Below are positions 1 to 43,693 of a DNA stretch of 43,693 nucleotides, piece by piece. The stretch lies in the IMG/VR virus record IMGVR_UViG_2698536506_000010; one strand, written 5' to 3'. How positions within the stretch are numbered: the stretch's first letter is position 1; the number at the start of each line of letters is the position of its first letter. The DNA is from a virus. Lineage: Duplodnaviria; Heunggongvirae; Uroviricota; Caudoviricetes. The notes below the pieces were generated by a model. It saw only the letters and a program-made list of their open reading frames with translations, searched no databases and was not told where the DNA came from. Made by a program: the position numbers and the translations under genes.

Positions 1-216
1 TTATTGGTTATCCGCTTTAGAAGCATTGACCTGATCTTCCCATGATGCGATCTCAGATTCCCGCCAGCGCTTAGGGTTGCCGGGAATCGTTGGTTTAGGG
101 AAGGGGCAGGTGAAGCTCGAAGGCATGCGCGCCGGTGTACTCCAAAAGTACAGCGTACTCCGGGAAATTTTGTATCGAGCCAGGATGTCACTGGTAAACA
201 AGATGCCGTCATTCAT
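1..216 (-). CDS. xis: Excisionase / AlpA-family HTH DNA-binding protein (71 aa)
   Basis: Motif ...SRSTLYFW...FPKP...G...RWRESEIASWED typical of AlpA/Xis HTH proteins; GGAG RBS upstream of ATG at 216; sits at the left edge of the prophage where int-xis is expected. Confidence 0.6.
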   Translation of the reverse strand: MNDGILFTSDILARYKISRSTLYFWSTPARMPSSFTCPFPKPTIPGNPKRWRESEIASWEDQVNASKADNQ

Positions 217-325
217 TATTCTTTACTCCAGGCAAAAAAATGCCCTCGCAATGGAGGGCAAATGGGGGATAACGTGGCAGTGCATTCGCACCCAATAGCC
301 AGCTCATAACTGGCTATCAGTTACG

Positions 326-550
326 TCATGATGTTGGTGGTTTCGGTAGAGGTATCCAGTGCGTTACATTAATCGGATACCATTCGATGCCGTAGTTTTG
401 CTCATACACCTGAGCGTACCAGCCGTCGCCTTTGGGATGGCATTCGCAGTACTGACCAATATGCAATTCAACGCCAAATTCTGGGCGTGGCCAGATATAG
501 ACAAAGTCATCGTCCTCCGGTAATCGCTCACTACAAGGCACCCATTCCAT
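326..550 (-). CDS. DUF551-like phage protein (74 aa)
   Basis: Trp/Pro-rich small protein (EWVPCSERLPEDDD...WYPINVTHWIPLP) resembling DUF551 phage proteins; GAGGAG RBS before ATG at 550. Confidence 0.55.
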   Translation of the reverse strand: MEWVPCSERLPEDDDFVYIWPRPEFGVELHIGQYCECHPKGDGWYAQVYEQNYGIEWYPINVTHWIPLPKPPTS

Positions 551-559
551 AATATCTCC

Positions 560-799
560 TCATGCCGCCCGCATAGCGCGGAGGCGTTTTAAGTGTTCTG
601 CTGTTTCGATTTCTTCGGCGATCCGCTCAGCCTGTGCTTTGGTAAGCGGCTCGAATTCATGCTGAAAGCGGCCCATGCTGGCGATACAGGTGCGACCGTT
701 TCTGATGTAGTGGATGACTTCGTTGGTAGCGCGGAGGATTTTGCAGGGCGCCCCGTGGGGATCTGCGTACCAGGTATTAGGCTGGATTATCCTGAACAT
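560..799 (-). CDS. Hypothetical phage protein (79 aa; start taken at internal ATG)
   Basis: Track ORF 560..865 starts with an alternative codon; internal ATG at 799 has an AGGA RBS and reduces the overlap with the upstream gene. Confidence 0.4.
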   Translation of the reverse strand: MFRIIQPNTWYADPHGAPCKILRATNEVIHYIRNGRTCIASMGRFQHEFEPLTKAQAERIAEEIETAEHLKRLRAMRAA

Positions 800-1124
800 T
801 GGCTGATTCCTGCAAAAGGAGGTAGACGATTGCCACGGCGCGAAGTGGGTTACGATGGATAACACTAATTCCAGATTCGTGGGATGCCTGCCATACCGTC
901 TTACCTGATGGGGAAAGTCCGATCCGGTGTTTCTTCATTACCGGGAAAAGCTCTTCAGCACGACGCAGCGGGAAATAACCGGTGTTCTGTACTGTGTTGA
1001 ACCAGTTCCATGACAGATTGGCGCCGGTAGTTTCATGCGGGTGAATGGTGGCGCTGTATTTTGGCTTGAGGAAATAGGCCAGCCTGACGCTAATCTCCCC
1101 ATCACTCAATTTGCTGTAATCCAT
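777..1124 (-). CDS. Hypothetical phage protein (115 aa)
   Basis: ORF in the early-left operon; ATG at 1124 overlaps the stop of the TraR-like gene (translational coupling). Confidence 0.45.
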   Translation of the reverse strand: MDYSKLSDGEISVRLAYFLKPKYSATIHPHETTGANLSWNWFNTVQNTGYFPLRRAEELFPVMKKHRIGLSPSGKTVWQASHESGISVIHRNPLRAVAIVYLLLQESANVQDNPA

Positions 1125-1345
1125 CACATCCTCCCAATCTTCTTACGCAACTCCATATTGCTCTGGCACTCCACACACATCGTGCATCCCGGATACGCTT
1201 TCCTGCGCTCATTGCTTAGCTGATCACCGCATTCCTCACAGTGCGTTGCTGATACTGCTGAGTGGTTGAGTCTGTGAGCCTGAATAGCATGGTCGCGCAT
1301 CATCTCTTCGAGAGCGCTGGCCTGGTCGATGATTTCTGATGTCAT
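1124..1345 (-). CDS. TraR/DksA-family C4 zinc-finger protein (73 aa)
   Basis: C-terminal CEECGDQ...CTMCVECQ four-cysteine motif typical of phage TraR/DksA zinc fingers; ATGA overlap with the upstream ORF. Confidence 0.6.
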   Translation of the reverse strand: MTSEIIDQASALEEMMRDHAIQAHRLNHSAVSATHCEECGDQLSNERRKAYPGCTMCVECQSNMELRKKIGRM

Positions 1346-1524
1346 TTGCGACTTCTCCTGCGTTTTTTGGCTGCTCGGCGTGCTGCTGCAATACCCGTCT
1401 TCCCGCCACCAACTGGATAACTGGCATCCATACGTAAAGCAGGAGATATTTCAGAGAAACTCCACGATTTTATTGACGCCATTGACGCGCCGATAAGAGC
1501 TATTGTGTTTGTTAAATGCTTCAT
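1342..1524 (-). CDS. Hypothetical small protein with basic C-terminus (60 aa)
   Basis: GGAG RBS before ATG at 1524; stop overlaps the TraR-like start. Confidence 0.4.
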   Translation of the reverse strand: MKHLTNTIALIGASMASIKSWSFSEISPALRMDASYPVGGGKTGIAAARRAAKKRRRSRK

Positions 1525-1625
1525 CAGTGCTCCATGAACTGTCGGTTAATTCGGTTGAAGGTGAACGCGAGAAAATAAAAAGGCCGACATAGCGACCTTG
1601 TGATTCGTTTGGTTAGCGTCATCCG

Positions 1626-2378
1626 TCATACCTCAAATGCTAACTGAGGGGTAAATCTGTCCCGTTCTGCATCGTAGTCAAGGGAACTGGCGCTGTTATA
1701 GGACTCTATCCTTTCCACGAGTACCGCGGCGCGTGTCTCTTTACTGGCCGGAGCGTATGCTGATTTATCCCATGCTTTGTCGATACCGATGTTTCTGGCG
1801 ACGTTCGTGCTGTCAGCTGAAGATAGCGGGATGTGGCGGAATATGTCGGCGTTCAACATGCGCAGGCCGTGAAGCTTTGTTATCGGATAACCGTTTATGT
1901 CGACAACGTGACGGATGAGATCGCGTAACTTTGCCCGACATGAGCGCGGGCGCTTCGCGTCGTATTCACCCATGCTACCGATGCATACGCGCGGAAATTC
2001 CCGACACAGGCGGAAGAAACGTTCATCGGGCTCGTTCATGTGCCACACCGGCGCGCCGACTACTTTGCCGTGCGGCCACTCCGCGATTAACGCGTCGTTC
2101 TCTTCACTGGTCCCGCCAATAACGTCAGGGATAACAGCAAAAGCAAAGCGAGGGTGATTCATCCAGCGGCCTACAAACGCGTAGTAGTCGTTCCAGTTAA
2201 CAACACGCTTTTTCGTCCAGAAACTGAATGCGCCGTTATCCAGCGCGAAAGACTGGGTGACTTCGCTGGCAAGGGCTAATTGACCGGGGTTAGCGAACGA
2301 GATGAAAGCGTGCCTGCCTTTCCATGCCTTCAGGGCGCATGTGTCCGGCGTAATTGGGCCGCCGTGAAAATGAATCAT
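1626..2378 (-). CDS. tRNA-guanine transglycosylase-like (DpdA-like) protein, candidate 7-deazaguanine DNA-modification enzyme (250 aa)
   Basis: Contains ALDNGAFSFW (compare TGT catalytic motif LTDSGGFQ) and SSADSTNVARNIG (compare TGT FDCVxPTRxARNG); strong AGGAGG RBS; located in the recombination operon. Assignment by recalled motifs only. Confidence 0.5.
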   Translation of the reverse strand: MIHFHGGPITPDTCALKAWKGRHAFISFANPGQLALASEVTQSFALDNGAFSFWTKKRVVNWNDYYAFVGRWMNHPRFAFAVIPDVIGGTSEENDALIAEWPHGKVVGAPVWHMNEPDERFFRLCREFPRVCIGSMGEYDAKRPRSCRAKLRDLIRHVVDINGYPITKLHGLRMLNADIFRHIPLSSADSTNVARNIGIDKAWDKSAYAPASKETRAAVLVERIESYNSASSLDYDAERDRFTPQLAFEV

Positions 2379-2523
2379 GCCGCCTCCTGCCTTTCCCGAT
2401 ATTCCTCAGCGAGCCGCTGCGCCTTTAAGGGATTGCTGACCACTTCACCCCATGGCATTAGCCAGCCGTTACCAATGAAGGGGAGGCACACAGTGCCAAC
2501 CCTGATGTCGTCGTGAGCGTGAG

Positions 2524-2952
2524 TCATAGGATGGACTCCATTTCGTCGATGTAGAGGCCCTGAGCAATCAGGCGGCGACGGCGGGCGGCACGTTCAATGC
2601 ACTCCTGCCGTCTTCCTTCCTGCGATTGCTGAATGGCGCGCCGGGTGAACAGGCGCGATTTTCCTTGCGGCGTTACAACCTTTGGCTTGCTGGCCAGGCT
2701 AAATGCCCGGTCGCAGATGCCGTCTTCGTTGATCCATTTTTCCGACTCAACAATCTGCGCTATCTGTCCGGTACCGCGGGTGATGCCGTTGGCTACCCGG
2801 TTAAACTCAATCAGCGTTACGCCAAACTTCTCAGCGATTTCGCTGCCGGTGACCGGGCGGCCGCGCGTCTGAATCATCCAGATAACGCGCTCACGTAGGC
2901 CTGAGAATTGCCCAGTTCGCCCGGGCCTGCGGTAGAAGGGGGTGCGTTTCAT
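2524..2952 (-). CDS. Hypothetical protein, possible HTH DNA-binding (142 aa)
   Basis: ATG at 2952 overlaps the exo stop (ATGA); segment [21 protein letters not shown] resembles a helix-turn-helix. Confidence 0.45.
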
Positions 2953-3629
2953 TTCCACTGTTCCCCGAACGTGAATCCGATCTCCGCCAGCGCCTCGTCC
3001 ATCTTCTCGATGAACTCCGGCACCATTTCGTTGAAGAGGGACATGTACTGCGGATCCCGCTCAATGACGACGTGGTGAATGCCTTCGCGCTTCATGCGCG
3101 GGTCGTAGTTGGCAAAGAACCAGGCGTCTTTTCCGGTTACCCACATGCTGTACTGCACCTGGGCCATGTACGCAGACTTGATGGCTTCGAAACCGCCAAG
3201 GCGGAATTTCATGAAGTCACGGGAGGTGAACGGGCATTTCAATTCGAGGCCGAAATCGTTACTGCACAGGCCGTCAGGGGAGCACGCGGTGCGCATGCTC
3301 TCGTCACGGAACAGGATCGGAGACTCCGTGACTTTCACGTCTGTGGTGAACTCGAAGAGGGTACGGGCGTCTTCCTCGTACTGCTTGCCCCAGGCCAGCG
3401 CCTTGGCGTTAACCTCTGGCGCGACGCCGGTGCATACCTCGGCGAGCAGCGTGTGGAAGTAGGACATTTTCATGTCTGTCCACTTCTTCCCAGATCGTGG
3501 CTTGGCGATGACGTTGTGCACTTCAGAGGCTGTGATAACGCCGAGGCGCAGCCGGTGCCACGCCTCATCGCCCTGTTGAATAGTGGTTACGTCAATGCCG
3601 GTGCGGGCAAGGATAATTTCTGGTGTCAT
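2949..3629 (-). CDS. exo: Lambda-type exonuclease (Red-alpha / YqaJ family)
   Basis: Near-identical over long stretches to lambda Exo ([61 protein letters not shown]); start placed at MTPEIIL to match the lambda Exo N-terminus. Confidence 0.9.
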
Positions 3630-3630
3630 G

Positions 3631-3918
3631 TCAGCAGTCCTTATGGTCATCCCACGGTCCGAATCCACCCACGTAAACGAAACCTCTCGATGGATCGCTC
3701 ACATGTGTTTCGCGCTGTAGTCGCTCAATTGAATTTCTGTCAATTGCCGCCTGGCGCATCTCAAGTGACTGATGACCTCTGCGACGACCATATTGCTTCC
3801 AATAGGCAGCGCAGGACTTACTGCAAAACTGTGCCCATCCTCTTTTTCGATCAGCAACGCGGGCCATGAATTTGTCCGGGCAACACTTGCAGGTCACTTC
3901 AATGGTTTTCCCAGTCAT
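3631..3918 (-). CDS. Small cysteine-rich (zinc-finger-like) protein between bet and exo (95 aa)
   Basis: CKCCPDK...CSKSC cysteine cluster; ATG at 3918 overlaps the bet stop and the ORF ends 1 nt before the exo start. Confidence 0.5.
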
Positions 3919-4760
3919 GCTGCCGCCTTAGCTTTTTTCTGAAGGAAGTTGAAACCTTTCTGTGCCTCTTCTTCAGTGAGGTCTGACGCCTCAAGAATTG
4001 GCCGTTTGAAGATGTCGCTGCACACTGGGAGGAAGTCTTGCTCCCAGTCTTTATTCAGCGATGTTAAGAGATCGGTTATCGCCTGAAGCGTTTCTTCACT
4101 TGCAGCTGGTGGAAGCGTTTCTGTGGTGTTGCGCGGCGCGACGTCTCTGATATCTACGTCCAGTGATTTGCCTTCCATTTCTTCGGCGGTAGGCTGCTGT
4201 CCAATCTCAGGCCATGCCTTACGCAACGCCTGGGCTTCCGCGCATTTCGCCAGCTGTCCGTATGGGCGCTTTTTCCACATCGCGTTCGGCGCCGTGGTGT
4301 CGCGGCCGCCGGTGGCATAGTTCTCAATCCAGTATTCTTTGGCGCTGAACTCGACGATCTCTCCACTGGGCATGCGCTTGTAGACGGTGTATTTGCACCA
4401 CTGAGGGAAAGTCACTTCGACACCAGTAAGCGTCTGAGTAACGTCAGGGCCGAACTCTGGTTCGCGGGCGCCGGCATAATCGCCGGAACGATCTGCCTGA
4501 ATACGGTAAAGCCCGATTCCCGGCATGACCACGTCGCGCCAGTCGCCTTTACCTGTTTTCGAGTCTTTGACGTACATCGGAACAAGGTGGACAGGTTTGA
4601 GCAACGGGTCGAGCTGGCGGGCGCGGCAGTAATCAAGCGCCATCATTACCGATTCGTCTTTGGCGCCAGGGTAGATGCTGTTCTTCAGTGCACTCCAGGT
4701 GGAGACGTCGACGCCTATCTCCTGAAGCGACTTCGCTGTGATTGTTAATTCGTTTGCCAT
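3915..4760 (-). CDS. bet: Bet/RecT-family single-strand annealing recombinase (Red-beta-like C-terminus)
   Basis: C-terminal region (LQAITDLLTSLNKDWEQDFLPVCSDIFKRPILEASDLTEEEAQKGFNFLQKKA) closely matches lambda Bet; gam-bet-exo order; start at ATG 4760 with GAGGGG RBS (track start at 4775 is TTG). Confidence 0.8.
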   Translation of the reverse strand: MANELTITAKSLQEIGVDVSTWSALKNSIYPGAKDESVMMALDYCRARQLDPLLKPVHLVPMYVKDSKTGKGDWRDVVMPGIGLYRIQADRSGDYAGAREPEFGPDVTQTLTGVEVTFPQWCKYTVYKRMPSGEIVEFSAKEYWIENYATGGRDTTAPNAMWKKRPYGQLAKCAEAQALRKAWPEIGQQPTAEEMEGKSLDVDIRDVAPRNTTETLPPAASEETLQAITDLLTSLNKDWEQDFLPVCSDIFKRPILEASDLTEEEAQKGFNFLQKKAKAAA

Positions 4761-4778
4761 CGTTAATCCCCTCAAAAA

Positions 4779-5063
4779 TTAAAACGGGCAGCCGGTACGG
4801 TGTTCCCAGTCGTATTCTGCCTGGGCGTAAGCAACTGCCGAAATGAAATCGTTGTAGGCCTCGCCAGCTTTATCGCTGCGAAGTCCTTCGTATGGGCTGG
4901 AGTCAATCGGAACCGTGAAGTGGAAGAGGCCGGACGGCTCTTTTGGCATCATGTCGATGATTTTCTGCGCCCGGTCGTCGATCCACTTCTCTTTCTCGTC
5001 GGTGAGCTGCTGCTCAACCCAGCGCCGATCTTCGATGCGGTCGTAAGTGAGGTATGCGTTCAT
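4779..5063 (-). CDS. Gam-like protein (putative RecBCD inhibitor) (94 aa)
   Basis: N-terminus MNAYLTYDRIEDRRW resembles lambda GamS MNAYYIQDRLEAQSW; sits immediately upstream of bet as in lambda. Confidence 0.45.
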   Translation of the reverse strand: MNAYLTYDRIEDRRWVEQQLTDEKEKWIDDRAQKIIDMMPKEPSGLFHFTVPIDSSPYEGLRSDKAGEAYNDFISAVAYAQAEYDWEHRTGCPF

Positions 5064-5070
5064 GGTTGCC

Positions 5071-6042
5071 TCAGTAATGAATTTTCGCGCAGGGGATCAG
5101 GTCATCTTTCAGAGCGGTAAGCACTTCGATAGCCTGCTCGCGGGTTAAGCTGGTTTGGCTGGTGAGCGCGTTAACGATGTTGGTGCCGACCGTTTTGCGG
5201 TGCTTCACATCGGCTTCACGTTTTGCCTGCTCATCGGCGATTCGCTTCTCTTCTGCCAGGCGTTTCTCTTCTGCCTGTTTTGCTTTGAGGCGCTCAGCTT
5301 CCACTGCCGCAGCTTTTTCTCTTTCCGCCCGGGCTTCTGCTTCCTGCTTCTCGCGTGCCGCACGCTGTTCCGCTTCAATGCGCTGGCGTTCCGCCAGTTC
5401 AGCGCGGGCTTTCTCTTCTGCTTCACGGCGCGCTGCGGCTTCAATCTCCGCTTTGTGCTTCGCTTCTGCATCTCGGCGGGCTTGCTCTGCCGCCTCCTGC
5501 TTCAGCCGCTCGTCACGCTCGCGTTGAGCCTGTTCCGCCAGGCGGCGCTGCTCTTCGCGTTCACGGTCAAACTTGTCATTCATCAGCAGAGCCATTTCGT
5601 GGTCTGCTTCGAACTGAATAGCCCGCTGTAGATCGATGCTCTCGTTCATGACCAGCGCTTCGGCGTGTAGCGCGTTCATGGCTTCTTCAGCCTTGATGCG
5701 TTCCTGCTCGGCTTCCCATTCGGTTAGAGGGCGGCGGGTGGCATCTCGCAACTCGTCGCAGGCATCAACGAATCGCTTAATTTCGGCCTCAGCCGGACGC
5801 ACAGCCTCTTTCAGTCGCTTCAGGTACTCACGGCCAGGCTTTTCGATTGCCGTCTTACTGCGGGACACCTGCGCCGCCAGAGAGGCGACACGATCACGGC
5901 CTTTCTTCGTGGACAGGTCCGGCACTTCGCTTACTGCCTGGCGGATTTGCTCGAGATAAGCATCAAGGCCGCCAGCTACGTAAAGCACTGGCGCCTGTTC
6001 CGACTTTATTTCGATGACAGTTAAGTCCGTTACTTCGCTCAT
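5071..6042 (-). CDS. Phage coiled-coil protein (DUF1351-like N-terminus, Ala/Glu/Arg/Lys-rich repeats) (324 aa)
   Basis: Start at ATG 6042 with AGGAGA RBS; long AEQARRDAEAKHKAEIEAAARREAEEKARAELAERQ-type low-complexity coiled coil. Confidence 0.6.
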   Translation of the reverse strand: MSEVTDLTVIEIKSEQAPVLYVAGGLDAYLEQIRQAVSEVPDLSTKKGRDRVASLAAQVSRSKTAIEKPGREYLKRLKEAVRPAEAEIKRFVDACDELRDATRRPLTEWEAEQERIKAEEAMNALHAEALVMNESIDLQRAIQFEADHEMALLMNDKFDREREEQRRLAEQAQRERDERLKQEAAEQARRDAEAKHKAEIEAAARREAEEKARAELAERQRIEAEQRAAREKQEAEARAEREKAAAVEAERLKAKQAEEKRLAEEKRIADEQAKREADVKHRKTVGTNIVNALTSQTSLTREQAIEVLTALKDDLIPCAKIHY

Positions 6043-6118
6043 GGTTTCTCCTGAAATTTGGATGTGCAGATCCCGCCCGCATTGAGCCAGGCCGATCGGT
6101 TGAATAGGGTGGTTGGTA

Positions 6119-6325
6119 TCAGTGAACCATCGGCTCGCCGCGCTCATTCAGCAGCACAACGACGGAATCACTTTTGATGATGGTTTTTTCGAAGATGTTG
6201 AAGGCGTACAGGCCTTTCTCAACGTTCGCAGAGGCGCGATAAGTTTTGCCGTGGTGTTGCAGCATTGTGCCAGGTAAAACCTCGCTACGTGGCACTGATG
6301 CGGTGCCGTAGTGCATTCCAATCAT
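6119..6325 (-). CDS. Hypothetical small protein (68 aa)
   Basis: GAGGTGAAGG RBS before ATG at 6325; start overlaps the stop of the unlisted upstream ORF. Confidence 0.4.
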   Translation of the reverse strand: MIGMHYGTASVPRSEVLPGTMLQHHGKTYRASANVEKGLYAFNIFEKTIIKSDSVVVLLNERGEPMVH

Positions 6326-6480
6326 ACCTTCACCTCTACCTGTACCAGGAGGCCAGCCATATGCATCTGCCAGCGGTTAAGCGTCAGCTTTTCACGCGGT
6401 GCCGATACGGACGTCAGCTGCCACTCGTTATCGTTGAGCTTTTTGGCGGTGTACTTCTTTCCGTTATGGGTGACTGTCAT
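6322..6480 (-). CDS. Hypothetical small protein (52 aa), not in the ORF track
   Basis: Read from sequence: MTVTHNGKKYTAKKLNDNEWQLTSVSAPREKLTLNRWQMHMAGLLVQVEVKV; both ends overlap neighbouring genes in ATGA fashion. Confidence 0.3.
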   Translation of the reverse strand: MTVTHNGKKYTAKKLNDNEWQLTSVSAPREKLTLNRWQMHMAGLLVQVEVKV

Positions 6481-6725
6481 GATGCCTCCCGCTTTTCTTT
6501 GATGTCGGCGCGGAGGTGAATCTCTTTCCCATCAGCTGTCGGGAATATCAGGATGTCATCGCGAACCGCGAGAAGATGGGCCACTGCAAATAGCGCCTCG
6601 TCTGTGACATCAAATTTCTCACCGGTGAACTCGCGAACACCGGGCGCCAATTTGCTCGGCTTTGAACGACCCGCGAAAATTCGCTTCGTCAGGCCTGTAA
6701 AACCTACTGTGATTGGGTTGCTCAT
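6477..6725 (-). CDS. Hypothetical protein (82 aa)
   Basis: AGAGGA RBS before ATG at 6725; first gene downstream of the putative tL1-like terminator. Confidence 0.45.
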   Translation of the reverse strand: MSNPITVGFTGLTKRIFAGRSKPSKLAPGVREFTGEKFDVTDEALFAVAHLLAVRDDILIFPTADGKEIHLRADIKEKREAS

Positions 6726-6844
6726 AAATCCTCTTGGCCTTATCGCGGCGAACGGAACGGTTAATACAAGACTTCTGCGCTAATGGGCGGTGGATGGCCG
6801 CCGGTTGTCATAACTAAGCCGCCTCGGTGAAGCGACTGAGGTAT

Positions 6845-6869
6845 GAAAAAAGCCGCTGGTTAGGCGGCT
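6845..6869 (-). terminator. Rho-independent terminator (tL1-like) on the minus strand
   Basis: Stem AGCCGC/GCGGCT with a 7-nt loop, followed on the minus strand by a U-run (plus-strand AAAAAA at 6845-6850). Confidence 0.45.
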
Positions 6870-7239
6870 ATTGATTGAAATTAAATGAGCGGGGAGATAT
6901 TTGGCTTGCAGCCCTGCAAAATGTGCTATCAAGGAATTGATACTTATGTCGCCACACTCTGCCGCGCTGATCACCATGCTTTGCACAATCAGGTCGGCGC
7001 ATCATGGTGAAATGAACCACTGTTTCGCTTGTAGCTTTAGGTTTACGCATGCTCTTACCCTCTGTCGTTACCCGCTGATGCGGGAGAAATGCTTTGTGGT
7101 GCAGCGCCGGGTGCTTATCTTCCGGTTGCCGTCGATGCAGCTGCAATTCACTGCACTACAAAACATTCCAGTTATTGCCGGGGTATTTATCCGCGCCCGG
7201 CGCGCGCTTTCCCGCTATTCCCCAACAGCAAGAAATCGC

Positions 7240-7581
7240 TTACTCTTTAAGCTCCCCAACAGTAGAAAGGATATGTTCATGCAAACCATGCGGACCGTGT
7301 GCCCTGACTGCGGAAGTGAGATGTTCAACCAGCCCGATGATTTTGACTTTGAGACAAATTTCACCGGCGTCAGTTGTGCTGACTGTGGTCGCGAAATCAC
7401 TAAGGACGATGTTGTCAATCAGGCCACGGACACGGTCAAAAAACAGATCGACGACATGCTCAGGAATTCCCTGAAAGGAGCTGGCTGGAAGTTCAAGTAA
7501 CTTTAAAAGCTCCCCGGTCTGGGTAAGCACTTCGCTGGCGTCTACATTGAGCAGTAGTGGCGCCATTTTTTTATCTGACAT
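7240..7581 (-). CDS. Hypothetical protein in the N-antiterminator position (113 aa); mutually exclusive with 7273..7500 plus
   Basis: First ORF downstream of the OL/pL region, GAGGGG RBS, followed by the 6845..6869 terminator; but no Arg-rich N-terminus like lambda N. Confidence 0.3.
   Translation of the reverse strand: MSDKKMAPLLLNVDASEVLTQTGELLKLLELPASSFQGIPEHVVDLFFDRVRGLIDNIVLSDFATTVSTTDAGEICLKVKIIGLVEHLTSAVRAHGPHGLHEHILSTVGELKE
7273..7500 (+). CDS. Alternative call: small zinc-ribbon protein (75 aa) antisense to the N-position ORF
   Basis: Two CxxC pairs (CPDCG...CADCG), AGGA RBS, protein-like sequence; same codon register as the minus-strand ORF, so composition cannot decide between them. 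Confidence 0.3.
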   Translation: MFMQTMRTVCPDCGSEMFNQPDDFDFETNFTGVSCADCGREITKDDVVNQATDTVKKQIDDMLRNSLKGAGWKFK

Positions 7582-7777
7582 ATACACCCCTCTGATTGTT
7601 TACCGTCAGCCCCTCGCAAAGAGCTGCTGGTAAATCGTTTAGCCATAATTGCCGCTCTTCCTGAGCCCGCCTATGGTCCGACGCATGGTTTACTGTCGCG
7701 CCGTTCGACTGACCGAATCTCCACTTCGCCGCTGGCTAACTTCGCTCAGCTGTCGATGTTTCGTTTCGATGGGGTAA

Positions 7778-7854
7778 ATTTAGCGTGATGCTAAATTATG
7801 CGCAATAGCAAAATGCTAAATTGTTGAATGGTTTTATTTAGCGTATTGATTAAT
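7778..7854. promoter_or_regulatory. OL operator cluster (three 19-bp palindromes) with leftward pL
   Basis: ATTTAGCgtgatGCTAAAT (7778-7796), cAATAGCaaaatGCTAAAT (about 7803-7821), ATTTAGCgtattGATTAAT (7836-7854); the same half-site recurs in OR. Confidence 0.6.
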
Positions 7855-7892
7855 AAGCGATTAAAAATTTACAGCGAAGGAATTCGGGACGT

Positions 7893-7916
7893 AAAAAAGC
7901 CCGCGCGATGGCGGGC
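7893..7916 (-). terminator. Rho-independent terminator downstream of the repressor gene
   Basis: GCCCGC-gcgatg-GCGGGC hairpin with flanking A/T runs, 20 nt after the cI stop. Confidence 0.5.
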
Positions 7917-7936
7917 TTGAGGGGTTTTGCGTGAGG

Positions 7937-8614
7937 TTATGGGATGTTTAGTATTTTGGCATCAACCACAACGCCGATGATTTTGCAGTTTCCATTAATT
8001 TCTAGCATTGGATATGCGGGGTTAAGGGGCTTTAGGAAGCGTCTGCCGGCATCGATTACAAGCTTCTTAAAGGTCGCTTCGTTATCGCCTTCTAGCTTCG
8101 CGACAACCAGCTTTCCGTTGCGCGGCTCGACTTCAGGATCAACAAGTATCGCTGCTCCCTCGGGTATGCTCAGTCCAGCCGGGGAGGTCATAGAATCCCC
8201 TTTAACGTCCAGCCAGAATGAATCTTCTGAGCAGTCAACAGTCGTGTCATACCAGCGATCTATCGCTCTTCGGTGATAAGGTTCTACAGCTTCCATCCAT
8301 TGCCCCGCGCTTACCCAGCTGATTACAGGATAACTTCCTTTTGTCTCGTTCAGTCCTCGAAATGCAACGTTCGAAGGTTCTTCACTGGCGTGTAAAACAT
8401 CCATCCAGCCAAAAGGCAGATCAAGCGCAGTTTCAATTTTGCGAGCCATCTTATCGCCGATATTGCGATGAGGGTTTGGTCCCAGTAGCTGGCTAAGCGC
8501 AGCCGGACTTGTCTCGATGAGCTCGGCAAACTGCGCTTTGGTCATTCCAGACTCGTGCTGACGCTTCTCGTACAGCGCTTCCAGGTTGGCTTTTCTGATT
8601 TCTTTATTTTCCAT
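7937..8614 (-). CDS. cI: CI-like prophage repressor (N-terminal HTH, C-terminal S24/LexA-like peptidase domain) (226 aa)
   Basis: HTH region (MTKAQFAELIETSPAALSQLLG) plus S24-type C-terminus (GDSMTSP...GKLVVAKLEG); divergent from the cro-like gene with operators between; start placed at internal ATG 8614 to leave the operator region non-coding. Confidence 0.8.
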   Translation of the reverse strand: MENKEIRKANLEALYEKRQHESGMTKAQFAELIETSPAALSQLLGPNPHRNIGDKMARKIETALDLPFGWMDVLHASEEPSNVAFRGLNETKGSYPVISWVSAGQWMEAVEPYHRRAIDRWYDTTVDCSEDSFWLDVKGDSMTSPAGLSIPEGAAILVDPEVEPRNGKLVVAKLEGDNEATFKKLVIDAGRRFLKPLNPAYPMLEINGNCKIIGVVVDAKILNIP

Positions 8615-8631
8615 ACCTGCATTGTTACTGC

Positions 8632-8699
8632 TTTTAGCAAAATGATAAATGTGCAAATTGCTAAATGATGCTTGCGTAGTATTTAGCATAACGCTAAAC
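8632..8699. promoter_or_regulatory. OR operator cluster with divergent pRM and pR
   Basis: TTTTAGCaaaatGATAAAT (8632-8650), a GCTAAAT half-site (8660-8666), ATTTAGCataacGCTAAAC (8681-8699); candidate pR TTGCGT-N17-TAAACT reading toward cro. Confidence 0.6.
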
Positions 8700-8730
8700 T
8701 CCAAATCAAACGACTCACCCGGAGACACCA

Positions 8731-8964
8731 ATGAGAACTGAACTACACCGCTGGCGCAAGGCCGCCACTACCGACGAATGGGCGCAGCTCGCAAAGTTGG
8801 CTAACACGACGCCAGGTTACCTGGACCAGATCGCCTACGGAAATCGCCGGGCATTTCCAGAAATGGCATCTGCTATCGAGAAAGGCACGAAGAATTTTCA
8901 CCGCCAGGCTCCGGTCCTAAAAGAAAGCCTGGTATTCGCATCGCCGCGTGATACTGCGGCCTAA
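8731..8964 (+). CDS. cro: Cro-like HTH regulator (YdaS-family resemblance) (77 aa)
   Basis: First rightward gene after OR, GGAG RBS; motif AKLANTTPGYLDQIAYGNRR...PEMASAIEKGTKN resembles YdaS/Cro-type HTH proteins. Confidence 0.65.
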   Translation: MRTELHRWRKAATTDEWAQLAKLANTTPGYLDQIAYGNRRAFPEMASAIEKGTKNFHRQAPVLKESLVFASPRDTAA

Positions 8965-8981
8965 CCACGAAAGGGAAAGCA

Positions 8982-9527
8982 ATGCATTCACTTGCGTATC
9001 AACAAGGTAACAAATTTTCGCCAACGGCGATGATTTACCAGAATCGCCGGGAGCCTGATTCCGCGGCGTTAAACATCGATGGGATCCGCGCTGCTGTTCG
9101 CGCCTGGGCAGCTGATTGCCGAAGCCGTGAATTTGTCGCCGCGCTGATCGTGGAAGAGTGGCGGGCGTCCGGCGGAACCGGTCTAGATATCCCGACTGAC
9201 TCGCACCGCCAGATGCAGAAAGTGTTTCGATGGATTGATGGCGATACCGAATACGCCGCCAACAACATTCGCCAGCTGGCCCCGGCAATCATGTCGGTCC
9301 TGCCGCTGGAGTACCGAAACCGTCTGGCGCCGCAGAACGACACGATGTCGCTGATCGCCTCTGCGATGAAAGAGTGTGCCGAGGCTAAACAGGCCGTGCT
9401 GCTGGACGCTCCAGAGCATCAGAAGCTCAAAGAGGTAAGCGAGGGTATAGCGTCGCTGTTCCGCCTCATGCCGGAGCAGGTAGGACCGCTGATGACGATG
9501 GTTACATCGATGCTGGGGGTTATATGA
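8982..9527 (+). CDS. YdaT-family protein in the cII position (181 aa)
   Basis: Pattern WRASGGTGLDIP...QKVFRWIDGDTEYAANNIRQLAPAIMSVLPLEYRNRL matches recalled E. coli YdaT; immediately follows the YdaS-like gene. Confidence 0.55.
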   Translation: MHSLAYQQGNKFSPTAMIYQNRREPDSAALNIDGIRAAVRAWAADCRSREFVAALIVEEWRASGGTGLDIPTDSHRQMQKVFRWIDGDTEYAANNIRQLAPAIMSVLPLEYRNRLAPQNDTMSLIASAMKECAEAKQAVLLDAPEHQKLKEVSEGIASLFRLMPEQVGPLMTMVTSMLGVI

Positions 9528-9612
9528 GAGGCACAAGAAAAGAAAAAGCCCTTGAAGCGGTAACTTCAAAGGCCCTTATCACACTGTGTTACGGCAAGTA
9601 ACGGGAGTAAGT

Positions 9613-10521
9613 ATGTCAAACACCGCTGAAATAATCAATTTCCCAAATAAAACCGAACAACCGGGAGGTCGTATGGCCGACCTGTCGAACGGGTATACCA
9701 AGGTCGCTAACGAGATCCAACAGCTTAAGCCTCGCCTGAGACTGTCAGGCCGGGAATGGCAATGTTTTGAGGCGGTGATCTGGCTTACCTACGGCTGGAA
9801 CAAGAAACAGGACCGCGTGACAAATACGGTTATTGCCGAGCTTACGGGCCTGAGCGATACGCATGTATCGGACGCGCTTAAGTCTCTCGCAGAACGCAAA
9901 ATCATCTTTTCACAGAAGCAGGGCATGATGAAAATCGTCGGTGTAAACACTGACCTTTCAGCATGGATTTTAGACAAACCGGAAACGGGAAGAAAATTCC
10001 CGAAAACGGGAAAATCCTTCCCAAAATCAGGAATAACCTTCCCGAAAACGGTAGACACCCAATACAAGAACAAGAACAGTATTAAAAGATCTTCGTCCGA
10101 GAATTCTGACGAATCCTCTGACGCACGTCTGAAGAAATTTTTATCAACTCATCCTGAAGCTGCGGTCTACACACCATCCGGTGCGAAGTGGGGCTCTGCT
10201 GAAGACCTCGAGACAGCTAAGTGGATTTCCTCCAGGGTGAAGCTGATTAACCCAACCTGCAAAGCCCCGGACATGACCTCCTGGTCTAACACTGTTCGCC
10301 TGATGCGCCAGATAGACAACCGGTCGCACCAGGACATCTGCGCGCTGTATGACTGGGCTAGCAAACACCACTTCTGGCAGACCAACATCCTGAGTCCCGA
10401 AAGCCTGCGTAAGCAGTGGGACAAGCTGACAATGCAGCGTAACGCCGGAGGTGAGCAGCGCGCTGTCAAGCCAGATCTGGACTTCAACAACACTGACTGG
10501 GCCTATGGGGTGATCCGATGA
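9613..10521 (+). CDS. O: Replication initiator O-like protein (replisome organizer)
   Basis: Position directly upstream of and overlapping P; internal iteron repeats encoding FPKTGKSFPKSGITFPKT as in lambda O; GGGAG RBS. Confidence 0.7.
   Translation: MSNTAEIINFPNKTEQPGGRMADLSNGYTKVANEIQQLKPRLRLSGREWQCFEAVIWLTYGWNKKQDRVTNTVIAELTGLSDTHVSDALKSLAERKIIFSQKQGMMKIVGVNTDLSAWILDKPETGRKFPKTGKSFPKSGITFPKTVDTQYKNKNSIKRSSSENSDESSDARLKKFLSTHPEAAVYTPSGAKWGSAEDLETAKWISSRVKLINPTCKAPDMTSWSNTVRLMRQIDNRSHQDICALYDWASKHHFWQTNILSPESLRKQWDKLTMQRNAGGEQRAVKPDLDFNNTDWAYGVIR
9979..10051. repeat. Candidate replication origin iterons inside the O gene
   Basis: Four direct repeats of the type (T)TCCCGAAAACGG (9979-9990, 9998-10010, 10016-10031, 10037-10051) followed by an A-rich stretch. 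Confidence 0.45.
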
Positions 10522-11207
10522 AATCTCTTGCAGAGCAGATGCGTAACCACGACCGCGAGCAGATGAGCCGCATGGCCCATAACCTGCCAGAGCAGTACCA
10601 GGAGTGCGCGCCGGTCGAGCAGGTGGCGCAGGTATTCAACAAGCTGTTCAACGAGCTGCGCGCCGCGTTCCCGGCCAGCATGGCGAACTTCCGCACCCAG
10701 GAAGACCTGAACGAATTCCGCCGTCAGTGGCTGCTGGCGTTTCAGGAGAACGGGATCCACACCATGGCTCAGGTCGATGCCGGCATGCGCATTGCCCGCC
10801 GCCAGGAGCGCCCATTCCTGCCGTCGCCGGGCCAGTTCGTCGCCTGGTGCAAGCAGAGCGGCGGCGCGCTGGGCGTCAACGTTGACCAGGTGATCGCCGA
10901 ATACTGGGACTGGCGTAACCGCTCGTTCGAATTCATCTCCAGCGAGCAATTTCCATGGTCGCAGCCGGTCATGTACCACATTTGCGTAGAATTGCGCCAC
11001 CGCAGCACCGAGCGCCAGTTAACGCATGGTGAACTGGCACGCGAGGCAGGCGATCTGCTGGACATGTGGGAAAGGCGCGTCACCGAGGGTAAGCCAGTGC
11101 CGCCGGTACGCCGGGCTATTGCCGCACCAGCTGCCGAGCAAGGGCCGACGCCGATCCAGCTGCTGCTGGCCAAGTACAACCGCAACAAGTCGAACGGGAT
11201 GGTGTGA
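10518..11207 (+). CDS. P: Replication protein P (helicase loader)
   Basis: Strong similarity to lambda P (MKSLAEQMRNHDREQM..., PASMANF..., RPFLPSPGQFVAWC); start overlaps the O stop. Confidence 0.9.
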   Translation: MKSLAEQMRNHDREQMSRMAHNLPEQYQECAPVEQVAQVFNKLFNELRAAFPASMANFRTQEDLNEFRRQWLLAFQENGIHTMAQVDAGMRIARRQERPFLPSPGQFVAWCKQSGGALGVNVDQVIAEYWDWRNRSFEFISSEQFPWSQPVMYHICVELRHRSTERQLTHGELAREAGDLLDMWERRVTEGKPVPPVRRAIAAPAAEQGPTPIQLLLAKYNRNKSNGMV

Positions 11208-11208
11208 C

Positions 11209-11553
11209 ATGAACATAACAATCCGTGAGCAGGTGCTGGCAGCCCTGCGCAACAACCCAGGGTTGAACAACGCCAAACTGGCAGGGCTTATCGGCATGGA
11301 CACCAAAAAGATATCCGGAACGGTGAGCACGCTGCTGGCAGACGGCCTGATCCGCTGCGAAGGAAAATACGGCCAGCGCCTTTACAGCCTGACCAGCTAC
11401 GGAATGCGCTTCGCCCCTGACACGATACCTGGCATGAAGCAGGGTAAGTCGAAGTTAATTCAGCGGACGGACACAAACGTGATCTGCCAGGAGTGCCGCA
11501 ACAGCGCGGCGATGAGAAGGGTATTGATGGTTTGGGGGAGGGTAGGGGTATGA
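11209..11553 (+). CDS. Hypothetical protein, possible winged-helix DNA-binding (114 aa)
   Basis: ATG 1 nt after the P stop; REQVLAALRNNPGLNNAKLAGLIG resembles a winged-helix regulator. Confidence 0.45.
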   Translation: MNITIREQVLAALRNNPGLNNAKLAGLIGMDTKKISGTVSTLLADGLIRCEGKYGQRLYSLTSYGMRFAPDTIPGMKQGKSKLIQRTDTNVICQECRNSAAMRRVLMVWGRVGV

Positions 11554-11747
11554 AAATCGAAGATATCAAAAACGTTGCGGTGTTCTTCAATATGAACGGC
11601 AAGACAGTAGCGTTACGAATGGATGCTGAGCAGAAGCGGATCGTCGCATTAATGGCGCTTAACACGGCTGATGCTCGGGCAGAACTGATTGAAGTGCCGC
11701 ACATGACTTTACCAGCAGACCCAGCCATGGAGGAGGCCGCCCAATGA
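11550..11747 (+). CDS. Hypothetical small protein (65 aa)
   Basis: ATGA overlap with the upstream gene; internal ATG chosen over the track start. Confidence 0.4.
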   Translation: MKIEDIKNVAVFFNMNGKTVALRMDAEQKRIVALMALNTADARAELIEVPHMTLPADPAMEEAAQ

Positions 11748-12118
11748 GCAACATCGACAAACGTGGATTACGGGAAGCAGCGGAGAAGGCGACGAAAGGC
11801 CGGTGGGCTGTTGAGTTCGACGATGAGATTTACTCCACTGACGGCGTGAACCATGAGCAAATAGCCATGGTATTCAGTGAAAACGAAGCGCGTGATGCTG
11901 CATTTATCGCCGCAGCCAACCCCGCCACCGTGCTGGCGCTGCTGGATGAGCTGGAATCCAAAGACAGGCGCAACGCTGAGCTGGAGGCGAAACTCCAAGC
12001 CACTGACAAATTGCATGATAGCGCGTTCCGTCATGGTCTCCAGCATGGTTTTAGTTACGGTCAGACAGATGATCAAGCAGGATTTGAGAAAGCCATCCAA
12101 GCGTATGGGCAGCAGTGA
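11744..12118 (+). CDS. Ead/Ea22-like phage protein (124 aa)
   Basis: Motifs KGRWAVEFDDE... and ARDAAFIAAANPATVLALLDELE typical of Ead/Ea22-like proteins; GGAGGAGG RBS. Confidence 0.5.
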   Translation: MSNIDKRGLREAAEKATKGRWAVEFDDEIYSTDGVNHEQIAMVFSENEARDAAFIAAANPATVLALLDELESKDRRNAELEAKLQATDKLHDSAFRHGLQHGFSYGQTDDQAGFEKAIQAYGQQ

Positions 12119-12132
12119 AAAGGAGAGTGAGT

Positions 12133-12309
12133 ATGAAATACGAAATCCCGGAATCAGAAGATATTGAATGGCAGCAGGCTATGCTCCGTGAAATAGACAG
12201 CGCCCTTGACGTCTTGCGTGATGAGCATGAGCACGCAGTGGTGGTAGAAGAAATCATCAATGATATCACCGCGAGAATAGCATCACTCCGCGCGTACTCT
12301 GGATACTGA
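12133..12309 (+). CDS. Hypothetical small acidic protein (58 aa)
   Basis: AGGAGA RBS before ATG at 12133. Confidence 0.4.
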   Translation: MKYEIPESEDIEWQQAMLREIDSALDVLRDEHEHAVVVEEIINDITARIASLRAYSGY

Positions 12310-12319
12310 GGACTAACCC

Positions 12320-12988
12320 ATGAGCACCTTCACCAAAGAGCAGTTAATCGAAAAGCTTCAGCACAGAATTTCTGTCGCATCAAGATTTCCGGAGTCAGAA
12401 AAAGCGCAAATGGATCTTGAACTGGCGCGTATCGCTCTGGCATCGCTCGAAGCGGATGGTACCCTCGCCAATGAGGGCACCATAACAGCCACACAGTTTA
12501 AGCCGGTAGCAGACCTGTACGGCTTAACCTCACCAACTGGCAGCGAAACATCATTCACTTTCGACGCTGTTGAAGCTCGTGATTTCATTGATGGCGGTTG
12601 GTCATGCCAGGAGTACGTGGAGCTTGAACGCTTTCAGGAAGCGATAACCAACCATACCGGTGACTCCAACAATATGGTTGAACCTGTAACGACGGCTTAC
12701 AAATTGCCAGATGATTTTATTTGCATGCTTACTGGTAGAGCTAAATATCTTCGAGAAAAAGGAGAGATCAAATCACCTGAGCTTTTGGAGCGAGCCGCTG
12801 CCGCGCTTCAGGGGGAAAGCGTTAATACCTCCTCCATTCCTAATGGATGGAAACTCGTTCCGATTGACCCAACAAAAGATATGTTGCGTGCGGGGCAATC
12901 GGTGGTTGGGTTCTGGCTGAATACAGTGCATTGCTACTCGAAAATGCTCGCCGCTGCACCAGCAGCACCGCGGCAGGAGGTGAAGTGA
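12320..12988 (+). CDS. Hypothetical phage protein (222 aa)
   Basis: Long ORF with coding-like composition in the early-right operon; no family recognised. Confidence 0.5.
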   Translation: MSTFTKEQLIEKLQHRISVASRFPESEKAQMDLELARIALASLEADGTLANEGTITATQFKPVADLYGLTSPTGSETSFTFDAVEARDFIDGGWSCQEYVELERFQEAITNHTGDSNNMVEPVTTAYKLPDDFICMLTGRAKYLREKGEIKSPELLERAAAALQGESVNTSSIPNGWKLVPIDPTKDMLRAGQSVVGFWLNTVHCYSKMLAAAPAAPRQEVK

Positions 12989-13026
12989 CGAACAAGATGA
13001 CGAGAGTTACCATAGATATAAATCAA

Positions 13027-13047
13027 GGCCCTTAGGGGCCTTTTATT
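13027..13047 (+). terminator. Rho-independent terminator
   Basis: GGCCC-tta-GGGCC hairpin followed by TTTTATT. Confidence 0.45.
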
Positions 13048-13081
13048 CTATGATAAACGGACTTTGTTTGAGAGTGACGCC

Positions 13082-13408
13082 ATGAAGCCCAAGAAGCTAA
13101 ATGCTGAGCAGCAATACAAATTAGACCTTGAATTGGTCAAGAAGAAGCCTGCGAACCGGACCGAGGCAAAAGCCCATTTGGCCGCACAGTTACGGATCAG
13201 CAAGTACAAGACGCAGACCTCTTCCAAAATCCGCGTAGGCAGTTTTAAGGGGCGGAAGAAGGTACATTTCAGTAAGGCGGAACAAGCAGCCAGGGCAGCA
13301 CTAAATAAAGCAAATGCCATTAGATTTTCCGAAGGGGAGGTCGAGTCCGTCGATACGGATAGAATCTCAGAAAGTAACAAACGCTGGCGCGGGAGAACTG
13401 CTGACTAA
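13082..13408 (+). CDS. Hypothetical basic protein (108 aa)
   Basis: Lys/Arg-rich ORF; internal ATG with GAGAG RBS. Confidence 0.4.
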
Positions 13409-13662
13409 TGTCTGACTGGAATATTGCTGCAAAGCCGCAGGAAGAACGCGACAAGGTTAATGTTGACCTGGCAGCCTCCGGCGTGGCCTACAAAGAGCGC
13501 CTGAATATGCCGGTTATCGCCGAGCAGGTAGCTCGTGAGCAACCAGAGCATCTACGAGAGTATTTCATGGATCGCGTGCGGCACTATCGCGAGCAGAGCG
13601 TTGCATTGCCTAAGGCATCTGATCCTCGCTACATTGAAATGACTGAGCAAAATGCAAAATAA
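13408..13662 (+). CDS. Hypothetical protein (84 aa)
   Basis: ATG overlaps the upstream stop. Confidence 0.4.
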
Positions 13663-13678
13663 ATTTCAGGAGATTCAA

Positions 13679-13939
13679 ATGGAAAATAGCATGAGCATCA
13701 CAACGATTCTTGAAAGAGAAAGGGAGCTTGATGATCTTGTTAAGGTGTGCCTCGATGAGCTTGAGGTGATTGACATCCATGGACAGGTTTACTCAATTCC
13801 TCTTTCCCACCTAACGAACGCAGAGCAGGTGGTACATTGGGTCTGGAAGATTGCTGAGAGAGGTGATTTCGCCATGGATGTTGTTCGTAAATTTACTGAA
13901 GTTGCGTCCCATCATGTGGGGTTTGACGCTAAAAAATAA
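13679..13939 (+). CDS. Hypothetical protein (86 aa)
   Basis: AGGAG RBS before the internal ATG at 13679. Confidence 0.4.
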   Translation: MENSMSITTILERERELDDLVKVCLDELEVIDIHGQVYSIPLSHLTNAEQVVHWVWKIAERGDFAMDVVRKFTEVASHHVGFDAKK

Positions 13940-13989
13940 ATCGCCAAGGACCGATTTAATAGCTATACACATGTTTTACATTCCGCTCG

Positions 13990-14018
13990 CATCTTAACCA
14001 AATCTTTCTTGGTATAAT
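13990..14018 (+). promoter_or_regulatory. Candidate sigma-70 promoter with extended -10 (TGgTATAAT)
   Basis: TATAAT at about 14013-14018 preceded by TG; weak -35; about 40 nt upstream of the 14058 ORF. Confidence 0.4.
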
Positions 14019-14057
14019 GATTTTTTACAGGCGAATGACGTGTGAGGTCCGGGATTT

Positions 14058-14255
14058 ATGACTTGTGAAGTATGTAACAAACAACCCCTTGGACGAAGGG
14101 ACCCGCCTCTTCCATGCATGGTCTTGCAAGGCGATAAATCCGTTAACTTCAGCCATCACGGACGCGAAGCAAACGAGCGTTATTACAAATGCTCGGAATG
14201 CGGTCATGAGTGGATGAGAGAGACAGGAAATTGCGGCGAAGGCTGGATTCCTTAA
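14058..14255 (+). CDS. Small zinc-ribbon protein (65 aa)
   Basis: CEVCN...C...CSECGH cysteine pairs; own candidate promoter upstream. Confidence 0.45.
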   Translation: MTCEVCNKQPLGRRDPPLPCMVLQGDKSVNFSHHGREANERYYKCSECGHEWMRETGNCGEGWIP

Positions 14256-14458
14256 CTATATATTGTCGCTATTCGCAAATTGATTTTCTCAAATCATCCC
14301 GCCATAATTAAGTCGCAGTCGGCCTGAACACCCGATTGTGACTTCTGCGCATTTAAGGGGACTTAAATGCGACCACAATCTGAAATCCTCACCTTGTCAC
14401 AGATGCAGAAATGCACCTGCGATTTTCTGCATTCTGCGGTTTCCGTTAAGGAGGCCGT

Positions 14459-14914
14459 ATGACTCTTCCAGTAGACGGCATCAAGCTCCATCGCGGCAAC
14501 TTCGCAGCCATCGGTCAGCAGATTCAGCCCTTGCTTGATGCCGGGCAATGCTTTCGCCTTCAGGTTAAGCCGTGGCGCGAGAAGCGCAGCCTGTCGCAGA
14601 ACGCTCTCAGCCACATGTGGTACACGGAAATCAGCGAATGCCTCATCACCCGCGGCAAGACCTTCGCTACGCCTGAATGGGTCAAAGACGCGATGAAGCA
14701 CACCTATCTCGGCTACGAAAGCAAGGACAGGGTAGACGTCGTGTCCGGAGAGGTAACCACGGTCCAATCCCTCCGCCATACGTCAGAGCTGGAAACCGGC
14801 GAGATGTACATCTTCCTGTGCAAAGTCGAAGCCTGGGCGATGAATATTGGATGCCACCTGACCATTCCGCAGAGCTGCGAGTACCAGCAGCTGCGCGATA
14901 AGCAGGAGGCCTGA
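14459..14914 (+). CDS. ninB: NinB-like recombination protein
   Basis: Core KPWREKRSLSQNALSHMWYTEISECL resembles lambda NinB (ERNRSLDQNRKLWACLGDVS); nin-region position. Confidence 0.65.
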   Translation: MTLPVDGIKLHRGNFAAIGQQIQPLLDAGQCFRLQVKPWREKRSLSQNALSHMWYTEISECLITRGKTFATPEWVKDAMKHTYLGYESKDRVDVVSGEVTTVQSLRHTSELETGEMYIFLCKVEAWAMNIGCHLTIPQSCEYQQLRDKQEA

Positions 14915-15084
14915 TGTCTACTCCACTTTCCCGCGTCATCACCAACGAAATCTTCCGCGTTCCGGCGCGCCGCAAGCGTAAGCCAGCGGTTAAGCCGTCC
15001 GACATCCCGACTTTCAAGGACTACACCGCCCGCCTGGTCGATCAGAAATGGCTGCGTCTCGCAGCGAGGAGAAAATCCGCATGA
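14914..15084 (+). CDS. ninE: NinE-like small protein (56 aa), not in the ORF track
   Basis: Read from sequence: [56 protein letters not shown], resembling NinE; overlaps the ninB stop and the phosphatase start. Confidence 0.5.
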
Positions 15085-15749
15085 GCATGTATCAACGCAT
15101 TAATGGCGCTGACTGGCGCAATATCTTCGTTGTGGGCGATCTGCATGGGTGCTACACGCTGCTGATGAGTGAGCTCGAAAAAGCTTCGTTCGACCCGGCG
15201 CGTGATTTGCTGATCTCGGTTGGAGACCTTGTTGACCGCGGCGCGGAAAACGTCGAGTGCCTGGAGCTGATTACTATGCCGTGGTTCCGGGCTGTGCGAG
15301 GAAACCATGAGCAGATGATGATTGATGGGCTATCGGAGTATGGGAACGTCAATCACTGGTTGGCAAATGGTGGCGGCTGGTTCTTCAATCTCGACTATGA
15401 CAAAGAAGTGCTGGCTAAGGCTCTGGTTCACAAAGCAGCTGAGCTGCCACTCGTCATCGAGCTGGTTACCGCTGAGCGTAAAATCGTTATCTGCCACGCT
15501 GACTACCCGCATAACGAATATGCGTTCGATAAGCCCATCCCGAAAGATATGGTCATCTGGAATCGTGAGAGGGTTAGCGACGCACAGGACGGCATAGTAT
15601 CGACGATAGCCGGTGCTGATCTGTTTATCTTCGGCCACACCCCAGCGCGCCAGCCCCTGAAGTATGCCAACCAGATGTACATCGACACCGGCGCCGTGTT
15701 CTGCGGAAACCTCACGCTGGTAAAGGTGCAAGGCGGTGAACATGCGTAA
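15081..15749 (+). CDS. Lambda-type Ser/Thr protein phosphatase (metallophosphoesterase, NinI-like)
   Basis: Near-identical blocks to lambda PPase ([84 protein letters not shown]). Confidence 0.9.
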
Positions 15750-16383
15750 ACCATCCCGCCGTAAGTGCAAAGTATGCGGGGAATACTTCGTGCCGAAATT
15801 CCACGATATCCGGATCCGCTGGTGCAGCCCGGAGCACGGCGCAATCCTCGCGATGGAAGAACGTCAAAAGGAGAAGGTGAAAGCCGCTGCTAAGCGCATT
15901 AAGGAGCAGAAGGAGGCAGAGAAGGCCGGGCGCAAACGCCGCAAGGAGAGGCTGGCAGAGCTACGCCCAGCAGGTTACTACAAAGCGCAGGCTCAGCAGG
16001 CATTCAACGCCTACATCCGTGCGCGCGATGCTGATTTGCCATGCATCAGCTGCGGAGAGACCAACCCGCCAGATCTGCATGGCGGCCAATGGGACTGCGG
16101 CCACTTCAAAACGGTCGGCGCTAACCCTGAACTGCGCTTTGAAGAGCGCAATGCCCATAAGCAGTGCAAATCCTGTAATGCCGGAGCGGGCAAATATACC
16201 GCCAAAGAGGCGACGGTAGCGCAGCAATACGAAGCTGGTCTGGTCGCTCGTTACGGGCAGGAGTACGTGGACTGGCTCAACGGCCCCCACGAAATGACCA
16301 ACTACCGCCGTGAAGACTTCATTCGGATCCGCGATGAATACCGCGCCAAGCTCAAAGCACTGAAACAGTGGGAGGCCGCATGA
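15742..16383 (+). CDS. ninG: NinG (Rap)-like recombination-associated protein
   Basis: Matches lambda NinG along its length ([11 protein letters not shown], QWDxGH, NERNxHKQCxxCN). Confidence 0.85.
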
Positions 16384-16496
16384 ACCAAGCCGATTTCCTC
16401 CGTTACCAGGCAGAAAGCGTTAAGCGCGCCAGCATGCCGCCAGTAGCAAAGCACAGCCAGACCAAAACCAACCAGCCTCAGAAGGAAGCCGCATAA
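16380..16496 (+). CDS. Hypothetical small ORF (38 aa) between ninG and Q
   Basis: ATG overlaps the ninG stop and its stop overlaps the Q start; no similarity recognised. Confidence 0.25.
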   Translation: MNQADFLRYQAESVKRASMPPVAKHSQTKTNQPQKEAA

Positions 16497-16996
16497 TGAA
16501 ACTGGAATTAACCAACGACCAGCATCAATGGGTAGACCAGTGGCTCCAGTTGTGGGGCGCATGGTGCCAGACCGGCAAGATTGATAAAGCGATGATCAAC
16601 ATGATTGCCAGATTCATGGCTACCGTCGAGCCCCAGCAAGCATCACGACCGGTATGTAGTGATGATGACGGGATGCTCATTGATGCTGTCATTCGTCACT
16701 ATCTGAAGAATGTGGATGAAAATGCCTGGCGGGTTGTCTTCGCCTACTACGTTTGTAACTCCAGCGAGATCCGAATTGCATCATGGCAGCATGCAGTAAG
16801 TAAGCCTCGCCTGATGAAGACGCGTGGCGGAAATCAGTATAAACACCCAAGCATCTCGACAATCCGTAGAGAGGTGAAGCAAATCATCAATGCCTCACTG
16901 TTCTGTTTGTACCAACCGCTGCAAAATGCGTTTAACAATCGCGAAAATGTGAGGAAAATTGCAAAAAATCCTCATAACGCGCTTGCTTTTCAATGA
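16496..16996 (+). CDS. Q: Putative late-gene antiterminator Q (166 aa)
   Basis: Last gene before the terminator cluster and the lysis cassette; GAAGGAAG RBS; family assignment mostly positional. Confidence 0.5.
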   Translation: MKLELTNDQHQWVDQWLQLWGAWCQTGKIDKAMINMIARFMATVEPQQASRPVCSDDDGMLIDAVIRHYLKNVDENAWRVVFAYYVCNSSEIRIASWQHAVSKPRLMKTRGGNQYKHPSISTIRREVKQIINASLFCLYQPLQNAFNNRENVRKIAKNPHNALAFQ

Positions 16997-17048
16997 ACAA
17001 ATGAGCAGAATAAATCGTATATGTTGCCGTTGTTGTGTGTGACATGAA

Positions 17049-17078
17049 TGAATGCCAAGCCTCGCCATCGTGCGGGGC
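17049..17078 (+). terminator. Rho-independent terminator (first of a tandem pair downstream of Q)
   Basis: Imperfect 8-bp stem (AGCCTCGC/GCGGGGCT) followed by TTTTTATTT. Confidence 0.45.
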
Positions 17079-17162
17079 TTTTTTATTTGCGGTACGCCGC
17101 ACACAGAACCCACTACCTGGGACCCTTCGGCCAGAGAGCCGACATTGCCTTACCCTCATCTT

Positions 17163-17187
17163 CCTGGCTTGTCGCCAGGTTTTTTAT
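17163..17187 (+). terminator. Rho-independent terminator (tR'-like)
   Basis: CCTGGC-ttgtc-GCCAGG perfect stem followed by TTTTTTATT. Confidence 0.55.
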
Positions 17188-17285
17188 TCCAGGCCGCAGA
17201 CAATCAATTCCAGATGCCACGTAGCTAACGTGTCTGACGGCCTTTCCCCTACTACCACACAGCACCCCGGAACCGGAGGTGTGGA

Positions 17286-17606
17286 ATGCAACGTATGAAC
17301 CCAACAGATGGACACAATCTGCCTTACTGGTGGTCAACTCTTCTGGGGTTATTTTCCGTTCTCAGTTTACAGGACTACGTCTTTATTCTCGGCGCGCTGG
17401 TCTCTGCATACTTCACGATTAAGACCTATTACGCGAAACGGAAAGAAGAGCGTGAACGGCTGGAAGAAGAAAAGAAACGTACACAGTTACTGGCTAAATA
17501 CCTTGCTGAGGTAAGCGAGAAACCCCACTCCGAACGTCCGGCATCTGCCGAGGTTGTAACGGAGGCAATGCGGAGAATGTCCAGTGGCGAACTTGAAGCT
17601 GAGTAA
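17286..17606 (+). CDS. Holin-like protein with two predicted transmembrane segments (106 aa)
   Basis: Hydrophobic WWSTLLGLFSVLSL and YVFILGALVSAYFTI then a charged tail; GGAGGTG RBS; directly precedes the endolysin. Confidence 0.55.
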   Translation: MQRMNPTDGHNLPYWWSTLLGLFSVLSLQDYVFILGALVSAYFTIKTYYAKRKEERERLEEEKKRTQLLAKYLAEVSEKPHSERPASAEVVTEAMRRMSSGELEAE

Positions 17607-18114
17607 GAAGAGTGGCGCGGCCGGGATCGTTTGTTCAGTGGCTACAATTATCGCAATCGTGATGAATGCGGGCCATGTCAGGACTAACGAGCGCGGGCTG
17701 GAGTTAATCGGCAACGCTGAATCTTGCCGACGTGATCCGTATGTGTGCCCGGCAGGTGTGCTTACTGACGGAATGGGTAATACGCATGGCGTAAAGCTCG
17801 GAACCGTTAAGTCTGACCAGCAGATCGCAGCCGAGTGGGAGCGCAACATCCTTGATGCTGAGTTCTGTGTTAACCGCTACGGGAATGGCAGAAAGCTATC
17901 TGACAATACTTTCTCGGCAGCTGTATCGGTAACGTTTCGTGCTGGCTGCGGAAACATGCGCACCTCCACGATGTTCTCTCTTCTCAGAAGTGGGGATATC
18001 ACGGCGGCATGCAACCAGTTCCCTCGCTGGGTATGGGGGGGAGGCAAGGTTCTGCCTGGTCTGGTTACTCGTGCCGGAAAAGAAGAAGCGCTCTGCCTGG
18101 ACGGTGTGAAATGA
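17584..18114 (+). CDS. Endolysin, lysozyme type with putative N-terminal SAR (signal-anchor-release) segment
   Basis: Gly/Ala-rich hydrophobic N-terminus ([20 protein letters not shown]) followed by lysozyme-like E...C/D...T region; GTG start overlapping the holin end. Confidence 0.75.
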
Positions 18115-18572
18115 GCCGGTTAACAGCAATCATCTGTGCTTTCGTTATATGTCTGCTGGTCTCCATGGACTGGGCGATTAACCATTACCGCGAAAACGCC
18201 ATCACCTACAAAGAACAGCGCGATAAAGCCACTGAGAAACTCAGCCTGGCTAACGCCACCATAAAAGACATGCAGACCCGCCAGCGAGAGGTGGCTGCAC
18301 TGGATGCCAAATACACCGGAGAACTGGCTGATGCGAAAGAAACCATTGAGCGTCTGCATAGCGATGTCATTGCTGGCCGTAAGCGGCTGCAGCTCAACGC
18401 AAACTGTCCCGCGAACGGAACGGCCGGCGCCAGCAGCATGGGCGATGCTTCCGGCCCCCGACTTACTGACTCCGCTGAACGGGATTATTTCACCCTCAGA
18501 GAGCGAATCGTCACAGTGACGAAGCAGGTCGGCTATCTGCAGGACTACATCAAAGAGCAATGTATTGAGTGA
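18111..18572 (+). CDS. Rz: Rz i-spanin
   Basis: Strong similarity to lambda Rz ([16 protein letters not shown]..., [31 protein letters not shown]); ATGA overlap with the endolysin. Confidence 0.9.
18331..18519 (+). CDS. Rz1: Rz1 o-spanin lipoprotein, embedded in Rz in the +1 frame
   Basis: Lipobox LLAVSGC, Pro-rich, C-terminal [11 protein letters not shown] as in lambda Rz1. Confidence 0.8.
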
Positions 18573-18635
18573 TTTGGCTTTCAATAATTTGGGAATGTGC
18601 AATATATTAACCACCAAAACTATATGGAGGTTAAT

Positions 18636-19319
18636 ATGTCTGCTTGGGAGTGTCCTTTTTGCGGTAGGTTGGCTGTTTATGATTCAATGCAGAAAAAACG
18701 TGATAGCTTCTCAGTTTCTGGGGATACCAAGTTTGGAGTCCTCGTTTTCGAGTCTTTCGTAAACATCTGCCCAAACCCAGAATGCAAAGAATTTACATAC
18801 ATTACAACGATGTCTACAGGAAAATATCAGGCCGGTTACTATATACCTGATGATCTCCTAGAGACGTGGGTTAACAGGCCTAACGGAATTTTTAAACAGT
18901 TTCCTGATTATGTGCCGAAGCCGATTTTAGATGACTATAAAGAGGCGGTCTTAATCAAAAACCTTTCACCTAAAGCTTCTGCAACTTTGTCACGCAGGTG
19001 TCTTCAAGGAATGATTAGGAGCGTCTGGAATGTTAAGCCCGCGAGACTTGTTGACGAAATAAAAGCCATCGAGGGGCAGATTGAATCGAATGTTTGGAAA
19101 GCAATCGATGCCGTAAGGAATATTGGCAACATTGGCGCTCATATGGAAAATGATATCAATATCATTGTTGATGTCGATCCAGACGAAGCTGAGATGCTGA
19201 TAGGCCTCCTCGAGCTTCTGATTCAAGAGTGGTATGTTGAAAAGCATGAAAGGCAACTACGAATTGACGCCATTACCGCTTTAGCGGCTGAGAAAAAAGC
19301 ATTAAAACAAACAAAATAA
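18636..19319 (+). CDS. Zinc-ribbon plus DUF4145-domain protein, candidate defence or abortive-infection effector (227 aa)
   Basis: N-terminal CPFCG...CPNPEC zinc ribbon; C-terminus matches the DUF4145 pattern (LSPKASATLSRRCLQGMIRSV...AIDAVRNIGNIGAHMEND...DPDEAEMLIGLLELLIQEW); AT-rich relative to the backbone; GGAGG RBS; own terminator. Confidence 0.6.
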   Translation: MSAWECPFCGRLAVYDSMQKKRDSFSVSGDTKFGVLVFESFVNICPNPECKEFTYITTMSTGKYQAGYYIPDDLLETWVNRPNGIFKQFPDYVPKPILDDYKEAVLIKNLSPKASATLSRRCLQGMIRSVWNVKPARLVDEIKAIEGQIESNVWKAIDAVRNIGNIGAHMENDINIIVDVDPDEAEMLIGLLELLIQEWYVEKHERQLRIDAITALAAEKKALKQTK

Positions 19320-19341
19320 ACCGCCTACGGGCGGTTTTTTG
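19318..19341 (+). terminator. Rho-independent terminator, possibly bidirectional
   Basis: CCGCC-tacg-GGCGG hairpin flanked by an A-run upstream and TTTTTT downstream. Confidence 0.6.
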
Positions 19342-19406
19342 TTGCCATCACCATGGGGTAGCCCATCGTAATGGCAATATCCACATAAGCGGATAGAGAG
19401 GCCTCA

Positions 19407-19610
19407 ATGTCCGACACCTACCAAATCACTATCACCACTACATCGAAAGATACGTTCACTGGCACGATGAATCGAAGCCAGCCTGAAATCGTTAATGGGT
19501 TCGTGGCATTGGCTACCGACACGGGTGAATGGCGTTACTTTCGGCCGGACAGCGTGGAGCAGTTCCACTTTGTACCAGTGTTAGAAGAAAAAGCATCAGA
19601 GGACGCTTAG
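19407..19610 (+). CDS. Hypothetical small protein (67 aa) in the accessory island
   Basis: GAGAGG RBS; Thr-rich N-terminus; no family recognised. Confidence 0.4.
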   Translation: MSDTYQITITTTSKDTFTGTMNRSQPEIVNGFVALATDTGEWRYFRPDSVEQFHFVPVLEEKASEDA

Positions 19611-19633
19611 TTGCCGCCCCCTGATGGGATTTG

Positions 19634-19807
19634 TTACTGATCTACCATTACACTATGAATAGTAAGGCCGTTCTTATCTTTGAAAACCACCGTTAAAGGC
19701 AATTCTTTGTCTTGTTCTGGGTTCCCTGTTTTGAGAGAGAGGACATCAATTTTCAATTCATAATTCCCAGTACTGATAAGCATTTTTGCGAAGTCTTCGA
19801 GTGTCAT
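19634..19807 (-). CDS. Hypothetical small protein (57 aa), AT-rich, minus strand
   Basis: Perfect AGGAGG RBS 5 nt before the internal ATG at 19807 (track start is TTG); convergent with the 19407 ORF. Confidence 0.4.
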   Translation of the reverse strand: MTLEDFAKMLISTGNYELKIDVLSLKTGNPEQDKELPLTVVFKDKNGLTIHSVMVDQ

Positions 19808-19865
19808 TATTCCTCCTGTTAAAACCATATTATCGGGAAGTGGCACATAACCTTTAAGGAAATAT

Positions 19866-20303
19866 ATGGCGACCAAACAAAAAACTGGCCGCCCTTCTGA
19901 TTATTTACCAGAGGTGGCTGCTGACATCTGCTCACTGCTTGCCGATGGGGAAAGCCTGCGCAAAGTTTGTGATCGACCAGGGATGCCTAACAAGGCGACG
20001 GTGTTCCGCTGGCTGGCGCAGCATGCAGAGTTTCGCGACCAATACGCGAAAGCCACTGAGACACGCGCTGATGCGATTTTCGAAGATATGTTCGATATTG
20101 CTGACGGTGTGAATGAAGAGGCTGCCGCAGTAGCTAAAGCACGTCTTCGCATTGACACGCGAAAATGGGCCCTGGCCCGCATGAACCCGAAGAAGTACGG
20201 CGACAAAGTCAGCCAGGAAATCGACCACAAATCATCTGACGGAACCATGACCCCAAAGCCAACAATCATCCAGCTACTACCTGTTGAGCCAAAGCATGAG
20301 TAA
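19866..20303 (+). CDS. terS: Terminase small subunit
   Basis: Immediately upstream of and overlapping the large terminase; HTH-like N-terminus (GRPSDYLPEVAADICSLLADGESLRKVC). Confidence 0.7.
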   Translation: MATKQKTGRPSDYLPEVAADICSLLADGESLRKVCDRPGMPNKATVFRWLAQHAEFRDQYAKATETRADAIFEDMFDIADGVNEEAAAVAKARLRIDTRKWALARMNPKKYGDKVSQEIDHKSSDGTMTPKPTIIQLLPVEPKHE

Positions 20304-21543
20304 CGCCGTTCAACTGCCGATCCCCGCCAAGCTTGCACCACTGTTCACCGCCGTGAATAAGCGTTACCGGTGCTCTCACGGCGGACGCGGTAGCGCCAAG
20401 ACGCGCACATTTGCGCTGATGACTGCAGTTAAGGCGTATCAGTCGATGATGAACGGTGAAAGCGGCGTAGTGCTCTGTGCGCGTGAATTCATGAACTCGC
20501 TGGAAGAGTCGAGTATGCAGGAGGTGAAACAGGCGATCCTGTCTGTACCGTGGCTGGCTTCCAACTTTGATATCGGCGAGAAGTACATCCGCACCATCGA
20601 CAAGAGCGTTAACTACGTGTTCTGCGGTCTGCGGCATAACCTCGACAGCATCAAGTCGAAAGCGCGCATCCTGCTGTGCTGGGTTGATGAAGCGGAATCA
20701 GTCAGCGAAATTGCCTGGCAGAAGCTGAGCCCGACCGTTCGTGAAGAGGGGTCAGAGATTTGGGTGACGTGGAACCCGGAGCGAGACGGTAGCGCCACGG
20801 ATAAGCGTTTCCGCAAAGAGGCAGGCGACGACTGCATCACCGTTGAAATGAACTATACGGATAACCCGTGGTTCCCTGATGTGCTGGAAGGCGAGCGACA
20901 GAACGATCAGCGCCGCCTCGACCCGGCAACATACGCATGGGTGTGGGAAGGGGCTTATCTCGAAAACTCCGATAAGCAGGTACTGGCCGGGAAATACCGG
21001 ATTGCTGAGTTCTCGGACCAACTATGGAAAGAGGCCGAACGTCTGTTCTTCGGTGCTGACTTCGGTTTCGCCAAAGACCCTAACACGTTGGTGCGTTCGT
21101 TCATCCTGCATAACCGGCTGTACATCGAATACGAGGCATACGGTCAGCAAACTGAGCTCGACCACATGCCAAAGCTGTACGACACGATTCCAGGTGCGCG
21201 TGACTGGCCCATTAAAGCCGACTCCGCTCGACCCGAGACGATCAGCTATCTAAAGCGGCAGGGCTTCAACATCTCAGCCGCTGAGAAATGGCAAGGAAGC
21301 GTTGAGGACGGGATCGCACACCTTCGCGGATTCGACGAAATCATTATCCATCCGCGCTGCAAGAATGTGGCGCGAGAGGCCCGCATGTGGTCGTACAAAA
21401 CAGACCGCATTACTGGCGAGGTGCTGCCGAAACTGGCCGACGGCTATGAACACTGCTGGGACGGTATCCGCTACAGCCTAGACGGGCACATTAAGCGTAA
21501 AGGCCAGATGGCCGGGATGATGATCCCAAAACGGCTGCGATAA
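20296..21543 (+). CDS. terL: Terminase large subunit (ATPase/nuclease)
   Basis: Walker A-like CSHGGRGSAKT, Walker B-like LLCWVDEAE, C-terminal nuclease-like region; ATG at 20296 (track start is TTG). Confidence 0.85.
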   Translation: MSNAVQLPIPAKLAPLFTAVNKRYRCSHGGRGSAKTRTFALMTAVKAYQSMMNGESGVVLCAREFMNSLEESSMQEVKQAILSVPWLASNFDIGEKYIRTIDKSVNYVFCGLRHNLDSIKSKARILLCWVDEAESVSEIAWQKLSPTVREEGSEIWVTWNPERDGSATDKRFRKEAGDDCITVEMNYTDNPWFPDVLEGERQNDQRRLDPATYAWVWEGAYLENSDKQVLAGKYRIAEFSDQLWKEAERLFFGADFGFAKDPNTLVRSFILHNRLYIEYEAYGQQTELDHMPKLYDTIPGARDWPIKADSARPETISYLKRQGFNISAAEKWQGSVEDGIAHLRGFDEIIIHPRCKNVAREARMWSYKTDRITGEVLPKLADGYEHCWDGIRYSLDGHIKRKGQMAGMMIPKRLR

Positions 21544-21544
21544 T

Positions 21545-21573
21545 TTGTACGAATACCAAGCGAAGTCATAATT
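21545..21573 (+). promoter_or_regulatory. Candidate sigma-70 promoter (TTGTAC-N17-ATAATT) for the 21603 moron
   Basis: Good -35/-10 spacing about 30 nt upstream of the moron start. Confidence 0.4.
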
Positions 21574-21602
21574 AAACTCCCGCCATATGATTCGGAGGTT
21601 TT

Positions 21603-21836
21603 ATGCATAGCTTTGAGCACTTGGTTGCAGAAATAAGAGAAGAGTTAAGGCTTAGAGGGCTTGAGCATTCATCGCTAATTTTTACTAAGCTTGCTCAGCA
21701 ATACGCCCCTTACTATCAATCATTCGAACCTGAAAGAAAAGAGGCGTTACTGCTAAAGCTTAAGGCGCTTGAGAGAAGCGTGGGGCTACAGAAACCATTT
21801 GATTGGGAATCAGCCCTCTCAACGAAAAAAGAATAG
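21603..21836 (+). CDS. Hypothetical small protein (77 aa), moron between terminase and portal
   Basis: GGAGG RBS, own candidate promoter and terminator, AT-richer than flanking structural genes. Confidence 0.45.
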   Translation: MHSFEHLVAEIREELRLRGLEHSSLIFTKLAQQYAPYYQSFEPERKEALLLKLKALERSVGLQKPFDWESALSTKKE

Positions 21837-21857
21837 GTCGCTCAGGCGGCCTTTTTT
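21836..21857 (+). terminator. Rho-independent terminator after the moron
   Basis: GGTCGC-tcag-GCGGCC hairpin (one G-U pair) followed by TTTTTT. Confidence 0.5.
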
Positions 21858-21886
21858 ATTGCCATAAATCCACCACCGGACAATCC

Positions 21887-23236
21887 ATGAATGACAAATT
21901 AACTCTCGCCGTCAACCATGCGTTGAACGATGCGCGGATGGCTCGCGCCCGTATGGGGCTGATGGCGCCTACAATGGGGCTGGACAACAAGCGCCACTCT
22001 GCATGGTGCGAGTATGGATTCCCTGAGCAGGTAACCTACGAAAACCTTTATGCCCTGTACCGACGCGGTGGTATTGCCCACGGCGCAGTAGAGAAACTGG
22101 TGGGCAAGTGCTGGCAGACTAACCCGGAAATCATCGAGGGTGATCAGGCAGACAAAAAGCGCAAAGAAACCGCCTGGGAGAAAAAGGCCAAACAGGTATT
22201 CACCAACCGATTCTGGCGCTCATTCTCTGAGGCCGATCGCCGTCGTCTGGTGGGCCGTTATGCTGGCATCCTTCTGCACGTCCGCGATGAAAAAGACTGG
22301 AACCTTCCGGTAACCAAAGGGCGAGGTCTTCAGAAAATATCGGTGGCGTGGGCAGGATCGCTTACGGTGAGCGAGTGGGACACTGGCCTGAACTCGAAGA
22401 CGTACGGCCAGCCTCAGATGTGGCAGTACGCCGAACGCTTGCCGAATGGTTCAAGTCGCCGCGTCAATATCCACCCCGATCGCGTTTTCATCCTTGGTGA
22501 TTACTCAGACGATGCTATTGGCTTCCTTGAGCCAGCTTATAACGCCTTTGTAAGCCTGGAGAAGGTAGAGGGTGGATCCGGCGAGTCATTCCTGAAGAAC
22601 GCCGCGCGCCAGCTTAATGTCAACTTTGAGAAGGAAATCGACTTCAACAATCTTGCGTCACTTTATGGCGTGAGCATTGACGAGTTGCAGGATAAGTTTA
22701 ACGAAGTTGCCGGGGAAATGAACCGTGGCAACGATGTTTTGATGACAACCCAAGGGGCCACGGTCACACCGCTGGTGACTGCTGTAGCTGATCCTTCAGC
22801 GACCTATAACGTCAACCTGCAAACGGCTGCCGCCGGTGTTGATATCCCGACGCGCATTCTGGTTGGTAATCAGCAGGCCGAGCGCTCCAGCACCGAAGAC
22901 CAGAAATACTTTAATGCTCGTTGTCAGTCGCGACGCGTAGACCTCTCTTTCGAAATAGAGGACTTCTGCGACAAGCTTATCGATCTACAAATCGTAGACT
23001 CAGTCAGTCAGAAGGCTGTTATCTGGGATGACCTTAACGAACAGACCGGTACTGAGAAGCTCACTAACGCCAAGACCATGGGCGAAATTAACCAGACCAT
23101 GCAGGGCAGCGGCGAAGAGCCAGCGTTCAGCCGTGAAGAGATTCGTACAGCTGCGGGTTATGACAATGACGACGAAGAGCCGTTAGGAGAAGAGGATGGC
23201 GACGAACAAGACGAAGCCACCAATTCTACCGCGTAA
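21887..23236 (+). CDS. Putative portal protein (449 aa)
   Basis: Large protein immediately after the terminase with an acidic C-terminal tail; start placed after the moron terminator; assignment mainly positional. Confidence 0.6.
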   Translation: MNDKLTLAVNHALNDARMARARMGLMAPTMGLDNKRHSAWCEYGFPEQVTYENLYALYRRGGIAHGAVEKLVGKCWQTNPEIIEGDQADKKRKETAWEKKAKQVFTNRFWRSFSEADRRRLVGRYAGILLHVRDEKDWNLPVTKGRGLQKISVAWAGSLTVSEWDTGLNSKTYGQPQMWQYAERLPNGSSRRVNIHPDRVFILGDYSDDAIGFLEPAYNAFVSLEKVEGGSGESFLKNAARQLNVNFEKEIDFNNLASLYGVSIDELQDKFNEVAGEMNRGNDVLMTTQGATVTPLVTAVADPSATYNVNLQTAAAGVDIPTRILVGNQQAERSSTEDQKYFNARCQSRRVDLSFEIEDFCDKLIDLQIVDSVSQKAVIWDDLNEQTGTEKLTNAKTMGEINQTMQGSGEEPAFSREEIRTAAGYDNDDEEPLGEEDGDEQDEATNSTA

Positions 23237-24122
23237 CTATCAGGATCCTACCGGAGCCGATGCGCTGGAACGACGGACAATGAAAGACTTCGCCAGGCGG
23301 ATGAAAAAGATTGGCAAGGCGTACAAATCAGCACTCGACAAAATACCTTCCTCCCTCGCAGTAAACGCCAGATACGAATACCAGTTAAACCCAACGCTAC
23401 TCTCCATCATCCTGAACGATGCCAGTTACCTGGTGGATCAGGTGCTGCTTGAAGGTGGCGATTATGACCTGTGGTTTTACGAGTACATCGATCTGGCTTC
23501 GGAGAAGGGGACCGGGCAGTCATTCTACAACCTCAGCCAGCAGTCGCCGGTGTACGCCGCCGGTCGTGAGTCGCTGGCCTCCATCCTCGCAAGCGACCCT
23601 TACCAGCAACGCATGGCGCTGGTGCATGCCCGTGTGTTTGAGGAAATGAAGGGGCTGACGGCTGACGTTAAGCGCGACATGGCGCGCGTGCTGACTGATG
23701 GTGTGGGGCGCGGTCTCAATCCGCTGGACATTGCCCGCAACCTCACAGAACAGACCGGCATCGAGAAGCGCCGGGCGAACCGGATAGCGCGCACTGAAGT
23801 GACTACCGCGCTGCGCCGGGCCAAGTGGGATGAAGACCAGGAGGCGAATGACCTCTTCGGCCTGAAAACTCTGCTGGTTCACATCTCGGCTCTGTCGCCG
23901 ACAACGCGACATACCCACGCAGTGCGCCATGCCCACCTCTACACCAACGAAGAGGTGCGTGACTGGTACAGCAAAGATGGCAACTCCATCAACTGCAAAT
24001 GCAGCCAGCAGTCGGTGCTGGTGGATGCGGACGGCAAGCCGGAATACCCGGACACCATTACCAAACTCAAACAGGAATATAAATCGATGCAGGCGCGCGG
24101 TTACGCCTGGGCGGAGAAATAA
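23196..24122 (+). CDS. Head morphogenesis protein (Mu gpF / SPP1 gp7-like minor head protein)
   Basis: Follows the portal; strong AGGAGAAGAGG RBS; minor-head-protein-like motifs (RIARTEVTTALRRAKWDE). Confidence 0.6.
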   Translation: MATNKTKPPILPRNYQDPTGADALERRTMKDFARRMKKIGKAYKSALDKIPSSLAVNARYEYQLNPTLLSIILNDASYLVDQVLLEGGDYDLWFYEYIDLASEKGTGQSFYNLSQQSPVYAAGRESLASILASDPYQQRMALVHARVFEEMKGLTADVKRDMARVLTDGVGRGLNPLDIARNLTEQTGIEKRRANRIARTEVTTALRRAKWDEDQEANDLFGLKTLLVHISALSPTTRHTHAVRHAHLYTNEEVRDWYSKDGNSINCKCSQQSVLVDADGKPEYPDTITKLKQEYKSMQARGYAWAEK

Positions 24123-24125
24123 CCT

Positions 24126-25448
24126 ATGAAATTCCAGGTAAACCACGAAGCAAAGCGTCCGATCCCGGCACCGCAAAATGGTGAGCATATTCAGGTCAAC
24201 ATCACCACGAAGGTGAACAGCCAGTCTATCCGGCGCGAAACACATAACGGTCGTGAGCATCTGGTGCTGCCGAGCTACACGCTGCCGGCGAACGTCGTCA
24301 TGAATGGCGGGCTGTACACAGAAGATGAAATCAACGCCCACTATCAGGGGCTGGAAGGCACGCTCGCGCCGCTGGGTCATCCACAGGTTAACGGTCAGTT
24401 CGTGTCGGCCTTCTCTCCTGAAGGTCTTAACGTCGGCTACGTAGGCGCGTGGAACCGTAACGTTAAGAAGTCCGGCAATCGTATCTACGTAGAAAAATGG
24501 GTGGATGTGGCTCGAGCTGAAGAGTCGGAAGGCGGGCGAGAACTACTTGAGCGCGTCGCTGCCATTGAGCGTGGAGATGACGTGCCGCCGATTCATACCA
24601 GCGTGGCCGCTTTCCTCGACCAACTTGAACCGAACGAACAGCAACGCGCTACCGGCGCCGACTGGGTGGCGAAGATTCACAGCATGGACCATGACGCCAT
24701 TCTGCTGCATGAGGTTGGCGCGGCGACACCAGAGCAGGGCGTGGGCCTGATGGTCAACGCAGACCTCGCGCAGCCTCTGAGGGCTAATTCAGGCGCGTTG
24801 GTGGGTGAATCCTACAGGGAGCGCGAACAGCGTCTCGATCGCGCAGCCAAAGCGAAGTTTGCGGCGGGCGCGGATGAATACGCCTGGATTGCTGATTTTA
24901 CTGACTCGCAAGCTGTAATCATCCGCAACGGCGGCAGCGCTGAGGTGTTTGGCTACAAGTCTGATGGTGGGGTAATCACCTTCGACGATACCGGCACCGC
25001 AGTCGCACGACAGGAGTCGTGGGTGGCTGTCGTTACTAACAAACTAAAAGCTCTATTCACACCGCAGGAACAGCCTGCACCAAACCACAAAACGGAGGGC
25101 GACATGCCTTTAACCAAAGAAGAACTGGAACAAATCGGCAGCATGATCGGCCAGGCTGTTGCGACCAATACTGAAGCGGCTATTAAGCCTCTCGCGGAAA
25201 AGGTTGATGCGCTACAGGCCAACCAGAAGCAACTCGCTGACACCCTGACCGCCAACTCACGCGCTGAAGAGAAAGCCAAACGTGATGCGGTTGCCAAGGT
25301 CCATGGCGACATCGTGGCCAACGCGCTTTCTGGCGATGCGCTGGACGCAATGTTCAAGTCGCTGGGCGAAGCTGCTCCGCTGGGCACCAACAATGCTCAA
25401 CAGCACAAAGAAACCGGCGCACCTGCCGCAGACGAACACTTCAAGTAA
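24126..25448 (+). CDS. Putative capsid scaffolding protein (440 aa)
   Basis: Between head morphogenesis and capsid genes; coiled-coil-rich C-terminus (LAEKVDALQANQKQLADTLTANSRAEEKAKRD). Confidence 0.4.
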   Translation: MKFQVNHEAKRPIPAPQNGEHIQVNITTKVNSQSIRRETHNGREHLVLPSYTLPANVVMNGGLYTEDEINAHYQGLEGTLAPLGHPQVNGQFVSAFSPEGLNVGYVGAWNRNVKKSGNRIYVEKWVDVARAEESEGGRELLERVAAIERGDDVPPIHTSVAAFLDQLEPNEQQRATGADWVAKIHSMDHDAILLHEVGAATPEQGVGLMVNADLAQPLRANSGALVGESYREREQRLDRAAKAKFAAGADEYAWIADFTDSQAVIIRNGGSAEVFGYKSDGGVITFDDTGTAVARQESWVAVVTNKLKALFTPQEQPAPNHKTEGDMPLTKEELEQIGSMIGQAVATNTEAAIKPLAEKVDALQANQKQLADTLTANSRAEEKAKRDAVAKVHGDIVANALSGDALDAMFKSLGEAAPLGTNNAQQHKETGAPAADEHFK

Positions 25449-25460
25449 GGAGCCGGAATA

Positions 25461-25910
25461 ATGCCACGTTATCGTCGCGTTAATATCGACGGTCAGTCTC
25501 TGTACAAGACCGAAACCCGCACTACGGCCGCAGCGCTACTTCCGGGTACCGCCGCAACCATCAACTCCTCAGATGAATTCGCTCAGGCCACTGCGCTAAC
25601 CGGACGCCTGTACATCATCGATGTCGGTTACCACCAGGGCCTGACAATCACCGAAGAAATCCCTGCCGGGGATTCGGCAGTAGGTAACTACGTCGAAGAA
25701 GGTCGTGAGCTGGCGCTGCGTTGCCTGCCTGGTGCGTATAAAAAAGACAGCCCGATCAAGCTGGGCACTGCCGGTCAGTTTACCCTGGCAACCGATGACA
25801 CTGATTCAGTGATCGGATACAGCCAGGATGAATACACCATCGCGGCCAGCACTACCGACTTCATCCGCGTGCGCATGCGCGTTGGCACTGCCGCCGCTGC
25901 TGGCGCGTAA
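25461..25910 (+). CDS. Putative capsid-associated structural protein (149 aa)
   Basis: Small ORF immediately upstream of the major capsid gene. Confidence 0.4.
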   Translation: MPRYRRVNIDGQSLYKTETRTTAAALLPGTAATINSSDEFAQATALTGRLYIIDVGYHQGLTITEEIPAGDSAVGNYVEEGRELALRCLPGAYKKDSPIKLGTAGQFTLATDDTDSVIGYSQDEYTIAASTTDFIRVRMRVGTAAAAGA

Positions 25911-25927
25911 CAAAAGGACAAAAACAT

Positions 25928-27004
25928 ATGTACTTCTCAAAAGAGACGCTGGCGACTAATTCCCGCCTTGGCGGGCACTGGAGTGAGCTGTGGGCAAACC
26001 GCAACATGTGGAACCTACAGAACGATTCCATCATTGCAGCTAACCGCGCGATGATGACTGCTGACATGCTGGCCTGTAACGCAGTGGGCGGTTTCTCCCG
26101 TGACTTCTGGGCTGAGATTGACAACCAGGTGCTGCTACTGCGGGATCAGGAAGTTGGCATGGAAATCGTGAACGACCTGATCGGTGTTCAGACGGTGCTG
26201 CCGGTCGGTAAAACCGCCAAGCTGTATAACGTGGTAGGCGACATCGCTGACGACGTGTCAGTAAGCATCGATGGCCAGGCGCCGTTCTCCTTCGACCACA
26301 CTGACTACGCGAGCGACGGCGACCCGATTCCGGTGTTCACTGCTGGTTACGGTGTTAACTGGCGTCATGCTGCTGGCCTGAACTCTGTGGGCATCGATCT
26401 GGTGCTGGACTCGCAGATGGCGAAGATGCGCAAGTTCAACCAGAAGCGCGTTAACTACTACCTCAACGGCGATTCAAAAATTCAGGTTCAGTCCTACCCG
26501 GCGCAGGGCATTAAGAACCACCGAAACACCAAGAAGATCAACCTCGGTTCCGGTGCTGGTGGCGCGAATATCGACCTGACTACTGCCGACATGACCGCGC
26601 TCTTTGCGTTCTTCGGTAAAGGCGCGTTCGGTACTACCGCCCGCACGAACAAAGTCGCCGCATACGATGTGATGTGGGTTTCCCCGGAAATCTGGGCAAA
26701 CCTGGCACAGCCGTACGTGGTGAATGGCGTTGTAAGCGGCACTGTATTGCAGGCGGTTCTGCCGTTCGCGCCGGTGAAGGAAATCCGCATGAGCTTCGCG
26801 CTGACCGGTAACGAGTTTATCGCGTACGTTCGTCGCCGTGACGTGATCTCTCCACTGGTGGGTATGGCTGTCGGTGTTGTTCCGCTGCCGCGCCCACTGC
26901 CTAACGTTAACTACAACTTCCAGATTATGTCTGCTGAAGGTCTGCAAATCACCGCAGATGATCAGGGTCTGTCCGGCGTTGTCTACGGCGCTAACCTGGC
27001 GTAA
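25928..27004 (+). CDS. Putative major capsid protein (358 aa)
   Basis: Size and position after the scaffold-like gene; followed by a small ORF and a strong terminator, typical of a highly expressed capsid gene. Confidence 0.55.
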   Translation: MYFSKETLATNSRLGGHWSELWANRNMWNLQNDSIIAANRAMMTADMLACNAVGGFSRDFWAEIDNQVLLLRDQEVGMEIVNDLIGVQTVLPVGKTAKLYNVVGDIADDVSVSIDGQAPFSFDHTDYASDGDPIPVFTAGYGVNWRHAAGLNSVGIDLVLDSQMAKMRKFNQKRVNYYLNGDSKIQVQSYPAQGIKNHRNTKKINLGSGAGGANIDLTTADMTALFAFFGKGAFGTTARTNKVAAYDVMWVSPEIWANLAQPYVVNGVVSGTVLQAVLPFAPVKEIRMSFALTGNEFIAYVRRRDVISPLVGMAVGVVPLPRPLPNVNYNFQIMSAEGLQITADDQGLSGVVYGANLA

Positions 27005-27013
27005 GGAATCAGC

Positions 27014-27307
27014 ATGGCTAAATACGAAGTTGTGCGCCCATGGTTCGGCGTGAAGGTTGGCGACGTGGTGGAGTTGAAAGAGCTTCATCAGGCGCTGAAG
27101 TCTAACGTCCGGCTGATGAAAGGCGAGGCTGGTGGCGAGCTGAAACCCGCAACACCTGATGCCGGTACCGGTGAGAAATCTCGCAAAGAGATTATTCAGA
27201 ACCGCCTTACTGAACTGGGCATTGATTTCAAAGGCACCCTGGGCGCTGAAAAGCTCAGTGAGCTGTTGCCGGATGGCGAACTCGAAAAGCTTTTCCCTGC
27301 TGAATAA
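27014..27307 (+). CDS. Hypothetical head-region protein with HeH-like motif (97 aa)
   Basis: C-terminal EIIQNRLTELGIDFKGTLGAEKL resembles a HeH/SAP-like helix-hairpin. Confidence 0.4.
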   Translation: MAKYEVVRPWFGVKVGDVVELKELHQALKSNVRLMKGEAGGELKPATPDAGTGEKSRKEIIQNRLTELGIDFKGTLGAEKLSELLPDGELEKLFPAE

Positions 27308-27310
27308 CAG

Positions 27311-27332
27311 CCGCCGCTAAGGCGGTTTTTTT
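27311..27332 (+). terminator. Rho-independent terminator after the capsid genes
   Basis: CCGCC-gctaa-GGCGG hairpin followed by TTTTTTT. Confidence 0.55.
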
Positions 27333-27369
27333 ATGCCCCGCTCCGGCGGGGTATTTCACGGAGTCGATA

Positions 27370-27771
27370 ATGGTAACTCTCGAACAGGCGAAGGAGTATC
27401 TGGAGAGCCAGGGAATTACCATTCCCGATTTTGTTCTTCAGGCTCTCGTCGACCAGGCCAACAGCATACAGGAGTGTCTCGATGCACATTATCCTGCATC
27501 GACCTCGCTGTTGATTCAGCTCTATCTGCTGGCGCTTATGGGGCTCGGGCAGGGGGATAAATACATCTCCAGCCAGACGGCTCCAAGCGGGGCGTCGCGC
27601 TCTTTCAGGTACCAGTCGTTTACCGATCGCTGGAAGGCCTCGGTTAACCTGTTGCGAGGGCTGGATAAATACGGTTGTGCCACCTCCCTGATCCCTGCCG
27701 ACCCTACCGCCACCCCGGCATTCGCTGGTATCTGGATCGGTAAGGGCGGCTGCATGTGCGGGGATAAGTGA
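27370..27771 (+). CDS. Putative head-tail connector / head completion protein (133 aa)
   Basis: Position between capsid and tail genes. Confidence 0.35.
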   Translation: MVTLEQAKEYLESQGITIPDFVLQALVDQANSIQECLDAHYPASTSLLIQLYLLALMGLGQGDKYISSQTAPSGASRSFRYQSFTDRWKASVNLLRGLDKYGCATSLIPADPTATPAFAGIWIGKGGCMCGDK

Positions 27772-27944
27772 TGACGTACAAATCAGTTAAGCACGGGCTG
27801 CCACGTTCGTTTACCCGCGTCTGGGTGATTACCGACACAGGGCGGGAGACTACCGGCTACGTGAAATCGGACGGCGAGTGGCATATCAACTGCCCGCGCA
27901 TCCGGGCGACTGGCGCGAAGGTGCTGCGCTGGAAGGAGGGCTGA
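27771..27944 (+). CDS. Hypothetical small protein (57 aa), not in the ORF track
   Basis: ATG overlaps the upstream stop; its stop overlaps the ATG of the next gene. Confidence 0.3.
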   Translation: MTYKSVKHGLPRSFTRVWVITDTGRETTGYVKSDGEWHINCPRIRATGAKVLRWKEG

Positions 27945-28300
27945 TGTCGTCTACAGCTTCATGGTCCTACAACAAGCCGTGCACGATATGGCGTAAGGGC
28001 GCGGGCGGTAATGACGAGTGGGGCGATCCTGTCGACCCATACGAACCGCCTGAAACCATCATGTGCGACTACATCGGCGGTCTGTCAGCAAAGCTCGGGT
28101 CAATCGGTAAAGAGGTTGTCGTTAAGAACACCTTCTTTACTGCGTATGCGTTGGCTGATGAGGGCGATTACATCCTGATTGGTGTGAGCACTGAACCGGA
28201 CCCGGTCGTGGCCGGTGCCGATGAGGTGCGTCACGTGACGCGCTGGAACGATACTCTCGACGGTCTGGAAGATGACTGGGCGATAATTACGGGAGTGTAG
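27944..28300 (+). CDS. Hypothetical head-tail joining protein (118 aa)
   Basis: Internal ATG at 27944 coupled to the upstream ORF. Confidence 0.4.
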   Translation: MSSTASWSYNKPCTIWRKGAGGNDEWGDPVDPYEPPETIMCDYIGGLSAKLGSIGKEVVVKNTFFTAYALADEGDYILIGVSTEPDPVVAGADEVRHVTRWNDTLDGLEDDWAIITGV

Positions 28301-28302
28301 CC

Positions 28303-28671
28303 ATGGGCATCAAAGTGCGCGGCGTTAAGCAGTCGAAAGTCGGGCTCAACCGCATCATAAACGACGTCAAAGGGCGCAAGGTCGTCAGGGCGCTACAGTC
28401 AGCAATGATAATCGGCAGCTCCCAGGCCGCGCTTTACACGCCGATCGACACCTCGACGCTGTTGAATAGCCAGTATCGGGAGTTGATAAACAGCGGCGTT
28501 CGGCTGACAGGGCGTGTCGGATACACGGCGAACTACGCTGTGTTCGTTCATGATCCGAATGTGCCGCAAACCTTCCGCCGCGCAACCGCGCAGAAAGAGT
28601 TCCTCACAAAAGGCTTTGAAGATACCCGCAGCCAGATTGATGCCGTAATGCGCAAGGAGCTTTCAGTATGA
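28303..28671 (+). CDS. Putative tail completion protein (HK97 gp10-like) (122 aa)
   Basis: Position and size; motif AALYTPIDTSTLLNS. Confidence 0.4.
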   Translation: MGIKVRGVKQSKVGLNRIINDVKGRKVVRALQSAMIIGSSQAALYTPIDTSTLLNSQYRELINSGVRLTGRVGYTANYAVFVHDPNVPQTFRRATAQKEFLTKGFEDTRSQIDAVMRKELSV

Positions 28672-29051
28672 CGCCTGCCATGTATGAGCGCGTGCGTAAC
28701 TACTTCGTTGATGCCGGGCTTACCACTGGCTTCATTGTTCAGTTGCTGGCATGGGACGACACAAAGAAGCTAACCGATGCATTCATAGTTTTCCGGCCCA
28801 ACGGCGGGTCGAACATCCGTAACGACCTTGGCGCCGATCACTATGTATTGGTAGATATCATCTCCGCCAAGGACAAACGCCGCGCGGCAGCAGAGAAGGC
28901 TCAGGAAATCATCAATTATGTCGAACAGAACGACATTGCCGACGAGTGCCTTGGTCTGATTCAAAACCTCGGCAATATGCCTGCACCCATCCTGACCGAA
29001 GAGGGGCGCCTGGTCTTCAGACTCCAGTTCATGTGCGTTTACGGCGAATAA
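28668..29051 (+). CDS. Putative tail terminator / minor tail protein (127 aa)
   Basis: Overlaps the upstream stop; immediately precedes the major tail protein gene. Confidence 0.4.
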   Translation: MTPAMYERVRNYFVDAGLTTGFIVQLLAWDDTKKLTDAFIVFRPNGGSNIRNDLGADHYVLVDIISAKDKRRAAAEKAQEIINYVEQNDIADECLGLIQNLGNMPAPILTEEGRLVFRLQFMCVYGE

Positions 29052-29070
29052 CCCAATCACCAACCCATCA

Positions 29071-29096
29071 GGCTGCCATCCGGCGGCCTTTTTTAT
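29071..29096 (+). terminator. Rho-independent terminator or attenuator
   Basis: GGCTGCC-atcc-GGCGGCC hairpin (one G-U pair) followed by TTTTTTATTT. Confidence 0.45.
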
Positions 29097-29109
29097 TTGA
29101 GAGGTACAC

Positions 29110-29865
29110 ATGCAAGGCTGTGCTAATGATTTTGGCAAGCTGATCGGGAAAGTAGCTGTGCTACGCATGGCCTTTGGCTGCCCCGACGCAGTGCCAGCGC
29201 TTTCTGAGTGGAAGCGTCTCGGCGCTATGACGACCAAGGGTATCGACTATTCGATGAACACCATTAACTCCGAAGCTGATGATGCTAAAGGGCTGGTGGA
29301 AAACTTGGTCAACAACATGGATCTGACGATCTCCGGTGAAGGGGAGTTCCGCAAATCTGATAAAGATAACGAGATCGGCGCGTGGCGTCTGTCGAAGTAC
29401 ATCTTTGACGAAGTTCAGGCAGGCCGTCAGCCTAACCTGTGGGTGCGTTTCGACTTCGCTGGTGAGAACGCCGGTACTTACATCCAGGGTTACATGAACA
29501 CAACGTCATGGTCTGGTGATTTCGGAACCAACGATATCTCCACGTTCTCCGGCGAGTGGAAGGTATATGACGCCGACACCGTTGTGTTTGAAGTCGCTGA
29601 TTCCATCGCGGCCACTGGCGTCGAAGTTACCCCTGCAACTGCTTCCCTGGTCGTTGGCGCAACCCAGCAGCTGAGCGGCGCAGTTCAGCCAACCGATGCG
29701 ACTAACAAGGCGATCACCTGGACGACTTCGGCGGCCTCTATCGCCACTGTCAGCTCAACCGGCCTGGTAACGGCCGTCTCCGCCGGCACCGCGACTATTA
29801 CGGCTACCACTGCTGACGGTGACTTCACCGATACCTGCGCTGTTACCGTGACAGCCGCGCCGTAA
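29110..29865 (+). CDS. Major tail protein with C-terminal Ig-like (Big_2-type) domain
   Basis: C-terminal TATGVEVTPATASLVVGATQQL...ITWTTSAASIATVSSTGLVTAVSAGTATITATTADGDFTDTCAVTV is a classic Big_2 pattern; located before chaperone and tape measure. Confidence 0.7.
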   Translation: MQGCANDFGKLIGKVAVLRMAFGCPDAVPALSEWKRLGAMTTKGIDYSMNTINSEADDAKGLVENLVNNMDLTISGEGEFRKSDKDNEIGAWRLSKYIFDEVQAGRQPNLWVRFDFAGENAGTYIQGYMNTTSWSGDFGTNDISTFSGEWKVYDADTVVFEVADSIAATGVEVTPATASLVVGATQQLSGAVQPTDATNKAITWTTSAASIATVSSTGLVTAVSAGTATITATTADGDFTDTCAVTVTAAP

Positions 29866-29915
29866 TCACTACAAAGGGCGGCGTGCTGCCCTTGATACTG
29901 GTTATGGAGAACGAT

Positions 29916-30659
29916 ATGACACCCTTGAAAGAGATTGGCGAGTGCATGATTGGTGCTGGAGAGCGGGAATATTTCTTCCGGCCATCGTTCCGTAACATGA
30001 CGCGGATCGGTGAACCAGAGCATATCGTCCGCACTTTCTACGCGCTGTTCAATGACGACGTGGCGAAGATGCTTGAGGCGGCGCGCGAAATTCACAGTGC
30101 GATACCAGAGCATCAGCGCAGATTTTACGCCCACTATATCGGTGACGTTTCGCTGCCACGCTGGGCACTTGATGCAGCAGGCTCTGCCGCGTTTGTGCGT
30201 GAGGCATTACTCTCGGCTATTAACGTCATTCAGTCCTGCTGTGAAGAGGAAGTTTCAGAGCTGACAGGCTGGCATGAGCCATCACGCACTGGACGGCGCA
30301 CATTCGTATGGCACCGCGGCGCGCTTCCGCCTGAGAACCTTATTCTGATAGCGCAGTCGCTGATCATGCATGGTGTTATCGGCAGGGCCAAGGTTCGTAA
30401 ATTGCAGAAGCACGAAAGCAAGGAAACGACGCCGGAGTTTCACGCGACTGAATACATCATGGCGGCGAGAAACCATTTCGGGATCAGCAGGGAAGAGGCT
30501 GAAAACCTTACCATGACCGAATTCGCCATGATGCTTAACGCCAAATACCCTGACCAGAAAGGCTTCACCAGGGAAGAGTACGACGCTGTTATGGACGATG
30601 ACGATCGCCGCTGGCAGGAAATGGTTGAGCGCGAAAAATCAGCAAAAAAAGCGGCCTGA
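29916..30659 (+). CDS. Putative tail assembly chaperone (247 aa)
   Basis: Between major tail and tape-measure genes; start could also be ATG 29904. Confidence 0.45.
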   Translation: MTPLKEIGECMIGAGEREYFFRPSFRNMTRIGEPEHIVRTFYALFNDDVAKMLEAAREIHSAIPEHQRRFYAHYIGDVSLPRWALDAAGSAAFVREALLSAINVIQSCCEEEVSELTGWHEPSRTGRRTFVWHRGALPPENLILIAQSLIMHGVIGRAKVRKLQKHESKETTPEFHATEYIMAARNHFGISREEAENLTMTEFAMMLNAKYPDQKGFTREEYDAVMDDDDRRWQEMVEREKSAKKAA

Positions 30660-30731
30660 GTTAATAATGAATGTACCGTAATCGCCTGACCGGGCGTAAT
30701 ATGGCTCGACAATAAAACTCAGGGGATAAGA

Positions 30732-31106
30732 GTGAAGAAAATACTTTTGGCTTTGGCTATTCCGCTGGCTCTGGCTGGCTGCAAGCCGGGTGAAGAAAAG
30801 GCAATTTCTTTGGCGCAATCAGAAGTTTCAGCAAACCTGCTTGATCCAAGCAGTGCGCAATTCCGCAACGTGAAAGTTGCAAAAATGATGGATGCTGACG
30901 AGGGCCGGGTCTTTGCTGTAGTTTGCGGGGAAATTAACGGCAAGAACGGTTTTGGGGCCTATGCAGGGTTTCATCCATTCTTCGTTGAGCTCAAAATGAA
31001 ATCGAAGGGGATGTTCTCAAAAGGTGTCGACTACACCCTTGGTGATCACTTCCTCAGCTCGAAAGATACGCCACCACCGCCGGCCTACATCGAACGATGC
31101 CAATAA
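30732..31106 (+). CDS. Lipoprotein moron inside the tail gene cluster (124 aa)
   Basis: Signal peptide with lipobox (MKKILLALAIPLALAGC); GTG start with AGGGGA RBS; own terminator. Confidence 0.55.
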   Translation: MKKILLALAIPLALAGCKPGEEKAISLAQSEVSANLLDPSSAQFRNVKVAKMMDADEGRVFAVVCGEINGKNGFGAYAGFHPFFVELKMKSKGMFSKGVDYTLGDHFLSSKDTPPPPAYIERCQ

Positions 31107-31122
31107 ACGACACGAATAACAA

Positions 31123-31147
31123 ACCCACCAACCGGTGGGTTTTTTTA
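31123..31147 (+). terminator. Rho-independent terminator after the lipoprotein gene
   Basis: CCCACC-aacc-GGTGGG hairpin followed by TTTTTTT. Confidence 0.6.
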
Positions 31148-31163
31148 TGCCCGGAGAAAACTG

Positions 31164-33467
31164 ATGTCTGAGAAAGCAGGCGAGATTTATTACGACATCG
31201 AGGCCGATGTATCTGGCTTGCTCAAGGCCCAGGGAAAGGCTAATAAGTCGCTCGACTCCATCGGCAACTCGGCGACCAATGCAGCCAAAAAGATGGATGA
31301 GTTGCAGACGAACATCAACCGCGTCGCCGGGGCAATTGCCGCCTCACTCGTTGTTGACTGGGGTAAGGCGTTTCTCGTAGCTGCTGACAACATGAGCCAG
31401 CTCAACGCGCGTATAGAGAGGCTCACTGGTAGCGCAGCGACAGCCTCGCAGACTATGCAGAATCTGATGCGCATCAGTTCGGCAACGGGTGGTTCGCTAC
31501 AGGATACAGCAAAGCTGTGGGAGACTCTCAGCACGGCGTTGCGCGATACCGGAGCGACCAACGGCCAGATAATCCAGCTTACCGAAACACTTCAGAAAAT
31601 AGGTCGCATTGGCGGATCCTCGACAGAAGAAATGGCGAATGCTCTTCGTCAGTTCGGCCAGTCAATTTCATCAGGTACTGTCCGGGCGGAGGAGTTCAAC
31701 TCCATCCTTGAGCAAATGCCGGAACTGGCGCGCCAGATTGCCGCCGGGATGGGTGTAAGCATCGGAGAGCTTCGTCAGCTCATGCTGGACGGGAAACTGA
31801 CGGCAGAAGATGCTCTCAACGCCATTCAGAAGCAAACCGGCTCAGTGAATGCAGAGTTCGAGAAACTCCCGCGCACGCTTTCACAGGCTAATACCGCGCT
31901 GACAAACTCATTCCTGTCGATGATTGACTCTGTTAACCAGGCGACTGGAGCAAGCACAGGGCTGGTTGCGGTTATCGATTCAATGACTGCTGCACTCGAC
32001 CGGCTGGTGGGTAAAGCGGCGTCGGCAGATGCTCAGATATCGGATCTGAACAGCACCGCTGAAATGTTTACCCGCCGCGCGCGCACCTGGTCATGGCTTG
32101 GGCTTGATGGTTGGGAGGCGCAAAACAAAGCGCTGGCCGGGCTGAGTAATAAAGCCGCCATGCTGGTTGGCGACCTGGCCGCTGTTTCCAAAGCATCGCA
32201 GACCGCGGCTAACACAAAGCCGATCGAGATTAAAACGACCGCCTCAGCTACTGGCGGCAAAGCGAAAGGCGGAAAGTCTGCTGCACAGAAAGAAGCTGAG
32301 CAATACGCTAAAGCGCAGGACTCGATAAACGAAAAATTGGAAGCCCTGAGACAAGAATCTATTCTTGCAGCAGGTTCAACCAGCGAATTAACCCGTGAGC
32401 AGCAACTACTAAGGGCAGAGATGTCTCTTGGTGCCGATGCAACGGATGAACAGCGACAGAAGGCAAGAGAGTACAAAGCACAGGCTTTGGATACTGCTGA
32501 AGCATTGAAAAAGCAAGCCCAGGCAGAAAGAGATAAGCAAGCTGCGCAGTCCAACTTCAGCAGCCTACAAAGCCAAGCTTCTCCTGTGGCTAGCGTTGAA
32601 AGCCAGTTTCAGCAGCAGATTGAGCAACTCAACCAGTACGCTGCGCTCTATCCTCAGAAAATAGCTGAGGTAGAGGCTGTAAGGGCTAGCATTGAGGAGC
32701 AATATCGCCAAAAAAGACTCGATGCTCAGTGGCAAGAATTAAGTCAAATGAATATCGGCTTCGGCATGCTAACGAGTGCCGTGGATGCCTTTGGCGGAAA
32801 CGCATCAAACGTCATAACTGGACTGATCACAGGAACGATGTCAGCTCAGGATGCTATGCGCTCACTCGGTAACACGATGCTGAATAGCGTGGTAAATGCG
32901 CTAGTCCAGGTTGGGGTTGAGGCTCTCAAAAACTTCATTATCGGTCAGACATTGGGCGCAGCAGCTACTGCTGCTGGAGCATCTCAGGCTGCAATCTTGG
33001 CTACAGCTTGGGCTCCTGCCGCCGCCATGGCTAGCCTCGCTTCATTTGGGGCCAACTCAGTTCCTGCCATGACAGGAATTGCTTCAACGGTAGGCCTGGC
33101 ACAGGGCCTTGCTTTAACCGGTATGCGTTACAATGGCGGCCCGGTGAATGCAGGAGGTCTTTATCAGGTCGGTGAGCGAGGGAAACCTGAGATTTACCAG
33201 GCCAGTACCGGTAAGCAGTACATGATACCGGGCGACAACGGCAGGGTGATCAGCAATAAGGACATGACTTCGGGTGGAGGGGGCGGTGCTCCGATTCTCA
33301 ACATCTACAACTACTCATCCGCGTCTGTAGATGCTCAGGCTACACAGAACGGTGATGGTTCATGGACGCTTGAAGCTTTTATAGCTGACATGAATAACGG
33401 CGGCCCGGCAAGCAACGCCATTACCAGCAACATGAACGTTAAACGCACGCCAAGAGGGCAGGGCTGA
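31164..33467 (+). CDS. Tail tape measure protein (767 aa)
   Basis: Long Ala/Gln-rich alpha-helical protein at the expected tail position; lambda gpH-like N-terminal region (GELRQLMLDGKLTAEDALNAIQKQTG). Confidence 0.85.
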   Translation: MSEKAGEIYYDIEADVSGLLKAQGKANKSLDSIGNSATNAAKKMDELQTNINRVAGAIAASLVVDWGKAFLVAADNMSQLNARIERLTGSAATASQTMQNLMRISSATGGSLQDTAKLWETLSTALRDTGATNGQIIQLTETLQKIGRIGGSSTEEMANALRQFGQSISSGTVRAEEFNSILEQMPELARQIAAGMGVSIGELRQLMLDGKLTAEDALNAIQKQTGSVNAEFEKLPRTLSQANTALTNSFLSMIDSVNQATGASTGLVAVIDSMTAALDRLVGKAASADAQISDLNSTAEMFTRRARTWSWLGLDGWEAQNKALAGLSNKAAMLVGDLAAVSKASQTAANTKPIEIKTTASATGGKAKGGKSAAQKEAEQYAKAQDSINEKLEALRQESILAAGSTSELTREQQLLRAEMSLGADATDEQRQKAREYKAQALDTAEALKKQAQAERDKQAAQSNFSSLQSQASPVASVESQFQQQIEQLNQYAALYPQKIAEVEAVRASIEEQYRQKRLDAQWQELSQMNIGFGMLTSAVDAFGGNASNVITGLITGTMSAQDAMRSLGNTMLNSVVNALVQVGVEALKNFIIGQTLGAAATAAGASQAAILATAWAPAAAMASLASFGANSVPAMTGIASTVGLAQGLALTGMRYNGGPVNAGGLYQVGERGKPEIYQASTGKQYMIPGDNGRVISNKDMTSGGGGGAPILNIYNYSSASVDAQATQNGDGSWTLEAFIADMNNGGPASNAITSNMNVKRTPRGQG

Positions 33468-33964
33468 TGCCAATTATCGACTATCCCGACTGGCTGCCGC
33501 TGGCGCAGAAGGCCAGCAAAAACATGACTCTCGATACCGGGTTCCAGACCGATCAGCCAGCGGTCGGCCCGGCTATCTTCGAGAATCAAACCGACGACCT
33601 GAAAGTGACCTGGTCGCTGACGTGGATCTTCACTCTGGCTGAGGAGCGAGCATTCCAGCAGTGGCTGCGCAGCCCAAACTATCTCAACCGGGGCCTGAAC
33701 TGGTTCAGGATGAATATCAATCTGGGCGGCAGTGGTCTCCAGTTGCAAGAGCTTCACTTCACGCAGATGCCGGTGCAAACCAGTATCGACGGCGGGGTGG
33801 TGACATGGACAGGAACCGTTATTGCCAACCATCTGTACAACGCTGACGACGAGTTTGACGACGTAATTGTTGAGCTGCCGCCGCCGTGGCCTTCAGTGCT
33901 TGATATCGTGGTGACTGGCTATCCGGACGGACGCGATCCAGAAAGTCTTCCGAGGGTTCCCTGA
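33467..33964 (+). CDS. Minor tail protein (lambda gpM position) (165 aa)
   Basis: Start overlaps the tape-measure stop. Confidence 0.45.
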   Translation: MPIIDYPDWLPLAQKASKNMTLDTGFQTDQPAVGPAIFENQTDDLKVTWSLTWIFTLAEERAFQQWLRSPNYLNRGLNWFRMNINLGGSGLQLQELHFTQMPVQTSIDGGVVTWTGTVIANHLYNADDEFDDVIVELPPPWPSVLDIVVTGYPDGRDPESLPRVP

Positions 33965-34434
33965 TGCCTTCATATCGTGAATATAATCAGAAGCGCCCGA
34001 TTAGCGGCTGTTACAACACCATCACGTTCTATCACCCCTCCTTTGGTTACGTCCGCCTCGTCGACAAACAGTTCTTCCCGAAGACGCTTGGCGGCCAGAC
34101 GTACACGCCTGCGCGGTTTGAAATCGAAGAGAGCCAGCAGAGCGGAACTCCGGTAATCGACGCAACGGTGAAGCTTGGGCGACTGTCTTCAGATATCAAA
34201 ACGCTGATGAAGAAGTGGAGTGGTGTTTCCAGGCTGTCGCCTATCACGGCAACTCGTCAGGTTTTCGATAGAGTTGATACCTCTACGCCAATGAAGAATT
34301 GGACATTATTTGTAAAAACTGTCGATGTTGTTTCAGATAACGCATCAGTTACTTTATCAATGACAAACCCGCTAAATAACAACATTGGCCAACCATATGA
34401 TCCAGTCGAATACACGGGGCTTCAGTACCTCTGA
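33964..34434 (+). CDS. Minor tail protein (lambda gpL position) (156 aa)
   Basis: Start overlaps the upstream stop. Confidence 0.45.
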   Translation: MPSYREYNQKRPISGCYNTITFYHPSFGYVRLVDKQFFPKTLGGQTYTPARFEIEESQQSGTPVIDATVKLGRLSSDIKTLMKKWSGVSRLSPITATRQVFDRVDTSTPMKNWTLFVKTVDVVSDNASVTLSMTNPLNNNIGQPYDPVEYTGLQYL

Positions 34435-34447
34435 TTTTATCAGCAGG

Positions 34448-34813
34448 ATGATCGGCGTGCCGTGGTCTAACCGCGCCTGCTCATTCGAAAAGACTGATTG
34501 CTGGGGGCTGGTTGTGCTGTATTACCGACATGTGCTCGACATTGAGCTGCACCAGACGCCGGGTTACGAAGCCGGGGAGGATTTCTTCACCTGCTATCAG
34601 GGAGACGTCGTTTTCTGGCGCAAGGTCGATAAACCGGTCGACGGGGGGATATTTGTCGGGTACCGCGGCGCGCAACCGGCGCACGTTGGCCTGGTACTGA
34701 ACCGGCAGGCGCTGCACTCGCGTGGAGAGAACGGAAGCGTGCGCATGGACTCGTTGCTGGTCATTCAGCGGGCATTCACCAAAGTGGAGTTTTTCGAATA
34801 TGGCGCTGGTTGA
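34448..34813 (+). CDS. NlpC/P60-family tail protein (lambda gpK-like) (121 aa)
   Basis: Candidate catalytic Cys (TDCWGLV) and His (PAHVGLV) in NlpC/P60-like spacing; gpK position. Confidence 0.5.
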   Translation: MIGVPWSNRACSFEKTDCWGLVVLYYRHVLDIELHQTPGYEAGEDFFTCYQGDVVFWRKVDKPVDGGIFVGYRGAQPAHVGLVLNRQALHSRGENGSVRMDSLLVIQRAFTKVEFFEYGAG

Positions 34814-37277
34814 GATATCGAATTTTCCAGGAACGCCTAAGCTGCGTTGCAGGGTGCCAAACGGCACCCTTTTTTATGACTGGCTGGCGGCCAATGACGC
34901 CACTTTCCACCGCGATCTGCTGATCGTCCGCAACGGCGTAAAGCTGGGCGACGATGATGAGCTGGCGTTTGAGCTGAGCGAGCTGGACCACATCCAGATA
35001 TTCGACCAGCCAAAGGGTATTGTCGATGACATCCTGAGCCCGATCTTTAAAGTGGTTGGTCAGGTATTTTCTTTCCTGGCGCCGAAGCCAGCTATTGCAA
35101 ACAACGGCGGTAATACCGTCGACTCGCCCAACAATAGCCTGACCGGTCAGACAAACACCGCGCGCGTCTACAAAGCCAAGCCGGACATCTACGGGCAGAT
35201 TCGTTCGTTCCCGGATCTGATCCAGGAATCAGTATTCGAATCCGTACACCAGACTTCCACAGACGGCGGCCTGAAGTACGTCACTGAATGGATGTGTATT
35301 GGGATCGGCAAATACGATTACGAGTCTGTGCGCTACTCAGAATCAAGCCTGGGCTCTCTGGCTGGTGCCGAATTCCAGTTCTTCCAGCCAGGAGAAGTTA
35401 TCCCGCAGATCGTCGAGGGATACGGGTTCGATGACGTTGACGGCCAGGAGGTTCCCGGGCAGAACGAAGCCAGCGACTTCCCGATCGAAACAGCAACGGC
35501 AAACACGGTGGTCAGCGGAACGTATTCCGGCGGCCAGATAGCGATGAAAATCGTGAAACAAGCCGAGTTCGATTATTTCATGGGGCTGGTTCTGCCGCAC
35601 GCTGTGACTTTCACCATCAACGTGACGTACAGCACGGCCTCAGGCAGCGTCACCACCGACGCGACATTCTCAGGCACGCTGATTTCAGCGGTTGAAACAA
35701 ACGACGGTGCAGTGGTTAACCCGGTGCGCTGGTACACGTTTACGATGAACCAGCTCGAGGGACCACAGGACATCCCGGCGAATGCCACTATCAACACCAC
35801 GAAATTCATCCTCAACGATAACGAGGCGCTGGTGGTTGGGCCGTTCTTTTCCCCGGTCGAGTCAACGCAGCTGTGGCTGCATACCCAGTCCAGCCTCGGT
35901 GGTAAGAAGGAGACAAACTGGAAGGTTGTCATCTGGAAAATCGACGACGACTACAACCAGGTGCCGGGAACGCAGCAGACGTTTACGTACCGGCAGACGA
36001 CGCCGCACCAGTCGACGAGCGAGGTGTTTTATCGCACTGACAAGATCACTCCGACCGGCGGGTTCGGGAAATACGCGGTCAGCTTCCAGCGCACGGATAA
36101 CTCCGGTGACGCGTCACTGCTGAAGGTAGAAGAGATCCACAGCATCAACATCAGGACAAACGTCGTTCACCCGACCGACACGCTTGTGCGAGTAAAAGTC
36201 CGGGCGACAGAGAACGCTCTTGGCAGCCGCGAGCGCAAATATAACGCACTGGTGACGCGCCATACCATTACGTACGACCTGGACACGCAGACGGTGGATT
36301 ACACCCTGAGGCCGTCGCGCTCGTTCGCTGATGCAGTGGCTCACACCTGGCTCATCATGGGTGAGCAGCCGGTAAGCAGCATTGACCTGTACGGGCTGTA
36401 CTCGATCGCCGAAAGCCTGCCTGATGAGCGACTGGGCTACTTCGACTACACGTTTGACGACGAGAACGACTCACTCGGCGACCGCGTGCAGGCGATCTGC
36501 AATGCGGCGTCGGTGGTGGCGTACTGGGATGACGGCGTGCTGACGTTTACTCGAGACCAGAAGGTTGATTACCCGGCGGCCGTATTCAACCGGGCCAACA
36601 TGAAGACGGACGAGTACAAAATGACGTACGAAGCTACTCTTCCAGGCGGTTATGACGGCGTGCAGGTGTCCTACGTTCACCCGACCACGAACAACAAGAC
36701 GTACATCAACTACCGCGTGCTGAACGGCGCTATCGTTGAACAGGAAGCGGAGAACCCGAACAAGCTGGAGATCGTCGGCTTCCGTAATGAGTATCAGGCC
36801 AGGGAGCGAGCTCTGCGCGAAACCAAGCGCCTGATCTACTCGCGCGTGAAGATGAACGCGAAAGTGTTTGAGGACGGCATTATCCAGGTCGGTAGCGTCA
36901 TCCAGATGCCAGACATCTATGACAGCAACCAGCAGGGTGGTTACGTCACCGGCCGCTCCGGGAATGACTTCGATACCAGCGAGCCGATCACGTTTACCGG
37001 CTCGATGTATGTGCTGGTTACCGACAGCCTGGGTAACCCAACTCTGCGTTATCCGGCCACCGCCCGTAGCGACACGAAGTACGGATTCACCGCGGCTATC
37101 CCTAACATTCAGCTCAACATATGGAACGGTGACACTGTGCAGCTACCGTCGCGCTATCTCATCGCGACAGTGGAAGAGCTGGACAGTCAGCTATGGACGG
37201 TCAACAGCATCAAACCGAACACAGACAATACGGTTTCCCTGACGATCGCAGAGTACAGCGACGCCATCTACCAATAA
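34800..37277 (+). CDS. Tail tip / host specificity protein (J-like) with possible gpI-like N-terminal domain (825 aa)
   Basis: Large protein after the K-like gene; N-terminal about 90 aa (LFYDWLAANDATFHRDLLIVRNGVKLGDDDELAFELSELDHIQIF) resembles tail assembly protein I. Confidence 0.55.
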   Translation: MALVEISNFPGTPKLRCRVPNGTLFYDWLAANDATFHRDLLIVRNGVKLGDDDELAFELSELDHIQIFDQPKGIVDDILSPIFKVVGQVFSFLAPKPAIANNGGNTVDSPNNSLTGQTNTARVYKAKPDIYGQIRSFPDLIQESVFESVHQTSTDGGLKYVTEWMCIGIGKYDYESVRYSESSLGSLAGAEFQFFQPGEVIPQIVEGYGFDDVDGQEVPGQNEASDFPIETATANTVVSGTYSGGQIAMKIVKQAEFDYFMGLVLPHAVTFTINVTYSTASGSVTTDATFSGTLISAVETNDGAVVNPVRWYTFTMNQLEGPQDIPANATINTTKFILNDNEALVVGPFFSPVESTQLWLHTQSSLGGKKETNWKVVIWKIDDDYNQVPGTQQTFTYRQTTPHQSTSEVFYRTDKITPTGGFGKYAVSFQRTDNSGDASLLKVEEIHSINIRTNVVHPTDTLVRVKVRATENALGSRERKYNALVTRHTITYDLDTQTVDYTLRPSRSFADAVAHTWLIMGEQPVSSIDLYGLYSIAESLPDERLGYFDYTFDDENDSLGDRVQAICNAASVVAYWDDGVLTFTRDQKVDYPAAVFNRANMKTDEYKMTYEATLPGGYDGVQVSYVHPTTNNKTYINYRVLNGAIVEQEAENPNKLEIVGFRNEYQARERALRETKRLIYSRVKMNAKVFEDGIIQVGSVIQMPDIYDSNQQGGYVTGRSGNDFDTSEPITFTGSMYVLVTDSLGNPTLRYPATARSDTKYGFTAAIPNIQLNIWNGDTVQLPSRYLIATVEELDSQLWTVNSIKPNTDNTVSLTIAEYSDAIYQ

Positions 37278-37299
37278 GAACCGTCCCCGACCAACCGAA

Positions 37300-37323
37300 C
37301 CCGGCCACCGCGCCGGGTTTTTT
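37300..37323 (+). terminator. Rho-independent terminator between J-like and tailspike genes
   Basis: CCCGGC-caccgc-GCCGGG hairpin followed by TTTTTT. Confidence 0.55.
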
Positions 37324-37334
37324 ATGGAACTAAT

Positions 37335-39311
37335 ATGGCTACGACACCTACCAACCTGTCAGTACCGAGCGAGTCCCCCCGCGATCTGAAATTTAACGCA
37401 GGGAAAATTGATGAATTTGTGACATCGCTGGCACTTCAGTACATTGATCGCTTTGGCAATGCTCATTACACCATCGAAGGCCTGCGCTGGATGGCGCAGC
37501 AGGCTATTTCCCAGTATGGGTGGGTTCCGATCGGAACATTCCAGGATGGTGCAACATTAACTCTGCCTAACCAAATCCTGAAAGACACCACCGACGGTGA
37601 ATACTATCGCTGGGACGGTTCATTTTTGCCATCAGGGAAGGTTGTGCCAAATGGTTCTACGCCAGGATCAACAGGTGGGGTTGGTGTAGGTGCATGGATA
37701 AGTGTTGGTGATTCGGCATTGCGCTCAATGCTTGCTTCTGAGCAAGGAGTTTCCATGGTTGGCGGCATTGCCATGGAGCTCGACTCTCAGGCCGATTTGG
37801 CAACAAACACAACTGTTCAGGGACGGCTGGTGGCAGTAAAGAACACTGTCGGTAGTTACAATAAATACTCCATAATTCCAAACTCTGGTGTGCTTGGCGA
37901 TGGCGATGTAATCATCGACAGGGTGGATGGATTGCAGGCAGAGCTTCAGATTGAAGGGGTTCTGGATGTACGGGCTTTTGCAAAGTCTGGTAGGACAGAC
38001 CAACAAATAATTCAGGCGGAATTAGATTACGCTGGATCTAAATCAGGTCATTGGGTTGTTGGCTTGACGGCCAAAGATAAAACCGGAACACCATGGAGAT
38101 TCAGCACACTTAACGTACCTGACAGCACTGTTTTTCAGGGGCATGGTGGCGCTCTTAAGCTAAATGACAATGTCTGTGTCGATGCTTCAGTTAGCTATTA
38201 CTTGCTGCATAACATAAACGGCAATGATGTATGGCTGGACGGGTTATATATCGATGGCAATATGAGCAATAACTCCTTGTTCACCGTTGCTGATCTTGTA
38301 ACCCTCATCGGAGAAGGGTCAAAAATCACCAATTGCACCCTTATGAATGCCCCCGACTCTGGTCTAATGTTCTCAGGTGTAAAGAATGGTCTAGCGTCTG
38401 CAAACACCATCGGCAATGGCAGAGATGTTGCTATCTATGCAAATGCAAGCGCAGACGGCAGCGCAAGGAACAATGTGTTATCTGACAATGTTCTGTACGG
38501 ATTCCCGGCAGGAGGAATAGGATTTAAACGTTATTTTGCTGATTGTGTAGCCAGCGGGAACGCAATTTATCTCTGTGGAAACGGCGTGACATTTGAGGAC
38601 TTTACTGTTGAGACCGAAGGTAAATTCCCCAAAAGGATTACGCTGTCTGGTACTTTTATGCGAGACATCGGCTTTCCACACCGCGCCACTGCTAACGTAG
38701 CAGAGCGAGGAATTAGCATTCAGCGTGCCTCTGATATCAGCATCACTGGTCTTCAGACAGTTAACGTTTCTGGCAATATATTATACATTGGAAATGGCAC
38801 AGATATCTGCGTTGATAACGCCATGCTTAGAGGTTATGTTGCAAGTCCACAAAGCAACGGAAATAACGGAGTGCTAGTCGTTAATGCCCAAGGAGGGCAC
38901 CTGAGTAATGTGAATGTTACCGCAGTGGCAAGCAGGGCAGGATATTTCCAGACCGTTAATGGCATGTCCGTTCGTGGCGGAAGATGGGTCAGTTCAGGGA
39001 CTCAGTCTGGCATCAGGGTAGATGCTACCGCTCAATTTTCAATATTTAATCCTGACTATATTTCTGGTGGATCTGGAGCTGACGAAGAGTGGTTTGAAGG
39101 AGCAACAGGGATATCGAACGGATACATCCGGGCTAATGCAACAGGCCCAGGCAGATACGGAATAAGAGAGCTTTCTGCTGGGCAGGGCACTAACCCAAAT
39201 ACAAGGCTTATCCCCAGATTTATTGGAGAGAAATGCGTTACCTTGTCAGATAGCGCAATCTGGATGGCAAAAGGTATGTCTAACTCTGATTGGGTTAAGT
39301 TATCTAACTGA
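37335..39311 (+). CDS. Tailspike / receptor-binding protein with beta-helix polysaccharide depolymerase-like domain (658 aa)
   Basis: Gly/Asn/Ser/Val-rich repeats (NAIYLCGNG, ITGLQTVNVSGNILYIGNG, NGNNGVLVVNAQGG) typical of right-handed beta-helix tailspikes; lower GC in the C-terminal two-thirds. Confidence 0.65.
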   Translation: MATTPTNLSVPSESPRDLKFNAGKIDEFVTSLALQYIDRFGNAHYTIEGLRWMAQQAISQYGWVPIGTFQDGATLTLPNQILKDTTDGEYYRWDGSFLPSGKVVPNGSTPGSTGGVGVGAWISVGDSALRSMLASEQGVSMVGGIAMELDSQADLATNTTVQGRLVAVKNTVGSYNKYSIIPNSGVLGDGDVIIDRVDGLQAELQIEGVLDVRAFAKSGRTDQQIIQAELDYAGSKSGHWVVGLTAKDKTGTPWRFSTLNVPDSTVFQGHGGALKLNDNVCVDASVSYYLLHNINGNDVWLDGLYIDGNMSNNSLFTVADLVTLIGEGSKITNCTLMNAPDSGLMFSGVKNGLASANTIGNGRDVAIYANASADGSARNNVLSDNVLYGFPAGGIGFKRYFADCVASGNAIYLCGNGVTFEDFTVETEGKFPKRITLSGTFMRDIGFPHRATANVAERGISIQRASDISITGLQTVNVSGNILYIGNGTDICVDNAMLRGYVASPQSNGNNGVLVVNAQGGHLSNVNVTAVASRAGYFQTVNGMSVRGGRWVSSGTQSGIRVDATAQFSIFNPDYISGGSGADEEWFEGATGISNGYIRANATGPGRYGIRELSAGQGTNPNTRLIPRFIGEKCVTLSDSAIWMAKGMSNSDWVKLSN

Positions 39312-40572
39312 AGTCAGGCCGCTGATGCGGCCTTTTCTCTGATAAAAACTGATTTATTAACTGCATAGTGTAAATAAGCATTAATACTTGAAAAACGAAA
39401 AGTACTCTCTTGCCTGAGCCATATGCTGAAGGCGAGAACATAATCATCATCACTGACGCACACGCCAGGAGAATGGTGAAACAACTGTAAAATGCATCAT
39501 TTTTACACCTGGCATTAAAAACTGCGAGGCATATCATTGAACTAATTGTCAGTAGAGTCACTGCGTGAGATATGTAAACAGTAGTTCCAGCCCAATTACT
39601 TCCTGATAGATAATTAGAGTTTACCATTCCTTTGAATATATTCGCCCCAAGGAGAAAAGATAAGAACATTATTAATTTTACGGCTACAATCGCAGCCGAA
39701 ATTGATGGCAGGACTTTAAAATCTTTTCTTTTCACATAGAGTAACAACAAAGTAAGCATAGCGATATTGATTAGTACGTTGCCAGAAGATGATACGTGAC
39801 TGCTTAAGACATCCACACCTATTGATAGTTTTTGAAAGATGCCATAGCTAACGTAATCTGGAAGCCAGTTTTTTGACTCACTAAAATATCTTAACTTATT
39901 ACCGGGAGCAGAAAAAAGAATAATGGCGCAAGCAATAGTTGTAACGAACATTGCGGCTATGATTGGAGTTATCCTTTTGAGATAGATAGCTCTGCATGCT
40001 AGAAATATCAAGAAGCAGATAGATATCTGTTCGTTGAACCCAAAGTACATAGCAGGTAAAACAGAGAGTGACTTAAGTATAATATTTAATGATTTCTCGT
40101 TAAGTACTGCATAAACAGACAGTAGGCAAAGAGTTGCTGGCATTAGATAGTTATATGACCCTGCGATCCACCATGATGCATCCGCATTAACTTCAGGTTC
40201 TATTAAGAAAAACATAAATAAAGAAACTGTGAAAGGAATCATCGCTCCTTGCTTTTCTCGAAGAGTTATCTTACTTATAATAAAAGATATCAAAATAACA
40301 CATGCTGGTATGAAAGTTTTCCAAAAGTATTCATAACGTATTGTATAGACCATGAGAGCATCTATAGTTAATCTCCCACTCCATTTTATATATCTGTCAT
40401 ATATAACATCATATACATTAGAGTTTAAAAGCAAGCGTGAGAAATTTAAATCATCTCCTGAGTGACGCAAGGATAAACCAGAAAAAAGAAATGCAATAAT
40501 AGCGATAATAAGCATGGCGGCAGTGACTTTTATGGCCACTATCATTTTATTTGCATTGGTAATGGATTTCAT
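39304..40572 (-). CDS. Polytopic membrane protein, putative serotype-specific component of the O-antigen modification operon (422 aa)
   Basis: Many predicted transmembrane segments, very AT-rich, last gene of the gtrA-gtrB operon; overlaps the upstream ORF by 26 nt in another frame. Confidence 0.5.
   Translation of the reverse strand: MKSITNANKMIVAIKVTAAMLIIAIIAFLFSGLSLRHSGDDLNFSRLLLNSNVYDVIYDRYIKWSGRLTIDALMVYTIRYEYFWKTFIPACVILISFIISKITLREKQGAMIPFTVSLFMFFLIEPEVNADASWWIAGSYNYLMPATLCLLSVYAVLNEKSLNIILKSLSVLPAMYFGFNEQISICFLIFLACRAIYLKRITPIIAAMFVTTIACAIILFSAPGNKLRYFSESKNWLPDYVSYGIFQKLSIGVDVLSSHVSSSGNVLINIAMLTLLLLYVKRKDFKVLPSISAAIVAVKLIMFLSFLLGANIFKGMVNSNYLSGSNWAGTTVYISHAVTLLTISSMICLAVFNARCKNDAFYSCFTILLACASVMMIMFSPSAYGSGKRVLFVFQVLMLIYTMQLINQFLSEKRPHQRPDFS
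39316..39340 (+). terminator. Rho-independent terminator after the tailspike gene
   Basis: AGGCCGC-tgat-GCGGCCT hairpin followed by TTTCTCT. Confidence 0.5.
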
Positions 40573-41011
40573 AATTATGGAGTCCGTCGTTAATCAATAT
40601 AGCAATATTGCCAGTGAATTTTTTAACCTTTTTGTTTCTTACTTGAGAGTTAAACCCAGAGCGATCATAAAGCAATGGTTTTCCAAAAGCTCGACTTACA
40701 TCACTTCTTCTGGTCATTGACTTGGGTATGCGCAACCATTTATCTCCGCCTATGCCAGCATAGATATTAACACTATAAAGTGTTTGCAAATTGTAGTTTT
40801 TTACTGCTGCCCAACCATTAACTACAAGTCTGCCGTCCTCAACCCGGCATCTATCTATATGATATATAATTCCTGAACTTGTTTTAGCATTGTCAAATTT
40901 AAATGTCGAAACGTCTGCTTTGTTAATATAAAAATAAAAGCCAGCAGGCAACATAATAGATGTTACAAACAATCCGACAAGTAATGTTTTTACAGGTAGT
41001 GAGACCTTCAT
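40547..41011 (-). CDS. Membrane-anchored protein (154 aa), possible N-terminal part or partner of the serotype-specific component
   Basis: N-terminal transmembrane helix then soluble domain; ATG overlaps the gtrB stop. Confidence 0.4.
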
Positions 41012-41925
41012 CCTTTCCTCTTCAAAATATATCTAGGACGGCTCTTTACTTCGGTGTAAATTCTTCCGATGTACTCACCAAGCACCCCGATACCAATCAA
41101 TTGGACTCCACCAAGGAAAAGGATAGAAACAAGAAGTGACGGGTAGCCCCGCACTGCGTTACCAAAAGCAAGGGTATCAACTATCATCCATGAGCCATAG
41201 AGGAGCGCCACGCCTGCAACCAGAAGGCCGATGTAAGTCCACATGCGAAGCGGGAAAGTAGAGAAACTCGTGATACCCTCAAGTGCCAGGTTCCACAACT
41301 TCCAGCCGTTAAATTTCGTACTTCCTGCGACGCGTTCTGCGCGGGCATATTCAACGACATCTGTACGGCCGCCAACCCAGCTCAATACGCCCTTCATGAA
41401 CAGGTTGCGCTCTGGCATGAGCTTAATGTTTTCCACCACCTCGCGGGACATAAGGCGGAAGTCACCAACGTTTTCTTCAATCTTCGGGTTGCTGATTTTG
41501 TTGTGCAGCTTATAGAACCATTCAGCGGTCTTGCGCTTCAGTCTGCCATCTGTAGAGCGATCAGAGCGTTTAGCGAGAACCATATCAGCACCGGCCTGCC
41601 ATTTCTCGATAAGGTGAGGAATGACTTCGATAGGGTCCTGCAAGTCTACGTCAATCGGGATAATTGCTTCACCGGTCGCGTGGTCAAGGCCGGCGAACAG
41701 GGCTGGTTCTTTCCCAAAGTTACGAGTAAATGACAATGGAACAACAAGCGTATCGGCAACAGCAAGCGCGTTAATAATTGATTCTGTCGCGTCTTTGCTG
41801 CCGTCATTGATGAATACTATCTCGACTTCATGCTGCTGAAGGCCTTCAAATTCCCGAACCGTTTTATAAAAAATCGGTATCGCGTCTTCTTCGTTGAAGA
41901 CGGGAACGACCAGAGAAATTTTCAT
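41008..41925 (-). CDS. gtrB: GtrB-like bactoprenol glucosyltransferase (GT2 family)
   Basis: GT2 hallmarks ([25 protein letters not shown]), C-terminal transmembrane helices, length about 305 aa; coupled to gtrA. Confidence 0.85.
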
Positions 41926-42284
41926 TTCGCATCCCTAAAGACAATAAACTTAGAATAGAAAAAGCCACATACAAGACTAATGGCGGAGAACGCCACCAGT
42001 GTGACGATTGGCGGTAAGCCACACCTGTCAGCAGCCCAACCTACAGCAGCACTCAGCGTTCCCATAAACCCAACGTAAAGCATGTAACGCAGCGTGGAAG
42101 TGGATGCTTTAAAAGTGAAGCGTGCGTTAGCGTAGAAACTAAAGCTGACGGCTACCACGAAACCTGCAAAGTTAGCCAATGCCTGACTTGTGGATAGGCC
42201 ATACACGCAAACACCAAACACGACCCAGTGAATGAGTGTGTTCAGTACGCCAATCGATGTGTACTTAGCAAAAAGTTTTAACAT
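41922..42284 (-). CDS. gtrA: GtrA-like flippase for bactoprenol-linked glucose
   Basis: About 120 aa, four predicted transmembrane helices, begins [20 protein letters not shown] as in GtrA-family proteins; first gene of the operon. Confidence 0.8.
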
Positions 42285-42360
42285 TAGAAAAATCAGTCAA
42301 TTCTGAGAAGGCAGAAGTTTAGCACCAACAAACAACTTGATCGACTATCAGAATAAGATG

Positions 42361-42380
42361 TACTGTATATGTGTACAGTA
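42361..42380. promoter_or_regulatory. LexA (SOS) box
   Basis: TACTGTATATGTGTACAGTA matches the CTGT-N8-ACAG consensus closely; about 20 nt upstream of the ATG at 42400. Confidence 0.7.
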
Positions 42381-42399
42381 TTTATTTTTGGGTGACTAT

Positions 42400-42639
42400 A
42401 TGCCGCGTCGTTCAGATATCGTGATCGCCTTCAGAGCCTCTATTGTGCATGAAAGGTCAGGCCGCAGGATTGTGAAAACTGCTGATTTTGTTCAGGAACT
42501 ACTAAAGGTCAACTGGGACCTAAGTATGGAAGAGGCGAATCAGTGGATAGATAGGTACACAACCTGCTTCAAAGACATCACTCCTGACCACGGAGAGAAC
42601 AAGACGTGGTTCATGTACAACCCGAATGGAGGGCTTTGA
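42400..42639 (+). CDS. Hypothetical SOS-regulated small protein (80 aa)
   Basis: First ORF after the LexA box; stop lies 1 nt before the UmuD'-like start; no family recognised. Confidence 0.4.
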   Translation: MPRRSDIVIAFRASIVHERSGRRIVKTADFVQELLKVNWDLSMEEANQWIDRYTTCFKDITPDHGENKTWFMYNPNGGL

Positions 42640-42640
42640 T

Positions 42641-43024
42641 ATGGCATTTGCATCCCCGGCTAAGGACTATGTGGAGCGCGGCATCTCTTTAGATGCTGAG
42701 TTGATTAGCCATCCATCGGCGACTTACTATGTCAGGTCTGATGTGGCTATTTTGCGTGCCGGCATTAAGCAAGGCGCGCTGCTTGTCGTGGACTCAGCAG
42801 TAAATCCATGTGATGGCTCGATCGTTCTCTGTTCCATCGATGGCCAGTTTGTCCTGAGGTATTACCGTATGTTCCCATGCTTGCATCTGGAGAACATGGA
42901 GACAGGTCGGAAGGAAAGGGCGCGCGGACTCGACGACGGAAGTGCAATCGATGTTTTCGGCGTGGTGACATACATCATTAACAATGCGCGCACCGGTGAA
43001 TTCGACGACAACCCGGTTATTTAA
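42641..43024 (+). CDS. UmuD'-like protein (HumD-like), pre-truncated and lacking the Ser/Lys catalytic dyad (127 aa)
   Basis: Aligns with E. coli UmuD from about residue 25 (SPAKDYVE..., HPSATYYV, LLVVDSA, DVFGVV); Ser60 and Lys97 positions are Ala/Val and Arg; GGAGGG RBS. Confidence 0.65.
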   Translation: MAFASPAKDYVERGISLDAELISHPSATYYVRSDVAILRAGIKQGALLVVDSAVNPCDGSIVLCSIDGQFVLRYYRMFPCLHLENMETGRKERARGLDDGSAIDVFGVVTYIINNARTGEFDDNPVI

Positions 43025-43693
43025 TCAGACGGGCTCGATTAACTCCGGGCCCTGATTCTTCACATTACCAACAGCGCGCGACACTGCGTGCCAGATAAAT
43101 GCATCTGCTGGCACCGAACCGTCGGAAACAATCTCCTCTGCTTCTTTCCCGCCCACATCCTGCCGCATCCATTCGCGTGCTGCTTCCGGTGACAGAACGA
43201 GTTGCCTGCGGTCGTGAATATCGACCAGTCCTTTATCGGCAGCCGCCGTGACTATCATAAAGCCTTCCGCTTCATCATCACGCTCAAACGGCGTACTGCC
43301 TATCGCCGCCATGAATATCGGCTTACCGTCCGCCCGATGAATGAAGTACGGCTGCTTCTTTTCGCCTTGCTTCTTCCATTCGAACCAGCCATCAGCAAAG
43401 ACTATCGCCCGGCCATGTTGCCAGAGCGGTTTGAACATCCGACTGGTGGCCGCAGTTTCCACACGTGCGTTTATCAGAGGCGGCTTATCCCACCATCCTG
43501 GAGCATAGCCCCAGTAAACCGGATCGAGGTGTAGTTGTTCATCTCGTTCGCTCAGCAGCAAAACTTTAGTGCCTGGCGCCACGTTGTACCGGCCAATGGG
43601 TTCCGGGTCGAACGGAATGTCACACTCGGCCTCTTCAGCGATTAACGCCAGATAATCTTCACGGGTCATTGATTGAGAGAAACGTCCGCACAT
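43025..43693 (-). CDS. yedK: YedK-like SOS-response-associated peptidase (SRAP / abasic-site processing protein)
   Basis: Canonical N-terminus MCGRF with Cys2, conserved blocks (RYNVAPGT, PLINARVET, FADGWFEWKK); ATG occupies the last three bases of the window. Confidence 0.8.
   Translation of the reverse strand: MCGRFSQSMTREDYLALIAEEAECDIPFDPEPIGRYNVAPGTKVLLLSERDEQLHLDPVYWGYAPGWWDKPPLINARVETAATSRMFKPLWQHGRAIVFADGWFEWKKQGEKKQPYFIHRADGKPIFMAAIGSTPFERDDEAEGFMIVTAAADKGLVDIHDRRQLVLSPEAAREWMRQDVGGKEAEEIVSDGSVPADAFIWHAVSRAVGNVKNQGPELIEPV

Follow-up and report, generated by a model that had tools for sequence, protein, structure and literature searches.

A candidate solo DpdA-family transglycosylase at the end of a lambdoid recombination operon

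The viral record IMGVR_UViG_2698536506_000010 (43,693 nucleotides, the whole of which is called here the window) carries behind its recombination genes an open reading frame (ORF) of 250 amino acids. The question raised by this locus is whether the encoded protein replaces guanine by a 7-deazaguanine in DNA and, if so, from where that base would come. A preliminary description of the window had proposed a DpdA/TGT-like DNA-modifying enzyme placed in a Red-type operon and devoid of its own precursor pathway, and this proposal is supported both by homology to phage DpdA proteins and by similarity of fold. As judged from sequence comparison, the 250-aa protein most likely belongs, as a solo enzyme, to the phage DpdA family; the kind has already been catalogued, and the finding is correct but ordinary.

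The gene and its operon

The gene is real and intact. The 250 codons are read from the minus strand, and the product contains the two motifs by which the gene had been picked out, ALDNGAFSFW at residues 45-54 and SSADSTNVARNIG at residues 186-198. The gene is the last of a chain that runs from exo (stop at 2949-2951) through an ORF of 142 amino acids and a DUF1317 ORF of 50 amino acids. The features of the region, some of them named after the annotation of the 99.5%-identical Escherichia coli sister prophage L002, are the following:

1580..1599, minus strand: terminator-like hairpin of 7 pairs, then TTTATTTT; 27 nt past the dpdA stop (scan and sequence)
1626..2378, minus strand: intact dpdA-like gene, 250 aa; candidate solo phage DpdA-family DNA guanine/7-deazaguanine transglycosylase
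2375..2527, minus strand: 50-aa DUF1317 ORF (Pfam PF07026, E 4e-16; PHROG 1998), with an ATGA overlap with both neighbours
2384..2389, minus strand: Shine-Dalgarno AGGAGG, 4 nt upstream of the dpdA ATG and within the end of the DUF1317 ORF (read from the sequence)
2524..2952, minus strand: 142-aa ORF, 'regulator' in the annotation of relatives (PHROG 1680, E 6e-77, alignment starting at residue 3)
2949..3668, minus strand: Lambda-Exo/YqaJ-family exonuclease (Pfam YqaJ, E 3e-31), 'lambda exonuclease family protein' in L002
3915..4775, minus strand: RecT-family single-strand annealing protein (Pfam RecT, E 9e-28; PHROG 2449), 'Bet' in L002
4779..5063, minus strand: GamL-like host-nuclease inhibitor, matching gamL of L002 via the 99.5% identical alignment

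The GamL-like protein completes a Red-type Gam-Bet/RecT-Exo set. The coordinates of exo are those of the longest ORF, the start in a RefSeq relative being equivalent to 3629, and the 142-aa ORF may begin at the ATG at 2952 that overlaps the exo stop or at an alternative GTG at 2958, which would give 144 amino acids. Translational coupling behind exo had been suggested, and the ATGA stop/start overlaps present at 3/3 junctions from exo to the 250-aa gene, together with the AGGAGG, confirm it, with the correction that the DUF1317 ORF, previously not listed separately, intervenes between the 142-aa ORF and the gene. The HTH-like nature ascribed to the 142-aa ORF is tentative, the match to Pfam HTH_11 (E 0.0025, 18.1 bits) staying under the 25-bit cut-off. 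Downstream of the dpdA-like gene follow a 60-aa ORF, a DksA/TraR zinc finger and a NinX-like protein. No anomaly of base composition was detected at the gene, and an Rfam search of the window returned no RNA family.

The flanking small ORFs had also been regarded as possible accessory factors of the enzyme. Of 80 related loci, collected by a search run with 13 closer sequences, 25 have the DUF1317 ORF directly before DpdA. Both ORFs stand alongside exo in phi80 and in L002, which are without DpdA, and both are absent beside most DpdA homologues. Because the ORFs and DpdA are each found where the other is missing, the ORFs are no specific partners of DpdA, and their role as DpdA-specific accessory factors was rejected.

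The surroundings of the gene bear as well on the idea that it is the modification half of a prophage defence, by which resident DNA would be marked and a linked nuclease would attack unmarked invaders, as in bacterial Dpd. Bacterial DpdA acts so at low modification density, and behind the gene in Klebsiella phage KO-TP1 lies an ORF with weak PD-(D/E)XK similarity, but this PDDEXK_5 match is under the Pfam cut-off and a homologue of that ORF is present in 0/80 related loci. Neither a DpdB-like ATPase nor a nuclease adjoins the gene in the window, PADLOC detected nothing among four local proteins, and no promoter-like site proper to the 250-aa gene was found in the sequence or by scan. Without such a site, and with its coupling to recombination genes of the lytic phase, the gene would be expected to stay repressed in a lysogen, and a defensive function of this kind is very improbable.

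Placement in the phage DpdA family, predicted fold and active site

The 250-aa protein is matched by PHROG 887 ("queuine tRNA-ribosyltransferase") with an E value of 9.7e-95 and shares, over its full length, 86% identity with YP_009147480 of phage SfI, 68% with the protein of SPN3UB, 68% with that of BTP1 and 36% with that of HK106, all of them counted among the DpdAs of group 3, 'DpdA only' (Hutinet et al. 2019). The DpdA of Pantoea phage MED16 (36% identity over 198 aa, E 4e-44 by BLASTP) and that of Salmonella phage 7-11 (34% identity, E 6e-28 by tblastn) are also detected. The homology to the experimentally validated DpdA of phage 9g is significant, with an E value of 1e-7 in a pairwise BLASTP and a probability of 98.3% (E 1.2e-14) when hhalign is run against the 58-sequence family profile; the motifs paired in the latter alignment (window protein/9g) are LDNGAFS/LDSGAFS, KLHGL/KVHGF, containing 9g His196, and ADST/CDSS. 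The family is large, with 6230 homologues at E<=1e-3 and a homologue on at least 531 viral contigs. The identical protein is encoded on 98 public contigs, all labelled E. coli, and is annotated every time as 'hypothetical protein'.

No link to the canonical TGT is seen at the sequence level by Pfam, NCBIfam, PDB or hhalign comparison. The Pfam (E<=0.1) and NCBIfam scans assigned the protein to no family, TGT PF01702 included; phmmer and hmmsearch, the latter with 58- and 37-sequence profiles, retrieved from all PDB sequences only chance matches to GCN4 and designed repeats (E>0.08); and the family profile aligned with the single E. coli Tgt sequence by hhalign with a probability of 0.7%. The PADLOC models, among them that of DpdA, matched none of the four proteins scanned. 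These negatives reflect the limits of the methods and carry little weight, because the validated 9g DpdA, taken as control, likewise finds no match in Pfam or among PDB sequences and has a marginal PADLOC DpdA match (E 0.02).

The AF2 model of the protein (pLDDT 93.4, pTM 0.89) consists of eight strand-helix units, which are predicted to form a TGT-like (beta/alpha)8 barrel resembling Cap10, bacterial DpdA and the TGTs. A search of BFVD gave 30 matches at E<=1e-3, many of them named phage 'queuine tRNA-ribosyltransferase' and the rest unnamed, while Foldseek against the PDB gave generic TIM barrels only, none at E<=1e-3, with ArcTGT ranking 41. In alignments of 58, 37 and 10 sequences, which take in 9g, MED16 and 7-11 and descend to 18-32% identity, D47, H170 and D189 never vary, and D85, H113 and G134 hardly do; in the model all the conserved residues are located at or just beyond the C-terminal ends of strands 3-8. 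The two motifs first seen in the sequence hold the invariant D47 and D189, an aspartate pair with the presumed acid/base in LDxG and the presumed nucleophile in the DS motif. From motif, order and strand-end position we infer that D47 and D189 are equivalent to D95 and D256 of bacterial DpdA and to the catalytic aspartates of TGT; in the bacterial enzyme the matching aspartates are essential (PMC10164549). H170 aligns with H196 of 9g in KxHG, position 196 being that of the conserved histidine of DpdA families (Hutinet 2019). D85, in IPDVI, is conserved in at least 90% of the clade and lies three columns off the nearest Asp of 9g DpdA; the base-recognising aspartate is D130 in bacterial DpdA and D156 in TGT. 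The structural zinc site (CxCxxC...H) and the C-terminal subdomain of canonical TGT are absent from the 250-aa protein, which ends about 60 residues past strand 8 and contains four Cys (14, 124, 131 and 146), none of them conserved.

Supply of the base, exchange with methyltransferase genes and proposed role

The earlier statement that the window holds no preQ0 genes is upheld as far as tested. With FolE, QueD, Gat-QueC and QueE of phage 9g as queries, tblastn against the window gave a best E value of 0.066; Pfam on 28 window ORFs revealed no preQ0 synthesis gene, and the annotated sister prophage is also without one. A gene for 7-deazaguanine synthesis or uptake was found neither in the window nor, in 80 close relatives, at a distance of up to 10 kb, and as the recognised 'DpdA only' group is defined by this absence, the locus falls into it. 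More distant homologues do have such neighbours: on four independent contigs the gene that comes after a 45%-identical homologue, and overlaps it, belongs to the preQ0 transporter family YhhQ/Vut_1, QueD stands immediately before the homologue in Caulobacter phage DMCA, and one QueD-DpdA fusion protein was seen. The Dam-DpdA and QueD-DpdA fusions, known from one contig each and missing the first barrel strands, may be deletion products; being single contigs without the N-terminal barrel strands, they were rejected as strong Rosetta-stone evidence.

The slot behind exo is shared with DNA methyltransferases. The position equivalent to that of dpdA is occupied in phi80 by a Dam pseudogene (damL), and in L002 by dcm (a pseudogene) and a Dam-like methyltransferase; the homology with L002 breaks exactly at the dpdA start and resumes in the intergenic segment that holds the terminator-like hairpin. 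A gene for MT-A70, PF05869 Dam or D12 Dam is directly adjacent and on the same strand in 23/80 related viral loci. To go by these alignments, the dpdA-like gene would be DNA-modification cargo, interchangeable with the orphan DNA methyltransferases of sister phages. This clean exchange of cassettes supports the view that lambdoid phages have, in the slot behind exo, a general locus for DNA modification.

A TGT-like fold could also have been turned to a diverged reaction, be it base exchange in host tRNA, Cap10-like transfer to protein or glycosylase excision, possibly in counter-defence. The gamma-proteobacterial singleton DpdA cluster may have diverged functionally (Hutinet et al. 2019), and the absence of precursor genes from the window and the 80 related loci would agree with it. 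Such a divergence is nonetheless unlikely, since in sequence the protein most resembles the DpdAs of phages whose DNA contains deazaguanine, and the genes that accompany the family code for DNA methyltransferases, YhhQ and QueD. The window has neither a CD-NTase nor a Cap9/QueC-like partner, and the protein, with its four non-conserved Cys, has neither the zinc subdomain nor the C-terminal extension of TGT.

Host-made precursors can sustain enzymes of this family. The 9g DpdA alone in E. coli produces about 790 dPreQ0 per 10^6 nt, and nt-1 DpdA2 alone produces 926-1607 per 10^6 nt in the wild type, a figure that falls to 0 when queD is mutated. In the solo-DpdA phages nearest to the window protein for which DNA was measured, dADG, and not dPreQ0, is present, amounting to 0.13% of G in MED16 and to 0.02% of G in 7-11, and the restriction enzymes tried on MED16 DNA were not visibly affected. 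Anti-restriction by solo DpdAs, which had been put forward for this locus, is with such values not established. The DpdA-only mycobacteriophage Orion shows no modification. It could hence be argued that a DpdA-type enzyme is effectively silent here, modification being negligible because free preQ0 is scarce and the gene being neutral cargo of cassette shuffling; the unmodified Orion, the low values of 7-11 and of MED16, the latter with no protection from restriction, and the rapid turnover of the slot with pseudogenes in relatives (damL of phi80, dcm of L002) would favour this. However, the host of Orion is without the pathway and the Enterobacteriaceae possess it, 9g DpdA and nt-1 DpdA2 use host precursors in E. 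coli, and the ORF is intact and of full length, with catalytic residues that thousands of homologues, at identities as low as about 30%, strictly retain. Moreover, a homologue is kept in 300 of 5426 complete E. coli genomes by a distant-mode search (megablast of the gene itself against complete E. coli genomes gave no match). A silent enzyme is, on this balance, distinctly unlikely.

The best explanation overall, and one that we hold to be probable, is that of a solo phage DpdA, a zinc-less minimal TIM-barrel relative of TGT, which inserts host-made 7-deazaguanine; most likely the base would be put into DNA at low density in lytic growth. Upon induction or infection the gene would be co-transcribed and co-translated with the Gam-RecT-Exo genes from the early leftward operon, and the enzyme would bind double-stranded DNA. 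Asp189 would attack C1' of the target deoxyguanosine and displace guanine, Asp47 acting as the general acid/base and His170 positioning the nucleophile, and the covalent enzyme-DNA intermediate would be resolved by N9 of the free 7-deazaguanine base. As the phage makes none, this base would be drawn from the queuosine pathway of the host, most likely as preQ0, or else as the QueC intermediate ADG or as preQ1. The outcome would be a sparse, post-replicative substitution, a sub-percent fraction of G, in phage DNA and in other DNA of the cell, presumably serving to change the way in which the DNA is perceived by the defence systems of the next host.

A bolder idea, and an unlikely one, is that the solo enterobacterial DpdA is the deazapurine counterpart of an orphan methyltransferase, writing a sparse, sequence-specific dADG/dPreQ0 mark with a base of the host QueC pathway, possibly ADG, and that its low level is by design. 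Use of an ADG-type host base would explain the dADG of solo-DpdA phages that are without DpdC. If this is true, a phage so marked would be taken for 'self' by hosts with Dpd-type restriction, or the mark would signal epigenetically.

The gene alone matters little, the family having been catalogued in 2019 and the gene being common. Its designation as 'hypothetical' in RefSeq, Pfam and NCBIfam means that thousands of prophage genes which probably add 7-deazaguanine to DNA go unlabelled. No experiment testing a solo DpdA from a lambdoid phage or a prophage was found in the literature, and the lambdoid members, with tractable phages and hosts, would be convenient for studies on solo DpdA activity, on the choice of base (dPreQ0 or dADG) and on the effect of sub-percent modification.

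Comparison with known systems

The singleton DpdAs of SfI, SPN3UB, BTP1 and HK106 have the same length as the window protein and belong, as here, to temperate lambdoid or P22-like phages with no preQ0 genes. In SfI the order gam-bet-exo, small DUF1317-like ORF, dpdA and xis-int places the gene in the same position as in the window; SfI has in addition a gtr serotype-conversion cassette. Compared with the SfI-type loci, the window adds the 142-aa 'regulator' ORF and a recombinase of the RecT family, and nothing essential differs. With the DpdAs of MED16 (gp38) and 7-11 all the motifs align, and both phages are likewise without preQ0 genes and reliant on the host, but they are virulent and the C-terminal 50 residues of their DpdAs are unrelated to the window protein. 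The 9g DpdA (DpdA1), an experimentally validated preQ0 insertase, shares the LDxGAFS, H(G), KxHG and DS(S/T) motifs and, as the window protein, has neither a Pfam TGT match nor the zinc motif; it differs in its 317 aa, with N- and C-terminal extensions, and in an identity of only about 20%.

Bacterial DpdA (PDB 7UI4) and the TGTs present conserved acidic residues at strand ends in the same order, although their identity with the window protein is 7-14% and there is no sequence-profile match. Unlike them, the window protein has no large Ins8/zinc subdomain, no DpdB partner and no restriction genes. The Dpd restriction-modification system (DpdB ATPase, DpdC-K) was not found with PADLOC on four local proteins, the neighbours being recombination and small phage genes; nor is the context that of Cap10 in type IV CBASS, as no QueC-like sequence was found in the window and the neighbourhood is a lambdoid early-left operon. 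The orphan methyltransferases, such as Dam of phi80 and P2-like phages or MT-A70 and PF05869 Dam of lambdoid phages, occupy the same slot and are often adjacent, but their fold and chemistry are unrelated, with transfer of a methyl group from SAM in place of the exchange of a deazapurine base. The logic that both kinds of enzyme presumably share is that of a self-contained DNA mark made from a metabolite of the host.

The gene and its operon

The window represents a lambdoid prophage of the serotype-converting kind, and its early region is 99.5-99.7% identical to that of the sister prophage in E. coli FDAARGOS_1277. The gene described preliminarily as TGT/DpdA-like is an intact ORF on the minus strand, and the 250-aa product carries both motifs claimed for it, ALDNGAFSFW (residues 45-54) and SSADSTNVARNIG (residues 186-198). 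An identical protein is encoded in 98 public contigs labelled E. coli, in every one as 'hypothetical protein'.

Genes and terminator-like site around dpdA
4779-5063, minus strand: GamL-like gene, Red-type set upstream of dpdA
3915-4775, minus strand: RecT-family annealing protein, same set
2949-3668, minus strand: lambda-Exo/YqaJ exonuclease, same set
ATG at 2952, minus strand: 142-aa ORF, phrog_1680
2375-2527, minus strand: DUF1317 ORF, 50 aa, between the 142-aa ORF and dpdA
1626-2378, minus strand: dpdA-like gene, intact ORF, 250 aa
1599-1580, minus strand: terminator-like hairpin with T-run, 3' of the dpdA stop, from a scan

Three ATGA stop/start overlaps chain exo, the 142-aa ORF, DUF1317 and the 250-aa gene, and an AGGAGG lies 4 nt ahead of the dpdA ATG. 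The proposed coupling from exo through the 142-aa ORF to dpdA, with a strong RBS, is thus borne out, but the separate DUF1317 ORF had been missed and the 'HTH-like' 142-aa ORF gives a weak HTH_11 signal scoring under the cut-off. The accessory role suggested for the flanking small ORFs was not upheld. Both accompany exo in the absence of DpdA in phi80, phage CobraSix and the sister prophage, and among 80 related IMG/VR loci (67-99% identity, taken from at least 531 relatives) DUF1317 stands beside the DpdA gene in only 25 and the 142-aa ORF in only 11. Since they occur without DpdA and most DpdA loci lack them, they were rejected as DpdA-specific partners; they are part of the exo module.

A consensus scan found no promoter-like site of its own for dpdA, which would be expressed from the early leftward operon in lytic growth. 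Over window 1-9000 the scan gave 0 sigma-70 promoter-like sites on either strand, versus 6.1 (sd 2.3) expected from shuffles. Alternatively, the gene could supply the modification part of a prophage-borne defence system; this is very improbable, given its coupling to lytic genes and the lack of a nuclease or DpdB beside it. Two further minus-strand ORFs lie in the region. One, of 95 aa and rich in cysteine, sits between RecT and exo (3631-3918), has a weak zinc-domain match and falls where the RefSeq sister prophage leaves a gap, and a 358-aa protein (5071-6147), 'hypothetical' in a relative and with no significant Pfam family, has a long, highly charged, E/A/R/K-rich and repeat-like C-terminal half.

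Family, fold and active site

The 250-aa protein belongs among the phage DpdAs, in agreement with the preliminary description. It falls into phrog_887 of PHROGs ('queuine tRNA-ribosyltransferase', E 9.7e-95), and tblastn matched it to 107 GenBank phage records, with identities of 98% in Klebsiella phage KO-TP1, 86% in Shigella phage SfI, 68% in Salmonella SPN3UB and BTP1, 36% in HK106 and Pantoea phage MED16, and 34% in Salmonella phage 7-11. The accessions of SfI, SPN3UB, BTP1, HK106 and 7-11 appear in a published list of phages whose only pathway gene is DpdA (Hutinet et al. 2019, Supplementary Data 1), and the same paper describes one singleton-DpdA cluster as restricted to gamma-proteobacterial phages. 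Pairwise BLASTP aligned all motifs with MED16 DpdA (36% identity over 198 residues, E 4e-44), for which the MED16 authors give an HHpred probability of 99.2% to T. maritima TGT. By hhalign the experimentally validated DpdA of phage 9g matched the 58-sequence family profile (probability 98.3%, E 1.2e-14), pairing LDNGAFS, PVWH, KLHGL and ADST of the window family with LDSGAFS, PCFH, KVHGF and CDSS; KVHGF contains His196, the conserved histidine pointed out by Hutinet et al. Hhalign of a single E. coli Tgt sequence against the family profile gave nothing. Pfam and NCBIfam had no match to the protein and neither phmmer nor family profiles found a PDB sequence match; these negatives carry little weight because 9g DpdA, used as a control, likewise goes unmatched in Pfam and among PDB sequences.

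An AlphaFold2 model built on the 58-sequence alignment was confident (pLDDT 93.4, pTM 0.89) and contains eight strand-helix units. In the fold comparison Cap10 ranked first (16.0), followed by the DNA preQ0 insertase DpdA (7ui4, 15.0), archaeosine TGT (14.0) and bacterial TGT (13.7), a modest lead over the generic TIM barrels found from rank 5 onward (13.3 and below). Foldseek was uninformative against the PDB; among viral models 30 matches reached E<=1e-3, many of them phage proteins named 'queuine tRNA-ribosyltransferase' and the others without a name. The zinc motif and C-terminal subdomain are absent, as in 9g DpdA. A diverged function of the TGT fold is unlikely, whether directed at tRNA, directed at a protein in the manner of Cap10, or that of a glycosylase, since the tRNA-binding extension is absent, the window has no Cap9 or CD-NTase and the nearest sequence relatives are DNA enzymes.

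D47, H170 and D189 do not vary, and D85, H113 and G134 hardly do, in alignments that extend down to 18-32% identity and take in the proteins of 9g, MED16, 7-11 and HK106 along with one from a Caulobacter phage. The model places the conserved residues at the C-terminal ends of strands 3 to 8 or slightly beyond them, on the side where TIM barrels usually carry their active site. Bacterial DpdA cannot do without Asp95, its general acid/base, or Asp256, its nucleophile, and it recognises the base through Asp130 (PMC10164549); D47, D85 and D189 are predicted to be equivalent to D95, D130 and D256, respectively, with D85 sitting three columns off the nearest Asp of 9g DpdA. Strict conservation of the catalytic residues over thousands of homologues speaks against an effectively silent enzyme, to which we give little credence.

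Methyltransferase exchange and pathway genes

Rightward of 2375 the window is 99.5% identical to the sister prophage, and the break lies exactly at the DUF1317 stop/dpdA start. In the dpdA position the sister has a dcm pseudogene and a gene for a Dam-like N6-adenine methyltransferase, along with two small ORFs; homology picks up again at 1524-1608, in the terminator-bearing intergenic segment. The swap spans window 1524-2378 versus 4329-6746 of the sister locus, a prophage that also carries an ISEcp1-blaCTX-M-32 insertion. The ~100-bp segment behind dpdA that holds the hairpin (1523-1622) matches the Salmonella P22-like phages S9-5 and vB_SalP_ABTNLsp11242 at 98% identity and the sister prophage at 87%, and looks like a conserved module boundary.

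The slot is occupied in phi80 by a damL pseudogene, and in KO-TP1 an MT-A70 gene and another methyltransferase lie downstream of the DpdA gene. In 23 of the 80 loci the immediate neighbour on the same strand is a methyltransferase gene (MT-A70, PF05869 Dam or D12 Dam), and in P2-like prophages Dam and the DpdA homologue are adjacent or fused. The Dam-DpdA and QueD-DpdA 'fusions' were counted only as adjacency evidence, because each rests on a single contig and lacks the first barrel strands. The link of dpdA to DNA modification is positional.

Several arrangements accompany the homologues. In P2/186-like prophages (L010, 8001-9266; L060, 3936-5545) the DpdA homologue comes immediately behind D12 Dam and ahead of the GPA replication gene, and in one contig Dam and the homologue are joined into 421 aa, with the first 40 barrel residues missing. 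In 19/80 loci (e.g. L047, 10898-12094) the next gene behind the homologue encodes 398 aa, in which a PF04447 dATP/dGTP pyrophosphohydrolase domain is fused to DUF551. Between the KO-TP1 DpdA gene and its two methyltransferase genes, a 174-aa ORF (3882-4409) gives a weak PD-(D/E)XK (PDDEXK_5, just under cut-off) or homing-endonuclease-like signal; no homologue of it was found in the 80 loci.

The claimed absence of preQ0 genes from the window was confirmed by tblastn with 9g FolE, QueD, Gat-QueC and QueE (best E 0.066) and by Pfam scans of 28 window ORFs, and none is annotated in the sister prophage. Homologues of FolE, QueD, QueC, QueE and YhhQ were found within 10 kb in 0/80 loci. The deazaguanine-pathway link shows up in more distant homologues: in four contigs from different samples a Vut_1/YhhQ gene (preQ0 transporter family) overlaps the end of a 45%-identical homologue, in Caulobacter phage DMCA the homologue directly adjoins a gene for 6-carboxytetrahydropterin synthase, and the PTPS(QueD)-DpdA fusion is one metagenomic protein.

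Proposed reaction and known systems

The enzyme would replace guanine in duplex DNA with a 7-deazaguanine supplied by the host, through the double-displacement chemistry of TGT/DpdA, with preQ0, ADG or preQ1 as candidate bases and a sub-percent density expected. Host supply of the precursor is feasible. In E. coli 9g DpdA alone yields ~790 dPreQ0 per 10^6 nt in plasmid DNA, and nt-1 DpdA2 alone yields 926-1607 per 10^6 nt, dropping to zero in a queD mutant. Hosts of DpdA-only phages have the full pathway, except Clostridium and Mycobacterium. Measured solo-DpdA phages contain dADG at 0.13% of G (MED16) and 0.02% of G (7-11); Orion, whose host is without the pathway, has no modification. An anti-restriction role is the weakest step of the proposal: the enzymes tested were not noticeably affected by the dADG of MED16, and recent work reports that deazaguanine DNA is attacked by host glycosylases.

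An 86%-identical protein was already listed as DpdA in the 2019 survey and the family is named by PHROGs. Of 5426 complete E. coli genomes, 300 have a homologue, each annotated 'hypothetical protein'. What the present analysis adds is the exact methyltransferase cassette exchange, the frequency with which a methyltransferase gene lies next door and, for this clade, the links to YhhQ and QueD. At the right end (42626-43693) an S24 (UmuD/LexA-like) peptidase ORF and an SRAP/YedK-like ORF extending beyond the window could represent cargo of the prophage or flanking host DNA. The stretches 39304-42284 (minus strand) and 37335-39311 (plus strand) contain an O-antigen glucosylation cassette, made up of gtrA (PF04138), gtrB (GT2), a 154-aa ORF and a DUF6056 membrane protein of 422 aa, and, adjoining it, a beta-helix tailspike. 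The same cassette layout is found in SfI and other serotype-converting phages, and SfI also has a DpdA homologue.

What the first reader, a model, noticed from the sequence alone, without database searches (positions are those of the whole stretch)
6845..7590. N-antiterminator position holds two mutually exclusive overlapping ORFs plus a downstream tL1-like terminator
Downstream of OL/pL the minus strand has a 113-aa ORF (GAGGGG RBS) followed about 370 nt later by a clean minus-strand terminator, the lambda pL-N-tL1 layout; but the protein lacks an Arg-rich N-like motif. On the plus strand, in the same codon register, is a very protein-like 75-aa zinc-ribbon ORF. Only one can be real. If the antisense gene is real it is convergent with pL. 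A boxA-like GCTCTTT element is present in the leader but I could not find a convincing boxB hairpin.
Basis: partly seen in the sequence, partly recalled or inferred. Interest (0 to 1): 0.45.

Follow-up and report, generated by a model that had tools for sequence, protein, structure and literature searches.

The report
Antisense gene pair after putL RNA
Downstream of this prophage's early-left promoter sits a known RNA antiterminator (putL, so no N protein is needed), followed by a ~350-bp cassette in which both DNA strands appear to encode a conserved small protein in the same codon positions, a comparatively well-supported case of overlapping antisense genes.

Summary
A 113-aa minus ORF (7240-7581) and a 73/75-aa zinc-ribbon plus ORF (7279/7273-7500) share one codon register. 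A clean minus-strand terminator lies at 6845-6869, 371 nt past the minus stop.

The N-like reading fails. The pL leader carries an HK022-type putL RNA (core 7641-7703), identical to the element annotated in phage HK639. That accounts for the missing Arg-rich motif and boxB. The "boxA-like" GCTCTTT sits inside a stable hairpin. The terminator is homologous to phi80 tL1A. A further 60-aa ORF (6868-7050) occupies the slot where phi80 has its N gene.

"Only one can be real" is probably wrong.
- **Plus ORF:** strongly constrained (dN/dS 0.15, four invariant Cys, NCBIfam ECs_2282).
- **Minus ORF:** its 27 codons outside the overlap evolve as coding sequence (dN/dS 0.44, no stops, conserved SD and ATG). 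Its N-terminal motif persists in 35 protein clusters. Its frame stays open in 24/24 lineages (p about 0.001-0.01 under plus-only selection).

The pair moves as a cassette between different prophage positions. The minus gene is always co-oriented with the surrounding operon and the plus gene always opposes it. The function of either protein is unknown.

The parts
7777..7860 (-). OL/pL region. Three operator-like inverted repeats: 7777-7795, 7804-7821 and 7835-7857. pL: -35 TTGCGC at 7800-7805 and -10 TAAATT at 7777-7782.
   Evidence: Read from the sequence. The position corresponds to the pL annotated in HK639 and to the -10 annotated in phi80. The strict consensus scan does not call it.
7727..7776 (-). 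5' leader segment shared with phi80, HK225 and HK639. Downstream of this point phi80 continues with boxA/nutL, whereas this window continues with put.
   Evidence: 98% identity to phi80 over 51 nt. The phi80 leader was read.
7641..7703 (-). putL antiterminator RNA core. It has two stem-loops. The AACCAT -10-like element lies in the loop of stem I.
   Evidence: 79% identical to HK022, HK75 and O276 putL. Identical to the HK639 leader. The alignment and RNAalifold give 19 pairs, 6 of them with compensatory changes. It is the only copy in the window.
7602..7635 (-). Stable hairpin between the put core and the minus ORF. It lies inside the 126-nt feature that the HK639 record calls putL-like.
   Evidence: dG -16.9, z -4.0. 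It is retained in relatives (L052, L156) whose put core is replaced by a phi80-type boxA leader.
7240..7581 (-). 113-aa ORF (equivalent to HK639_45), the first gene of the pL operon. SD GAGGGG at 7587-7592. Codons 1-27 (7501-7581) lie outside the plus ORF. Codons 29-103 are antisense, in register, to the plus ORF.
   Evidence: The frame is open in 24/24 lineages. The representatives search found 35 clusters that share the N-terminal motif. AF2 predicts helices 16-29 and 41-56 with pLDDT 86-91. SD and ATG are conserved.
7279..7500 (+). Zinc-ribbon gene of the ECs_2282 family: 73 aa from ATG 7279, or 75 aa from ATG 7273. SD AAAGGA at 7266-7271. It is convergent with pL.
   Evidence: NF047912 scores 83 bits against a cutoff of 37. 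Homologues reach down to 59% identity in about 10 genera. dN/dS is 0.15, with the codon-position pattern 3>1>2. PGAP annotates it, over-extended to 184 aa.
7218..7262 (+). Direct repeat upstream of the plus ORF: TTCCCCAACAG (7218-7228) and CTCCCCAACAG (7252-7262). A putative plus promoter overlaps it: -35 TTCCCC at 7218-7223, a 17-nt spacer, and -10 TACTCT at 7241-7246.
   Evidence: The repeat matches 10-11 of 11 positions, with spacing 33-34 nt, at the same place in 14 of 17 lineages. The two copies change together between lineages. The promoter assignment is by eye on the alignment; the TAnnnT pattern is kept.
7192..7206 (+). GC hairpin upstream of the repeat, with compensatory changes between lineages. 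Its role is unknown.
   Evidence: Alignment; fold.
6868..7050 (-). 60-aa ORF in the slot where phi80 has its N gene, ending at the terminator. Its status as a gene is uncertain.
   Evidence: Full-length match to phrog_17199, E 2.8e-24. Window 7048-7096, which includes the RBS region, is 96% identical to the region upstream of phi80 N. Only one homologue cluster was found. No similarity to phi80 N.
6845..6869 (-). Intrinsic terminator, equivalent to tL1.
   Evidence: Found by the scan. z is -3.6. It lies in a stretch that is 82% identical to the phi80 region holding the annotated tL1A.

Best explanation
The locus is the start of the early-left operon of an HK639/phi80-like lambdoid prophage that uses RNA-mediated antitermination.

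Transcription and antitermination:
- Shown by homology: transcripts from pL (about 7777-7805, leftward) first make a putL RNA (7641-7703).
- Inferred from HK022: the put RNA binds the transcribing polymerase and lets it read through the tL1-type terminator at 6845-6869 into the kil/gam/bet genes.
- No N protein is involved.

The cassette:
- Between put and the terminator lies a mobile ~350-400-bp cassette. Both of its strands code, in the same triplets.
- The minus strand, sense to pL, encodes a 113-aa early protein. Its functional part is the N-terminal ~58 residues, a helical hairpin.
- The plus strand encodes a 73-aa zinc-ribbon protein of the ECs_2282 family.
- The plus gene probably has its own weak promoter, flanked by two co-varying repeat motifs.

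Inferred mechanism:
- The plus gene behaves like a moron. It would be expressed in the lysogen, when pL is repressed.
- It would be shut off by convergent antiterminated transcription and antisense pairing once pL fires.
- At that point the minus protein would be made instead.
- The biochemical roles of the two proteins are unknown.
For: put RNA:
- Window 7648-7710 is 79% identical to putL of HK022, HK75 and O276.
- The leader from 7578 to about 7770 is identical to HK639, whose record annotates 'putL-like antiterminator RNA' and pL at these places, apart from 3 mismatches at the 3' end.
- Two stems are predicted, with 6 compensatory pairs.
- The terminator is homologous to the phi80 tL1A region.

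Plus gene:
- NF047912 scores 83 bits.
- Homologues are 72-76 aa long in Hafnia, Klebsiella, Yersinia, Serratia and other genera. The second Cys pair is invariant and the first pair nearly so.
- Pairwise differences at plus codon positions 1/2/3 are 0.166/0.123/0.361, and dN/dS is 0.15.
- SD and ATG are conserved.
- The gene persists alone in L009.

Minus gene:
- In the 26 codons outside the overlap the pattern switches to minus positions 1/2/3 = 0.357/0.266/0.495.
- There, pN/pS is 0.59 (CI 0.42-0.78) and JC dN/dS is 0.44. The frame has 0 stops, against 18-67 in the other five frames.
- SD and ATG are present in 15 lineages despite unrelated upstream DNA.
- 35 clusters (one representative per 50%-identity cluster) share the N-terminal motif x[IL]x[IV]x[IVL]D[AT]SE..Q..EL..LL.
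- The frame is open through the overlap in 24/24 lineages and 12/12 clades. In plus-only simulations with codon usage, P(all open) is 0.0007 and P(at least 11 of 12) is 0.013.
- 78% of plus Leu codons are CTC, which reads as Glu GAG on the minus strand. Simulations give 26%, p<0.001.
- AF2 gives pLDDT 86-91 for residues 21-50, a stretch that spans the overlap boundary.
- For minus codons 29-58, dNN/dSN is 0.44 against a null of 0.66 (p about 0.06).

Cassette behaviour:
- The same pair lies after putL, after a lambda-N-like gene (L078), after a P22-gp24-like gene (L064), after lysis genes (L065, L068) and after a tape-measure gene (L010).
- The minus ORF is always co-oriented with its neighbours.
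- The repeat pair is reported.
- Rac sieB is a precedent for an exclusion gene that opposes the pL operon.
Against: - There are no expression data for either strand.
- Over the whole overlap the OLGenie-type ratio for the minus frame (0.72) equals the plus-only null (0.80). Codons 59-103 show none (1.05).
- The open-frame p-value depends on my mutation-selection model and on how independent the clades are. One lineage with a broken minus frame (L009) was excluded from the alignment.
- The triplet alignment was built on the minus translation.
- AF2 is poor for the minus C-terminal half and for the whole plus protein.
- PGAP never annotates the minus ORF.
- The promoter for the plus gene is weak by consensus, and the scan does not call it.
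- The lysogen/lytic toggle is inference only.
- The experimental proof that the HK639 element antiterminates rests on my memory of King et al. 2011. That paper could not be opened.
Confidence: 0.6

Rival explanations
1. Only the plus-strand zinc-ribbon gene is a functional gene. On this view the minus ORF is a shadow ORF. It may well be translated, because it lies first on the pL transcript behind a good SD. It is kept open mainly by the genetic code and codon choice, and its product has no function.
For: - The plus frame alone shows strong purifying selection in the overlap (dN/dS 0.15), whereas the naive value for the minus frame is 1.1.
- The minus dNN/dSN is not different from the plus-only null.
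- The single-sequence probability of an open antisense frame is about 0.4.
- The plus gene survives without the minus ORF in L009.
- PGAP annotates only the plus gene.
Against: - It does not explain the coding signature, the absence of stops, or the conserved SD and ATG in the 27 codons outside the overlap.
- It does not explain the N-terminal motif kept in 35 diverged clusters.
- It does not explain 12/12 clades staying open (p 0.0007-0.013) or the 78% CTC bias.
- It does not explain the confident AF2 hairpin.
Confidence: 0.22
2. Only the minus-strand 113-aa ORF is real, as annotated in the HK639 GenBank record. On this view the zinc-ribbon ORF is its antisense shadow.
For: - HK639_45 is annotated on this strand.
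- The ORF is co-oriented with the operon in every context.
- It is the longer ORF and has a strong SD.
Against: - The substitution pattern in the overlap is that of plus-strand coding: the third position of the plus frame varies most.
- The four Cys are kept while their codons change synonymously, which appears as A/T, I/V and K/E changes in the minus protein.
- The curated NCBIfam model hits far above its cutoff.
- If only the minus frame were coding, P(plus frame open) would be 0.05-0.2 per lineage, yet it is open in all.
- The plus ORF is intact where the minus ORF is broken.
Confidence: 0.03
3. The 113-aa protein is an N-type antiterminator that acts at a nut site in the leader (boxA-like GCTCTTT), in a pL-N-tL1 layout.
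For: - The ORF is the first after pL, and a tL1-type terminator lies downstream.
- Relatives L052 and L156 combine the same cassette with a phi80-type boxA leader.
Against: - The protein has no Arg-rich motif and no Pfam hit.
- It shows no similarity to phi80 N or HK022 Nun.
- A put RNA is present that makes N unnecessary.
- GCUCUUU is paired in a hairpin.
- The cassette also sits in late and tail operons.
Confidence: 0.02

Closest known systems
putL antiterminator RNA of phages HK022 and HK639 (King et al. 1996; Banik-Maiti et al. 1997; King et al. 2011, cited from PMC9378689; putRNA-polymerase structure in PMC9378689)
   Same: - Position: just downstream of pL.
- Architecture: two stem-loops.
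- Sequence: 79% identity to HK022 putL over 63 nt. It is identical to the HK639 element apart from 3 mismatches at the 3' end of the annotated feature.
- The AACCAT -10-like element that PMC9378689 reports as identical in all putL sequences is present.
   Different: - It starts about 65 nt after the presumed transcription start rather than immediately after it.
- The window has no putR copy, unlike HK022.
- The gene that follows is not nun.
phi80 pL - nutL - N - tL1A layout (GenBank JX871397 annotation)
   Same: - The first ~50 nt of the leader match.
- The region upstream of the N-slot ORF, including its RBS, matches.
- The tL1A terminator region is homologous (98%, 96% and 82% identity).
   Different: - boxA/nutL is replaced by put.
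- The N gene is replaced by an unrelated 60-aa ORF.
- The overlapping-gene cassette is inserted between the leader and the N slot.
NCBIfam NF047912, ECs_2282 family putative zinc-binding protein
   Same: The plus ORF scores 83 bits against a cutoff of 37, across the full 60-residue model. RefSeq annotates it under this name in all E. coli copies.
   Different: The family has no known function. The RefSeq model for this prophage is over-extended to 184 aa. The family description says nothing about a gene on the other strand.
Experimentally supported antisense overlapping genes of E. coli O157:H7 (for example oloz0137, oloz4542 and oloz5029; PMC9927249)
   Same: A protein-coding ORF embedded antisense in another gene, with its own SD and start codon.
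   Different: - Those genes are taxonomically narrow, lie outside prophages, and are supported by Ribo-seq and phenotypes.
- This pair has no expression data.
- This pair is conserved across many genera and more than 30 diverged clusters, moves as a cassette, and the shorter gene lies entirely inside the longer one.
Lysogen-expressed exclusion genes that oppose the early-left operon (sieB of the Rac prophage; the superinfection exclusion gene downstream of put in Salmonella phage S9-5)
   Same: A small gene convergent with pL transcription, in the region next to the immunity region.
   Different: - There is no sequence similarity.
- sieB does not share its codons with an operon gene.
- Expression of the zinc-ribbon gene in lysogens is inferred, not shown.

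Membership tests
put antiterminator RNA (HK022 type) | Sequence homology to an experimentally defined put site | tested here: met
   blastn: 79.4% over 63 nt to putL of HK022, HK75 and O276, E 9e-6. Identical to the HK639 annotated element apart from 3 mismatches at its 3' end. The covariance-model score of 96 bits is circular, because the window sequence was in the seed.
put antiterminator RNA (HK022 type) | Two adjacent stem-loops, about 65-70 nt | tested here: met
   The RNAalifold consensus over 7 sequences has stem I with 6 pairs and stem II with 13 pairs, 6 of them with compensatory changes. The window sequence alone gives the same fold. The single-sequence z-score is only -0.9.
put antiterminator RNA (HK022 type) | Location on the nascent transcript of an early promoter, upstream of terminators | tested here: met
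   It lies about 65-130 nt downstream of pL as placed by the HK639 and phi80 annotation. An intrinsic terminator lies 770 nt further on.
put antiterminator RNA (HK022 type) | Promotes terminator readthrough in cis, and depends on the beta' zinc-binding domain of RNA polymerase | not testable with these tools
   This needs a reporter assay or an in vitro assay. It is known for HK022 (PMC9378689). For HK639 I rely on memory of King et al. 2011, which is not held in the library.
Lambda-type N antiterminator (for the 113-aa ORF) | N-terminal arginine-rich motif, or sequence similarity to N proteins | tested here: not met
   No Pfam, NCBIfam or PADLOC hit. The N-terminus MSDKKMAPLLLNVDASE is not Arg-rich. 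No similarity to phi80 N or HK022 Nun.
Lambda-type N antiterminator (for the 113-aa ORF) | Cognate nut site (single-stranded boxA plus boxB hairpin) in the leader | tested here: not met
   The only boxA-like string is base-paired in a hairpin of dG -16.9. The leader is otherwise occupied by put. I did not run a dedicated boxB search.
ECs_2282 zinc-binding protein family (NF047912) | Score above the curated cutoff with the CxxC...CxxC core | tested here: met
   83.2 bits against a cutoff of 37, covering model positions 4-60 of 60. The second Cys pair is invariant and the first pair is kept in at least 90% of sequences.
Functional antisense overlapping gene pair | Purifying selection on each frame that the other frame cannot explain | tested here: inconclusive
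   - Plus frame: clear, with dNN/dNS 0.24.
- Minus frame outside the overlap: clear, with dN/dS 0.44, supported by motif conservation.
- Minus frame inside the overlap: only marginal, at 0.44 against a null of 0.66 for codons 29-58 (p about 0.06). Codons 59-103 show none.
- Frame openness (p 0.0007-0.013) and the CTC bias (p<0.001) are significant.
Functional antisense overlapping gene pair | Translation signals for both ORFs | tested here: met
   An SD-like motif lies 5-10 nt before a conserved ATG for both ORFs in 15 lineages.
Functional antisense overlapping gene pair | Both products expressed, and each with a phenotype | not testable with these tools
   This needs Ribo-seq or proteomics, together with strand-specific stop mutants.
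Intrinsic terminator tL1 | GC hairpin plus a U-run on the pL strand, downstream of the first early gene(s) | tested here: met
   Scan hit with 6 pairs and TTTTTT. z is -3.6. It is homologous to the region of phi80 tL1A.

The most novel reading that the evidence does not exclude
The cassette is a strand toggle.
- In the lysogen, the plus strand would express a zinc-ribbon protein from its own promoter. This protein could be a defence or exclusion factor (weak PADLOC link to candidate PDC-M14A). The promoter would be autoregulated through the two co-varying repeats.
- On induction, put-modified (or N- or Q-modified) polymerases would cross the cassette on the other strand. They would silence the plus gene by collision and antisense pairing.
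- At the same time they would produce, from the very same codons, a partner protein that counteracts or replaces it.

Two functionally linked proteins would then be locked together by being encoded on complementary strands. That would explain why they always travel as one unit.
Probability: 0.2. Interest if true: 0.85.

Novelty: new member of a known kind. Interest (0 to 1): 0.55.

Why it matters
- **Annotation conflict.** RefSeq calls only the plus gene, over-extended to 184 aa. The HK639 GenBank record calls only the minus gene. The comparative data suggest that each record is half right.
- **A model for antisense overlapping genes.** Whether long antisense overlapping genes really exist in bacteria and phages is disputed. 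Most candidates are taxonomically narrow. This pair is small and mobile, and it is conserved across many enterobacterial genera. Stop mutants that are synonymous on the other strand are easy to design, which makes it a convenient test case.
- **Classification of the prophage.** This prophage type belongs with the rare lambdoids that use RNA-mediated (HK022/HK639-type) antitermination, and it has a single put site.

Tried and rejected
- **Rfam.** No family reached its gathering score in the window. Only chance-level hits appeared at 6800-7850. I saw no put family hit in Rfam 15.
- **N or Nun membership of the 113-aa ORF.** No family hits and no pairwise similarity.
- **The 60-aa ORF as an N remnant.** It has no similarity to phi80 N. 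Only one homologue cluster exists in 5.8 billion proteins. Its status stays open.
- **Naive OLGenie-type ratio.** The value dNN/dSN = 0.72 looked like selection on the minus frame. Simulations under plus-only selection give 0.80, so I rejected it as evidence.
- **Structure.** AF2 models were only partly confident. Foldseek against BFVD found nothing significant. PDB sequence searches gave only generic zinc-finger noise.
- **A second put (putR) in the window.** None was found. The best other hit scores 11 bits, E 0.16.
- **A homologue in the E. coli K-12 Rac prophage, where expression data might exist.** None was found.
- **Literature.** There are no papers on ECs_2282. King et al. 2011 is not held in the library. 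The EHEC overlapping-gene paper does not concern this locus.
- **Consensus promoter scan.** It found no site on either strand, not even pL.
- **A terminator for the plus gene beyond its stop codon.** None is convincing by eye (TGGCGCCA followed by T7 cannot form a hairpin).
Full report
**1. What is in the sequence**

The window is a lambdoid prophage. A LexA/S24-type repressor lies at 7937-8731 on the minus strand and a cro-like gene at 8731-8964 on the plus strand. The early-left promoter therefore fires leftward, on the minus strand.

All features in the finding are present:
- A minus ORF at 7240-7581 (113 aa from the ATG), with the SD GAGGGG at 7587-7592.
- A plus ORF at 7273-7500 (75 aa, CPDCG...CADCG). 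It uses the same triplets, so plus codon position 1 faces minus position 3.
- A minus-strand intrinsic terminator at 6845-6869, 371 nt beyond the minus stop.
- The string GCTCTTT at 7618-7624.

In one sequence the double ORF is not unusual. Given the plus protein and the window's codon usage, the antisense in-register frame would be open with p about 0.39.

**2. The leader carries a put RNA, not a nut site**

- Megablast shows that window 7055-7778 is 93% identical to phage HK639. That record annotates a 'putL-like antiterminator RNA' and a putative pL at the corresponding positions.
- The alignment is identical from the transcript start through the put region. The only differences are 3 mismatches near the start of the minus ORF.
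- A more sensitive search matches window 7648-7710 to putL of HK022, HK75 and O276 (79% over 63 nt). It also matches unannotated elements in Erwinia phage phiEt88, Salmonella phages UPF_BP1 and S9-5, and Enterobacter phage CobraSix.
- Aligned with HK022 putL and putR, the sequences give a two-stem consensus with 19 pairs. Six pairs, all in stem II, carry compensatory changes.
- The AACCAT -10-like element is present. PMC9378689 reports this element as identical in all putL sequences.
- A covariance model finds no second copy in the window. The best other hit scores 11 bits.
- Rfam gives no put match.

The first ~50 nt of the leader (7727-7777) match phi80. Phi80 then continues with its annotated boxA, whereas the window continues with put.

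The 'boxA-like' GCUCUUU lies inside a stable hairpin at 7602-7635 (dG -16.9, z -4.0). In relatives L052 and L156 the put core is replaced by a phi80-type boxA leader, yet this hairpin is kept. It therefore belongs to the cassette side and is unlikely to be a boxA.

The mechanism is taken from HK022. There, the nascent put RNA binds RNA polymerase through the beta' zinc-binding domain and suppresses pausing and termination without protein factors (PMC9378689). That HK639 does the same rests on my memory of King et al. 2011, which I could not open.

**3. The terminator and the real N slot**

- Window 6721-6874 is 82% identical to the phi80 region that contains the annotated rho-independent tL1A.
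- Window 7048-7096 is 96% identical to the region just upstream of the phi80 N start codon.
- Between these two stretches the window has a 60-aa minus ORF (6868-7050), not phi80 N.
- That ORF has the same GAGGG SD region as phi80 N. It matches phrog_17199 over its full length (E 2.8e-24).
- It has no similarity to phi80 N and only one homologue cluster.

The '370-nt gap' is therefore not empty. The 113-aa ORF is an insertion between the leader and the N slot.

**4. Which of the two overlapping ORFs is real?**

Public annotation disagrees. The HK639 record calls the minus ORF (HK639_45). RefSeq calls only the plus ORF, as an 'ECs_2282 family putative zinc-binding protein', in all 33 of 5,426 complete E. 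coli genomes that carry the cassette.

Both translations find homologues:
- The plus protein has homologues down to 59% identity in about ten genera.
- The minus protein has homologues down to 64% identity, nearly all 113 aa long.

I fetched 166 related loci. I reduced them to 71 unique sequences and then to 24 lineages in 12 clades. I built a triplet alignment, which serves both frames because the codons coincide.

*Plus frame*
- In the overlap, mean pairwise differences at plus codon positions 1/2/3 are 0.166/0.123/0.361. JC dN/dS is 0.15.
- With the effect on the other frame held fixed, dNN/dNS is 0.24 (CI 0.17-0.31).
- The second Cys pair is invariant and the first pair is nearly so.
- Synonymous changes in their codons and in PDDFDF appear in the minus protein as A/T, I/V and K/E swaps.
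- NF047912 scores 83 bits against a cutoff of 37.
- AAGGA plus ATG is conserved. The start shared with relatives is ATG 7279, because 7273 reads ATA in close relatives.
- The 184-aa RefSeq model is an over-extension. Homologues are 72-76 aa long, and the open frame upstream varies from 76 to 208 codons among near-identical phages.

The plus gene is real.

*Minus frame*
- Outside the overlap (codons 2-27, window 7501-7578) the pattern switches to minus positions 1/2/3 = 0.357/0.266/0.495.
- There, pN/pS is 0.59 (CI 0.42-0.78) and JC dN/dS is 0.44. The minus frame has no stop in any lineage, against 18-67 stops in each of the other five frames.
- Every lineage has an SD-like motif and an ATG at the same place, although the DNA upstream is unrelated between contexts.
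- A profile search of 1.8 billion representative proteins finds 35 clusters, one per 50%-identity cluster. Most are 91-116 aa long.
- All of these keep the N-terminal pattern x[IL]x[IV]x[IVL]D[AT]SE..Q..EL..LL. All also keep a C-terminal [AT][AT][ILV]R[AT]G, which is the antisense image of CP[DE]CG.
- AF2 predicts helices 16-29 and 41-56 with pLDDT 86-91. This is a hairpin that crosses the overlap boundary. The rest is poorly predicted.

*Tests inside the overlap*
- The OLGenie-type ratio for the minus frame is 0.72. My simulations of plus-only selection on the same tree, matched for divergence, give 0.80. This ratio is therefore not evidence.
- Split by region, codons 29-58 give 0.44 against a null of 0.66 (p about 0.06). 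Codons 59-103 give 1.05.
- Two other statistics do reject the plus-only null.
- First, the minus frame is open in 24/24 lineages and 12/12 clades. With the window's codon usage included, simulations give P(all open) = 0.0007 and P(at least 11 of 12) = 0.013.
- Second, 78% of plus Leu codons are CTC, which reads as Glu GAG in the minus frame. Simulations give 26%, and none of 1,500 reaches 78%.
- One lineage does break the minus frame. L009 is a chromosomal copy in Leclercia next to arsC. It lacks the N-terminal domain and uses a CTA Leu codon, while its plus ORF is intact. I had excluded it from the alignment, so '12 of 13' is the fair count.

My reading is that the minus ORF is a real early gene. 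Its constrained part is the first ~58 residues. The remainder is kept open, but its sequence is dictated by the zinc-ribbon gene.

**5. Context and a likely logic**

The pair moves as a unit of about 350-400 bp. Nucleotide homology runs from about 7172-7214 to about 7505-7585. It is found:
- after putL (this window and HK639);
- after a lambda-N-like gene (L078);
- after a P22-gp24-like gene (L064);
- directly after repressor genes;
- after lysis genes (L065, L068);
- after a tape-measure gene (L010).

In every case the minus ORF points the same way as the surrounding operon, and the plus ORF opposes it.

Upstream of the plus ORF, most lineages share two features:
- A GC hairpin with compensatory changes.
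- An 11-nt direct repeat 33-34 nt apart (14 of 17 lineages; window 7218-7228 and 7252-7262). Its two copies change together between lineages: CCCCAACAG, CCCCAATAG or CCACAGTCA.

The first copy coincides with a -35-like TTCCCC. It is followed after 17 nt by a conserved TAnnnT (TACTCT, 7241-7246). The second copy would lie at the transcript start. This looks like a weak promoter with two operators for a cassette-encoded protein.

The inference is that the zinc-ribbon gene is a moron-like gene expressed when the operon around it is silent, as sieB is in Rac. The plus protein has a weak hit to the PADLOC candidate PDC-M14A (E 8e-6). On induction, antiterminated transcription would cross the cassette on the other strand. 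That would interfere with the plus gene and produce the minus protein. None of this is shown.

**6. Comparison with what is known, and verdict**

- The put RNA and the terminator are known elements. The put core is identical to that of HK639.
- The plus gene belongs to a named family of unknown function.
- The minus gene is an annotated hypothetical protein in one phage record.
- I found no literature treating the two as a dual-coding pair.

The new point is that both frames appear to be under selection. Antisense overlapping genes are a known, though debated, kind (PMC9927249). This is a new and unusually widely conserved member of that kind, supported only by comparative evidence so far.

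Noticed in passing
window 7186-7272 (repeat copies 7218-7228 and 7252-7262; hairpin 7192-7206): A conserved GC hairpin with compensatory changes lies here, together with an 11-nt direct repeat spaced 33-34 nt apart. The two repeat copies co-vary between lineages (CCCCAACAG, CCCCAATAG, CCACAGTCA). The repeat overlaps a putative weak promoter and the transcript start of the zinc-ribbon gene. It looks like a pair of operators for a cassette-encoded protein.
   Followed up: partly
window 6946-7500 (+) and 7240-7587 (-); L002, L001: Public annotations conflict. RefSeq/PGAP calls only the plus gene and extends it to 184 aa, across the 60-aa minus ORF. The HK639 GenBank record calls only the minus ORF. 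The NCBIfam model covers only residues 118-173 of the long form.
   Followed up: yes
window 6868-7050 (-), hairpin 7071-7084: A basic 60-aa ORF (MRKPKATSE...) sits exactly where phi80 has its N gene. It has the same upstream hairpin and SD region and ends at the tL1A-like terminator. It matches phrog_17199 over its full length. It has only one homologue cluster and no similarity to phi80 N.
   Followed up: partly
L052 3362-3545 and L156 2766-2949 (equivalent to window 7635-7726): In close relatives the put core alone is swapped for a ~180-nt phi80-type leader with a boxA-like CTGCTCATTAAGAA. The flanks on both sides stay over 96% identical. The put site is therefore a separate mosaic module, and the same cassette serves both put-type and nut-type phages.
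   Followed up: partly
whole window; right operon 8731-9527: There is no putR-like copy anywhere in the window, so the prophage has a single put site, unlike HK022. The right operon starts with a cro-like gene and a YdaT-family gene, as in the Rac prophage. How early-right transcription passes its terminators was not examined.
   Followed up: partly
L009 2990-3230 (Leclercia adecarboxylata chromosome, next to arsC): This is an orphan copy of the zinc-ribbon gene (47% identity) outside an obvious prophage. The antisense frame is broken by two stops and the minus N-terminal domain is absent. It shows that the plus gene can persist alone.
   Followed up: partly
window 33660-33732 (+): A weak covariance-model hit to the put model (11 bits, E 0.16) contains a UUCAGGAUGAA stem-II-like loop. 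It is probably chance.
   Followed up: no
L003 1071-1336 (phi80, next to kil): The phi80 record itself annotates two mutually antisense ORFs (PHI80_43 and PHI80_44) in the early-left region. The same kind of ambiguity may recur in this part of lambdoid genomes.
   Followed up: no

Follow-up and report, generated by a model that had tools for sequence, protein, structure and literature searches.

The window, by which we mean the whole 43.7-kb stretch of DNA analysed here, is a lambdoid prophage of Escherichia coli, matching several chromosomes of that species at 99.9% identity, and it carries a lambdoid immunity region that is real, well conserved and coherent in function and that adds a member to the H-19B-like family. 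Very probably, this region serves as the lysis/lysogeny switch of an E. coli prophage of that family. Six 19-bp sites lie in two groups, OL and OR, on either side of a cI-like repressor gene; they are clustered non-randomly, conserved among relatives and covary with the N-terminal domain of the repressor, whose domain content and catalytic residues were likewise observed directly. From left to right the gene order is OL, a terminator, cI (on the minus strand), OR, a cro-like gene, a YdaT-type cII-like gene and the O- and P-like replication genes (Table 1). The layout proposed in the initial annotation, an immunity region in which divergent cI-like and cro-like genes enclose OR, matches this gene content, and the six 19-mers that it listed are all present where it had placed them.

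Table 1 Features of the immunity region and its neighbours, with positions in the window.
Feature	Positions	Strand	Sequence or elements	Remarks
Putative pL	7777-7805	minus	-35 TTGCGC (7805-7800), 17-nt spacer, -10 TAAATT (7782-7777)	
OL1	7778-7796	.	ATTTAGCGTGATGCTAAAT	0 mismatches, perfect palindrome
OL2	7803-7821	.	CAATAGCAAAATGCTAAAT	3 mismatches; right half matches consensus
OL3	7836-7854	.	ATTTAGCGTATTGATTAAT	2 mismatches; right half GATTAAT
Intrinsic terminator 3' of repressor gene	7897-7918	minus		Stem kept in relatives
cI-like repressor, 225 aa	7937-8614	minus		HTH N-domain and S24 C-domain
Putative pRM	8621-8649	minus	-35 TTTATC (8649-8644), 17-nt spacer, -10 AACAAT (8626-8621)	
OR3	8632-8650	.	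TTTTAGCAAAATGATAAAT	2 mismatches; centre -27 from cI start
OR2	8648-8666	.	AATGTGCAAATTGCTAAAT	3 mismatches; centre -43 from cI start
Putative pR	8672-8700	plus	-35 TTGCGT (8672-8677), 17-nt spacer, -10 TAAACT (8695-8700, end of OR1)	
OR1	8681-8699	.	ATTTAGCATAACGCTAAAC	1 mismatch; inside putative pR, centre about -17
Cro-like gene, YdaS type, 77 aa	8731-8964	plus		Homology and predicted fold
YdaT-type cII analogue	8982-9527	plus		Pfam YdaT_toxin 2e-27; PHROG 163, CII-like activator

Matches to the 19-bp site model ATTTAGC-N5-GCTAAAT were scored across the whole window at up to 3 mismatches. Nine were found against 1.48 ± 1.1 expected, a number that none of 100 dinucleotide-preserving shuffles of the window reached, and the three that fall outside the OL and OR clusters are consistent with chance. 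Of 13 exact copies of the heptamer GCTAAAT in the window, six lie inside the two clusters of about 70 bp each, and an unsupervised repeat search independently found the same site families, with no further repeated motif standing out in OL or OR. The same search matched 7779-7805, in inverted orientation, to 8672-8698 over 27 nt, and thus the promoter-proximal operator and its flank are common to both ends. Measured from centre to centre, neighbouring sites are 25 and 33 bp apart in OL and 16 and 33 bp apart in OR, and in the latter the ends of OR2 and OR3 share 3 bp. The description of the sites as palindromes with a clear half-site stands for the half-site and for the number of sites, but only OL1 is a perfect palindrome, while OL2 and OR2 each join one consensus half to one degenerate half in which all three mismatches are found. 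Judged by their sequences, OL2 and OR2, each taken singly, could be weak sites or have no function. The right half of OL3, GATTAAT, is kept in that non-consensus form among relatives.

The repressor had been credited with an S24 autocleavage domain, and the protein bears this out, with a Peptidase_S24 match (PF00717) that scores 102 bits where the cutoff is 23.3 and with an Ala-Gly cleavage site and a Ser/Lys dyad that are kept relative to lambda cI. It aligns over its full length, N-domain included, with lambda cI (E = 5e-32), such that VSAGQW, GDSM and TFKKL face lambda VQAGMF, GNSM and TFKKL, which hold the cleavage site, the catalytic serine and the lysine, respectively. The cleavage site Ala103-Gly104 and the dyad Ser141/Lys183 are made up of residues that are invariant in 24 relatives. 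At the N-terminus, the Pfam match to HTH_3 is borderline (22.9 bits, just below the curated cutoff of 23); the AlphaFold2 model of the protein (pLDDT 82) places the helices of the HTH at residues 26-32 and 37-44, the latter being the recognition helix PAALSQLL, which carries Ser41-Gln42. The top structural match in Foldseek was the C-domain of lambda repressor on the RecA filament (TM 0.86). Furthermore, Klebsiella phage KO-TP1, which carries the same immunity type (91% identical DNA) and a repressor 93% identical to the present one, is entered in the database with 'antibiotic induction' as its source. The conserved dyad, the predicted-fold match to lambda cI on RecA and the KO-TP1 record together support S24 autocleavage and a presumable dependence on RecA.

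Downstream of the repressor gene, the terminator stem seen in relatives includes a change from G-C to A-T made on both arms. At the other end of the gene, RefSeq begins the protein at an ATG at 8689, inside OR1, rather than at 8614, giving a product of 250 aa. We rejected this start, as in relatives that are 51-60% identical and have the same operators the frame is closed by stops; residues that do appear conserved in the extension are so because the operator half-sites are being translated.

A scan with the sigma-70 consensus between 7200 and 9100 gave no promoter at threshold, and pR, pL and pRM were therefore assigned from conservation and geometry, as putative promoters. The CTTGC three nucleotides ahead of OR1 is conserved among relatives, and the pR geometry TTGnnn-17-TAAATT recurs in relatives from Pseudomonas. 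The putative pL is the mirror of the pR region, as given by the 27-nt inverted match, and in relatives TTGnnn is kept there as well. The conserved hexamers TTGnnn-17-TAAAYT would place both OR1 and OL1 at about -17. On the cI side, the -35 of the putative pRM falls within the right half of OR3. An alternative -10 for pR, TAGTAT (8677-8682), was discarded, since its bases vary among relatives and it has no -35 at a usable distance. Ahead of the cI ATG a Shine-Dalgarno sequence is absent in every relative compared, and a hexamer of the form nAnnAT stands 6-7 nt before the ATG in all of them, both of which fit a pRM transcript that probably starts at the ATG itself and yields a leaderless cI mRNA, by analogy with known leaderless repressor messages.

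We followed the sites into other genomes from two directions. When viral contigs were scanned for the bare motif ATTTAGC-N5-GCTAAAT, 120 loci were collected, and 73 of these encode a homologue of the repressor N-domain, from 100% down to 32% identity. Among the others, at least three (L008, L116 and L121) share the OL1-OL2 pair, and in L008 a C-domain match is found at the cut end of the locus. The sites recovered in this way stand at fixed offsets from the cI start, at +18/+34/+67 and at about -836/-811/-778. Conversely, 80 loci from other species, 69 of them unique, were picked solely by a peptide motif of the N-domain, which removes ascertainment bias; they span Enterobacter to Pseudomonas and 36-100% N-domain identity. 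Against a background of 0.5%, a site at the OR3 position (up to 3 mismatches) was present in 68 of the 69 unique loci, one at the OR1 position in 56 and one at the OR2 position (up to 4 mismatches) in 49. The invariant core across these loci is TTAGC-N5-GCTAA. Comparison of 32 unique OR and 40 unique OL sequences revealed hardly any variation in the half-sites, while drift is seen in the spacers and in the centre of OR3; the left half of OR2 is retained in a non-consensus form, AAT(G/A)TGC, from enterics to Pseudomonas and at the same offset.

Three loci (P0023, P0038 and P0050) combine a near-identical C-domain with a helix of the type ..V(V/I)SRML.., and in the same place as the sites described above they have operators of the form TTAC(C/T)-N4-(G/A)GTAA. 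A further locus of the SR type, L180 from the Neisseriales, likewise has operators of this form. The operator thus changes along with the step from SQ to SR in the helix, which indicates that it tracks the DNA-binding domain and not the C-domain. Conservation of the half-site with cognate repressors in related prophages, which the initial annotation had named among the observations on which its reading would stand or fall, is therefore seen with fixed offsets and with covariation. Its further statement, that the half-site alone defines the immunity specificity of this prophage, was too strong, for TTAGC-N5-GCTAA is common to N-domains that are only 36-60% identical. Both the code and the +18/+34/+67 layout appear from sequence comparison to be common to N-domains down to about 36% identity, from the Enterobacterales to Pseudomonas, and for this reason the half-site is not the sole definer of immunity.

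That the repeats are chance products of AT-rich, promoter-like intergenic sequence has a negligible probability in our view: phage intergenic DNA is indeed AT-rich, and the TAAAT in the motif resembles a -10 element, but the excess of matches over the shuffled windows argues against it, as do the conservation of both halves of the dyad and the offsets fixed in 69 independent loci. It also seems highly improbable that the palindromes are read mainly by the YdaS-type Cro, or by some other factor, with the S24 repressor acting on a different motif. Such a division of labour would be compatible with CP-933P, where the footprints of PaaR2 and YdaS overlap and the exact contacts of each were not separated (PMC8630535). 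Nevertheless, the motif goes with the N-domain of the repressor also in loci in which homology between the cro genes is undetectable (below 50% N-domain identity), SR in place of SQ in the repressor helix brings a new operator with it, and nothing else in OL or OR is prominently repeated.

A different possibility, which we regard as unlikely, is that only OL1, OL3, OR1 and OR3 are true operators and that OL2 and OR2 are kept for other reasons, OL2 as the -35 region of pL and OR2 either as sequence upstream of a promoter or as a site specific for Cro. The restriction of their mismatches to one half would be expected on this account, the CAA in the left half of OL2 is the complement of the conserved TTG in the pL -35, and the overlap of OR2 with OR3 may bar joint occupancy. 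However, the right half GCTAAAT is invariant in both OL2 and OR2, and the preservation of AAT(G/A)TGC in the left half of OR2 over so wide a range of hosts also speaks for six operators, as does the centre of OR2, whose distance of -43 from the cI start is the activating position in lambda. Moreover, in lambda weak middle operators are filled cooperatively, and the same rule would accommodate OL2 and OR2 here.

With six operators, the following switch can be proposed from the anatomy of the region and from homology. Dimers of the 225-aa repressor would bind the 19-bp pseudo-palindromes, with their TTAGC-N5-GCTAA core, through the recognition helix carrying Ser41-Gln42. At OR1 and OL1, between the -35 and the -10, they would exclude RNA polymerase from pR and pL, and this block would silence the cro/YdaT/O/P operon as well as the early operon on the left. 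OL2 overlaps the presumed -35 of pL, and occupancy of OR1/OR2 and OL1/OL2 would shut the two promoters. Since OR2 has a single good half-site, its occupancy probably depends on cooperativity through the lambda-like C-domain; repressor bound there, centred at -43, may activate pRM as it does in lambda, on an mRNA that is probably leaderless. As OR3 covers the putative -35 of pRM, a high concentration of repressor could turn off its own synthesis. The YdaS-type Cro presumably acts on the same sites and would drive the circuit in the opposite sense. Upon DNA damage, active RecA would prompt self-cleavage between Ala103 and Gly104 by Ser141/Lys183, parting the DNA-binding domain from the oligomerisation domain and inducing the prophage.

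The proposed Cro is the product of the first rightward gene and is followed by ydaT. Its 77 aa have no match by sequence in Pfam, NCBIfam or the PDB, and the protein shares 58% identity with the product annotated as Cro in phage H-19B and matches PHROG 35. The best match to its AlphaFold2 model (pLDDT 80.6) is the N-domain of YdaS from CP-933P (8co2/8c7k), with TM 0.66-0.68, an rmsd of about 2 Å and a modest E of 0.03, and on the strength of this predicted fold and of homology we assign it as a YdaS-type Cro analogue with an XRE-type HTH. The YdaT motif TTGATT-N6-AATCAA does not occur in the immunity region. No N gene was recognised, and the stretch between cI and OL is free of rexAB; when the pL leader was folded (7690-7772, minus strand), z was -0.75, which gives no hint of a structure resembling nut or put, and Rfam at its gathering threshold had no match in the whole window.

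By sequence, the closest characterised relative of this region is the immunity region of the Stx1 phage H-19B, whose cI, cro and OR were reportedly studied by Neely and Friedman in 1998 and by Shi and Friedman in 2001 (both cited in PMC8065619). In addition to the Cro, the two share a cI N-domain that is 51% identical, OR sites at +18/+34/+67 from the cI start, including the 3-bp overlap of OR2 and OR3, a -35 three nucleotides before OR1 (TTGCGG in H-19B), and 19-bp sites built on the frame ATTTAnC-N5-GnTAAAT. The half-sites of H-19B are mostly TTATC/GATAA, whereas here they are TTAGC/GCTAA, each phage having some of the other kind, and the recognition helices read SPSQLTQV and SPAALSQL, respectively. 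Unlike the present prophage, H-19B has a lambda-type cII and an annotated N gene, and the C-terminal halves of the two repressors align weakly (37% over 183 residues). A review reports four OR sites for H-19B (PMC8065619); a fourth is not evident in the present prophage.

The switch logic and the gene order are those of lambda, and the cI C-domain is 42-47% identical to that of lambda, with cleavage site and Ser/Lys dyad kept. In lambda OR1 and OL1 are centred near -17, and cI activates pRM from OR2 near -42/-43; here OR1 and OL1 are likewise near -17 of the putative pR and pL, and OR2 is near -42/-43 of the cI start. The cI mRNA, leaderless in lambda, is probably leaderless here too. In contrast, the 19-bp sites are of another sequence, OR spacing is 16/33 bp against 23/24 bp, Cro appears to be of the YdaS (XRE-HTH) type rather than of the lambda Cro fold, YdaT takes the place of cII, rexAB is missing between cI and OL, and an N gene was not recognised. 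The 3-bp overlap of OR2 and OR3 is without precedent in lambda.

The pairing of a YdaS-type Cro, for which it also provides the best fold match, with a YdaT-type cII links this region to prophage CP-933P of E. coli O157:H7, whose PaaR2/YdaS/YdaT switch has been described (PMC8630535, PMC9986795). There, YdaS was found by footprinting to act as Cro, the footprinted 18-bp palindromes have the related half-site GTTTAGTAA, OL-like repeats are reported next to the PL promoter, and the paaR2 mRNA was found experimentally to be leaderless (PMC8630535). The two systems differ in that PaaR2 lacks an S24 domain and is not SOS-inducible, whereas the repressor described here has the domain; in addition, paaR2 is co-transcribed with a toxin-antitoxin pair, and CP-933P has four equally spaced palindromes in place of the 16/33-bp layout. 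A third kind of relationship is seen with P22 c2, the coding sequence for whose C-terminal domain is 76-77% identical at the DNA level, while its N-domain and operators are unrelated in sequence to those found here; the shared C-domain shows mosaic exchange at the domain boundary. The operators of P22 are 18 bp long and of different sequence.

The region defines the operators of an immunity type seldom found in E. coli, together with its likely promoters and its correct start codon, and the covariation of SQ/SR with TTAGC/TTACC provides a concrete recognition rule; if the rule is true, the passage from SQ to SR with that from TTAGC-N5 to TTACC-N4 is a simple and testable switch of the recognition code. 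The shared reading of the half-site might mean either that these phages form an unusually broad cross-immunity supergroup that crosses genera or that heteroimmunity is encoded outside the half-site, a suggestion drawn from the comparisons above that we hold as possible but rather doubtful. If it were true, heteroimmunity could sit in the central bases, in the flanks or in the cooperative geometry, and in the case of heteroimmunity outside the half-site these phages would supply a natural series in which to study the divergence of specificity with the core code kept. The general understanding of lambdoid switches is unchanged by the present region, and its placement in the H-19B family should aid prophage annotation, make superinfection immunity groups easier to predict and help in designing reporter or induction experiments. 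The papers retrieved from the literature for an ATTTAGC operator were all, judged by title, on unrelated subjects. The immunity type occurs in 28 of 5,426 complete E. coli genomes, where it is nearly invariant, and it is widespread in other Enterobacterales; RefSeq labels its products only as 'LexA family protein / hypothetical protein'.

The repressor is called as a 250-aa protein by RefSeq/PGAP and by most database entries, with its start at an ATG at 8689 on the minus strand, a codon which falls within the predicted operator OR1. In relatives which carry the same operators and are 51–60% identical, stop codons close the frame upstream of 8614, and the conserved residues of the N-terminal extension are translated half-sites only (FS corresponding to GCTAAA). 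These two findings speak against the start at 8689, and lambda cI aligns with the repressor started at 8614 (225 aa). The 250-aa call is therefore probably a systematic over-extension of the start codon.

The central five bases of OR1 (8688–8692, ATAAC) are invariant or nearly so in relatives of at least 55% identity, being ATAAA in a few, whereas the centre of OR3 is free to vary. Coding does not account for the conservation of the OR1 centre, as some relatives have a closed frame here; it could instead arise from a preference of Cro, from indirect readout or from the spacer of the inferred rightward promoter pR.

On the other side of the repressor gene, the interval between OL and the cI terminator holds an AT-rich block that adjoins OL3 on its right. 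Relatives keep this block down to approximately 78% identity in the repressor N-domain (the HTH DNA-binding part), and within it, 11 bp past the GATTAAT half of OL3, is a second GATTAAA.

Coordinates of features in and around the immunity module.
Feature	Position	Strand	Source or family
AT-rich block AAGCGATTAAAAATTTA	7855–7880
N-terminal extension of the 250-aa repressor call	8615–8689	minus	RefSeq/PGAP
60-aa basic protein (MRKPKATSE...RRPDCAKHGDQRGRVWRHKYQ...)	6868–7050	minus	PHROG 17199
ECs_2282 zinc-binding gene, 184 aa	6946–7500	plus	PGAP annotation

Numerous matches to the immunity module, from E. coli and from phages, start exactly at 7727 or 7648 of the window (query positions 128 and 49), and two distinct left flanks meet a conserved block, CCGCCGCTGGCTAACTTCGC..., approximately 50 bp left of OL1. 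Positions ~7727 and ~7648 look like mosaic junctions. A seventh, weak operator-like match with three mismatches, ACTTCGCCGCTGGCTAACT (7723–7741), was also seen within the conserved block, 55 bp left of OL1; since its half-sites are poor, it is probably a chance match.

The viral contig L083, whose N-domain is 99% identical, has an intact OR but unrelated sequence, with no sites, at the expected position of OL, which in this contig has been lost or replaced by recombination. In Pseudomonas loci L144–L147, L149, L150, L155, L157, L159 and L173, the repressor homologue retains only the cI-proximal site (OR3 position), followed by GC-rich sequence without OR2 or OR1. The presence of this site alone suggests a different context, in which the homologue is perhaps an autoregulated orphan regulator.

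Over its full length the 60-aa basic protein matches PHROG 17199 (E = 3e-24), and it occupies the position where lambdoid phages have N. No N_peptide homologue was found, although relatives L206 and L209 do have one at the corresponding place. The ORF of the basic protein overlaps the 5′ part of ECs_2282, whose family domain is limited to residues 118–173, and the plus-strand gene is probably over-extended.

Lastly, PDB entries 7nkv, 8c3k and 8c3l ('Phage repressor protein CI', 66–74 aa) match the repressor N-domain weakly at the sequence level (E = 0.018), over the recognition helix and the next helix (SYLSQLMSG...GEKAARRIEQ), with the LSQL motif shared.

Follow-up and report, generated by a model that had tools for sequence, protein, structure and literature searches.

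What is the island of AT-rich DNA that lies between the lysis and terminase genes of this prophage, and does it encode a defence system that has not been described before? The window, i.e. the whole stretch of 43,693 nucleotides analysed here, belongs to a caudovirus record (IMGVR_UViG_2698536506_000010). The original prediction had read its positions 18590 to 19860 as a candidate phage-defence or abortive-infection module of novel make-up, in which a zinc-ribbon/DUF4145 protein would be joined by two small open reading frames (ORF2 and ORF3 in the following). The three reading frames, the zinc-ribbon motifs, the RNIGNIGAH segment, the ribosome-binding sites and the flanking genes are all in place. 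Yet there is no new three-gene system: the DUF4145 gene is by itself a new member of a defence family that is already known and consists of single genes. By analogy with the characterized members of that family, it probably (at a rough estimate, 0.75) encodes a prophage-carried antiphage immunity protein from a sister clade of RAZR (PD-T7-4), that is, a ring-triggered RNase in whose function ORF2 and ORF3 are uninvolved.

The gene, delineated by the list of open reading frames, its motifs and a profile match, occupies positions 18636..19319 of the plus strand and encodes 227 amino acids. The predicted DUF4145 assignment is confirmed by Pfam (E=1.3e-9; score 38.4 bits, cutoff 23.1), and a search of NCBIfam with this protein and the products of ORF2 and ORF3 returned no match. 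PHROG 1305, a family labelled ‘DNA binding protein’, also matches; we found no experimental basis for this label. The N-terminal domain (residues 1–81; 18636..18878, plus strand) is a zinc finger of the zinc-ribbon type and the predicted sensor, as delimited by its cysteine knuckles, the AF2 model and hhalign. Its Cys4 arrangement comprises C6-P-F-C9 (within CPFCG, residues 6–10) and C45-P-N-P-E-C50 (CPNPEC, residues 45–50); in the clade alignment, C45 and C50 are invariant, and C6 and C9 are at least 90% conserved. In the AF2 model, this zinc-finger domain (ZFD) is all-β, with a long β-hairpin (residues 53–81) following C50. A proline-rich linker, in which P82, P90, Y92 and P94 are invariant within the clade, leads into the DUF4145/HEPN domain, the predicted RNase (together residues 82–200; 18879..19235, plus strand), which forms the α-helical bundle of the HEPN fold. 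Its putative active site, R161-N-I-G-N165-I-G-A-H169 (R-x3-N-x3-H), is encoded at nucleotides 19116–19142, and R161, N165 and H169 are invariant across 40 clade sequences. The resulting R-x7-H spacing is one residue longer than the canonical HEPN Rx4-6H, as it also is in RAZR and in DUF4145 domains generally. Finally, a C-terminal helical tail (residues 201–227; 19236..19319 including the stop codon, plus strand) with an invariant R206 is part of an AF2 helix (residues 182–226) that runs on from the HEPN core.

This single-gene architecture is not new. PD-T7-4 was found in a functional screen in 2022 (Vassallo et al., 2022, PMC9519451), and its mechanism, under the name RAZR, was solved in 2026 (Zhang et al., 2026, PMC13017515; PDB 9y9c), so that the claim of an undescribed system has to be given up. 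RAZR^Ec from E. coli UMB1727 is an experimentally validated abortive-infection defence (PMC9519451, PMC13017515) that works as a single gene, is non-toxic alone, and depends on R146 and H154 of its R-x7-H motif; its triggers are large ring assemblies, either the portal or an Erf-like recombinase (PMC13017515). The window protein matches the PADLOC profile for RAZR, PDLC04109, with E=5.7e-12 (residues 3–203 against profile positions 13–185 of 211), as do 40/40 members of its clade. Since true RAZR^Ec, with its sequence taken from a PDB alignment, scores far higher against the same profile (1e-102), the window protein represents a remote sister clade. An hhalign comparison with 42 RAZR representatives supports homology over the full length (probability 98.85%, E=4.1e-17), at an identity of about 26% (profile) to 32% (HEPN only); BLASTP aligns the HEPN half alone. 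A Foldseek search of the whole model against the PDB yielded nothing significant and did not retrieve 9y9c, a result that is uninformative, given that the model of RAZR^Ec itself reaches a TM score of only 0.39–0.45 against 9y9c. A homologue search that started from a RAZR fragment returned mostly N-terminally truncated calls of 130–186 residues, and one E. coli RAZR-like copy is a pseudogene with an in-frame stop.

The two proteins share an N-terminal Cys4 zinc ribbon, a linker and a C-terminal DUF4145/HEPN domain, in 219 residues in RAZR^Ec and 227 in the window protein. In the hhalign alignment, C6/C9 correspond to C16/C19 of RAZR and C45/C50 to C49/C52, while R161/N165/H169 match R146/N150/H154. 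The linker (RAZR residues 66–79) aligns over the motif P..(x)..PD(x)xP with a one-residue insertion; P66 and D77 are conserved within RAZR, and a DY.EA...SPK motif is common to both families. Both families also have a hypervariable ZFD, are carried on mobile elements and have no conserved partner gene. Still, the differences are considerable. The second knuckle is Cx4C instead of CxxC, and the terminal hairpin of the ZFD has 13+14 residues compared to 5+4 in RAZR, making it some 18 residues longer in total. The RAZR interface residue V21 aligns with R11, and the oligomerization residues D179/D180 have no exact counterparts, the aligned residues being Q197/W199, with an acidic residue at 198. 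A third oligomerization residue, R184, aligns with the invariant R206, albeit in a gapped stretch of low confidence. The HEPN motif reads RNIGNIGAHME instead of RIVGNQAVHPGE, and the tail forms a WYVE.HER helix in place of ITRPKEIE...LPE...RD. Lastly, the window gene, known here from its sequence, occupies a lambdoid lysis-terminase slot. Because the ZFDs differ in knuckle spacing, hairpin length and the V21 position, the class of trigger may differ from that of RAZR.

Other relatives are less close. BxaP (PMC10799925) and Ishtar1 (bioRxiv 10.64898/2026.07.06.735840) likewise feature a HEPN domain of the DUF4145 branch as presumed RNase effector, but at their N-terminus. Across these and the other DUF4145 proteins of conflict systems, the partner domains differ from that of the window protein (a HEAT-like C-terminus, a β/α C-domain, REase, helicase and others); zinc-ribbon fusions were already included when DUF4145 fusions were catalogued (Anantharaman et al., 2013, PMC3710099). 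DS-38 (WP_001313577.1), a validated single-protein defence of HEPN and zinc-finger parts from DefensePredictor, was explicitly contrasted with PD-T7-4 (PMC13092281). It comprises 366 residues, with a retron-IX-like HEPN domain at its N-terminus and several zinc fingers arrayed at its C-terminus. We considered it as a member of the window clade and rejected it for its opposite domain order, its size and its multi-finger array (Table S8 sequence).

Within the clade, the two halves of the protein have evolved very differently. [quoted passage not shown] At the nucleotide level, this creates a mosaic, with identities of 0.67 in the ZFD (versus locus L006, with saturated synonymous sites) and 0.96 in the HEPN half. 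The nuclease half, with a dN/dS of 0.04–0.08, is under strong purifying selection, whereas the ZFD half is hypervariable and exchanged among alleles by recombination. As saturation of synonymous sites makes the dN/dS of the ZFD not estimable, positive selection is not separable there from ancient allelic divergence combined with recombination. The window protein and its K. aerogenes allele illustrate this pattern, being nearly identical in the HEPN half (97%) and divergent in the ZFD (64%); for the Kluyvera allele, the corresponding values are 87% and 17%. The same relation as with the K. aerogenes allele holds between RAZR^Ec and RAZR^Kv from Klebsiella variicola, which belongs to the RAZR^Ec clade, not to that of the window protein; the two are 78% identical, and the divergent ZFD of RAZR^Kv re-targets defence (PMC13017515). 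An informal look across loci revealed no simple pattern linking ZFD type to portal family, as the PF06381 portal occurs with very different ZFDs.

These observations bear on the most serious alternative, in which the same HEPN RNase effector is coupled to another mode of sensing: the enlarged ZFD would recognize a different class of phage protein, or a nucleic acid, and activation would not be templated by a ring. The restriction of ZFD similarity to the knuckles, with BLASTP covering just the HEPN half, would be in line with this idea, as would the Cx4C knuckle and much longer hairpin, the loss of V21 and D179/D180, and the PHROG label. However, that label is without traceable experimental basis, and the hhalign comparison places the ZFD in register, with both knuckles matched. 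Moreover, the linker motif (P...PD.xP, DY.EA...SPK), by which the ZFD of RAZR is coupled to HEPN, is shared by the two families, and a variable ZFD combined with a conserved HEPN domain fits the RAZR specificity model. We therefore regard sensing of this other kind as unlikely.

The genomic setting of the gene defines it as cargo. On its left lies Rz (i-spanin; 18111..18572, plus strand; PF03245, E=1.2e-44), a conserved flank outside the defence gene, and on its right a bidirectional intrinsic terminator, the hairpin AAACCGCCTACGGGCGGTTT with a T-run (19318..19337), which was called on both strands, as its appearance had led one to expect. The slot bounded by Rz and the terminator is filled variously in related prophages, by the DUF4145 gene, by pRha or by unrelated small genes (encoding 74 or 66 aa). 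The lysis-terminase junction is thus an accessory site, as originally proposed, and the DUF4145 gene is exchangeable prophage cargo. Homologues have varying neighbours in Klebsiella, Enterobacter, Cronobacter, Serratia, Kluyvera, Vibrio and Streptococcus.

A 5′ leader of about 64 nt (18573..18635, plus strand) travels with the gene, which starts exactly 64 nt past the Rz stop in K. aerogenes, E. bugandensis and C. sakazakii prophages. The leader contains an invariant block, TGCAATATATTAACC (18598–18612), which is identical in four diverged prophage types, occurs in 13/13 fetched loci that have the gene at this distance from Rz and is missing from slot variants without the gene. Within the block lies a candidate −10 element, TATATT (18603–18608), and relatives carry TTAACA-16 nt-TATATT in their leaders, suggesting that the block is a candidate promoter. 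The argument for it is conservation, since a consensus σ70 scan of the window made no strong call ahead of the gene (the −35 element matches at only 3/6 positions). A Shine-Dalgarno sequence, GGAGG (18626–18630), precedes the ATG at 18636 by 5 nt. Of the ribosome-binding site and terminator that had been ascribed to the island, the former is indeed the gene's own, but the latter belongs to the flank: the terminator and the following TTGCCATCACC are conserved in a prophage (L005) in which an unrelated 66-aa gene replaces the DUF4145 gene. The terminator and ORF2 are consequently a conserved right flank, not cargo. In these respects, the gene resembles prophage morons and hotspot cargo (lambda/HK97-type; P2 hotspots, PMC9519451), with its deviant composition, its own 5′ block and alternative cargo between conserved late genes. 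It differs in that the terminator is a shared flank and the promoter putative.

Together with lysis genes on one side and packaging genes on the other, the gene forms part of the Q-dependent late operon. This position, the lack of a strong promoter call and the PHROG label would also suit a late gene that benefits the phage itself, such as an RNase or a zinc-ribbon nucleic-acid-binding regulator for host shut-off or transcript processing in its own lytic cycle. We consider this very improbable. The presence/absence polymorphism of the slot implies that the gene is dispensable for the phage, and an invariant 5′ block accompanies it. In addition, the homologues carried by Vibrio and Streptococcus prophages belong to the lysogeny module, where they either follow cI immediately or have a consensus promoter of their own, and those relatives that have been tested are Abi proteins protecting the host.

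The two small reading frames do not belong to the cargo. ORF2 (67 aa; 19407..19610, plus strand) is a small backbone gene (phrog_6581, E=2.8e-27). ORF3 (57 aa; 19634..19807, minus strand), with an AGGAGG 4 nt ahead of its ATG at 19807, is an orphan confined to Enterobacteriaceae, where it is linked with the Sf6-type small terminase subunit gene terS (19866..20303, plus strand; PF20901, E=6e-45; phrog_1482), which forms the right-hand backbone. The ORF3 protein has no match in Pfam, PHROG, PADLOC or NCBIfam and none in phages; its homologues form just seven clusters, with an identical protein on 403 contigs. A three-gene defence or toxin-immunity module would be in keeping with the adjacency of the genes in the window and their good ribosome-binding sites, with the ORF2-like sequence that follows the DUF4145 gene in four types of prophage, and with the AT-richness that ORF3 shares with the DUF4145 gene. 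Against this, ORF3 always adjoins ORF2 and terS, whatever occupies the slot, and the three stay together when the slot holds the 74-aa, pRha or 66-aa gene, as in L005, which has ORF2 and no DUF4145 gene. Conversely, in four loci (L008–L011) ORF2 is interrupted by stops or frameshifts although the neighbouring DUF4145 gene is intact, ORF3 is missing from other DUF4145 loci (L006–L018), and the homologues in Serratia, Kluyvera, Vibrio and Streptococcus have unrelated neighbours. Likewise, 15 sequenced phages have a homologue of ORF2, and 0/15 are represented in the records that match the DUF4145 protein, a terminator separates the two genes, and RAZR is a single gene, non-toxic alone. ORF2 and ORF3, uncoupled from the DUF4145 gene across prophages, are not partners or immunity factors of the predicted RNase, and a joint module is highly implausible; what survives of the original proposal is the defence assignment of the DUF4145 protein, made here by analogy with its experimentally validated family (PD-T7-4 = RAZR).

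Base composition tells a similar story. The island is indeed AT-richer, with a GC content of 0.430 where the whole window has 0.524 (z=−2.0; 4.6% of stretches of this size reach values as low), but this bias is modest and non-uniform: the DUF4145 gene has 0.418 and ORF3 0.374, whereas ORF2, at 0.495 and with a GC3 of 0.57, is backbone-like. A region of much lower GC lies elsewhere in the window, at 39–41 kb.

That the gene is an inactive remnant is barely conceivable: while copies of altered length exist (L023 with 121 aa, L026 with 236 aa) and an E. coli RAZR-like gene has an in-frame stop, the window copy retains its full length and every one of the Cys, R, N and H residues, occurs identically in three complete E. 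coli genomes and has a HEPN half with the low dN/dS given above.

Returning to the RAZR-like immunity protein, its defence activity and trigger are inferred from RAZR, and its mode of action can be outlined accordingly in conditional terms. In the lysogen, the protein would be made as an inactive oligomer, as suggested by RAZR^Ec (PMC13017515). Recognition of a protein of a superinfecting phage by the ZFD would reposition the paired HEPN domains to yield an active RNase, whose non-specific cleavage of single-stranded RNA (tRNA, rRNA and mRNA) would stop translation. The infected cell would abort the infection, so that the lysogen population and the prophage would be protected, and the ZFD allele would determine which phages are sensed, with no role for ORF2 or ORF3. 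As the prophage's own portal gene (21887–23236) follows in the same cluster of late genes, at a distance of about 2.6 kb, the question of self-activation arises; the prophage also encodes a RecT-family recombinase (3915–4775). We tentatively speculate that this very large sister clade may sense phage assemblies other than T7-type portals or Erf-like rings, with the enlarged ZFD as a specificity cassette that recombination shuffles among prophages, under selection both for breadth against incoming phages and for blindness to the prophage's own portal and RecT.

While no new kind of system is revealed, a common enterobacterial prophage gene, annotated as ‘DUF4145 domain-containing protein’ or, in PHROGs, as ‘DNA binding protein’, is now assigned to the RAZR/PD-T7-4 family, which supplies a testable mechanism, and the stretch between Rz and the terminator is defined as an exchangeable cargo site in these lambdoid prophages. 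Moreover, the natural alleles, with their near-identical nuclease halves and deeply diverged sensor halves, are ready-made chimeras for mapping how RAZR-type proteins choose their triggers, and they are equally useful for asking how a prophage-borne copy tolerates its own portal.

The DUF4145 gene resides in a lambdoid prophage, on a 1,271-bp island (18590-19860) bordered on the left by holin, SAR-type endolysin and Rz genes and on the right by the genes for an Sf6-type small terminase (terS) and the large terminase, which bears out its predicted placement between lysis and terminase genes. ORF calling returned the same three reading frames as the original prediction: the DUF4145 gene (18636..19319, plus strand, 227 aa), ORF2 (19407..19610, plus strand, 67 aa) and ORF3 (19634..19807, minus strand, 57 aa). 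The CPFCG, CPNPEC and RNIGNIGAH motifs and both ribosome-binding sites can be read directly in the sequence, and the hairpin at 19318-19337, previously described as a bidirectional-looking terminator, receives terminator calls on either strand. The island is 100% identical in three of 5,426 genomes, all complete E. coli chromosomes, where PGAP labels its products as a "DUF4145 domain-containing protein" and two hypothetical proteins. Its GC content is 0.430, compared to 0.524 for the window (z=-2.0), and 4.6% of equal-sized windows are equally low. The supposed AT-richness holds for the DUF4145 gene (GC 0.418, GC3 0.41) and ORF3 (GC 0.374), but not for ORF2, which is backbone-like (GC 0.495, GC3 0.57).

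The composition scan also revealed a second small low-GC patch (0.42-0.45) at 13600-14400, in the early/replication region. The lowest GC content (0.32-0.37) is found at 39304-42284, in a minus-strand operon of gtrA (PF04138), gtrB (GT2, PF00535), a 154-aa ORF and a DUF6056 membrane protein gene. This operon, located downstream of the beta-helix tailspike gene it adjoins (37335-39311), is a typical prophage O-antigen modification (serotype-conversion) module. Furthermore, the island and late genes are an exact match to E. coli 20A24, but in the early region of the window (left arm, 1-9000), where a RecT/YqaJ recombination module is located, coordinates carried over from the comparison locus L001 gave no ORF. 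Relative to the L001 copy, the prophage thus appears mosaic.

In the 227-aa protein, Pfam detects the expected DUF4145 domain above the gathering cutoff (E=1.3e-9, aa 102-189), and PHROGs assigns the protein to phrog_1305 (E=1e-33). PADLOC matches it to PD-T7-4 (E=5.7e-12), aligning aa 3-203 with profile positions 13-185 of 211, and the match therefore takes in the N-terminal domain. PD-T7-4 came from a functional selection in E. coli (PMC9519451) and has been renamed RAZR, for ring-activated zinc-finger RNase (Zhang et al., Nature 2026; PMC13017515). It combines an N-terminal Cys4 zinc ribbon (ZFD) with a C-terminal DUF4145 domain, a divergent HEPN RNase, and requires R146 and H154 for defence (PMC13017515).

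Compared with the E. coli member RAZR^Ec (sequence from PDB entry 9y9c), the window protein yields E=2.9e-6 in phmmer, while BLASTP aligns 111 residues at 32% identity, all of them in the HEPN half. With hhalign, 40 aligned relatives of the window protein match an alignment of 42 full-length RAZR representatives with a probability of 98.85% (E=4.1e-17) over 182 columns, covering residues 1-215 of the window protein and 11-193 of RAZR. It pairs CPFCG with CPHCG, C45/C50 with C49/C52, and R161/N165/H169 with R146/N150/H154 of RAZR. C45, C50, R161, N165 and H169 are invariant among the 40 relatives; for C6 and C9, conservation is 90% or higher. PD-T7-4 is essentially the sole PADLOC family matched by these relatives, and all 40 match it (best E=3e-15; RAZR^Ec itself, for calibration, scores 1e-102). 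A model of RAZR^Ec (pLDDT 92.6) shows the same order of elements as the window protein, although its terminal ZFD hairpin is much shorter. A Foldseek search with the window model did not retrieve 9y9c, a test that is powerless because the RAZR^Ec model itself reaches only TM 0.39-0.45 to this structure. At the level of sequence, these comparisons establish the domain architecture and show that the active-site motif and the zinc ligands are intact. The protein has the RAZR architecture and is homologous to RAZR over its whole length, but represents a remote sister clade at ~26% identity.

RAZR/PD-T7-4 is accordingly the closest known system, while BxaP and Ishtar1, other DUF4145 defence proteins, as well as DS-38 differ in architecture. 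The proposal of an undescribed system does not stand, since single-gene RAZR/PD-T7-4 is already known (PMC9519451, PMC13017515), and zinc-ribbon fusions of DUF4145 already appear in a 2013 HEPN survey (PMC3710099). The gene is a divergent addition to the RAZR kind rather than a new system; our literature search turned up no experiments on this particular clade. The clade is very large, comprising more than 7,700 90%-identity clusters at E<=1e-3; RAZR^Ec's own family comprises 3,695 50%-identity clusters. Full-length phrog_1305 homologues with 39-50% identity occur in the temperate Streptococcus phages PH15 (gp07) and SM1 (gp7; L018 3980-4660). They are labelled 'DNA binding protein', a name that was probably prompted by the zinc ribbon and likely misdescribes a RAZR-like HEPN protein.

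The two halves of the protein differ markedly in conservation, with a mean identity to the window protein of 39% for aa 1-81 versus 73% for aa 82-200; as in RAZR, the variable half would be the sensor half. In these two segments, the K. aerogenes allele (L006) is 64% and 97% identical to the window protein, respectively, and a Kluyvera/Klebsiella/Rahnella group ~20% and 82-87%. In the DNA comparison with K. aerogenes, the HEPN half is 96% identical (dS 0.15, dN/dS 0.08), whereas the ZFD half is 67% identical with saturated synonymous sites. This difference shows that recombination has swapped the sensor module between long-diverged alleles, beyond merely faster evolution. The sequences record purifying selection on the nuclease half, and the sensor half has diversified in modular fashion.

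The DUF4145 gene starts exactly 64 nt after Rz in prophages of K. aerogenes, E. bugandensis and C. sakazakii, regardless of the downstream terminase type. The 64-nt leader carries an invariant block, TGCAATATATTAACC, and GGAGG; the block is present in 13/13 fetched loci with the gene at this position and in none of the slot variants without it. On the other side, the terminator is directly followed by the short motif TTGCCATCACC (19338-19348; equivalents in L005, L006, L008, L010, L012 and L016). Terminator, motif and the start of ORF2 are kept even in an E. coli prophage with an unrelated 66-aa gene in the slot between Rz and terminator (L005 3826-4026), and Serratia and Kluyvera prophages have TTGCCATCACC with two tandem terminators. 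The slot's conserved right junction is marked by this motif.

Viewed from ORF3, whose identical protein is found on 403 contigs, ORF3, ORF2 and Sf6-type terS always occur together, whether the slot holds the 227-aa gene, a 74-aa gene (L021 3995-4219), a 174-aa pRha-family gene (L025 4004-4528, L027 4057-4581) or a truncated DUF4145 gene. Nonsense or frameshift mutations break ORF2 beside intact DUF4145 genes in Enterobacter and Cronobacter prophages, none of the 15 sequenced phages with ORF2 homologues is represented in the records that match the DUF4145 protein, and other DUF4145 loci have no ORF3 homologue. ORF2 and ORF3, once considered possible partners or immunity factors in a three-gene arrangement, are by this evidence mere neighbours. 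Leader, slot and neighbour data therefore define a single-gene cargo, consisting of one gene and its 5' leader. Among more distant clade members, those of Serratia and Kluyvera occupy the lysis-terminase junction, a Vibrio prophage carries its copy immediately downstream of cI, and Streptococcus phages have theirs in the lysogeny module; the PH15 gene possesses a consensus extended -10 promoter of its own.

In two otherwise near-identical prophages, the DUF4145 gene is truncated (121 aa, L023 3989-4354) or altered in length (236 aa, L026 3912-4622), which suggests occasional inactivation of the RNase. A RAZR^Ec-like E. coli gene (L004 3937-4593; also L002, L003), ~91% identical in the HEPN half, adjoins an integrase gene; it is interrupted by an in-frame stop after the first zinc knuckle and before the second, and is annotated as a 168-aa protein without the first CxxC. 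Many RAZR-clade database entries are likewise 130-186 aa long, with a zinc finger that is partly or entirely missing.

RAZR by itself is non-toxic and becomes active on binding directly to phage proteins that form rings, namely the T7, T3 and SECphi18 portals and the Erf-like SECphi27 protein Gp77, around which it forms a 24-mer; activated RAZR cleaves ssRNA non-specifically, which blocks translation and leads to abortive infection (PMC13017515). By analogy to RAZR^Ec, the window protein would form an inactive oligomer in the lysogen and recognize a phage protein assembly via its ZFD; this would reposition the HEPN dimers, and non-specific ssRNA cleavage would arrest translation and abort the infection. 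We consider the nature of the trigger the weakest step. The ZFDs of the window protein and RAZR have little in common beyond the knuckles, and the RAZR oligomerization residues are only partly matched: R184 pairs with the invariant R206, but D179/D180 are not conserved.

The DUF4145 gene lies just upstream of a 449-aa gene of the same late cluster (21887-23236; L001 23298-24647), which RefSeq/PGAP names 'anti-CBASS protein Acb1 family protein'. As this gene follows terL and matches Phage_portal_3 (PF06381, E=7e-17), it encodes the portal protein, and its name is probably a naming artefact. The prophage additionally has a gene for a RecT-family annealing protein (3915-4775), and RecT-type proteins form rings. 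Since the triggers of RAZR^Ec are portals and an Erf-like annealing protein, the prophage's own portal and RecT-family protein raise the question of self-tolerance. The clade provides a useful, naturally occurring set of sensor-swap alleles.

Follow-up and report, generated by a model that had tools for sequence, protein, structure and literature searches.

A probable mobile moron between the terminase and portal genes of a lambdoid Escherichia coli prophage

Morons and other accessory loci of tailed phages

Morons are where temperate phages hold genes that alter host fitness, exclude rivals or counter immunity, and most of them are uncharacterised. Examples from lambdoid phages are the gp15 moron of HK97 and lambda bor, and the morons of this group were reportedly described by Juhala and colleagues in 2000. 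A related kind of locus is found in Mu-like Pseudomonas phages, where anti-CRISPR loci sit in the head module.

Two sets of described morons lie close to the packaging or head genes. The re-annotation of SPP1 calls ORFs 3-5 and ORFs 8-10 morons, the former lying between the large terminase gene gp2 and the portal gene gp6 and the latter between gp7 and the scaffold gene gp11 (PMC6316719). The Tai/Ati proteins of phi80 occupy moron loci near the packaging genes, and Tai-type systems have been reported at a hot spot upstream of the small terminase gene terS (PMC11364771). Phage accessory regions and their genes have also been the subject of a screen (Silas et al., bioRxiv 10.1101/2023.04.06.535777). 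This article describes a small cassette in an E. coli prophage, wedged between the large terminase gene (terL) and the gene for the portal, and compares it with these systems.

The prophage and its cassette

The window, meaning the whole stretch of DNA that was analysed (43,693 nucleotides; IMG/VR record IMGVR_UViG_2698536506_000010), is a lambdoid prophage whose head module is of the ES18/SPP1 type. Upstream of the cassette, on the same strand, are genes for NinB, a phosphatase, NinG, the antiterminator Q (16496-16996), a holin, a lysozyme and Rz. After Rz come small AT-rich genes, then terS (Sf6 type) and terL. Downstream lie a portal gene of the Phage_portal_3 family, a head-morphogenesis gene resembling Mu F and SPP1 gp7 (Mu-F below) and more head genes. 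The nearest named relatives of the portal region are phage ES18 and Enterobacter phage CobraSix. Positions 21200-22200 are 100% identical to three complete E. coli chromosomes, in which NCBI names the product of the cassette's 77-aa ORF WP_001514193.1, a hypothetical protein. The cassette and its flanks are laid out as follows.

20296-21543, plus strand: large terminase subunit gene (terL), the left flank; Pfam Terminase_3 and Terminase_3C, and the NCBI annotation in an identical E. coli record
21544-21862/21863, plus strand: the cassette between terL and the portal gene, with promoter-like site, ribosome binding site, ORF and terminator
21544-21602, plus strand: upstream block of candidate promoter and 5' leader, cassette-specific by its homology pattern
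21545-21550, plus strand: -35-like hexamer TTGTAC, from reading the sequence
21567-21572, plus strand: -10-like hexamer CATAAT, after a 16-nt spacer and ending 30 nt ahead of the ATG
21594-21598, plus strand: Shine-Dalgarno sequence GGAGG, its GGnG columns invariant across contexts
21603-21836, plus strand: 77-aa ORF with an ATG start, from its phrog_27105 match and dN/dS
21835-21857, plus strand: rho-independent terminator with a 7-bp stem, the loop TCAG and six T, overlapping the ORF stop codon
21836-21863, plus strand: 28-nt generic terminator module GGTCGCTCAGGCGGCCTTTTTTATTGCC, with exact copies behind unrelated ORFs; the right end of the insert
21887-23236, plus strand: portal gene, the right flank; Pfam Phage_portal_3 and PHROG portal

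On the left there is no gap, with the terL stop codon TAA (21541-21543) touching the start of the cassette. On the right, CCACCGGACAATCC ahead of the portal gene is the counterpart of the short terL-portal spacer found in relatives that have nothing inserted here. The first-pass annotation described the cassette as AT-richer than the structural genes around it, and this is borne out: its GC content is 42.9% (GC3 41%), compared with 55.9% for terL (GC3 68%) and 53.6% for the portal gene (GC3 61%). The GGAGG ribosome binding site that it named is present at 21594-21598, and a scan recovers the proposed rho-independent terminator as the hairpin and T-run at 21835-21857. The site proposed as promoter, given as TTGTAC-N17-ATAATT, is present too; with the -10 shifted by one base, it reads here as TTGTAC-16-CATAAT.

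Some neighbouring features deserve mention in their own right. One of the AT-rich genes between the lysis genes and terS (18636-19319, plus strand, 41% GC) belongs to DUF4145, matches the PADLOC model PD-T7-4 (E = 1.3e-12) and is followed by a bidirectional terminator-like hairpin (19318-19337). This gene is a candidate for a prophage-borne anti-phage defence moron. The adjoining stretch (19320-19865, 45% GC) holds a 67-aa ORF (19407-19610, plus strand) and a convergent ORF of 57-80 aa (19634-19876, minus strand). Neither of the two matches any family, and terminator-like hairpins stand at their ends. The stretch looks like further accessory cargo just 5' of terS.

On the other side of the cassette, the gene at 21887-23236 goes by the name 'anti-CBASS protein Acb1 family protein' in all E. 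coli records that were looked at, a name given by the NCBI pipeline. According to Pfam (Phage_portal_3), PHROGs and the annotation of ES18 ('present in virion') the same gene encodes the portal. The Acb1 name is probably a propagated misnomer.

The large terminase ends in the tail GMMIPKRL(R/Q) (window 21511-21540), which is also present in L003, L183 and L032. This tail is kept across otherwise unrelated terminase types whenever they adjoin this portal family. Among the terminases that share it are one with an overall identity of just 24% and one with a length of 492 aa versus 419. It looks as if the last few codons of terL were functionally part of the portal module, perhaps for docking to the portal.

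The slot between terminase and portal

Is the space between terL and the portal gene a place where DNA is habitually inserted? Portal relatives were taken from phage records plus one genome per species, and the distance from terminase to portal was measured. Eight relatives with the same portal family have a gap of just 14-21 nt (L031, L032, L034, L036, L037, L038, L040 and L051), and the Klebsiella phages ST13-OXA48phi12.5 and vB_Kpn_RAH1 are among these eight. In other relatives the slot is filled with unrelated cargo, namely ORFs of 51-139 aa. There is a 119-aa ORF in E. coli XJ5.2, a 66-aa ORF in E. coli HL15, gp3 plus gp4 in ES18 and a 138-aa membrane-like ORF in CobraSix, and in further relatives the slot contains an ORF of 91 aa or small zinc-ribbon-like ones (51-52 aa). 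Family searches assigned no known function to these other cargos. The insert always lies between the terL stop codon and a CCAACGGACAAxCC motif ahead of the portal ATG. In other words, the pattern among relatives marks the terL|portal junction as a real insertion slot and a recombination hot spot.

These relatives also bear on what had been said of the slot beforehand. The idea that lambdoid phages usually have no gene here is right only among relatives that share the head module, since phages of the lambda type have a small gene, W, in this position, as phi80 illustrates. Conservation of the ORF as part of the structural operon of related phages had been named among the observations that would count against a moron. 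Instead, the ORF is absent from the eight relatives and is replaced by unrelated ORFs elsewhere.

Another view of the slot comes from comparing the window with L021. Their amino-acid identity is 100% for terS, 99% for terL, 92% for the portal and 98% for Mu-F. In the middle of this the ORF is only 36% identical at the protein level, and the upstream block is 68% identical at the DNA level. So sharp a divergence of one ORF between near-identical phages has the look typical of exchanged or fast-diversifying accessory genes.

The slot of L007 holds something else besides the cassette. Its cassette terminator is followed, ahead of the portal gene, by about 140 nt that resemble a tRNA remnant (L007 4260-4400; similar in L046). 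They contain a D-arm-like AACTCAATCGGTAGAGT and a T-arm GGTTCGAGTCC, with an insertion mid-way and a second terminator after. ARAGORN called no tRNA at L007 4260-4400.

The 77-residue protein

The protein has a mass of 9.1 kDa and a pI of 6.8, and no hydrophobic segment in it is long enough for a transmembrane span. Its sequence had been called helical-looking. AlphaFold2 agrees and gives a model of four helices (residues 4-18, 25-38, 43-60 and 68-73) with a pLDDT of 77.8. The product is thus predicted to be a soluble four-helix protein that is roughly neutral.

The protein matches phrog_27105 (PHROGs v4, unknown function) over its full length (residues 1-77 of 77, E = 4.2e-55), and the distant homologues P0021-P0024 and P0027 match this family also. 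Neither the protein nor its distant homologues match anything in Pfam or NCBIfam, and the window protein and four distant homologues had no match in PADLOC-DB at E <= 1. The initial statement that no family is recognised is therefore right for Pfam, NCBIfam and PADLOC but not for PHROGs, where there is a family of unknown function. A profile search against PDB sequences gave best E values of 0.2-0.25 (a PP2A B56 subunit and a putative type VI secretion protein), which were non-significant on inspection. The fold-match search of the model listed no informative match, and there is no catalytic signature in the 77-aa protein. One homologue, P0022, is a 185-aa fusion, but its C-terminal half is an orphan and offers no Rosetta-stone clue. 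A literature search for WP_001514193 returned nothing. In summary, the structure prediction and profile search that had been suggested as a check yielded four helices and phrog_27105, but no functional match.

Several identities were tried and rejected. Hha and YmoA are similar to the 77-aa protein in size and helix count. An Hha/YmoA-like modulator of H-NS was dismissed on the grounds that there is no Pfam match and that Hha is not among the listed fold matches. The protein has a pI of 6.8 and is hence not acidic, which disposes of a DNA mimic of the Ocr type. An anti-CRISPR (acr-aca) locus was rejected since the cassette has a single gene in all contexts, without an adjacent helix-turn-helix aca gene. 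A known anti-phage defence protein was discarded for want of a PADLOC-DB profile match. Finally, a tblastn search against 50,697 phage records, phi80 included, turned up nothing to suggest the Tai/Ati tail-assembly-inhibition system (phi80 orf63/orf64).

A small and mobile family

Among 5.8 billion clustered proteins, 19 clusters share 75% identity or more with the 77-aa protein, and all of these come from Enterobacteriaceae or metagenomes. When 1.84 billion representatives were searched exhaustively with HMMER, no more than 7 clusters emerged in all, and just six of them were additions, of more distant members. Homologous protein clusters come to 27, the most distant being about 34% identical. 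When the 77-aa protein was compared by tblastn with the 50,697 phage records, nothing was found at E <= 0.01. The family is thus absent from cultured phage genomes and therefore was not in the screen of Silas et al.

Residues conserved across relatives of 34-47% identity include F4, G19, A31, Y38, G61 and F66-D67-W68. Between clades, pS is at least 0.8 (saturated), as against a dN of about 0.12, and those dN/dS ratios that can be estimated lie at 0.02-0.26. These values point firmly to strong purifying selection on the 77-aa ORF.

The family is found in a variety of places. It occupies the terL|portal slot in the window, L007, L021, L183 and 11 IMG/VR contigs, and does so beside three terminase types. 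Homologues lie 5' of a Terminase_2-type terS in other phage types, and between Mu-F-like and scaffold-like genes in Enterobacter hormaechei prophages. One homologue, the 185-aa fusion, adjoins traX on a contig that also has an IncFII repA gene. Another is in a chromosomal island flanked by an insertion sequence, and yet another in a decayed prophage remnant near tonB in Enterobacter. The gene points in the direction of the late genes in every phage context seen, and there is no conserved partner gene across all of the settings of the family. This distribution indicates that the 77-aa ORF moves as a unit between genomic positions and mobile elements.

The Enterobacter remnants by tonB (L012-L015) have kept the promoter block and the ORF; their terL and portal genes are reduced to fragments, and an insertion sequence lies alongside. 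Here a 1-nt change in an A-run near the 3' end lengthens the ORF to 96 aa, so that it crosses the terminator. This 96-aa version occurs in 84 blocks of the contig index.

The upstream block

A generic promoter scan makes no call at TTGTAC-16-CATAAT, because the -35 matches at just 3/6 positions. Under a criterion that was set post hoc (TTG in the -35, a spacer of 16-18, and a -10 that has A2 and T6 and matches at 5/6 positions or more), there are 5 sites in the 43.7-kb window, counting both strands. By the same post-hoc criterion, the chance of one such site per 75 nt at this composition is about 0.013.

The comparison of contexts is more telling. Across seven aligned contexts, homology begins about 60 nt 5' of the ATG, which is exactly at the -35, and there is no alignment among them any further upstream. 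Wherever members of the clade with at least 75% identity are found, the block accompanies the ORF. Between the two clades it is 54-63% identical, as against 23-38% farther upstream. It is also better conserved than synonymous sites, which are saturated (more than 80% differ), and therefore the block is under selection. The promoter-block motif occurs in IMG/VR solely together with the 77-aa ORF family.

Within the block, it is the promoter-like elements that stay in place. The -35 is TTGTAC in the window, TTGTGA in L007, TTGCGA in L021 and TTGAGA in L183, and in each of the four it is followed after a spacer of 16 nt by the -10 CATAAT. In these occupants of the terL|portal slot the -10 ends 27-31 nt ahead of the ATG, and L012 has CATAAT too, with the same spacing and distance. 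The pattern TTGnnn-16-CATAAT is kept although at the protein level L021 and L183 share just 36-38% identity with the window ORF. In L183 the sequence of the spacer has changed, but the promoter geometry has not. A part of the spacer, CAA-CGA-G, is conserved as well. A plain promoter fails to explain this, but a regulator site or recent common ancestry could.

Some contexts would leave the ORF silent if it relied on its neighbours. L016 has a terminator 5' of the cassette, and in L008 and L023 the upstream gene is on the opposite strand. Therefore, a promoter of its own would be required there. However, the promoter is not equally apparent throughout the family. In the second clade the homologous -10 is a weaker TATGCT, with a 15-nt spacer in one member. 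A clear promoter is absent in the homologues L024, L023 and L027, which are in the Mu-F|scaffold slot, the island and a plasmid-like contig. In the Mu-F|scaffold slot merely 40 nt separate Mu-F from the homologue, which may simply ride the late operon. As to a leader hairpin that sequesters the Shine-Dalgarno sequence, this idea was rejected: by eye just 4 bp pair, and the pairing is not conserved.

The terminator module

The hairpin (21835-21852) and its T-run (21852-21857) have a predicted energy of -13.3 kcal/mol (z = -2.0), and a rho-independent terminator is found 3' of the ORF in every context aligned. The terminator is by no means peculiar to this family. The 28-mer is present as an exact copy in 116 IMG/VR contigs (loci L054-L169), behind at least 26 unrelated small-ORF families. 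The genes downstream of the copies differ, and a conserved WKAAATC often comes directly after the 28-mer. The module ends other cargos of the terL|portal slot as well. In addition, about 42 bp (21824-21865) recur at about 95% identity in P22-like E. coli prophages, after a DUF551 gene. Taken together, this marks the 28-nt terminator as a generic module that is common to many cassettes. The copies are identical in sequence and not in structure alone, which suggests a shared recombination joint. Thus, the 28-mer may be where homologous recombination swaps cargo between slots.

What does the terminator say about expression? A transcriptome study of LF82 found no moron in prophage Gally, and part of the terminator stretch is present in Gally. 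Therefore, the terminator alone is no predictor of lysogenic expression.

Rfam gave only sub-threshold matches at the cassette. One of them (21780-21863, plus strand) is to the Hfq-binding sRNA STnc250, at 20.1 bits compared with a gathering score of 42. The match takes in the 3' end of the ORF as well as the terminator, but the terminator by itself probably accounts for it.

What the cassette might be

The observations make it likely that the cassette is a mobile moron in the terL|portal hot spot of a lambdoid E. coli prophage with an ES18/SPP1-like head module. The proposal of a self-contained moron in the first-pass annotation has fared well in this respect, as the empty slot, the mobility, the conserved upstream block, the terminator and the composition all appear to agree with it. 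The cassette would have three parts: a sigma-70-type promoter with its leader (21544-21602), the 77-aa ORF and a generic intrinsic terminator. If lambdoid biology is a guide, the cassette's own promoter would support weak constitutive transcription in the lysogen, ending at 21857. After induction, Q-antiterminated polymerase coming from terL would cross the whole cassette, ignore its terminator and continue into the portal gene. With this read-through the protein would also be made late in infection. It should be dispensable for virion assembly and, to judge from its properties, would most likely bind another protein, either of the host or of a competing mobile element; in this way it might keep out rival phages, act against a defence system or tune the host.

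One can go a step further and speculate that the 77-aa family are new small helical inhibitors, carried by phages, a plasmid-like element and a chromosomal island, which act against host immunity or else against rival phages or satellites. The reasons are that alleles only 36-38% identical are swapped between phages whose flanks are 92-100% identical, that the family is rare (7 clusters in 1.84 billion representatives) and that it has a portable candidate promoter. By analogy, such allele swapping, rarity and portability would fit an arms-race accessory gene. This is a tentative idea, and on balance a doubtful one.

What if the upstream block does not initiate transcription at all? In this hypothetical scenario the cassette has no functional promoter. 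Its ORF is accessory cargo, for instance a factor for counter-defence or takeover, which is expressed only on the Q-antiterminated late transcript of lytic growth, and the conserved block serves translation or mRNA stability instead. The weak -35 would be expected then, as would the orientation of the gene along the late genes in every phage context seen and the lack of a terminator between terL and the ORF in the window. The homologue in the Mu-F|scaffold slot, with its 40-nt gap and no clear promoter, fits too. Against it, a -35 and a -10 keep their 16-nt spacing in alleles whose proteins are 36-38% identical, even where the spacer itself differs (L183). Furthermore, L016 behind its terminator and L008 and L023 behind opposite-strand genes need a promoter. 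An unlikely explanation, then, although one with several observations on its side. A different kind of explanation is a structural one. Between terL and portal, lambda and phi80 encode gpW, a protein of similarly small size (68 aa in lambda), which raises the idea of an analogous head-completion or head-tail joining factor. Such a role sits badly with the absence of the ORF from eight relatives that have the same portal and Mu-F head module, with the unrelated ORFs found in others, and with the occurrence of the ORF outside phages. It also has to contend with the foreign composition, the cassette's own terminator, the lack of a Pfam match of any kind and an all-helical predicted fold, whose listed matches include no phage protein for head completion or for joining heads to tails. 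The probability of a gpW analogue must be considered very low. Lower still, and close to nil, is that of a spurious ORF, or a non-coding spacer whose terminator merely ends terL transcription. The ORF is indeed short and without a Pfam or NCBIfam family. Nevertheless, a dN/dS of 0.02-0.26 across saturated synonymous divergence, 27 homologous clusters with conserved motifs and a confident AlphaFold2 model are not what is expected of noise.

If the cassette is a mobile moron, it is an unusually well delimited one. There are relatives with an empty slot, both ends are defined, the candidate promoter is portable and divergent alleles exist in isogenic backgrounds. This makes it a clean candidate for plating or defence-library screens. 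By itself the cassette adds one further unknown small protein to a familiar category, and changes no concept.

Comparison with described systems

Three of the features by which morons are recognised in the definition of Juhala and Hendrix are seen here: the neighbouring genes are adjacent in relatives (eight of them, 14-21 nt apart), the cassette has its own terminator (a -13.3 kcal/mol hairpin with six T) and its composition is distinct from that of its neighbours. For a fourth, a promoter of its own, there is a good candidate in silico, although one that the generic scan passed over. The definition also asks for transcription from the repressed prophage, which the candidate promoter would provide. 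Like the cassette with its candidate promoter, the lambdoid morons consist of promoter, ORF and terminator between late genes that are adjacent in relatives, are atypical in composition and are dispensable. The products are a point of difference, being a membrane protein or lipoprotein there and a predicted soluble, cytoplasmic, helical protein here. SPP1 has a comparable head module (portal, Mu-F/gp7-like gene, scaffold), and its morons lie in two slots of it that both have members of the 77-aa family in other phages (the window and L024). SPP1 is a lytic Bacillus phage, and the likeness to it is one of slot position. In the closest named phages, the terL|portal slot is taken up by genes 3 and 4 of ES18 (NC_006949) and by the 138-aa ORF of CobraSix (NC_071003). 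The annotation of ES18 places a putative terminator after gene 3, and the terminator of the CobraSix cargo is near-identical to that of the cassette, with one loop base different. However, the cargo proteins are of other families than the cassette's (phrog_3439, phrog_6169 or none).

The likeness extends to phage accessory genes more generally, which are also small, fast-diverging and non-essential, and lie in a variable region that has conserved core genes on both sides. Unlike anti-CRISPR loci, the cassette has no adjacent aca-like helix-turn-helix regulator. The gpW gene of phi80 (lambda type) lies between terL and portal too and is similar in size to the 77-aa ORF. In contrast to gpW, the window ORF lacks conservation among relatives, its predicted fold is all-helical, and it has its own candidate promoter and terminator. 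The one full-length match, phrog_27105, is to a family without functional information. The cassette is probably another moron in a known moron slot, and its protein comes from the uncharacterised small family phrog_27105.

Follow-up and report, generated by a model that had tools for sequence, protein, structure and literature searches.

A lipoprotein moron in the tail operon of a temperate Enterobacter siphophage represents a large, unnamed family with a plausible role in superinfection exclusion

Results

The lipoprotein gene and its neighbours

The window, by which we mean the whole 43,693-nucleotide stretch of DNA that was analysed (IMG/VR virus record IMGVR_UViG_2698536506_000010), is a temperate lambdoid-style siphophage of Enterobacter and related genera. 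It carries a Q-like antiterminator, holin, endolysin, Rz/Rz1, terminase, head and tail genes and a tail spike, after which gtr-type O-antigen conversion genes follow on the opposite strand. In the tail region, the gene for a major tail protein with a Big_2 domain (29110..29865) precedes the gene for a 258-aa DUF6246/phrog_791 protein (29883..30659, + strand), which occupies the position of a tail assembly chaperone. Further downstream, the same strand encodes a 767-aa tape measure protein (TMP) of the PF20155 type (31164..33467). These two genes form the left and right flanks of a slot, and they confirm the original prediction that placed a lipoprotein gene between tail chaperone and tape-measure genes.

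The lipoprotein gene in this slot (30732..31106, + strand) encodes 124 aa from a GTG start, and its product has the N-terminus MKKILLALAIPLALAGCKPGEEK. A Shine–Dalgarno sequence, GGGGA (30722..30726, + strand), stands 5 nt before the GTG. The start codon is conserved at all 67 related loci in our alignment, and at 58 of the 67 it is preceded by an identical 15-mer that includes the Shine–Dalgarno sequence. Read from the sequence, residues 1–16 form a signal peptide followed by a Cys17 predicted to be lipid-modified (30732..30782, + strand), laid out as a charged MKK, a hydrophobic core and an L-A-G-C lipobox with Cys17 as its cysteine. The lipobox pattern [LVI][ASTVI][GAS]C is found near the N-terminus and is conserved in the homologues, and the Pfam lipobox model LPAM_1 scores 18 bits against the 124-aa protein, slightly below its cut-off of 20. 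Both the predicted 124-aa lipoprotein, with its signal peptide and lipobox, and the predicted ribosome-binding site and GTG start of its own are borne out by these features.

In E. coli, lipoproteins with Lys rather than Asp at position +2, directly after the lipidated Cys, are sorted to the outer membrane by the Lol pathway. The window protein has Lys at this position, so the E. coli rule predicts outer-membrane sorting. Judged from these signals, the likeliest anchoring site of the protein, ~108 aa long in its mature form, is the inner leaflet of the outer membrane.

A protein search returns 68 clusters at 80–99% identity, nearly all of them 124 aa long, with Enterobacter, Klebsiella aerogenes, E. 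coli, Salmonella, Citrobacter and others as hosts, and the exact 124-aa protein is recorded in 151 assembly-collection blocks. Among 50 distinct alleles, whose mean dS is ~0.6, dN/dS comes to 0.07, which is similar to the values for the flanking genes (0.045 for the chaperone-like gene and 0.094 for the TMP N-terminus). The open reading frame is a real gene under purifying selection and not a chance ORF. Rfam gives sub-threshold matches only in this region, and these fall on the terminator described below; with no match above threshold, we dropped the reading of the region as a known RNA.

An accessory cassette with filled, empty and alternative slots

We surveyed 80 IMG/VR loci whose DUF6246 protein is 91–100% identical to that of the window, and asked what lies between the DUF6246 gene and the TMP gene at each of them. 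The lipoprotein gene is present in ~58 of the ~80 surveyed prophages, the slot is empty (46–61 bp) in 12, and another envelope-targeted cargo fills it in 8. At 2 loci this cargo encodes a 97-aa protein whose N-terminus forms a transmembrane helix; at the other 6, an AT-rich gene specifies a 119-aa protein that bears a Sec signal peptide. The 119-aa protein aligns to the lipoprotein with an hhalign probability of 66% (E = 5.5e-5) and matches phrog_2320 weakly (E = 0.005), and at this level of similarity the two proteins seem to be very distantly related.

The edges of the cassette emerge from a gapped alignment with the empty-slot loci L060, L076, L085 and L088, in which homology stops at 30665/30666 and restarts at 31114/31115. 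The accessory cassette so delimited (30667..31113, + strand; ~448 bp) consists of a 65-bp leader, the ORF and 7 bp past the stop codon. Its GC content is 0.48–0.49, a modest dip compared with ~0.55 in both flanks. The 12 empty-slot relatives have TMP N-termini that are 92–98% identical, and in CobraSix, an Enterobacter phage further removed from the window, the TMP gene begins 12 bp after the chaperone-like gene, with no cassette between them.

Following Juhala and Hendrix, a moron is extra DNA that is missing at the same site in close relatives (PMC3594210). The cassette displays just such a presence/absence polymorphism at an identical site, with alternative cargo in some relatives, and its base composition departs, if modestly, from that of its neighbours. 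Its status as a moron, which had been proposed from the window alone, is therefore solid. The slot, moreover, equals that of HK97 gene 15, the archetypal moron, which lies between the tail assembly chaperone and TMP genes (PMC3594210).

A conserved position between chaperone and TMP genes in many phages, together with strong purifying selection, is also what one would expect of a core tail-assembly or virion component that is no moron. However, the gene is absent from 12 close relatives and from CobraSix and is swapped for unrelated cargo elsewhere, so it is dispensable for making tails. Moreover, its lipoprotein signal peptide exports the protein from the cytoplasm, the site of tail assembly, which rules out a role in that process. 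We consider a core component highly improbable.

A backbone terminator and a candidate promoter element

An intrinsic-terminator-like hairpin with a T-run (31121..31146, + strand) lies before the ribosome-binding site of the TMP gene and outside the cassette. The hairpin proper (31121–31142) has a folding energy of −14.7 kcal/mol (z = −2.1), and it is kept in empty-slot loci as well as behind the alternative cargos. Since relatives with an empty slot retain it, the terminator is an element of the phage backbone and not the gene's own. The cassette therefore lacks one further mark of a moron, a terminator of its own, and the claim that the gene comes with its own strong terminator falls. The backbone terminator could, for its part, serve as the end point of a transcript that begins inside the cassette.

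Further marks of a moron are a promoter of its own and expression from the repressed prophage. A scan of positions 29000–32000 for consensus sigma-70 promoters found none, and the consensus promoter scan of the alternative cargos was uninformative. The leader of the cassette contains a candidate −10 element, TAATAT (30697..30702, + strand), which reads TATGAT in other alleles and has no matching −35. In an alignment of 31 distinct cassette leaders, a TAnnAT hexamer is conserved. With no consensus promoter and only this hexamer, the gene is perhaps transcribed solely with the late operon.

Transcription of this kind would be expected of a late lytic helper, a protein made by Q-antiterminated transcription of the tail operon only and acting in the dying cell rather than in the lysogen, either to prevent progeny from ejecting their DNA on envelope debris or to modify the envelope before lysis. 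The orientation of the gene with the late operon, the lack of a consensus promoter and the backbone terminator downstream are consistent with such a helper. So, if homologous, would be genes of A. baumannii prophages that are annotated as "putative lipoprotein", stand immediately before the TMP gene and are induced by mitomycin C as strongly as their tail neighbours (PMC3978071). Against a late helper, the gene is dispensable in 12 of ~80 close relatives, the TAnnAT hexamer is conserved in the cassette leader, and other family members are found in repressor operons or in prophage-end slots of P2-like phages, as described below. We regard an exclusively late role as rather improbable.

Motifs, predicted fold and size of the family

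The mature domain contains two motifs, DPSSAQFRN and VCGEINGKNGFGAYAGF, and the alignment reveals an invariant core of D38, P39, S41, F44, C65, G66, N72, G75, Y77, G79 and F83. A C-terminal Cys (Cys123) is conserved in most aligned relatives. Together, the conserved Cys65 and the usual C-terminal Cys suggest a periplasmic disulfide, and a Cys65–Cys123 bond probably stabilises the domain.

AlphaFold2, supplied with the family alignment, returned a confident model (pLDDT 83, pTM 0.74) in which a helix is followed by four antiparallel strands and a second helix at the C-terminus. An N-terminal helix on a 4–5-stranded antiparallel sheet, the arrangement that we took to define cystatin/NTF2-like folds, is present in this model, and the lipoprotein is accordingly predicted to adopt a generic cystatin/NTF2-like α+β fold. 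It has no functional residues in common with cystatins. Foldseek searches against the PDB and viral models were uninformative and gave no specific match to a known exclusion protein.

Sequence searches of Pfam, NCBIfam, PADLOC and the PDB with the protein and 55 aligned relatives revealed nothing past the lipobox. LPAM_1 is the sole Pfam model at E ≤ 1, and no defence model in PADLOC-DB matches at E ≤ 1. The best family match is phrog_2320 (E = 4.8e-32, aa 1–102), whose function is unannotated; it represents the same family, which has thus already been seen in phage genomes. When 1.84 billion representatives of clusters drawn at 50% identity are searched with the family profile, 13,329 clusters match at E ≤ 1e-3, of which 6,045 reach E ≤ 1e-10. 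Of 78 family members taken from other genomes, at least 57 have a lipobox, and most of the remainder show either a Sec signal or a membrane anchor at the N-terminus. The lipoprotein family is very large and unnamed, and it has neither a Pfam or NCBIfam model nor a characterised member.

Genomic positions of family members

We inspected nine contexts gene by gene, and all nine are phage or prophage-remnant. In the P2-like SEN4/SEN5 and in a K. oxytoca prophage, the family member sits between ogr and the end of the prophage (the ogr-att slot). A Rhizorhabdus prophage encodes its member between a DUF6441 gene and a gene for a 1008-aa protein that is a putative TMP, while a Caulobacter prophage has its member directly 3′ of a CI-like S24 repressor. 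In a metagenomic phage the member follows a gene for an HTH regulator, and one family member lies in a head module. The Hendrixvirinae phages Fraca and LMessi each place a member between tail genes K and I. In the phage-plasmid Cyrano, a distant homologue makes up the N-terminal part of a 266-aa lipoprotein (CYRAN_115), and in a Trabulsiella prophage remnant the member adjoins a YafO toxin gene.

We then considered a neighbourhood sample of 80 GTDB species-representative loci from Alpha-, Beta- and Gammaproteobacteria. At 10 or more of ~74 loci, the family member is co-oriented with, and directly 5′ of, a gene for a Pfam-confirmed TMP, and these TMPs belong to different families (TMP_2 with Tape_meas_lam_C, or TMP_3). 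Nine of the confirmed cases lie outside Enterobacter (in Rosenbergiella, Brevundimonas, Caulobacter, Acinetobacter and Pseudomonas); the lineage of the window itself and a single, weak case from the Betaproteobacteria come in addition. Random placement would give ~1.5 such adjacencies as against the at least 10 observed (P ~2e-6), an estimate that comes from a rough model with ~50 prophage genes. The site before the TMP gene may be a mere permissive hot spot for insertion.

A second recurrent position is directly 3′ of an S24 CI-like repressor on the same strand, which we find at 6 of 77 species-representative loci, again across Alpha-, Beta- and Gammaproteobacteria. The gaps here run from −22 to +30 nt, which implies operons. 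Other 5′ neighbours are Mor activators (4), gpT/TAC chaperones (4) and Ogr (2). Repressor operons and prophage-end slots of P2-like phages are typical of expression in lysogeny. From this family context, superinfection exclusion is a plausible function. One weakly negative observation concerns the distant Cyrano homologue, which does not appear in the list of highly expressed genes for the lysogen of LF82 (PMC9928086).

A minority of family members adjoin ordinary chromosomal genes, so in the wider family the domain need not be directed at phages. Alternatively, the window protein might be a periplasmic or outer-membrane lipoprotein that raises host fitness, that is, an agent of lysogenic conversion apart from phage defence. 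It could confer Bor-like serum resistance or envelope robustness, or provide inhibition of, or immunity to, an exogenous hydrolase, a bacteriocin or a T6SS effector. The contexts inspected gene by gene, nine out of nine phage or prophage-remnant, argue against this, as does the fact that the strongest recurrent positions adjoin repressor and TMP genes; the fold match, being generic and without shared cystatin functional residues, does not point to such an activity either. On balance, conversion of this kind is unlikely, though it deserves to be kept in mind.

Pairing with receptor-binding proteins

The original prediction suggested that the lipoprotein might block a receptor used by related phages. 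We compared the lipoprotein allele with the TMP, the J protein and the tail spike across the surveyed loci for signs of covariation. Phages that encode one and the same 124-aa protein differ in the size of their tail spike (654, 704 or 752 aa) and in TMP length. Lipoprotein alleles that are 82–99% identical are found with J-like proteins of 55–100% identity, near-identical lipoproteins co-occur with wholly different spike C-termini, and the same J types also appear at loci whose slot is empty or holds alternative cargo. Beyond physical linkage, no pairing of the allele with TMP, J or tail spike was detected in these loci. With the same allele found alongside unrelated tail-spike C-termini and divergent J proteins, the idea of a receptor block is not supported.

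Masking of a receptor in the manner of Cor or Llp would require the lipoprotein to bind the periplasmic face of an outer-membrane receptor and so block adsorption or triggering. A predicted outer-membrane lipoprotein encoded in a tail module is consistent with this, and there are precedents in Cor (PMC3594210) and in Lpp021 and Lpp010 (PMC11893012). Yet the lipoprotein does not covary with the receptor-binding proteins, its matches to Cor and Lpp010 are limited to the signal peptide, and a huge family with a class-wide invariant core is unlike the narrow, receptor-matched families of those precedents. In addition, the tail spike and the gtr genes of the window suggest that the O-antigen is the primary receptor, which again speaks against masking. 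We find this explanation improbable. The lack of covariation with receptor-binding proteins and the class-wide invariant core point instead to a conserved target rather than a variable receptor, a pattern that favours a block after adsorption over receptor masking.

Discussion

Comparison with known envelope and exclusion proteins

In kind, an envelope lipoprotein that a moron contributes to a tail operon is familiar, and the closest parallel in position is HK97 gene 15. Its product is a small inner-membrane protein that is expressed from the prophage and stops genome entry by HK97 and its relatives while leaving the receptor untouched, the block being dependent on the tail region of the incoming phage (PMC3594210). 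The two systems share the slot, the temperate siphophage background, a small envelope-targeted accessory protein that is missing from close relatives, and the proposed logic of a tail-dependent block to entry without a block to the receptor. They differ in the protein itself, since gp15 is a YebO-like inner-membrane protein, whereas the window encodes a 124-aa lipoprotein with a predicted folded periplasmic domain; Pfam gave no YebO match, so by this search it is not a member of the gp15/YebO family. Exclusion and prophage expression have been demonstrated for gp15, whereas here we infer both, as we do the membrane location of the lipoprotein and the step at which exclusion would act.

Several phage lipoproteins offer a second set of parallels. 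Cor is a lipoprotein from the tail cluster that excludes cognate phages (PMC3594210). Like the window protein, Cor (phi80, N15, HK022 and mEp167) and Llp of T5 are phage lipoproteins encoded in or near tail genes that act at the envelope, but they are ~60–80 aa long and paired with FhuA and a receptor-binding protein, a pairing that the window lipoprotein does not show. The Cor family, phrog_1119, matches at E = 0.015 over aa 1–23 alone, which is the signal peptide, and no family annotated as Llp is among the PHROG matches. In the mEpimmI phages, experiments have shown that Lpp021 and Lpp010 exclude cognate phages, and the type of lipoprotein tracks the type of receptor (PMC11893012). They too are lipoproteins encoded among the structural genes of temperate siphophages; however, they are 72–82 aa long, are encoded on the opposite strand after J, and correlate in type with OmpA or LamB. 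Kinship to mEp021 gp81 and mEp010 gp116 was rejected, as these are unrelated small proteins and hhalign aligns the lipobox region alone.

Two further prophage lipoproteins, neither of them from a tail module, illustrate what such proteins can do. Ltp of the Streptococcus thermophilus phage TP-J34 is a prophage lipoprotein that stops DNA injection by way of the incoming TMP. It can be likened to our proposal by mechanism, but it comes from a Gram-positive host, consists of an unrelated helical repeat and is encoded in the lysogeny module. Bor of lambda, a prophage outer-membrane lipoprotein moron of ~100 aa encoded near the lysis genes, confers serum resistance; it is a similar kind of object, but has no sequence match to the window lipoprotein. 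An o-spanin of the Rz1 type, a short Pro-rich lipoprotein whose gene lies inside or beside the i-spanin gene of the lysis cassette, was also considered and rejected, because the phage has its Rz/Rz1 pair elsewhere, 12 kb away (Rz at 18009–18572, with Rz1 embedded at 18304–18519), and because the gene encodes a predicted folded domain.

In the comparisons made here, the lipoprotein family stands apart from Cor, Llp-like proteins, the mEpimmI Lpp proteins, gp15/YebO, Bor and spanins. Its size, its fold, the breadth of the family and the lack of pairing with receptor-binding proteins distinguish it from the exclusion lipoproteins already described.

A proposed role after adsorption

The wiring of family members to repressors and P2 slots, the envelope targeting of the protein and the envelope-directed cargo in sister slots make protection of the lysogen the most economical reading. 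We tentatively favour, as the leading candidate but with less than even confidence, a periplasmic block after adsorption that would protect the lysogen at the stage of tail-tip penetration or DNA delivery. In this proposal, Sec would export the prolipoprotein, a lipid would be attached at Cys17, and a short tether would hold the compact cystatin/NTF2-like domain in the periplasm. From there, the lipoprotein would guard the lysogen, and also the late-infected cell, from incoming phage at the envelope. An incoming phage would be halted once adsorbed, its tail-tip penetration of the periplasm or its DNA delivery being disturbed, with no masking of any one receptor.

A bolder extension, which we offer as a long shot, is that the domain defined by DPSSAQFRN and VCGEINGKNGFGAY might represent a widespread and hitherto unrecognised class of periplasmic inhibitors of siphophage envelope penetration, built on a cystatin scaffold. 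The TMP would be one candidate target of such an inhibitor, and a cell-wall hydrolase of the tail tip, such as the NlpC/P60 protein encoded at 34385–34813, would be another. An inhibitor of this sort would explain the repeated placement of family members beside diverse TMP genes or under repressor control.

Significance

By acting at the envelope, prophage morons influence which phages are able to infect clinical strains of Enterobacter, Klebsiella aerogenes, E. coli and Salmonella, and thereby bear on phage therapy. For the specialist, the interest lies less in the single gene than in the family, which is large, unnamed, rich in motifs and recurrently placed, its telling positions being the slot before the TMP gene and the operon of a CI-like repressor. 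Proof of a block to phage entry by a single member would give a function to very many "hypothetical lipoproteins", and an entry block, if true, would furnish a new probe for the periplasmic step of tail penetration. Were no phage phenotype to appear, the protein would still be a widespread lysogenic-conversion lipoprotein that deserves a name.

The junction that carries the tail-module lipoprotein (window 30732-31106, +) lies between the gene at the tail-chaperone position (29883-30659, +) and the tape measure protein (TMP) gene. That position, normally the site of G/GT frameshifted tail chaperones, is held here by a single 258-aa DUF6246 protein, a putative chaperone by its position. In sister prophages, other cargo occupies the same slot. 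One alternative, 97 aa long, has a transmembrane helix at its N-terminus (L074 4850-5143; also L089); the other is a 119-aa Sec-signal protein encoded by an AT-rich gene (L075 about 3799-4164; also L078, L079, L081, L082, and L083). From profile alignment, the 119-aa cargo is probably a very distant homologue of the tail-module lipoprotein (hhalign E = 5.5e-5).

An intrinsic-terminator-like hairpin (31121-31146, +) sits inside the tail operon, directly 5′ of the TMP ribosome-binding site. This hairpin, present in loci L060, L076, L085, and L050 as well as in the window, is retained even when the slot is empty, and it may serve to insulate the slot or to fix the proportion of tail-tube genes to TMP. 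A second terminator-like hairpin (29070-29089, +) is located within the late operon, just 5′ of the major tail protein gene.

Genes annotated "putative lipoprotein" also lie directly 5′ of the TMP genes in the Acinetobacter baumannii ATCC 17978 prophages CP9 and CP14 (A1S_3759 and A1S_3701), where mitomycin C induced them 4.4-fold and 3.0-fold, with similar values for neighbouring tail genes (PMC3978071, Table 4). The parallel with the window lipoprotein is one of annotation and of position before the TMP gene. Within the family itself, a member lies just 5′ of a 1008-aa gene, a putative TMP, in a Rhizorhabdus wittichii prophage (L091). Inserted within the structural module of the same prophage, on the opposite strand, is a toxin-antitoxin pair made up of a HigB-like toxin and an HTH antitoxin (L091 3694-4323).

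Family members also occur immediately 3′ of S24 (CI/LexA-like) repressor genes, in the same orientation and at distances of -22 to +30 nt. These loci (L200, L208, L211, L213, L224, and L258, with the member at about 6001 or elsewhere in the locus) come from Caulobacter, Comamonas, Arenimonas, Delftia, Brevundimonas, and Sphingomonas hosts.

Close relatives of the window phage carry HNH_3 homing-endonuclease genes at several sites in the head and tail modules, and an extra 71-75-aa ORF, absent from the window, directly 3′ of the TMP gene (jointly, L260 13630-14169, 14738-15205, and 12744-12971; L261 6448-6987; L262 6104-6595). The HNH_3 and post-TMP sites are further insertion hot spots of this phage backbone.

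The window encodes an Rz i-spanin (18009-18572, +) with an embedded, Pro-rich Rz1 o-spanin ORF (18304-18519, +; lipobox LAVSGC); a complete spanin pair is thus encoded apart from the tail-module lipoprotein. Directly after the tail-spike gene (37335-39311) lies a gtr-type O-antigen conversion module (39304-42284, -), in which GtrB (41008-41925, -) is flanked by ORFs whose sizes resemble those of GtrA and GtrC. The same prophage carries in it a second accessory module that modifies the envelope, beside the tail-module lipoprotein.
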